Assembly (NCBI GenBank): GCA_003144275.1
Contig: NJBF01000026.1
Span: forward strand, 36,443 to 60,442
DNA length: 24,000 nucleotides
Direction: 5' to 3'
DNA from: Candidatus Heimdallarchaeota archaeon B3_Heim
GTDB taxonomy: Archaea > Asgardarchaeota > Heimdallarchaeia > Hodarchaeales > Hodarchaeaceae
Below, one piece after another: positions 1 to 24,000 of the stretch. Below the pieces are notes generated by a model. It saw only the letters and a list, made by a program, of their open reading frames with translations, was not told the origin of the DNA and made no database searches. Numbering within the stretch: position 1 is the first letter of the stretch; each line of letters opens with the position of its first letter. Both the position numbers and the translations under genes were made by a program.

Positions 1-3000
1 GATGGTAAGGTGAATCTTTGGAATATTACAACAGCATCAAAAATCAAAGAGATGACGGATCATTCAGGTTTTGTATATTCTGTTTCTTTTGACCCAAGCG
101 GAAACCACTTGATTTCTGGGGGAACTGACACAACAGTTAAACTCTGGAACCTCAATCTTGGAAATTTAATAGGAAAAATTGATGGACACACAAATTATAT
201 TAATTCCATTGCTTTCAGCCCTAATGGTAGTTTACTCGCCTCAGGATCTGAGGACACAACCGCAAGAATATGGAACACGACAACTGGAGGTCATTTACTA
301 ACTTTACCAGATCATATTTCCCCAATTGATACTCTTGCATTTAGTCCAAATAGTAGTACATTAGCAACTGGTTCACCGGATAATAATGTTATACTTTGGG
401 ATTTAAATGATAACGGAAATATTGTACATATTCTAAACCATCCTACTGATGTAACATCAGTTGTTTTTCATCCAAATGGTTCCATTTTAGCCTCAAGTTT
501 GATTAACAGTAATATATCTCTTTGGAACATTAATACAGGAGAATTAATTTGCAATTTACCAGGGAATACTGATGAAATCCATTCTTTAACCTTTAATCAA
601 GATGGAAACCACTTAGTTGCTGGATTACGCGATGGTTCAATAAATATATGGGACGTTGAAACACGATCAATATTAACAAGCTTAACCAATCATAGTGATT
701 CAGTTGTTTCTCTTGCTTTTAGTTCTAATGCGCAATATTTTGCTTCTGGTTCTAAAGATTCAAGTATTTTAGTTTGGAATGCTTCTACGTTTGAAATAAT
801 TTACAATTTAACTGGCCATTCTGCTGAAATAAAATCTGTGATATTTAGTCCTGATGGAAGTGCATTAGCTTCGTGTGCCGATGATCAAACTATTCAAGTA
901 TGGGATATGGTAGATGGTAGTCGAATTAGGACAATGAATGATCCAAATAATGCAACTTCAGTTGCTTTTAATCTAAATGGGAATATATTAGCCTCTGGAA
1001 ATCGTCTATCAACAGCAATCAAATTATGGAATTCAAGCATTTCTCTTCTTAGTTTTGACAATTTTTCTTCATCATTAGTCAAATATAATTCAGATTTAAA
1101 TTTTAAAAAAGAACCACAGTGTGAACTGTCTGCAGGATGGAATACAACTTCTCTTACAATCGTACATAATTCTAGCTCATTTAGAACACCATCATCCTTT
1201 GACCCATATAGATTGTTTATCAAAACAAAATTCTTAGGAAGAGAAATCGCAAGAGATTATAATTTATTCATAATATCAACTTTTACTGATTATGATGGAG
1301 ATGGTTTGCCCAATTCATGGGAAAAAATACATTCTACAGATCTCTTAGTGAATGACGCCAGTGATGACATAGACAACGACTATCTTTCAAATTTAGGAGA
1401 GTTTCAAGCTCAAACTGATCCAAACAATAGAGATTCGGACAACGATGGGTGGTTTGATGGATCAGAAGTTTCAAATTCATCAAATCCGCTAGTAAATAAC
1501 TCTGCTCCTTTTATTACATGGCCTGAATCTCTAAAGACATTAAATAATTCAGCTACAAACATTTCTAATCAAAGTTGGCAAGTTAACACAACTAATGCAA
1601 AATCAATTGATATTTGGGTAAATGATAATTATACAGAGACAGTTATTTATCCTTTCATCTGGAATGTAACATTAATCGAAGAATTGAATAATTTAACATA
1701 TATAGCTTATTATGATGTTCCTGTGAATTATAATAAGACTGTATTCTTAATTACATTAGATTCTACTGCACCAACGATTAATCTTGTTAATCCATTGACT
1801 GAAGATGCAGTACTTAATAGTAAAAGCACAATTACTATAAATGTACAAGGATATAATGAACTATTTTCATATTGGGACAACGGGAGCTTTAGTAAAACAG
1901 AAATTCAGACAAAAGTAAACTTTATCTCAAATCATACCTCTCTTAAGCTTTTAAACACAAAAACTGATTCAAATATTAATTTTGAACTACCTGGATCAGA
2001 TGGAGTTCATACACTCTATTTAATGGCAGTTGATGAGGTTGGAAATATTCGATTGGCTGATTTTTCATTCATTACAGATGATACTCCTCCAACTGCCATA
2101 ATCCAAGGAATATCTGAATTTCTATTTATGTCTGGGACGAAAGTCATTAGAGTTATTCCTAGTGATAATAATTCTATTGATCGAGTTGAATTCGAATTAT
2201 CGGGAGACCTTATTACCACTGATAATAATTCACCATATCGGTGGGAATGGAATACAGCTGAAACAGAAGATGGAATTTATTTGATTCGTATTACAGTCTA
2301 CGATGCCGCAGGAAATGCCTACACAAAGACATTTTACGGGATTTTTGTGGTGAATGATCCCATTGAATTTCTCTGTTTCCTTTTCTTAGAGTATTTCCCA
2401 GTGTTTTTATTGATTATCCTTGCAATACTTATCTTAATAATAATATGTAGTATGAGAAAGAAGATTCATATTTTATACACATATGCTAATCCACCAATTA
2501 ACCCACTAGAAATTAAACCAGAGATTGTGTTTAATAAAATAGAGGAAGAACTTAAAGAAACAAAGTATGGAAACAGAATAAAACTCATTCAAAAGGGAGA
2601 AATAACTAAAGATGATCTTTCACCATGGCTAGCTGATCCTAATTTTAAACTCAGTGTTTTTCAATTTTCAGGACATGGAAAAAAGGGATATCTTCAATTT
2701 ATAAACCCAGAGGACACTAATCTTGGGGAAGCAATTCCTGCAGATCATATCACTGAAGCTTTTCGTTTACATAAAAATAAAATCAAAATCGTAGTTTTAC
2801 GAGCATGCTCTTCTTTAAAGATTGCTGAGAGTCTAATGGAACATATTGATATTATAATTGGAATGTCCAAAGAAGTTCAAGATGCTGCTGCAGCAAAATT
2901 CACAATTGGATTCTATAAGTTCTTAGCAGCTGGCAAGAACGTGCAAGAAGCATACGAAAAAGGATTATCAGATATGGAAATTTCAAAAGGGCACGGTCGT

Positions 3001-3087
3001 GATATTGTTAAGTTAGTACATCGTGAAGAAGTAAAACCTGGGAAAGTAAAACTCTTTCGATGGCGGTTTTTACTATGTTTTTTATAA
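1..3087 (+). CDS. 5'-truncated large transmembrane protein: WD40 beta-propeller + TSP3-like Ca-binding repeats + Ig-like modules + 1 TM helix + C-terminal CHAT/caspase-like domain
   Basis: The frame is open to nt 1 (DGKVNLWN is the end of a WD repeat), so the true start lies upstream and the 'M' at nt 10 is a GTG artefact. There are 8 complete ~42-aa repeats ending (L/I/V)W(N/D), nt ~25-1045. DxDxDG(L/W)..(W)E-type motifs (DYDGDGLPNSWE, DSDNDGWFDGSE) lie at nt ~1288-1470. Modules starting DSTAPT / DDTPPT and ending D(E/A)xGN (nt ~1750-2340) are typical of Ig-like surface domains. A hydrophobic helix (nt ~2370-2450) is followed by RKK. The last ~200 aa carry FQFSGHG (His codon 2674-2676) and VVLRACSS (Cys codon 2806-2808), then IIIGMSKEVQDAAAAKFTIGFYKFLAAG, matching the CHAT/caspase His-Cys pattern. 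Confidence 0.85.
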   Translation, partial: DGKVNLWNITTASKIKEMTDHSGFVYSVSFDPSGNHLISGGTDTTVKLWNLNLGNLIGKIDGHTNYINSIAFSPNGSLLASGSEDTTARIWNTTTGGHLLTLPDHISPIDTLAFSPNSSTLATGSPDNNVILWDLNDNGNIVHILNHPTDVTSVVFHPNGSILASSLINSNISLWNINTGELICNLPGNTDEIHSLTFNQDGNHLVAGLRDGSINIWDVETRSILTSLTNHSDSVVSLAFSSNAQYFASGSKDSSILVWNASTFEIIYNLTGHSAEIKSVIFSPDGSALASCADDQTIQVWDMVDGSRIRTMNDPNNATSVAFNLNGNILASGNRLSTAIKLWNSSISLLSFDNFSSSLVKYNSDLNFKKEPQCELSAGWNTTSLTIVHNSSSFRTPSSFDPYRLFIKTKFLGREIARDYNLFIISTFTDYDGDGLPNSWEKIHSTDLLVNDASDDIDNDYLSNLGEFQAQTDPNNRDSDNDGWFDGSEVSNSSNPLVNNSAPFITWPESLKTLNNSATNISNQSWQVNTTNAKSIDIWVNDNYTETVIYPFIWNVTLIEELNNLTYIAYYDVPVNYNKTVFLITLDSTAPTINLVNPLTEDAVLNSKSTITINVQGYNELFSYWDNGSFSKTEIQTKVNFISNHTSLKLLNTKTDSNINFELPGSDGVHTLYLMAVDEVGNIRLADFSFITDDTPPTAIIQGISEFLFMSGTKVIRVIPSDNNSIDRVEFELSGDLITTDNNSPYRWEWNTAETEDGIYLIRITVYDAAGNAYTKTFYGIFVVNDPIEFLCFLFLEYFPVFLLIILAILILIIICSMRKKIHILYTYANPPINPLEIKPEIVFNKIEEELKETKYGNRIKLIQKGEITKDDLSPWLADPNFKLSVFQFSGHGKKGYLQFINPEDTNLGEAIPADHITEAFRLHKNKIKIVVLRACSSLKIAESLMEHIDIIIGMSKEVQDAAAAKFTIGFYKFLAAGKNVQEAYEKGLSDMEISKGHGRDIVKLVHREEVKPGKVKLFRWRFLLCFL

Positions 3088-3134
3088 GAAGACTATTTTA
3101 CTTAAAATGAAGAAAAAGAAAGGTGAAGAAATAA

Positions 3135-3533
3135 ATGGAAGTTGAAATGAATATAATTTTTGAAGAAAAAATTGAAACAAGTAAATTAAATACTTTTATT
3201 AAGGAATTAAACAATGAAACCATGAAAATAGATGAAGATCTAGGAGAAATGAGAACATTCAAAGAAACAAGTCAAGCAATGCCTCTTGATCCCATAATAA
3301 AACAATTACTTATCGCTGTTTTAGCACCTATTTTTACCGACTACATTCGAGAAAAGAGTCCTGTTGCAAAAAAATATGCCAAAAAAATGTTTAAGAAAGT
3401 CTTTGAAAAGATGAAAAAATTAACAAACAAATCAAAGATTGTCATCAAAAAGGCAGGAGAAGAGATAATGACTCTACTCGAAGGCACTGATGAAGAATTT
3501 GATAAAGCAGTGAGAATACTCTCACTAGAATAA
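3135..3533 (+). CDS. small hypothetical protein (132 aa); acidic N-terminus, hydrophobic centre, Lys-rich C-terminal half
   Basis: The ATG sits 8 nt after AGGTGA (3121-3126) and 47 nt after the stop of the WD40-CHAT gene, on the same strand. No family recognised. Confidence 0.6.
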   Translation: MEVEMNIIFEEKIETSKLNTFIKELNNETMKIDEDLGEMRTFKETSQAMPLDPIIKQLLIAVLAPIFTDYIREKSPVAKKYAKKMFKKVFEKMKKLTNKSKIVIKKAGEEIMTLLEGTDEEFDKAVRILSLE

Positions 3534-3540
3534 AATATTC

Positions 3541-3553
3541 CTTTTTTATTTCT
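3541..3553 (+). terminator. oligo-T tract (CTTTTTTATTTCT) directly after the 3135-3533 ORF
   Basis: A T6 run lies 8 nt after the stop codon. Archaeal terminators are typically oligo-T stretches. Confidence 0.35.
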
Positions 3554-3618
3554 GAGAATTAATTAATAAAGATATTGAAGACCTTAAAAAAATTAGAGAT
3601 GGATCAATCTAAAATAAT

Positions 3619-3642
3619 GTCGTAAAATAATATTTTTACGAC
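3619..3642. repeat. perfect 9-bp inverted repeat / hairpin GTCGTAAAA-taatat-TTTTACGAC
   Basis: Read directly from the sequence. It lies in the 387-bp non-coding spacer between the small ORF and the ATPase gene. Confidence 0.5.
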
Positions 3643-3920
3643 AATCACTTTCCAAGTGCTTGTCTCATCTATAATCGTGAAAAAGAGGGAGGTGTGAGAT
3701 CTTCCGCGGTAGATTATCAAAATACGGTAACACTTCAGCAAATACCCATTCAGCTTTGATGATGGAGTCACAAAAAATAATCCTCCTTTAACGAAGAGCT
3801 CCTCTCCGATACAAATTTGGGTGTTTATTAATCATTGTGTATGTTTTTTCTTATGATGCCACCTAGAACTGAACCGACTAATAAATAAGTCCTCAACTAT
3901 TCATAAATGAGATTCAAGCC

Positions 3921-6059
3921 TTGCAGACTAGTTCCACATCATTTCATTTCGATTTTATTCCTGATAAGATAGATCAATCAAGTATTAAGCTTCTTAGAAA
4001 TGTATCTGATTCTTTTACTCTAGAATACGCGATTTTTGAACCCAAAACGGTTCATATTTGCATGCATGTTAAACCTAGAAGACGTTTTTTCAGACGTTCC
4101 TCACATTCTGCAACTGCTACACTCCAGCAATTCATTATTTCTCTCGGACTTCATGCCGACTTTCTCAAACCAAGTGAAGATCCGATCCCTAGACTTCTTA
4201 GTATGATCGAGCCCCAGTTTTTTCTAGACCCAGAAGAACCCTGTCTTCATAGCGGTGGGTTGCTGGGTCTAGAAATTGACTCTTTACCTTCTTTATCAAC
4301 GAAAGATGGATTCATTAATGGGTTACTTGAAATAATCACTGATGATCCAACTTTCACCCTTTTACAGATTCCATTCAAATCACAGAAAATTCCGAAAGAA
4401 TTTCAATCCTTAGAAACTGCTGATTATAGAAACCAAATTAGATTTAATATCCAACAAGGAAAGGTTGAACGTCGTTCACATCCTTTCAGTATGAATCTTA
4501 TGGAAGAAGCTGGTTGTTTTGCTTTTTCAGTTCATCTTTTGATGGTTGAGCGTTCAGAAGAACAGCTACTAGCCAAATTAGAACGAGTCTCTGTATTTCT
4601 AAAAGCCCATGGAATTAAGACTCGGAAATATCCTTCCTTTTTACGTCCGTTTAAACGTTTTAAATCACATTTCAAGAGCCGATCTATCCATCCAGCCTTG
4701 GTTACTGATGGATTCACGTTAATGAATTATCTATCGTTACCAACCAATCAATATTCACTACATGGGTATCAAATAGTCCCTCACAAGGAGAATTATAATA
4801 TGTCTTCCACTTTATCACATCTTGATACAGAAAATACCCTTAGAATTGGAACCCCAATTCTGAGTGGGAAAACAACTGATTCTCCTATGCTTCTTTCAGG
4901 TAAAGATCTGTCTCGTCATATGGCGGTATTTGGGATGACAGGAGAAGGGAAAAGTCGGTTTGTCTTTAACCTAATTCAAGAATTTCACAAAAATAAAGTG
5001 AATTTCTTAATTATAGACCCCAAAGGTGAATATATCCATCCAGTACAAACATTTTGTCAAGATTTTTTTTATATTAAACCAGGTTCTGATTCCTTTCCTT
5101 GGGGGATTAACCTTTTTGAAGTTCCTTTGGATCCACAAGGTCAGCCTCTGATCTCTCCAGAAGATCATATTCAATTCGTTGTTTCATTGCTCGAAAATGT
5201 GGTTGATGAAGCTAATTCTTTATCTCCCCAGATGAGACGCTTAATCCAATTAGCTACCATTCAAACCATTAAAGAGAAAGGCGATTTCAAATTATTCTTA
5301 CAATGCTTAAATAAGCCTAATGCCCTTGGACTCAAAGGAGCCTATTTAGAAAATACATCGGCCGGTACCGTTAACCGTATCATGAAGCTGTTATTTGGGA
5401 ATACTGGAAGATGTTTTACTGTGAGCTCAACCACGTTTGATATTTCGCAATTTCTCTCTCACAATATTATTTTGGATTTATCGACATTTGAAGCAATGGA
5501 AGACATAAATGGCCGACAATTACTTCTGGAGGTTATATTCCAGTATCTCTATTACTATATCCGGAAATTTCGTCCCCCCTTCAAAGAAGAAAAACTTCCC
5601 CAGAATGTCATAATCCTTGATGAAATCAACAAACTCCTACCTGCACCCACCTATAGACAATCAACACCAAAGTCAATAATTGGCCGCGGGCCTTGGACCT
5701 TGCGTGCATATGATGTATCAATGGTGTTTATAGGAACCGACCCAATAATAGATCTTCCTATGTTGACGAATGCGGGTGTATTTGCAATGTTTTATTCGAA
5801 GTTCGATTCATATAAAATCGCAGATTTTTTGGGTATTTCTAAGGGCACGTATGATCAATTGAAACCCCTACTTAAGGCCAAACCTGATGAAAGAAGATGT
5901 TTACTTTCGGTTAATAAAAATGTGACCTTGTTGAAAACAGATCAATTTGAGCTAAGTTCTTCGAACTCCTCTATCTTTGAATTGTTGAAAGAAAATCCTA
6001 TTCAGATGCATCTCAGAGAAAGTTATACCCAGAACTATTTTCAGCCAATCTTTGAGTAA
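3921..6059 (+). CDS. FtsK/HerA-superfamily P-loop ATPase (DUF87/VirB4-like) with ~330-aa uncharacterised N-terminal region
   Basis: Walker A is AVFGMTGEGKSRF (nt 4932-4955), followed by NFLIIDPKGEY, as in HerA/DUF87 proteins. Walker B is NVIILDEINKLLP (nt 5607-5624). The start is uncertain: the track start is TTG, the frame stays open further upstream, and the first ATG is ~48 codons in. Confidence 0.8.
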   Translation: MQTSSTSFHFDFIPDKIDQSSIKLLRNVSDSFTLEYAIFEPKTVHICMHVKPRRRFFRRSSHSATATLQQFIISLGLHADFLKPSEDPIPRLLSMIEPQFFLDPEEPCLHSGGLLGLEIDSLPSLSTKDGFINGLLEIITDDPTFTLLQIPFKSQKIPKEFQSLETADYRNQIRFNIQQGKVERRSHPFSMNLMEEAGCFAFSVHLLMVERSEEQLLAKLERVSVFLKAHGIKTRKYPSFLRPFKRFKSHFKSRSIHPALVTDGFTLMNYLSLPTNQYSLHGYQIVPHKENYNMSSTLSHLDTENTLRIGTPILSGKTTDSPMLLSGKDLSRHMAVFGMTGEGKSRFVFNLIQEFHKNKVNFLIIDPKGEYIHPVQTFCQDFFYIKPGSDSFPWGINLFEVPLDPQGQPLISPEDHIQFVVSLLENVVDEANSLSPQMRRLIQLATIQTIKEKGDFKLFLQCLNKPNALGLKGAYLENTSAGTVNRIMKLLFGNTGRCFTVSSTTFDISQFLSHNIILDLSTFEAMEDINGRQLLLEVIFQYLYYYIRKFRPPFKEEKLPQNVIILDEINKLLPAPTYRQSTPKSIIGRGPWTLRAYDVSMVFIGTDPIIDLPMLTNAGVFAMFYSKFDSYKIADFLGISKGTYDQLKPLLKAKPDERRCLLSVNKNVTLLKTDQFELSSSNSSIFELLKENPIQMHLRESYTQNYFQPIFE

Positions 6060-6079
6060 TTGTACGAGTTTTTAGGATT

Positions 6080-7204
6080 TCATACCATGACGGCAGCAAT
6101 TGTTGGAGGGTCATCAGATGAAATTGTTATCAGCCCTTTCGTTACTAGATCTCCAAGCATTTGTTTTAATTTTAATGGATGAGCCCCTACAGACATAGCC
6201 AATGTTGAAAGGTCTAATACTCCTCCTAAATTTAATAGTATAAGTATTGACGCATATAATGGATGAGTAGAAAGGAGTCTTTGAGTATAATCAAGGAGAA
6301 CATTTTTCTCAAGACGTTCCGTAATTGCTTTTGACAATTCAGCTTGTGTCTCTAGTAGTTCTTCTTCAGCGATCTTTGTAGCTTCTTCTAATCGATCTAC
6401 TGTAATTTTGTGTTGTCGTGTCGCATCCTCTAGTCGTGTGTTTTGTGTTTCTAGTTTCTTTTTCATTTCCTCAAGATCTATTTCCATCTCTCGACGAATT
6501 TCTTTGGTACGACTTTGAATTCCGTCTTCGAGCATACGCTGGTAGTAGTTCTCTTGAATCTGATAAGTTTCTGCAACAGAGGCTAATGCTTCTTGAATAT
6601 CCTTTTCGTGAATTAGTTCTTTTTCTTTTAATTTTTCTATTAACGCCTGATTCATTTCTAACTCATTGATCAATTCCTTAGACTGAGTTTGGTGGACTTC
6701 AAGCTCTTTCTGTTGATTTTCAAGCTGTGATTGTACACGCTTCATGTCAGCCTCTAATGCGGTGATCTGATCAGTTTTTTCAGCCAGTTGAGTGAAACTG
6801 TCAGCCTTTTCACTTTCAAGTTGCTTTAGCTCTGTATTTTTTTCTTTTATCTGAGTTTTAAATTCCAGATTACTTTCTCGTAATTGTACCAGTTCATTCT
6901 CCTGTTCTAAGGAAGCTTCATCTTGAATGATGATCGCGCTTTCAGATAATACTTCTCTTATCCGTCCTAGTGATTTGATCGTAATGCGGGTTAATTCGCT
7001 ATCTACAACACGAGCAGTATCTTTGCGTACGGTTTTAATCAAAGTGTCAATATCTTGATAACTGAAGTGTGGTAATCCTTGGGCAATAAGTGTACTCTTC
7101 GTACCTGATACCACTACGCCAATCTCTTGCTGAGCAACTTTTCGGTCTTTAGCCATCTCGTTTATAAATTCTAAACCAAATTCTTTCAGCGATTTTTGTG
7201 TCAT
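6080..7204 (-). CDS. coiled-coil protein with small N-terminal alpha/beta domain and C-terminal winged-helix-like domain
   Basis: ATG start. About 200 aa of heptad-like E/K/Q/L-rich sequence in the centre. The C-terminus (LDLSTLAMSVGAHPLKLKQMLGDLVTKGLITISSD) looks like a wHTH. A TATA-like TTTATATAT sits ~65 nt upstream (7269-7281 on the plus strand). Confidence 0.75.
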   Translation of the reverse strand: MTQKSLKEFGLEFINEMAKDRKVAQQEIGVVVSGTKSTLIAQGLPHFSYQDIDTLIKTVRKDTARVVDSELTRITIKSLGRIREVLSESAIIIQDEASLEQENELVQLRESNLEFKTQIKEKNTELKQLESEKADSFTQLAEKTDQITALEADMKRVQSQLENQQKELEVHQTQSKELINELEMNQALIEKLKEKELIHEKDIQEALASVAETYQIQENYYQRMLEDGIQSRTKEIRREMEIDLEEMKKKLETQNTRLEDATRQHKITVDRLEEATKIAEEELLETQAELSKAITERLEKNVLLDYTQRLLSTHPLYASILILLNLGGVLDLSTLAMSVGAHPLKLKQMLGDLVTKGLITISSDDPPTIAAVMV

Positions 7205-7342
7205 TTATTGTTCCCTCAAATGACCTTTTACTTTTCGGTGGATAATCAAATGAGTATTATATTTGTGCCAATATATAAAGATGTAGGAGGAGCTTTCTTT
7301 CGATTTTTCCTCTCGGTAAAATATAACAATCCAAATTTTTTC

Positions 7343-7783
7343 TTAAGATCCCCAGAGATTTTGCAATTCTGGTAAAATGGTTACTGTAAGCAGTGTTATT
7401 ATTCCTTGAATCAGGATCGCCGTAGCTAATGCAAAGAAGATACTCAACAACGTACCCAGCAAATAATATTCTGCAAAATGGCGTTCTTTAAGTTGTTCAA
7501 ATCGGGCCATTGATTTGGCAACGAATACAAAGGAAATCGCCCCGAATTCTCCCATTAATGCCAAAGTCAGGATTATTGCTCTTTCTACCTGTCCAATCTT
7601 TTTACCTGCTCCCGAAAGACCCATTGGTTTCTCGGTTGATTTGGGATCCTTATAGGGAGATAAGAAATGGCCAACGAAAAAGGCTCCCCCAAAAATCGTC
7701 CATAGATACGCGCATAGATAAAGCAAAGCAAGTATTATAAATAATTCCAGTTGAAACAAATGGTATCCTCCTTGGATCAGCAC
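7343..7783 (-). CDS. small multi-pass membrane protein (3-4 TM), probable membrane partner of SatD (SatC/DUF3307-like, from memory)
   Basis: Hydrophobic segments are present (LFIILALLYLCAYLWTIFGGAFFVGHFL; AIILTLALMGEFGAISFVFV; YYLLGTLLSIFFALATAILIQGIITLLTVTIL). Its start overlaps the stop of the upstream SatD-like gene by 7 nt. Confidence 0.7.
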   Translation of the reverse strand: MLIQGGYHLFQLELFIILALLYLCAYLWTIFGGAFFVGHFLSPYKDPKSTEKPMGLSGAGKKIGQVERAIILTLALMGEFGAISFVFVAKSMARFEQLKERHFAEYYLLGTLLSIFFALATAILIQGIITLLTVTILPELQNLWGS

Positions 7784-8412
7784 TTTGGGTATGATAATTT
7801 ATTTAATGTTTCGATTGCTAAAGAGATTTCCTCCCAATGAGCACTTTTGAGAATGTTTGAAACTGCCTGTTTTGTAATGTTTTCTTCTTTTTCTGTTATA
7901 ATTTTTTTTCCGATCTTTTCATAGGTTAAACCCTGTTTCCGAAGGTGAATAACCTCTTTTTGTCTATTTGTCCATTGCAACTTTAAGGTGGTTAAGAGAG
8001 TTAGTAAAGAATTTGTCAATTGATCAAATGAATCATTTTCTGACTGTATCCAAGCTGTTCGACGATTATCACTTGCAATCTTCAAAGCTGCTCGTGATCT
8101 ATGAAAAGCAAGACCATCCATTTCCAGAGACTTTCTAGAAAATTTGGTACTAATCGTCCCGATTCCTAAACCACATCGAAATTTAAATGAGAGATCTTCT
8201 TCTAATCGTTCAAAAATTGAATAAAAATCTGTTAATTCCTTTAAAACTCCTTGAAATGAATCCCCCCAGACAATAATGAAGGGAGACATTATTTTTTTTG
8301 AATAATCAATATTTATTTGTTTAATTACCGTTTTCAACTCTTCTTGAACTTCAAGTCTATTGGTGACTTCTTTTGAATGTACAATATCGCAAGTCATAAC
8401 GAAATACATCAT
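7777..8412 (-). CDS. satD: SatD-family protein (cyclase/palm-like N-domain + C-terminal HTH)
   Basis: The N-terminus YFVMTCDIVHSK...IIVWGDSFQGVL...FRCGLGIGTI...MDGLAFHRSRAAL matches my recollection of the SatD pattern (GDIv.Sr ... GDeFQGll ... fRfGiGiG ... dGpaf..Ar.Al). The C-terminus NRQKEVIHLRKQGLTYEKIGKKI...ITKQAVSNILKSA is HTH-like. GGTGA lies 7 nt before the ATG. Confidence 0.75.
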   Translation of the reverse strand: MMYFVMTCDIVHSKEVTNRLEVQEELKTVIKQINIDYSKKIMSPFIIVWGDSFQGVLKELTDFYSIFERLEEDLSFKFRCGLGIGTISTKFSRKSLEMDGLAFHRSRAALKIASDNRRTAWIQSENDSFDQLTNSLLTLLTTLKLQWTNRQKEVIHLRKQGLTYEKIGKKIITEKEENITKQAVSNILKSAHWEEISLAIETLNKLSYPKC

Positions 8413-8469
8413 TGTTGTTTCACCACTTTACATCTTTTTGATACTGGTGAATTTAATCCCATTTATCAA

Positions 8470-8581
8470 GTCAACTGTTTTCAATTGACAAATAGTTAGT
8501 CAACTCTTTAGTATTGAGTCAACTTAAAAAGCTTGTCATTCGTCCTGTCAATAGTTTTCGATTGACAAGGTTTTTGTCAAT
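8470..8581. promoter_or_regulatory. dense array of 8 TTGAC/GTCAA-core motifs upstream of the SatD-like gene
   Basis: AGTCAACT occurs 3 times (cores at 8470-8475, 8499-8504, 8518-8523). ATTGACA(A)/TTGTCAAT-type sites lie at 8485-8490, 8533-8538 (degenerate), 8546-8551, 8562-8568 and 8574-8580. These include the perfect palindrome ATTGACAA-ggttt-TTGTCAAT (8561-8581). Spacing is ~12-19 bp. Confidence 0.55.
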
Positions 8582-8586
8582 ACGGA

Positions 8587-9669
8587 TTAGCGAGTATTGA
8601 GCGGGGTATGACAAACCTCACAGGCAGCTTCTTCCCCCTCGAGGATTTGATTTGTATTATTACAATTGTGACAGTGCACAAACACTTTTTTTTCCGTGAA
8701 AAAACCAAAAGTACCTTTACCAGCCAATATAGTCTTATCTGCTTGTTCTTTCATCTTTTTGAACAAGGGATTCGATAAATCCTCCAGACTGGTGATAACA
8801 CTTTGTCGATCGGAATGTTGTTGTTTGAAAGCAGTTTTTTCTTGAAAGTATGCTTTACGTTCCTCAGGTGTCATCTTTTCAAGTTGTTGAAGCTCTTTCA
8901 ATCGAAGAGTAAACTTGTTTCGTTGTTCTAGCAACATAGAATTGAGCGTTTGCGTGGAAAATTCTGATAATTCCTCTAAAGTCAGCTCGGAAAAGTTAAC
9001 ATGAGAAATATTTGATAAGGGGGTACGAATGTTTGTAGGAGAACTTATTGTTCCTGGAGGTGGTGGTGGGGGAGGATTGACCGTATTTGACCTTAAAGGG
9101 GAGGATGTGGGAAAACTTCTACTTGCTATTTGCTTGAGATTCGATGTAATGCTATCTTGGACTGTTCCACTGATCTCCTCGATTACAGTCGATAAGTACT
9201 CCTTCGAGGTAAATTCTTGTTGTTTATTTTCTAGAGATTTCAATTGTGCTTCTAATTCGCCGAGACGAGACATTAATTCAAGTAATTGCTGATCATTTTT
9301 GGATTCTTTGAGCTCTTTCTCAACATTACTCAATTCTTCCTGGTTATGACAAATATTACAGATACCGTTTATTAATTCGTCTTTTAAGGTTCTTCTACCA
9401 CAGTTTTGGCAAATTGTGAACATTATTCTAAGTTCAATAAGAGCAGTCTGAATTCGTTTATCATTCGAATTCAATTTGGCTTTGTTCTGATCCGACTCTT
9501 TTGCAATTACAGGTTTATGAATGAATATGGAGTCTCTTATTGACCAGTCTTTGTCATAAATCGTTCCTAGTTGTTGGAGAGCTTTTTCTATGTTGTTGAA
9601 AGGGTTCTTCTTCCCCCTCAGAGAGGAATGGGATTCAAGAGCAGTAGGTATTTTAGTTCCTTTGGACAT
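8587..9669 (-). CDS. hypothetical protein with two CxxC...CxxC zinc ribbons, a coiled coil and a Pro7 tract
   Basis: CQNCG...CNICH lies at nt ~9352-9411 and CHNCN...CEVCH at the C-terminus (nt ~8600-8680). A coiled-coil segment LELMSRLGELEAQLKSLENKQQE is present. Seven consecutive Pro codons lie at 9055-9075. Confidence 0.75.
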   Translation of the reverse strand: MSKGTKIPTALESHSSLRGKKNPFNNIEKALQQLGTIYDKDWSIRDSIFIHKPVIAKESDQNKAKLNSNDKRIQTALIELRIMFTICQNCGRRTLKDELINGICNICHNQEELSNVEKELKESKNDQQLLELMSRLGELEAQLKSLENKQQEFTSKEYLSTVIEEISGTVQDSITSNLKQIASRSFPTSSPLRSNTVNPPPPPPPGTISSPTNIRTPLSNISHVNFSELTLEELSEFSTQTLNSMLLEQRNKFTLRLKELQQLEKMTPEERKAYFQEKTAFKQQHSDRQSVITSLEDLSNPLFKKMKEQADKTILAGKGTFGFFTEKKVFVHCHNCNNTNQILEGEEAACEVCHTPLNTR

Positions 9670-9685
9670 GATTTAATTCCTAATC

Positions 9686-10342
9686 CTAGTCAAGAGAACT
9701 AGCCTGTTCAAGAAATAATTGCGCTACAGCTCGTTCGTTCGTGTCTACGTCTGAATTGCTTTCCTTGATTACAACTAGCGCAATTCTTGCCAGTAAATCA
9801 AAATTTGGGTCTAAAATTTGCTGTAATCCAGTTTTAAGAAATTGAGCAGAAGTCATTTCACGTTCGAATGCAGTATTTGTAATTCGATCCAACTCCGTGT
9901 AAATCACATCGGCTATTTGTGGATCAATCTTTGTTGATAATTCTCTCCCGTCTGGAGCATTCTGCTCGAAATAAACCTCAGAGTCAATTAAGAATCGCTG
10001 AATCATACCCATGGTATCGTAAATTAAAATTGACTCTTGTTTGACTATATAATGGTCATAGAATGCTTTCCAGTAGGGTTTATGTGGGATACCTATGTAG
10101 CGTTGACGTTGGCCTTTAGGTATAGAGATATTTACAACCGCAATTGCTTGTTTCTCTACTAATCGTGCAATTGCCCCATCAATTTTCCCCCTACTCCAAT
10201 TTAAACAAAGTACCAAGTCATTTACTGTTACGGGACGATCGAATTTGGAGAGTTTGCGGAGCATTTCTTGATCTGTTTCTTCAGCATTTCCTCGAGGCAC
10301 GATTTTATAACACCCTTTTACGTTAGAACAGACTTTTTCCAA
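9686..10342 (-). CDS. winged-helix DNA-binding protein (putative transcription regulator)
   Basis: VTVNDLVLCLNWSRGKIDGAIARLVEKQAIAVV is a wHTH-like segment. It lies 16 nt upstream of the zinc-ribbon gene on the same strand. The start is uncertain: TTG at 10342 or ATG at 10264. Confidence 0.65.
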   Translation of the reverse strand: MEKVCSNVKGCYKIVPRGNAEETDQEMLRKLSKFDRPVTVNDLVLCLNWSRGKIDGAIARLVEKQAIAVVNISIPKGQRQRYIGIPHKPYWKAFYDHYIVKQESILIYDTMGMIQRFLIDSEVYFEQNAPDGRELSTKIDPQIADVIYTELDRITNTAFEREMTSAQFLKTGLQQILDPNFDLLARIALVVIKESNSDVDTNERAVAQLFLEQASSLD

Positions 10343-10812
10343 ATTGAAGGATATTTCGTTCGATCATTCCTGATATTAGCATTCAGACAAGTCTAAATTT
10401 ATATGGTTTTAACATCCCAATTTTCATCTTTGGAGATGCAGATTTTCAGGTAAATTTGATATCTACTTGACTATATAACTTTATTGCTAGATTGAGGATT
10501 TAAGTCGGACATTTTGTTAAAAAAAGAGATGTTAAGCGCGCCTATTACTATATAGATGATATTCAAATCACCTCTTTCGGCCTTTTCTATCCCTTAATTT
10601 AGTTAATGAAATAATAGTCGTGTCTATAATATTTTTAATTCATTTATAAGTATAAAAGTTCCTGTATCCTTTAAAGAAGGAAGCTAATTTTATTAGGCCT
10701 GACGATTAGCATTTGCATTTAATGAATAGAAATATTTAGAATCACTAGTACCCTTGTCTCTTCAGTATATTATGTACTAGAAAGAGCTAGTTAACAATTG
10801 GAAGGAAAATAA

Positions 10813-12669
10813 ATGGAAACCACCCTAGATGGTTGCAAGATTGTCCTTTTGGACTTTTTTCAGAAGAATAAATCTAAACTCCTTAAAGCACTCAAATCTG
10901 ACGAAGTTCAGACCTTTCTCGAGCCATTAAGCGATATGACCATAATATTTTCAGATATACAAAAGATCACTGAGTTAAAAAAATATCTTAAAACTCTAGA
11001 AATACCAGAAGACGATTTAAAAGACATTTTACAATTCTTTGATCGTCCTTTTCAATCCTCATTCTCTTGGGGATTCCAGGATAAAGAATTCGTGTTCATA
11101 CGCCTGGAAGAAACAACTAAATTGTTTCTTAAGAAAAATCGTAAGGGTTTAACAGGATTGATTATTCATGAAGTGTTACATGGTGTACAACGCCAGCGAG
11201 GCTTAGAAATTCGTTTACACGACTCATTAGACTTCAGCTTGGATTTCTTTACACAACTGGCTGAGATAATTCCTCCAGAAAAATACAATCGCACACAAAT
11301 AATGTCATTTCTGAAACAAATATCCCAACTTGCTTTATTTGCGTTAAAAGACATATTTGTTAATGTTGAATTAATTAAGCGAGGAATGGCTGAGTGGTTA
11401 ATAATTTTCTATCGTGATGAGCTGGGATTTGGTGAAGATCTTGAAATTAAGCCTCCCCAGTACGAAACTGAATTCGAAAAAGGCGTCGTTAAGGTAAAGG
11501 ATTTGGATTCATTTGCTACAGCGTTTACATATACGTTATCACTTATCCCAATTTGGTTACCTTTCATGGTTTTGGAAACTGACTCAAAGGACTATAAACC
11601 GTCCCGTGAGTTGAAACATTTAATTTTTGATAAGTATTACGTTAATCCTTCATTCATTACACGGGAGATGTGGCATATAGAGAACATATTTCTGGCCAGC
11701 TTCTCCTTTTCCAAGAGTTTTCATCGTAAGTGGTATGGTGCAATCTTTAACTTAGCTCTTGAACATCTGCTTGGCGAAGATTTTCTGTTTTATCATCTCT
11801 TCAAGGCTACTGAGCTCTTAGAAGAGCTTTATACAACCCAAGAATCTGAAGAAAGAAAATCTATGGCCATGGTTCCAATTTTGAAAGCTGCGTATGTCTA
11901 TAGACGAGAACAACTCGTAGGTATCCAAAAAAGGAACATTGAAGAATTAAACTCTAAGATGCAACAATATGAAATAGGGGAGGAGGAAATTATAGAGCTT
12001 GAAGAAAGTATTGATGATTCTTCTGAACATACTACTTCTCCAGAGCATATGTTTGAAAACCTCATGAAACTTTCAATTATGATTGTAACTCGAGATTTAC
12101 GAGTAAATGTGTTTTCTGGTGAAAATTTTAAATTTAAGATCTTTAGTCGCACGATACTCTCTCTTCTCCAAGCGATTAATTATTTAGAAGATGAATGTGA
12201 CGATCAATATTATCATACAGTTCGCTTAGGTGTGAAACGACTTCTCCGAACAGATAATCTGTTTAAGCGTAAAAGATGGGCATTATTACTCGAGAATTTT
12301 GCTCAAAATACGATTTTTCAGGGAGAAACTGAACCCTCACAACTAGAAATTGATGAATTAATTTATAATTATGACTTTTTTGAAATTCCATTGACTAATC
12401 TCTTCATCAACCTTGGAGTATCTTTTATTCAGAATATAAAAACAGTCATGAAAACAGTCCCTGTAAATGATGATGAATTTCCTTTTTTAACGGCTCAACT
12501 TATCAATATTCAAATTGGAGGGATTGAACTTCCAATAGAAGATGAAGAACATCTGAACTTGATGTATGTAAGCAGTCTTATTGCTACTAAAGGGATTCCA
12601 TATCGAATGATTCAAATCATGCTTACAGCTTTTCTACAAACTAGAGTCCCAAAGGAAGAAACAGATTAG
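10813..12669 (+). CDS. large hypothetical protein with an HExxH motif (possible zinc metallopeptidase)
   Basis: ATG start with GGAAGG upstream. GLIIHEVLHGV has the HEVLH codons at 11167-11181. No other recognisable domain in 618 aa. An acidic stretch EIGEEEIIELEESIDDSSE is present. Confidence 0.7.
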   Translation: METTLDGCKIVLLDFFQKNKSKLLKALKSDEVQTFLEPLSDMTIIFSDIQKITELKKYLKTLEIPEDDLKDILQFFDRPFQSSFSWGFQDKEFVFIRLEETTKLFLKKNRKGLTGLIIHEVLHGVQRQRGLEIRLHDSLDFSLDFFTQLAEIIPPEKYNRTQIMSFLKQISQLALFALKDIFVNVELIKRGMAEWLIIFYRDELGFGEDLEIKPPQYETEFEKGVVKVKDLDSFATAFTYTLSLIPIWLPFMVLETDSKDYKPSRELKHLIFDKYYVNPSFITREMWHIENIFLASFSFSKSFHRKWYGAIFNLALEHLLGEDFLFYHLFKATELLEELYTTQESEERKSMAMVPILKAAYVYRREQLVGIQKRNIEELNSKMQQYEIGEEEIIELEESIDDSSEHTTSPEHMFENLMKLSIMIVTRDLRVNVFSGENFKFKIFSRTILSLLQAINYLEDECDDQYYHTVRLGVKRLLRTDNLFKRKRWALLLENFAQNTIFQGETEPSQLEIDELIYNYDFFEIPLTNLFINLGVSFIQNIKTVMKTVPVNDDEFPFLTAQLINIQIGGIELPIEDEEHLNLMYVSSLIATKGIPYRMIQIMLTAFLQTRVPKEETD

Positions 12670-12782
12670 TTCGAAGACCCATAAATCATCAGATTGATTT
12701 CAATTTGTAAGGGATCCTCTTGAAAAGATAATAGTATTTTATTGAAATTCATTCCAAAAGTATGCAAAAGAAAGGGAGAAAG

Positions 12783-12949
12783 CGGCACCAGCAGGAGTTT
12801 CAGTCAAAAACTAAATGTTCTTAACCTTTGAACCTGCGACCACTCGGTGTCTGTGTCTCTTTCTCAATGAAAGATGTCAATTAACAGCCGAACGCTCTAC
12901 CTCTTCAGAGATAAAGACTGAATCTCTATCCTAACTGAGCTATGATGCC
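12783..12949 (-). tRNA. tRNA-Asn (GUU) with three introns (D-arm ~29 nt, anticodon loop 37/38 33 nt, T-loop ~59/60 30 nt)
   Basis: Manual fold of the reverse complement. Acceptor GGCATCA/TGGTGCC with G73. D stem GCTC...GAGC. Anticodon stem TTCGG/CCGAG with loop CTGTTAA. T stem GCAGG/CCTGC with T-loop TTCAAA[30 nt]T. Exons sum to 75 nt of the 167-nt gene. Confidence 0.8.
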
Positions 12950-12965
12950 TACTCTACTAAGAATG

Positions 12966-13071
12966 TGGGCCTGGGGGGATTTGAACCCACGAACCATCCG
13001 GTTATGAGCCGGACGCTCTAACCATTTCAGAGGGTTATGAGGTTATATGCCCTAAACTGAGCTACAGGCCC
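12966..13071 (-). tRNA. tRNA-Met or tRNA-Ile2 (CAU) with ~30-nt intron in the D-loop
   Basis: Acceptor GGGCCTG/CAGGCCC with A73. D stem GCTC...GAGC enclosing 40 nt instead of ~9-10. Anticodon stem TCCGG/CCGGA with loop CTCATAA. T arm GTGGG-TTCAAAT-CCCCC has one mismatch, and the variable region is 6 nt. It lies 16 nt upstream of tRNA-Asn on the same strand. Confidence 0.75.
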
Positions 13072-13113
13072 AATAGATGTTATACGGTAGTGTTACTTCG
13101 TTATTTAAGTGAC

Positions 13114-13128
13114 TTCAGATAATCTGAA
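13114..13128 (-). terminator. palindrome TTCAGAT-A-ATCTGAA immediately after the uL6 stop codon
   Basis: Perfect 7-bp arms read directly from the sequence. Its function (terminator or processing site before the tRNA tandem) is inferred only. Confidence 0.3.
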
Positions 13129-13130
13129 AT

Positions 13131-13682
13131 TTATGTGTTTATGACGTAAAGTCCATCCTGGAAGACAGTTGGATCTTTACTTCGTCGTCCTCGTAATCGT
13201 GAAGATTCAGCTAAGCGTGCTGCAACTTGTGAAACCTTTTCTTTATCGATTCCAGTTAGAGTTACGATATCCGCTTTGACTTTGATATCAACAGAAGGAT
13301 CATACGGAACCTTAATAGGATCTCTTCTTCCATAGAGATTCTTTATGAGGATTACAGATTTTTGGACTTCTACAGTAGCAGGAAAATGAGAAGTAATGAC
13401 TTGAACCTGATACGTGTACAATTCATTTACGCCTTTGATCATATTATTTAAATGGCCCGCGATGGTTCCTACCAAAGCTGCCTCTCTTTTCTTACCAAAG
13501 TGACTGCTAATAACAAATTTATTATCATCGTAAGAAATTTTGACACTTATTCTAGTAAAAGATTTCTCTATATTTCCTTTGGGTCCTTCTATTTTAACTG
13601 TGAATCCCCCACGAATTTGTTTCATATCAACCTTGATATTTTTAGGGACTTCAACGGTTTTTTCAATAACAAAGTGTGTCAT
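13131..13682 (-). CDS. rpl6: 50S ribosomal protein uL6 (L6P)
   Basis: 183 aa with the typical archaeal L6 sequence pattern (VEVPKNIKVDM...FTVKIEGPKG...) and two repeated L6 domains. It lies 19 nt downstream of uS8. Confidence 0.93.
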   Translation of the reverse strand: MTHFVIEKTVEVPKNIKVDMKQIRGGFTVKIEGPKGNIEKSFTRISVKISYDDNKFVISSHFGKKREAALVGTIAGHLNNMIKGVNELYTYQVQVITSHFPATVEVQKSVILIKNLYGRRDPIKVPYDPSVDIKVKADIVTLTGIDKEKVSQVAARLAESSRLRGRRSKDPTVFQDGLYVINT

Positions 13683-13701
13683 CGGTATTTTCTCTCCTTA
13701 A

Positions 13702-14088
13702 TTAAAATACGTAAGCTAATAATCGTCCACCAAGATTTTTCTCTCCAGCTTCGTGATGGGACATGACTCCTTCGGAAGTAGAAACTACAAGAATTCCCAT
13801 ATCTCGTGCAGGAAGGAATCTTTTCTCCCATTCTACATAGTCTTGCACTTTAACTGGATATCTTGGTTTTATAACACCAATTTTGGTAATTCGGCCTAAG
13901 AGCTGAACAGAGATAATCCATAAATCTTCCATAACTTCGAATTCGCCAATGGTTCCATATTTTTGGATCACACGCAGAACATTTGCAATGATTCTGCTCG
14001 CAGGTCTAATTGTAACTTCTTTACGACCAAGAATTTCTGCGTTTGCTATTGTGGACATCGCATTAGCTAAGGGGTCATGCATAACCAT
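13702..14088 (-). CDS. rps8: 30S ribosomal protein uS8 (S8P)
   Basis: Starts [18 protein letters not shown] and ends ...GGRLLAYVF, which are classic S8 N- and C-terminal signatures. Confidence 0.93.
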
Positions 14089-14305
14089 AATTTTCTTCTC
14101 TTTTGTGGTTTATTCAAATGAAAATGGCTAGTAAAGCCGAATTAAATGAGTAGAAAGGCCGACATTGCCTTACCATCCATCTATACCGTCCATGAACCCA
14201 CTTGTTAAAGGTTATCGTGGAGTAAGCAGTTTTCATTTTGTAGTGGTGCATTGCCTGAGCTTTTTTCTTCGACACAGGGGAATTTTAATCAATAGAAAAT
14301 GAGGA

Positions 14306-14821
14306 TTACTTTTGTTTTCTTTTAATTTTGGCAATTGAACCAATTGTTGTAGCTCGGGGTATTATATCATCCACGCTGGAGCTTTCTTCAGATATATCGG
14401 TTTTAAGCTCTATGTCGAGTTCTCGCTCAATCTTGGAAACTACTCTATCAGTAGGTATCACTTTTTCCGCTTCAATTCGGGCTAATAATGTCTCTTTTTC
14501 CTTAATTAATCCTGCAAATTGAGCGCGCCCATAACCATGCTCTTTACGAGCTTCTTGGATCAAGTGACCATAGCCATCAACAAGAATTTTATCATGTAGG
14601 AAGTCCTTCTTCGGAGGTATTCTTGTCACAGGTTTTGTTTTAGCCTTGGATTGAACTTGATGTTTCTTGTACCTTGGTCGTTGGTCAGGTTTTGGACGTT
14701 TTACTACAGGTTTTCCAAATTTCGCGCATTTTGAGCATGCATAAAGCTCTACATGATCGATTTCAACAAGTGTAATAAAACCTTCAGACCCACACATTTC
14801 ACACTGCTGTATTTTACTCAA
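14306..14821 (-). CDS. mbf1: archaeal multiprotein bridging factor 1 (aMBF1): N-terminal zinc ribbon + C-terminal Cro/C1-type HTH
   Basis: CEMCG...CSKCAKFG is the zinc ribbon. IQEARKEHGYGRAQFAGLIKEKETLLARIE is HTH_3-like. The TTG start at 14821 is needed to retain the first Cys, because the first ATG falls inside the CxxC. Confidence 0.88.
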   Translation of the reverse strand: MSKIQQCEMCGSEGFITLVEIDHVELYACSKCAKFGKPVVKRPKPDQRPRYKKHQVQSKAKTKPVTRIPPKKDFLHDKILVDGYGHLIQEARKEHGYGRAQFAGLIKEKETLLARIEAEKVIPTDRVVSKIERELDIELKTDISEESSSVDDIIPRATTIGSIAKIKRKQK

Positions 14822-15246
14822 AAATAATACTTCCTCAACATATAAAACTAATTCCAGTATTCATTATAACATCTTAGATAAAAATATTAAAATCCAACGA
14901 AGTGGGTATTTCTTAATTTATCAGTAAATCGGCATTCATTTCCGATTGTGTTATCATTCCGCCTTGAGACTGATTTCCTCCTAGTTCTGAATCATTTAGC
15001 GAGCTGAGAGAATATTTTTTTTTATAAATATATGTAATAACCCCTTTCATCAAAAACTACAATTAAACATCAAGAAAAGTAATCACCTTATGCAACCAGT
15101 ATGAAAAGAAAAATAAAGGATGATTAAGTCTGTAGCTATCAGTGGAAAAAACCTCTTTCAATCCTTTGGGTCGAGCAATTATATGCTTTATAACTTTAGG
15201 AAGGATTTGAAGGAGTTTGCTTTCAATCACTAAAGTAGGTATTATT

Positions 15247-16440
15247 ATGCCAGAAAGTGTGGATGACAAAAAAGCCACGTTCGATGAGTTCACTGATTCT
15301 TATACTCGTACAATGGAACGTCGGATACGTACACTGGAAACGGAGAAACAATTACTAGAAGTTCAACGAAATAAGTTAGAAGAGGATCGGGATAACTTAA
15401 GACTCGAACTACAAAAACTGAAACAACCTCCTCTGTTTACAGGCACATTGTTAGAAGTTCTAGAGAATGGAAAAGCTATCGTGAAGAGTTCTACTGGGCC
15501 TTCATTCGTTGTTGTTATTGATTCGACCATTCCGAAGGACATACTTGTTCCTAATAGTCGAGTTGCTCTTCACCAGAGAAACTTTGCTATACTGGAAATT
15601 CTTCCCCAGAGCACAGATCCCCTTGTACGTAGCATGGAGATTGATATAAAACCATCTGAAACCTATGAGGATATTGGTGGGTTACGAGATCAATTGTTAG
15701 ACCTTCGCGAAACGGTCGAGCTTCCTCTTTTACAACCCGAACTTTTTGAAAAGGTAGGAATTGAACCACCTAAAGGTGTTTTGCTGCATGGCCCTCCAGG
15801 TTCAGGAAAAACTCTCATGGTGAAAGCCGTTGCTCATGAAACACAAGCCACTTTCATTCGAGTCATTGGTTCCGAGCTGGTCCAGAAATACATCGGTGAA
15901 GGCGCACGATTAGTCCGTGAAGTGTTTGCTTATGCCCGTGATAATTCCCCAAGTATCCTATTCATTGATGAATTAGATGCTATCGGAAGTAAGCGGCTTG
16001 ATATTGCCACAAGCGGTGATCGTGAAGTTCAAAGGACATTAATGCAATTATTAAGTGAGTTAGATGGTTTTTCCCCACGTGGAGATGTGAAGATCATTGG
16101 AGCGACTAATCGTGTGGATATACTTGATCCAGCATTGATGCGACCTGGACGATTTGATAGACATATTGAGGTTCCCTTACCAAATCTCGAAGAGAGATTC
16201 GAGATTCTCAAAATTCATTCAAGAAGTATGAATATTGAGAAAAATGTTGATTTGAATTTAGTTGCCACTCAAATGGTTGAAGCGTCTGGTGCAGATATTC
16301 GTGCCATAACTCAAGAAGCAGGCATGTTTGCTATACGAGAAAGAGTGACAATTGTAAAGTCAAAACACTTCCTTTCTGCAATCGATAAAGTGATATCCAA
16401 GAAGAAGGAAACTCTGTCTGGCAAGAATGAATATACTTGA
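15247..16440 (+). CDS. pan: proteasome-activating nucleotidase PAN (AAA+ ATPase, Rpt homologue)
   Basis: N-terminal coiled coil, an OB region, Walker A GPPGSGKT (15790-15813), Walker B ILFIDELD, and the second region of homology. I prefer the ATG at 15247 (AGGT upstream) over the in-frame TTG at 15217 used by the ORF track. Confidence 0.95.
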
Positions 16441-16449
16441 ATTTCGCCA

Positions 16450-16941
16450 TTAATTTGGAGAGGGAGAACTATCCATTTTTCGAGGCTGTACTATTTTGTC
16501 CCAAGCAGAATAACACATATCTAATATGGATTTAAAAGCAATAATTGCCGTTTCTTCCTCCTCTCGCGGATGATGTAGTTTATCGGGGTTTAAGCTCTCC
16601 ATCAAACAAGCTACATAGGTATCAATCGAGATTAAATTTTGTATCCAAAAAAATAGTACGAGAGCTTCGACTAGATCGGCGACTTGGCCTTTCTTTCCTT
16701 TTAACTTTAAGTAATCAGTTTTTATCCAGAGAGATGACCGATAGGCATGTGATAAAATTAAATCAGAAACTTTAGTGCCTGTAGTAGAATTCGTTACTCC
16801 GCTCTTTGCCAAAGAATAAATGAAATTTACGAATGAATCGCCTAATTTTGCATTCCCCTTCGCAAAAATGAAATCTCGGATAATTTTTTGAGGATCCCCC
16901 CCCTCTAAAGAAGTTTTTAATCGTTCCTGAATGAAAGACAC
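16450..16941 (-). CDS. RNase III-like domain protein
   Basis: AKLGDSFVNFIYSLA resembles the RNase III/Mini-III signature (..LGDa/s..). GKKGQVADLVEALVLFFW resembles the second catalytic motif (.aDvfEAliGAi). GTG start 37 nt after the Rpo11 stop, on the same strand. Confidence 0.55.
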   Translation of the reverse strand: MSFIQERLKTSLEGGDPQKIIRDFIFAKGNAKLGDSFVNFIYSLAKSGVTNSTTGTKVSDLILSHAYRSSLWIKTDYLKLKGKKGQVADLVEALVLFFWIQNLISIDTYVACLMESLNPDKLHHPREEEETAIIAFKSILDMCYSAWDKIVQPRKMDSSPSPN

Positions 16942-16978
16942 ACTTAAACCCGAATCCCGATGGATTCATAACAATTTT

Positions 16979-17290
16979 CTAAGTAATGCTAGATGTAACA
17001 AGATCAGTCAGGTCTTCACAATGTTTGTTAATTGTGTCAGCCGCGATCTTTAGGGCATCAATGGGGTTAATGCCCTCTGTACGGAGATAGAAAATCGGGT
17101 TCTCAAGAAGGGGGTGGGGAAATCTATACGCTGCGAAAAGAACTCCCTCTTGATCCTTTAATGATTCTCTAAGTAGGTTTAAAAATGTATGATTTTCACC
17201 TGCTATCTCAACTTCCAGTAAAGATTCTTCTTTTCGTACAATTTTTGCTTGCAACTGAATATTTCTCTCCAAACGTAAGTGATTTATCAA
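16979..17290 (-). CDS. rpoL: DNA-directed RNA polymerase subunit Rpo11 (RpoL)
   Basis: LLEVEIAGENHTFLNLLRESL...VLFAAYRFPHPLL...P.DALKIA matches the conserved Rpo11/RpoL pattern. The start is apparently TTG. Confidence 0.88.
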   Translation of the reverse strand: MINHLRLERNIQLQAKIVRKEESLLEVEIAGENHTFLNLLRESLKDQEGVLFAAYRFPHPLLENPIFYLRTEGINPIDALKIAADTINKHCEDLTDLVTSSIT

Positions 17291-17591
17291 TGAATGCTTT
17301 CTAACATTAGTTCAAATACTTTCTTTTCCACTAAGGAGTTATTGAAGTTAATTGATTCACTCTCCCTTGACTTAAAAATGGAGGAACACTCTCTCCAACT
17401 TAATTATACTGCCAGTTAGTGGGACCAAAAAACTGAAATGAATCAGGATAAGACATTAATCGGCCAGGTCCTTATTCGTGACTTGTTTTGCGTTCTCAAT
17501 CAAGAGGTACTTTGGATTGAGATTACTAATCCCTTCCCATGAAAGATACGAAAGTTAATTAGAAAGGGATAAGAAAGAATATACGACCTGA

Positions 17592-17708
17592 GTCGGGATA
17601 TCCAAGCCTGGTAATCAGCCATGAGGGCCATACTGGACTAGAATGGAGCCAGCCTGCTAAGTTGGTGTTCTTTTGAACTCGGGGGTTCAAATCCCCCTCC
17701 CGACGCCA
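17592..17708 (+). tRNA. tRNA-Ser (GCU), type II, with ~29-nt D-loop intron; CCA present in the DNA (17706-17708)
   Basis: Acceptor GTCGGGA/TCCCGAC with G73. Anticodon stem CCAGC/GTTGG with loop CTGCTAA. Long variable arm TGTTCTTTTGAACTC. T arm GGGGG-TTCAAAT-CCCCC. The D region TCCAAGCCTGGTAA[29 nt]TGGAG. Exons sum to 85 nt. Confidence 0.8.
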
Positions 17709-18003
17709 TTTATTCTTTTAAATTCTTGAATACATTCGGTTATAATTGTTTTCTAACTGTAGTACGTGAAGATTTTCTCTCCATATTCAACTTTAAAGAT
17801 GAACTATTGATTTCCTTGCAATAACATTGAAGATCAGAATTCTCCACAAATCGTGAAATTTGGGAAAAATAACAATCATTTAGTGTGGCTATTAACACCA
17901 CAGAAAAAGTTTCAAAAATTCTTAACTTTAGAAAAATATAAGCAACATGGGGAATAAATAGAAATTTCCACCAATTTGGTGAATTAATAGCTAGAAGAGG
18001 GAG

Positions 18004-18114
18004 GGCCGGTGCGGGGAATCGAACCCCGACATGGTGGGCCACAACCACCGATTATAGTGATCTAGATACCAGAATAGGGATCTCTATCAAGACTACCATT
18101 ATCCTACACCGGCC
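18004..18114 (-). tRNA. tRNA-His (GUG) with encoded G-1 and a ~39-nt intron between D-arm and anticodon stem
   Basis: G-1 plus acceptor GCCGGTG/CACCGGC with C73. D arm GGAT-AATGGTA-GTCT has two G-U pairs. Anticodon stem GGTGG/CCACC with loop TTGTGGC. T arm CGGGG-TTCGATT-CCCCG. The lengths add up to exactly 111 nt. Confidence 0.7.
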
Positions 18115-18246
18115 TGTGCGTTGGATTTAATTGTTGGTCGTATTTGTGCTCTATTTTCGCTTTTTTCTTTATAAAGAATTCTTCATTGATAATCCATTTA
18201 TGATTTATCCTCAATAATTCTGAGTCTTGGGAATTTCAGTCTTAAC

Positions 18247-19617
18247 GTAACTTATAAAGCTTCAGATTTGCTAGTAAGAGCAGCCAAAAGCCTTATATAG
18301 TGATGATTCTGAATATAGAGATATCTGAGGTCTCTATATGAAATTTCCCAGAATCACCAAACAATTTGTTCAGAAAGAGCTTTATAAGCTTTGTGATGGT
18401 TATGATACTTCACAATTAATTCACAAATATTCGTTGAAAAGTACCTGGTATCCTCAAGACATCATCAAAAGGCTAATTCAGGTGTGTTTAGAGCGTACAT
18501 CCCTAGAGGACATTTGCTCATCGAGTGAAGGTCCTTCCGCTGATACTGTCCATAGACGATGTTCGGAACTTCAATTCGACCAAACGGAACAATTAGTCAA
18601 TGGATGGCTCATTGAAGTGGCTTCACGTTTACGTTTCCATCCAAACACAAAAATTACCCTTGCTTTTGATATGTACTACCAACCTTATTATGAGAATCCT
18701 ACTGCAGAGTGGGTTAGTGGTTATAAGAGGAATAAGGGTACAAATTATGCCATTTGCATGCTAGTGGCATCCATTGCTACTCAAAAGATTCGTTGTCCTG
18801 TAGCAGTACGTTTTATGACGAAAATCCGTCATAAAGAAAAAGCTGGACTTGTAAGTAGCATTTTGGATGATCTTTTTGATTGGTTACCTGTTAAACGAGT
18901 TCTTTTCGATCGAGGTTTCTGTCAAGAAGATATTATCCAGTTAGCAGAAGATAGAGGATTAGAATATATTATTGCAGCCGTTCGACATAGTACAATAAAA
19001 CGAGCAGCCCAGACGATTCAAGAAACCGTACAGGCCCACGCTAGACTAGCTGGTGTCAATGTGGACGATCCTTTCGTTTTGGGTCAGTGGGCTTGCCAGC
19101 AAGGAATAGATACTTTTCGGGTTGAATACGTGGCTACAGGGAGGAAAAGAACCCAAGTTCCCTTAGTTGCCGCTTTTGTACGTAAGCGGACGTATCTTCA
19201 AAAACACCTTAAAAGGCGAACTTACGGACTCTATCTCTATTTAACCAATACAAATGTTACCCCCAGACGAGTAGTCAAGTTATATAGTAAGAGGTGGATT
19301 GTTGAGACCGACATTCGATGTACCAATGAATTCAAAGCAGTAACGAATAGTACGAACCCTCAGCTACGATTACTCCTCTATGGGTTAGCAATGGTATTTA
19401 ACGCTCTTTGGATAGTTTTTTCCACATTATTTCACCGTCTATCTGGTTTATCCTCTGAAATACTATCTGAAGAAGCTACGATTTCTATTAAACAGGCAGA
19501 TAAACTAATCTGTATCGCAAGACGGTTTAAACGTTTCTTACGTCAAGAAATACTACCACAAATTCATTTTTTGGGAGGTGATACGTGAAAACTGGAATTT
19601 AGGTGCTTATAAATTAC
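18247..19617 (+). mobile_element. IS element (IS4 superfamily, ISH3-like); boundaries tentative
   Basis: Contains an intact DDE transposase. The only candidate terminal inverted repeat I found is imperfect: GTAACTTATAAAGC (18247-18260) versus the reverse complement of GCTTATAAATTAC (19605-19617). No target-site duplication was seen. Confidence 0.35.
18338..19588 (+). CDS. DDE transposase, IS4/ISH3-like
   Basis: Candidate catalytic residues are in ITLAFDMYY, VLFDRGF and YSKRWIVETDIR (the Y-x2-R-x3-E signature of IS4-type DDE_Tnp_1 enzymes). ATG start. Visibly higher GC than the flanking ORFs. Confidence 0.88.
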   Translation: MKFPRITKQFVQKELYKLCDGYDTSQLIHKYSLKSTWYPQDIIKRLIQVCLERTSLEDICSSSEGPSADTVHRRCSELQFDQTEQLVNGWLIEVASRLRFHPNTKITLAFDMYYQPYYENPTAEWVSGYKRNKGTNYAICMLVASIATQKIRCPVAVRFMTKIRHKEKAGLVSSILDDLFDWLPVKRVLFDRGFCQEDIIQLAEDRGLEYIIAAVRHSTIKRAAQTIQETVQAHARLAGVNVDDPFVLGQWACQQGIDTFRVEYVATGRKRTQVPLVAAFVRKRTYLQKHLKRRTYGLYLYLTNTNVTPRRVVKLYSKRWIVETDIRCTNEFKAVTNSTNPQLRLLLYGLAMVFNALWIVFSTLFHRLSGLSSEILSEEATISIKQADKLICIARRFKRFLRQEILPQIHFLGGDT

Positions 19618-19657
19618 TTTTTGTTTGTTCTATATAATAAGAGAAGCCTGGATATTC

Positions 19658-20497
19658 ATGAAAATACAGGAGGAGGTTTATTCGTGGCCTATGAAGCTGA
19701 TGAGGTCAATATTGAATTACAAGAGCGATTTACATTATCCGAGTTATGATAATAATCACTGGATTGCGAATACCTGGAATGATTTTTTAGATAGTGAAGG
19801 GATAAGGTTAGAATCTATCTGGAAATTTTATTCAGAAATTAAAAATAAATTTGATAATGGGTGGGTGCTAATCAGTAAAAAAAATGAAAAAAGGCCTCTA
19901 TTACGGTGTTATGGCCAATTCTTTAATCAGATGATGAATTTTTTTCTGGATAAAGGACAATTTCCAACCAATTGCTATGAAGATTGGCTTTATTTTACAG
20001 GAAAAATGAATGGAATGAGCCCTTTCATTCGTCTAAAGATTAATAATTCCTCCAAAGATATGTCAGAAGTTTATCTAGTTTTAAATGCTAATTATAAATG
20101 GAATAAAATTGGTTTTGAGCGATTTAGAAAATATATCAAGCCCAATAATCAAAAATACACATTTTTGAGGATAATTGCAGACGAAATTTCATTAAACAAT
20201 AAAATTGAGCTTAAAACGTCATTAATTACCCAGATGCAGAGGAAGAATTATAGATATCCTGACAATTCAAAGAATAATAATAAGTCTTGGTTTACTAAAG
20301 TATTCAAACTTAAATCATGTGAAGATTTAATAACTGAATTATTAGAACTTTTTTTCCGAATTCATGTAGAAAGATTAGGAGGAGAAGCCAGCTTTAGGAA
20401 TCATGCAAAAGATTCCCCACGAAAAATGAAACTCCTTGAATTTTACAATACCTATGGTTCAGTTTATGGATTATTTAATGAACAAAGTCTCTCTTAA
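19658..20497 (+). CDS. hypothetical protein (AT-rich, Asn/Lys-rich), no recognisable domain
   Basis: Long ORF. I prefer the ATG at 19658 over the upstream TTG at 19625. Its stop codon abuts the ATG of the next ORF. Confidence 0.55.
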   Translation: MKIQEEVYSWPMKLMRSILNYKSDLHYPSYDNNHWIANTWNDFLDSEGIRLESIWKFYSEIKNKFDNGWVLISKKNEKRPLLRCYGQFFNQMMNFFLDKGQFPTNCYEDWLYFTGKMNGMSPFIRLKINNSSKDMSEVYLVLNANYKWNKIGFERFRKYIKPNNQKYTFLRIIADEISLNNKIELKTSLITQMQRKNYRYPDNSKNNNKSWFTKVFKLKSCEDLITELLELFFRIHVERLGGEASFRNHAKDSPRKMKLLEFYNTYGSVYGLFNEQSLS

Positions 20498-21523
20498 ATG
20501 GACTCTCTTGAAACGGATATTTTTATTTGTGATAAATCATGGATAATGAAGAATTTATGGTCATGGATTGAAAAAAAATGTGAGAGAGAAAACACTGCTC
20601 GTTCTGAAAAGAAATTTGTGGAATATTCGTCTGATATATTATCTGCTACGTCTATATGCAGGAAAATCCAAGAATTGAAGTATATCCATGCCAAGAGATG
20701 CGATATAGTTTATAATCAGGTCAAAATTAAGTCTACCAAGTTTTATGAGATCAGTAAGAACAGAAAGATCTTCTTAAACGAAAATAAAAGGAATAGTTTC
20801 AATAGATTAAATGCAGCGATTATCCAAGATAGTGAGGTACGTAATGAAATAACGCGTATTACTAAAGAAATTGATGATTTCACTCAATTAGATTTATCGG
20901 TTAAAGTTGAATCAGAGGATCGCTGGGCCAGAGTGACCTCTGGGGATAGTCCCTTGATTGATAAACCAGATATTATAACTTACCAATTTGAAGATGCAAA
21001 GAAAGGTAAGGCTAGAGAACTCATTCAAAATAAACTAATCAGAGAGCTTGGACATCAAAAAGGAAAAATTTCTTCAAGAGATTATTTGTTAGATTTTTGT
21101 AAAACAATAGGACATTATTCAACAAAGGATGGAACAGGGCTTATAAAACTTCAACTAGAGCTTCTTGAGAGGGGAGAGACTCTTGGTGGAAAAATACCTT
21201 TTGCTAAAAGAAACCACGCTGTTATAATCAGTTATTGGGGGGTTAGCTTCCCTATGATGCAAAGATTGGGAGATGTAATTGCGTCAGTTATTCTGCGAAA
21301 GTATAGTGACAGTATACAAAATGAATCTTGCTTAATAGATGAAGTGTCGAAAAATTTATCCCTTGGGAAGAAAGCTCTAAATGGTAGACAATTAGAATCT
21401 ATATCGAAAAGCACTATTAAGTCAATAATAGGTGATACTAAAATGGGAGAGACTACTTATTTGAAGAATCGATTTTTATCATTTTTAGAGCAATATATCA
21501 GTGAACTAAGAAACGAAAATTAA
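20498..21523 (+). CDS. hypothetical protein (341 aa), no recognisable domain
   Basis: The ATG immediately follows the TAA of the preceding ORF (20495-20497), which suggests translational coupling. Confidence 0.6.
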   Translation: MDSLETDIFICDKSWIMKNLWSWIEKKCERENTARSEKKFVEYSSDILSATSICRKIQELKYIHAKRCDIVYNQVKIKSTKFYEISKNRKIFLNENKRNSFNRLNAAIIQDSEVRNEITRITKEIDDFTQLDLSVKVESEDRWARVTSGDSPLIDKPDIITYQFEDAKKGKARELIQNKLIRELGHQKGKISSRDYLLDFCKTIGHYSTKDGTGLIKLQLELLERGETLGGKIPFAKRNHAVIISYWGVSFPMMQRLGDVIASVILRKYSDSIQNESCLIDEVSKNLSLGKKALNGRQLESISKSTIKSIIGDTKMGETTYLKNRFLSFLEQYISELRNEN

Positions 21524-21689
21524 TCACACATTCAGAATGAAGGAGGATAAAATAATTGTCACCTTAATCCTCTTTTCTCAATTTTTTGAAGATGAATTTA
21601 TCCTATATCTTTGATAGATTTGACTTTGAGTAAGGCCTATTTAACTAGAAATCAAAGGTAGAGTAAAGAATTCATTCGGATATTTACCA

Positions 21690-22238
21690 ATGACTCAAGA
21701 TAAGCAAGCGTCACCCTCATTAACACTCGGCTGTATTCATGTTATTACGGGTGATGGGAAAGGAAAAACCACTTCTGCGTTAGGTCTTGCGCTAAGAGCC
21801 GCGGGTCACGACCTGAAGACCTTAATGATTCAATTTATGAAAAAAGGATGGGATTATGGAGAATTGAGAGCAGTCCAGTCATTCCCAAATATCCAGATTA
21901 TCCAGTACGGCACTCCTGATTTTGTGAACAAAGCTAATCCCCTGCCTATCGATTTTCAGGAAGCTCAAGCAGCTCTGGCGCACTTTAAAAAGGAATTGAG
22001 TAATAATTGGGATATTATCATATTAGATGAGGTTAACGTGGCACTTGATTATCACTTAATTTCTGAGCAGGAGGTTCTTGATCTTCTCGAGAGAAAACCT
22101 AAAAATCTTGAGGTCATATTAACTGGTAGATATGCCAGTCAAGCCATAATTGACCTAGCTGATTATTATACAACAATACAATCTGTTAAACATCCGTATC
22201 AACATAACATTAATGCCCGAAAAGGTGTAGAATTTTGA
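21690..22238 (+). CDS. cobA: ATP:cob(I)alamin adenosyltransferase, CobA/CobO/BtuR type
   Basis: [25 protein letters not shown] is a P-loop (21750-21773). It is followed by [13 protein letters not shown] and IILDEVN, typical of CobA-type adenosyltransferases. Confidence 0.88.
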
Positions 22239-23950
22239 CTACCTCTCCGAAACGTCCCAATAAAGACCCAAATACAGAAACCCCCCCCGATCGTGCTGAA
22301 ATCCTTCAGAAGCGAAAAAATTGGGAGGAAGAATATGAGCAATTAATGAAAAAAAAGCCTGAGAGACTTTCTAGCTTCATTACAACATCAAGTATGCCAA
22401 TTAACCGTCTTTATGATCCTACCGATCTACCACAAGATTGGAGCTACTTAAAAGACGTGGGTTATCCAGGTGAATTTCCTTATACTCGCGGAGTACAGCA
22501 AACTATGTATCGTGGTCGTTTGTGGACAATGAGACAATTTGCTGGTTTTGGAGGAGCAGAAGAGACTAACCAAAGATTTAAATTTCTTTTAGCTAACGGA
22601 ATGACAGGTCTGAGTGTGGCCTTTCATCTACCTACTCTGTATGGACGAGAGTCGACACATCCGATGTCTCTGGGGGAAGTGGGGAAACTTGGAGTAGCCA
22701 TTGACACATTACGGGATATGGAAATTCTTTTTGACGGAATTCCGTTAGACAAAGTTACTACCTCGATGACTATTAATGCTCCTGCAGCCATTCTGCTGTC
22801 TATGTATATCGCAGTAGCAGAAAAACAAGGCGTTTCCCCAGATCAAATAGGAGGGACAATACAAAACGACATTCTTAAGGAGTATATGGCGCAAAAATCA
22901 TATATATTCCCACCTAAGTCATCGATGCGGCTTATCGTTGATACAATTAAATATTGTTCTAAATTTGTCCCTAGGTGGAATACGATATCGATTTCTGGTT
23001 ATCACATCCGTGAAGCAGGATCTACTGCGGCTCAAGAGCTCGCATTTACCCTGATCAATGGATTAGAATACGTTAAATGGGCCGTCAAATCAGGGATGGA
23101 AATAGATGAATTTGCACCTAGATTATCATTCTTTTTTAATTCGCATAACGATTTCTTCGAAGAAATTGCTAAATTCCGAGCAGCCCGGCGTATTTGGGCA
23201 CGGTGGATGAGAAAGTTCTCTCCAAAGAATGAACGCTCTCTCTGGCTTAGATTTCATACACAGACTGCAGGTTGTTCTTTAACAGCTCAACAGCCGTATA
23301 ATAACGTTGTACGAACTACTGTTCAATCTATGGCTGCTGTAATAGGCGGCACACAGTCGTTACATACTAATTCGTTGGATGAAGCCCTTGCTTTACCCAG
23401 TGAAGATGCAGTAGAAATAGCATTACGTACGCAACAAATAATTGCTCATGAAAGTGGACTTACTAATACGATTGATCCATTTGCAGGGAGTTATTTCGTG
23501 GAGAGCCTTACAAACTTGATGGAAAAAGAAGTTGAAGACTATCTCCAAAAAGTAGACCAACTCGGAGGAGTAATCCCCGCTATTGAGAAGGGATTCTTCC
23601 AGCAAGAGATCGCGAATGCAGCTTACCAATATCAAAAGGAAATCGAAAAAAATGAAAGGACCATCGTAAGTGTTAACGATTTTACCAAAGATGAAGATAT
23701 TAAAATTCCAATTTTACAAATTGGAGATGAGATTGCTGAAAGACAAAAAAAGCGATTAGAACAAGTTAAACAGGAAAGAAATACTGAAAAAGTAACTAAC
23801 GCCTTATTAAAAATTCAAGAAGCAGCCAAGGGAAACGAAAATTTGTTTCCACTGATATTAGATGCAGTAAAATTGTATGCCTCCATTGGGGAAATATGCG
23901 ATGTTCTAAGGGAAGTTTTTGGAGAATGGAAAGGAGATTTATTGTTTTAA
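22235..23950 (+). CDS. mcmA: methylmalonyl-CoA mutase, large (catalytic, substrate-binding) subunit
   Basis: [47 protein letters not shown] and FHTQTAG are all classic MCM barrel-domain motifs. The TTG start overlaps the cobA stop (TTGA). Confidence 0.93.
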
Positions 23951-23968
23951 TTCAAAGGAAGTCATTCA

Positions 23969-24000
23969 ATGAGCACAAGTCAAAAAATACGCGTATTATT
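23969..24000 (+). CDS. start of methylmalonyl-CoA mutase B12-binding (small) subunit, 3'-truncated by window end
   Basis: ATG preceded by AAGGAAG. It encodes MSTSQKIRVLL, consistent with the first beta-strand of archaeal MCM B12-binding subunits and with the expected gene order. Only 10 codons are visible. Confidence 0.45.
   Translation, partial: MSTSQKIRVL

Follow-up and report, generated by a model that had tools for sequence, protein, structure and literature searches.

A candidate membrane receptor-protease of a Heimdall archaeon joins a WD40- and Ig-bearing ectodomain to a minimal CHAT domain

The gene at the start of the 24-kb stretch of DNA analysed here (the window) encodes PWI47580.1, a 1,385-aa "hypothetical protein" of Candidatus Heimdallarchaeota archaeon B3_Heim. 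Its last 1,028 aa lie inside the window, where frame 1 of the forward strand reads uninterrupted from nt 1 to a stop codon at 3085-3087; the gene starts 1,071 nt before the window. A 132-aa ORF, PWI47581.1, begins 47 nt past the stop codon of the CHAT gene, and a HerA/DUF87 ATPase gene starts 387 nt past this small ORF. The features of the locus are as follows, with amino-acid positions of PWI47580.1 counted in the window ORF.

1..1035, forward strand: the last 8 of 14 WD40 blades (Pfam WD40, PF00400, 8 stretches, E 1.9e-67, aa 1-345)
1036..1287, forward strand: sequon-rich linker with no Pfam match (sequons at aa 354, 381 and 390)
1288..1467, forward strand: TSP3-type acidic DxDxDG-like repeats, presumed to bind Ca2+ (PF18884 TSP3_bac, 27.2 bits against a cut-off of 25)
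1504..2358, forward strand: stalk of about three Ig-like modules (Big_7 39.9 bits, Big_13 34.1 bits; collinear with the Ig region of the Kariarchaeaceae protein P0176)
2365..2448, forward strand: single transmembrane helix (aa 789-816; Kyte-Doolittle 19-residue peak 3.27)
2455..3021, forward strand: minimal CHAT (caspase-fold) protease domain (sequence match to PDB 8tl0, family profile, AF2/Foldseek)
3022..3087, forward strand: C-terminal tail with a [VL]xPxx[VI][KR][LI]F motif, then hydrophobic WRFLLCFL and the stop codon
3122..3126, forward strand: SD-like GGTGA, read from the sequence, 8 nt upstream of the small-ORF ATG
3135..3533, forward strand: orphan 132-aa ORF, PWI47581.1 (coding score; no homologue or family match)
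3542..3551, forward strand: oligo-T tract, read from the sequence, where the transcription unit probably ends
3612..3643, no strand: right boundary of the strain-specific segment, where homology to a 96%-identical relative starts, with a conserved 10-bp-stem palindrome at 3618-3643

The full-length protein runs from a signal-peptide-like N-terminus (MREDILFKITKEGKNK-TILILVLFIIAG-NSTF) through 14 WD40 blades, counted with an HMM of the protein's own blades, which make up two propellers. These are followed by the TSP3-type Ca repeats, the Ig-like modules, the transmembrane helix and a C-terminal domain of ~190 aa, and no NTPase, STAND NTPases included, is present in the full-length sequence. The original prediction, made from the window alone, had named eight or more WD40 repeats, TSP3-like repeats, two or more Ig-like modules and a single hydrophobic helix, and the family matches and the one strong hydropathy segment bear out all four. 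Each Ig-like module closes with a ...D..GN...F.F..D.tpP... motif. Ig-like relatives that lack a CHAT domain are present in Thermoplasmata.

The C-terminal domain begins 4 residues past the helix. On its own, PWI47580.1 scores 18.0 bits with PF12770 (E 0.002) against a Pfam cut-off of 24, and it has no Peptidase_C14 match at E<=1. All 10 homologues found with a word index carry PF12770, with FSGHG and the Cys invariant, and 11 of 11 members of alignment A1 match the family (best E 4.6e-11). An exhaustive search returned 9,301 relatives, of which the only solved one is the SAVED-CHAT protease of Haliangium ochraceum (PDB 8tl0); it is matched by the single sequence over aa 10-188 of the domain (phmmer E 1.3e-8) and by the CHAT family profile at E 2.2e-33. 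The AF2 model of the domain (pLDDT 86, pTM 0.84) retrieves 8tl0 first in Foldseek (E 2.9e-13, TM-score 0.77), followed by caspase-4/-11/-3, MALT1 and gingipain (E 1e-5 to 3e-4). Sequence, family profile and predicted fold thus agree that the domain belongs to the CHAT/caspase fold, as had been proposed from its motifs. The His...Cys pair proposed at the same time consists of H1249 in FSGHG (nt 2674-2676) and C1293 in LRACSS (nt 2806-2808) in full-protein numbering. Both residues align with 8tl0 chain residues H355/C402, which are H375/C422 in the numbering of the SAVED-CHAT paper, where mutation of both abolishes cleavage. Among the 150 nearest relatives, 148 keep the His and 142 keep the Cys. 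Two near-invariant family positions are altered in PWI47580.1 (N to R at Cys-2 and Q to I at Cys+5), so its specificity may differ or its activity be lower. The motif of the C-terminal tail, modelled at low pLDDT by AF2, is common to P0176 and to the GTPase-CHAT protein P0170. Judged from its sequence, the CHAT domain is a predicted cysteine protease, with the His-Cys pair intact, at the inner face of the membrane.

The original prediction had called an extracellular WD40 sensor wired to a CHAT domain an unusual architecture, which our comparison with relatives indicates was overstated. Transmembrane segments are predicted in 22 of the 150 nearest CHAT relatives (about 15%), and several of these membrane-tethered proteins join CHAT to PKD or Ig-like domains via one helix. 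The closest in layout, P0176 from a Kariarchaeaceae archaeon of another Heimdall lineage, is collinear with PWI47580.1 from the Ig modules across the helix as far as the end of CHAT (28% identity over 474 aa, E 7e-45), with the same 4-residue spacing from helix to CHAT. Like PWI47580.1, the uncharacterised membrane-tethered proteins P0176, P0139 (Nitrososphaera), P0201 and P0157 (both from metagenomes) have a minimal CHAT domain, one helix and Ig-like or PKD domains, but in most of them the layout is inverted, CHAT-TM-ectodomain. In a neighbour-joining tree, P0080, P0176 and P0170 cluster together by their CHAT domains. The combination of a transmembrane segment with WD40 occurs in 0 of the 150 nearest CHAT relatives, P0176 being N-terminally truncated. 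Where the source organism of a relative was identified, it was never a eukaryote; cyanobacteria, Nitrososphaera and Kariarchaeaceae are among these sources. In addition, a caspase-TM-extracellular-WD40 layout was predicted in silico earlier for cyanobacterial orthocaspases (PMC7475262). In both cases a caspase-fold protease and WD40 repeats would lie on opposite sides of a helix, and the common idea, a prediction for both, is a WD40 sensor outside and a protease in the cytoplasm with an initiator role. The orthocaspases differ in carrying an N-terminal Peptidase_C14 p20 domain (protease-TM-WD40), whereas PWI47580.1 carries a C-terminal CHAT (signal peptide-WD40-Ig-TM-CHAT) and is archaeal and sequon-rich, with a TSP3/Ig stalk. 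The design of PWI47580.1 is therefore not unique, but one strain-specific variant of a layout found elsewhere.

SAVED-CHAT, which acts in a type III-B CRISPR / CBASS-derived protease cascade, is the best match to the CHAT domain of PWI47580.1 in both sequence and fold; it has the same minimal ~190-aa CHAT with His and Cys in register, at an identity of only about 24%. It is a sensor-fused initiator protease that is tightly gated, is activated by oligomerisation into cA3-driven filaments and cleaves a second caspase. The sensors differ, as SAVED-CHAT binds cA3 through a cytoplasmic SAVED domain, whereas PWI47580.1 has an extracellular, putatively glycosylated WD40/Ig region across the helix. 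The SAVED domain is absent from PWI47580.1, the PADLOC SAVED_CHAT match being limited to the CHAT part (E 0.009), and none of the genomic partners of SAVED-CHAT (cyclase, CRISPR locus, PCaspase gene) is found in the 24-kb window. Nor does the window hold a separate caspase or any other known defence partner. Taking all of this together, we consider it probable, though well short of assured, that PWI47580.1 functions as a receptor-protease, a type I membrane protein with one span whose CHAT domain is activated by clustering.

The strongest competing explanation is that PWI47580.1 serves as an adhesin of the cell surface or as an envelope protein, without ligand-gated signalling and without a role in defence or death. 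Its CHAT domain would then be constitutive, act in cis or serve as a non-catalytic scaffold, possibly trimming nearby proteins at the membrane or the tail of PWI47580.1 itself. WD40, TSP3 and Ig domains are generic binding or structural modules, there is no conserved partner gene, the Ig-like relatives in Thermoplasmata manage without CHAT, and near-invariant family residues by the Cys are substituted. However, the catalytic His and Cys are retained across the nearest relatives and in PWI47580.1 itself, and SAVED-CHAT, the nearest homologue that has been characterised, is under tight gating as a protease. CHAT is also repeatedly fused in this family to sensor or effector modules (TIR, EAD11, STAND-like ATPase, GTPase, TPR, WD40), and we therefore regard the adhesin explanation as unlikely, although it deserves serious consideration.

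The calls of signal peptide, helix and glycosylation rest on simple hydropathy and motif counts. The original tally of ~28 N-x-S/T sequons before the helix and none after it proved exact for the window ORF (28 and 0), and the full-length ectodomain has 36 in 1,115 aa. Composition-preserving shuffles of the ectodomain give 23.1 +/- 4.1, with 4 of 2,000 reaching 36, and its density of 3.23 sequons per 100 aa compares with 0.43 in 16 other window ORFs (7.5x background). The zero count in the tail is uninformative by itself because only 0.6 would be expected. Composition also changes across the helix, with K rising from 3% outside to 11.7% inside and N+S+T falling from 32% to 12%. The outer flank of the helix is acidic (NDPIEF) and the inner flank is basic (MRKK); the 10 aa leading up to the helix contain 0 K/R, compared with 3 on the far side. 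The contrast in sequon density and the RKK after the helix therefore place CHAT in the cytoplasm, and the ectodomain is probably heavily N-glycosylated, judging from these motifs. Given that the recovered upstream sequence is signal-peptide-like and holds no STAND NTPase, the claimed topology, with propellers and Ig modules outside and the protease inside, stands. The opposite arrangement, with the WD40 part cytoplasmic and CHAT outside the cell, has a precedent in DdvA of Myxococcus xanthus, which shows that the CHAT domain of a single-pass protein may be extracytoplasmic (PMC11506125). It would also suit WD40 repeats, which are usually cytoplasmic. Against it stand the signal-peptide-like N-terminus, the distribution of sequons, a WD40 side that is Lys/Glu-poor and Asn/Ser/Thr-rich, the positive charges on the CHAT side and the typically extracytoplasmic TSP3 and bacterial Ig domains, and PWI47580.1 has no anti-sigma or other cytoplasmic signalling domain. 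This inversion is thus very improbable. DdvA resembles PWI47580.1 in being single-pass with a His-Cys CHAT, and transduction of an external signal by proteolysis has been proposed for it (PMC11506125). Its CHAT, however, is periplasmic, large (TPR-CHAT, of the separase/craspase type) and possibly self-cleaving, and is paired with a cytoplasmic zinc anti-sigma domain (PMC11506125), whereas that of PWI47580.1 is minimal and cytoplasmic; the latter protein has no TPR or ZAS domain and no sigma factor. The domain identities, the topology and the conservation of the catalytic pair are, in our view, the firm or strongly indicated parts of the receptor-protease reading.

The original prediction also suggested that the downstream ATPase might belong, and a multi-gene system with this HerA/FtsK-type protein, such as a HerA-based defence module, would suit the presence of HerA-family ATPases in several defence systems, the weak PADLOC HerA matches (E 6e-9) and the position of the gene 0.4 kb downstream on the same strand. 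The neighbourhood argues otherwise. Heimdall, Hodarchaeales and Thorarchaeota genomes carry this ATPase at 47-98% identity, and in four related genomes HerA and the genes that follow it, starting with the coiled-coil gene and reaching the proteasome ATPase PAN, are syntenic. Upstream of HerA in these four, dNK-CYTH-MazG replaces the CHAT gene and the small ORF, both of which are missing. DNA homology to the 96%-identical strain begins only at nt 3616 (blastn, 3936-16378 of locus L001 against 3616-16060 of the window, 96.3% identity), a boundary that alignment A3 also marks and beside which the palindrome lies, and the two units are parted by the oligo-T tract and the 387-nt spacer. HerA therefore does not belong; a conserved HerA-CHAT association is refuted, and a joint system is scarcely credible. 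Because PWI47580.1 is a singleton (best identity <=42% among 1.84 billion representatives) and is absent from the four syntenic relatives, conservation cannot support its function. That the fusion is an artefact of assembly or annotation, or a decaying pseudogene, is equally hard to credit, for although the source is a metagenome-assembled genome and the singleton gene lies exactly at the synteny break, its 1,385 codons are uninterrupted, coding signal is in frame in both ectodomain and tail, and the same Ig-helix-CHAT junction occurs on the independent Kariarchaeaceae contig.

The small ORF shares the strain-specific segment with the CHAT gene. Its claimed position and good SD-like site are confirmed, and it is probably a real gene, with a coding score of +0.45 bits/codon in frame and negative scores in all other frames. 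PWI47581.1 is acidic at both ends (net -6 at the N-terminus), between which lie a hydrophobic helix (aa 51-66) and an amphipathic, Lys-rich one (aa 76-96, net +10, muH 0.62), and its AF2 model is all-helical at low confidence (pLDDT 60). It has no homologue among 5.8 billion proteins or in any fetched locus, the collinear Ig-TM-CHAT locus included, and no significant Pfam, NCBIfam or PADLOC match. The predicted gene thus holds up, but its coupling to the CHAT gene, which rests on adjacency and the common segment, is unproven for want of homologues anywhere; a partnership is possible. Oligo-T tracts terminate archaeal transcription, and a T6 run at 3078-3083, just before the CHAT-gene stop codon, could end the transcript ahead of the small ORF. 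A gasdermin-family pore former was considered for this protein and rejected, as it is 132 aa long, all-helical in the low-confidence model and without significant family match, and no gasdermin gene is adjacent.

Returning to the receptor-protease reading, the N-terminal signal sequence would export ~1,100 aa, one helix would cross the membrane and CHAT would remain inside. The WD40 propellers may bind a multivalent external ligand, for example a virus, a partner cell or a damaged envelope, and binding would cluster the receptors. Clustering would then activate CHAT by oligomerisation, comparable to the cA3-driven filaments of the homologous SAVED-CHAT, and the active protease would cleave a cytoplasmic target. 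Possible targets are PWI47581.1 next door and a caspase-type protease whose gene lies elsewhere; a Peptidase_C14 gene adjoins a membrane-tethered CHAT relative at 2 of 3 examined loci. For clustering by a ligand, for what the substrate is and for a role in defence, cell death or cell fate, our inference is by analogy only. The metazoan death receptor / caspase-8 extrinsic pathway offers a functional analogy, in which a ligand-clustered type I receptor activates an initiator caspase-fold protease by induced proximity. Unlike that pathway, PWI47580.1 would hold receptor and protease in one polypeptide without death, DED or TNFR domains, and no homology is implied. If the receptor-protease reading is true, PWI47580.1 would be an outside-sensing switch for a cell-fate protease in a Heimdall (Asgard) archaeon.

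The window opens inside the gene for PWI47580.1, and exact look-ups assign PWI47580.1, PWI47581.1 and PWI47582.1 to the window genes of Candidatus Heimdallarchaeota archaeon B3_Heim, on a contig of 67 kb. The full 1,385 aa of PWI47580.1 were recovered by exhaustively searching 1.84 billion representatives. The part that lies in the window has the following features, with residues numbered within that part.

Features of PWI47580.1 in the window
Nucleotide 1 to the stop at 3085-3087, + strand: frame-1 open reading frame, 1,028 codons in the window
aa 1-345: WD40, eight stretches (Pfam, E 1.9e-67)
Bacterial-type TSP3 repeat: 27.2 bits (cut-off 25)
Ig-like domains Big_7 and Big_13: scores exceed their own cut-offs
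aa 789-816: single strongly hydrophobic segment
212 residues after the helix: region containing FSGHG and LRACSS

The original prediction had assigned the region after the helix to the CHAT family of caspase-fold proteases, and both sequence and predicted fold bear this out. Against Pfam CHAT the domain scores 18 bits, under the cut-off of 24. PF12770 is present in all ten word-index homologues, where it is fused to TIR, GUN4 or EAD11 domains, and FSGHG and the catalytic Cys are invariant in the alignment of these ten proteins. The sole real match in the PDB was 8tl0, the activated SAVED-CHAT filament, with an E-value of 1.3e-8 when the single sequence was the query, falling to 2.2e-33 with the family profile. 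The His and Cys of PWI47580.1 fall in register with 8tl0 chain residues 355 and 402, which correspond to H375 and C422 given the 20-residue offset between the chain and the paper numbering, and the double alanine mutant of this SAVED-CHAT dyad abolishes cleavage. An AF2 model of the domain (pLDDT 86, pTM 0.84) likewise retrieved 8tl0 as the top Foldseek match (E 2.9e-13, TM-score 0.77), followed by caspase-4/-11/-3, MALT1 and gingipain. The dyad also proved to be conserved, with the His retained in 148 and the Cys in 142 of the 150 nearest relatives. Around the Cys, PWI47580.1 carries Arg at Cys-2 instead of a near-invariant family Asn, and Ile at Cys+5 instead of a near-invariant Gln, the latter change being common to the CHAT relatives P0176 and P0170. 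The Arg occupies what we take to be the site of the S1-pocket Gln in the caspase QACRG motif, and could shift the P1 preference to acidic residues.

Several features bear on which side of the membrane the CHAT domain occupies. The N-terminus, MREDILFKITKEGKNK-TILILVLFIIAG-NSTF, combines a basic n-region with a hydrophobic core of 12 residues, which by sequence is the shape of a signal peptide or signal anchor. Full-length PWI47580.1 contains no NTPase domain; of the signal peptide and the STAND NTPase that had been weighed for the upstream sequence, the recovered N-terminus resembles the former. With an HMM trained on the protein's own blades, 14 WD40 units were counted, which would suffice for two propellers of seven blades each. 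Sequons number 36 over the 1,115-aa ectodomain (3.23 per 100 aa), as compared with a mean of 0.43 in the 16 other window ORFs, and composition-preserving shuffles gave 23.1 +/- 4.1 sequons, reaching 36 in 4 of 2,000. The earlier count of 28 sequons ahead of the helix and 0 past it in the window part was exact, with the tail count alone being uninformative because its expectation is 0.6. Composition shifts across the helix, from 3% Lys, 3.7% Glu and 32% Asn+Ser+Thr outside to 11.7%, 8.8% and 12% inside, and the residues next to the helix are acidic outside (NDPIEF) but basic inside (MRKK). Together with the extracytoplasmic type of the TSP3 and Ig modules, these features support the predicted topology, in which PWI47580.1 is a type I receptor-like protein with the WD40/Ig part outside and the CHAT domain in the cytoplasm. 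The opposite topology, with CHAT outside the cell, exists in DdvA, whose TPR-CHAT domain is periplasmic (PMC11506125), but is disfavored here by the ectodomain sequons, the composition shift, the basic flank on the CHAT side and the signal-like N-terminus. In the type I orientation, the minimal CHAT domain would be a cytoplasmic, probably competent protease.

The minimal CHAT family is large, with 9,301 matches at E<=1e-3 among the 1.84 billion representatives, and the closest relative of PWI47580.1 is only 42% identical. Named relatives come from the cyanobacterium Hassallia, Nitrososphaera and Kariarchaeaceae, with taxonomy mostly lacking otherwise; those identified are all prokaryotic (cyanobacterial or archaeal) and none is eukaryotic. 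TM segments are predicted in 22 of the top 150 relatives, in arrangements that include the following.

Membrane-tethered CHAT relatives
P0201 and P0157: CHAT-TM-PKD
P0139 (Nitrososphaera): CHAT-TM-Ig
P0190: CHAT-TM-TPR
P0176 (Kariarchaeaceae archaeon): Ig-TM-CHAT

P0176 is collinear with PWI47580.1 over the Ig modules, the helix and everything C-terminal of it (28% identity, 474 aa, E 7e-45). Both have a 4-residue gap between the helix and the first CHAT strand, and the P0176 ectodomain is also sequon-rich (3.57 per 100 aa), with its N-terminus cut at the contig end. A neighbor-joining tree groups PWI47580.1 with P0176 and P0170, a grouping that is supportive only, since the tree is crude, with long branches, and raw distances do not rank the three as nearest. 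Alongside it, the three proteins share a C-terminal motif, [VL]xPxx[VI][KR][LI]F, and the tree group and motif together suggest an Asgard-associated CHAT clade fused to varied sensors. P0170 (914 aa) joins a Ras-like small GTPase to CHAT via a long helical region, and is a candidate GTPase-gated protease from Asgard archaea. WD40 repeats occur in one other top relative, P0175, which has no TM segment. Protein-pattern scans of genome and metagenome contigs found no relative; patterns from the Ig part (alignment A4) matched Ig-like proteins of Thermoplasmata only, and alignment A5 gave no match. A literature search for Asgard archaea with CHAT or caspase found nothing relevant. In cyanobacterial orthocaspases of the form p20-TM-WD40, in silico work proposed an extracellular WD40 and a membrane-initiator role; these also place the TM segment between protease and WD40, whereas the CHAT domain of PWI47580.1 is C-terminal (PMC7475262). 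The architecture had been called unusual, which is too strong, as membrane-tethered CHAT recurs among the relatives and caspase-fold-TM-WD40 was predicted before. PWI47580.1 belongs to a recurrent, uncharacterized class of membrane-tethered CHAT proteins, and is the first case found, in an Asgard archaeon, of an extracellular double WD40 propeller and TSP3/Ig stalk with a C-terminal CHAT.

The genes downstream were considered as possible partners, and the relevant features are as follows.

Features downstream of the CHAT gene
3135-3533, + strand: 132-aa ORF (PWI47581.1), starting 47 nt past the CHAT-gene stop, with GGTGA 8 nt ahead of the ATG
3618-3643: palindrome with a 10-bp stem, TGTCGTAAAA...TTTTACGACA, exactly at the start of homology to the 96%-identical strain
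3921-16440: block syntenic in five Heimdall-type genomes (here and at loci L001, L003, L004 and L005), in strict order

The small ORF has the top in-frame coding score of the window (+0.45 bits/codon), with every other frame negative, which makes a real gene probable. Zero homologues turned up among 5.8 billion proteins, Pfam, NCBIfam and PADLOC gave no significant match, and tblastn against all nine fetched loci yielded only noise. Both the small ORF and the CHAT gene are absent from L001 and L003-L005. The proposed coupling of the small ORF to the CHAT protein is unproven. A T6 run just ahead of the CHAT-gene stop makes co-transcription uncertain, and an oligo-T tract lies 3′ of the small ORF. 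Its single-sequence AF2 model is helical at low confidence (pLDDT 60), and its charge layout comprises an acidic N-terminus, a hydrophobic helix (aa 51-66), an amphipathic Lys-rich +10 helix (aa 76-96) and an acidic C-terminus.

The DUF87/HerA-like ATPase, separated from the small ORF by 387 nt, had also been floated as a partner. It is 47-98% identical across Heimdall, Hodarchaeales and Thorarchaeota, and the HerA-to-PAN block is syntenic in all four relatives. In the closest strain (96.3% DNA identity), homology starts at nt 3616, 83 nt past the small ORF and beside the conserved palindrome. It follows that window 1-3615 is specific to this strain and contains the CHAT gene and small ORF only, and the end of this segment ahead of HerA places HerA outside the CHAT-gene unit. 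This linkage was rejected on synteny, as the four relatives keep HerA without the CHAT gene and have dNK-CYTH-MazG upstream in its place.

The block runs from the ATPase through a 374-aa coiled-coil protein, a small membrane protein, SatD, a 360-aa Cys-cluster/Pro-rich protein, 218-aa and 618-aa proteins, L6, S8 and an HTH protein to PAN, and most of its proteins are without family assignment. The window also encodes archaeal ribosomal proteins L6 and S8 and the proteasome ATPase PAN, together with an RNA polymerase subunit. In relatives, a conserved gene run (L001 545-3928, L003 4068-7514) replaces the CHAT gene pair; it comprises a Zeta-toxin/AAA_33 kinase, an APH-type kinase, a deoxynucleoside kinase, CYTH and MazG, and is nucleotide-metabolism or toxin-like. 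The 3618-3643 palindrome, also kept 3′ of MazG in L001 and L004, could be a terminator or recombination hotspot. Directly 5′ of the HerA TTG start, ATGATGCCACCTAGAACTGAACCGACTAATAAATAA (window ~3855-3893), kept in L001 and L003-L005, is an 11-codon mini-ORF (MMPPRTEPTNK, then stop) that may act as a leader peptide or in regulation. On the - strand, 12966-13071 encodes a 106-nt tRNA (Rfam, 53.8 bits; missed by ARAGORN) that is probably archaeal and intron-containing. Window 18338-21523 holds a DDE transposase (PF01609, E 5e-12) followed by two ORFs, 290 and 341 aa long, that are rich in Asn/Lys and have no family match, and its local GC, down to 0.31, marks it as probably another mobile or variable patch.

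SAVED-CHAT, the only characterized close homolog, becomes active through polymerization of its sensor domain and then cleaves a second caspase. Because the CHAT domain of PWI47580.1 lies directly against the membrane, lateral receptor clustering would be the obvious equivalent input, in place of sensor polymerization. For its ligand, substrate and biological role, we infer that an external ligand would cluster the glycosylated WD40 ectodomain, and that the clustered CHAT domains would act as initiator caspases. These could cut the acidic ends off the 132-aa protein, so that its Lys-rich amphipathic helix could then attack the membrane, or could instead activate an unlinked executioner caspase; the outcome would be surface-triggered suicide or dormancy of the Heimdallarchaeon cell. 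Such an archaeal "extrinsic pathway" in one polypeptide is, as a complete scheme, a long shot. A Peptidase_C14 gene adjoins the CHAT gene in two of three loci of membrane-tethered relatives.

Loci with adjoining caspase-fold genes
L009 (Nitrososphaera MAG), 3984-6899: CHAT-TM-Ig gene beside Peptidase_C14
P0201 metagenome locus: CHAT-TM-PKD gene beside Peptidase_C14, with four caspase-fold protease genes clustered there

These neighbors fit an initiator-executioner pair and suggest membrane-initiated protease cascades at the two loci; no Peptidase_C14-type gene was seen in the 24-kb window.

To our knowledge, prokaryotic caspase-fold proteases have been described almost exclusively as effectors that act in the cytoplasm under cytoplasmic sensors. 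Such sensors involve cyclic nucleotides, CRISPR complexes or STAND NTPases. PWI47580.1 and a dozen or so membrane-tethered relatives point to a putative second input route, in which surface sensing would be passed through one helix to CHAT. The CHAT domain is small (~190 aa) and has a solved homolog, making it tractable for forced-dimerization work. The significance is bounded by the gene being accessory and strain-specific, and ancestry of the eukaryotic pathway is not implied by any result. Heimdall archaea are the archaeal lineage closest to eukaryotes. If confirmed, this would be the simplest known receptor-driven activation of an initiator caspase, and this form of activation would lie in that lineage.
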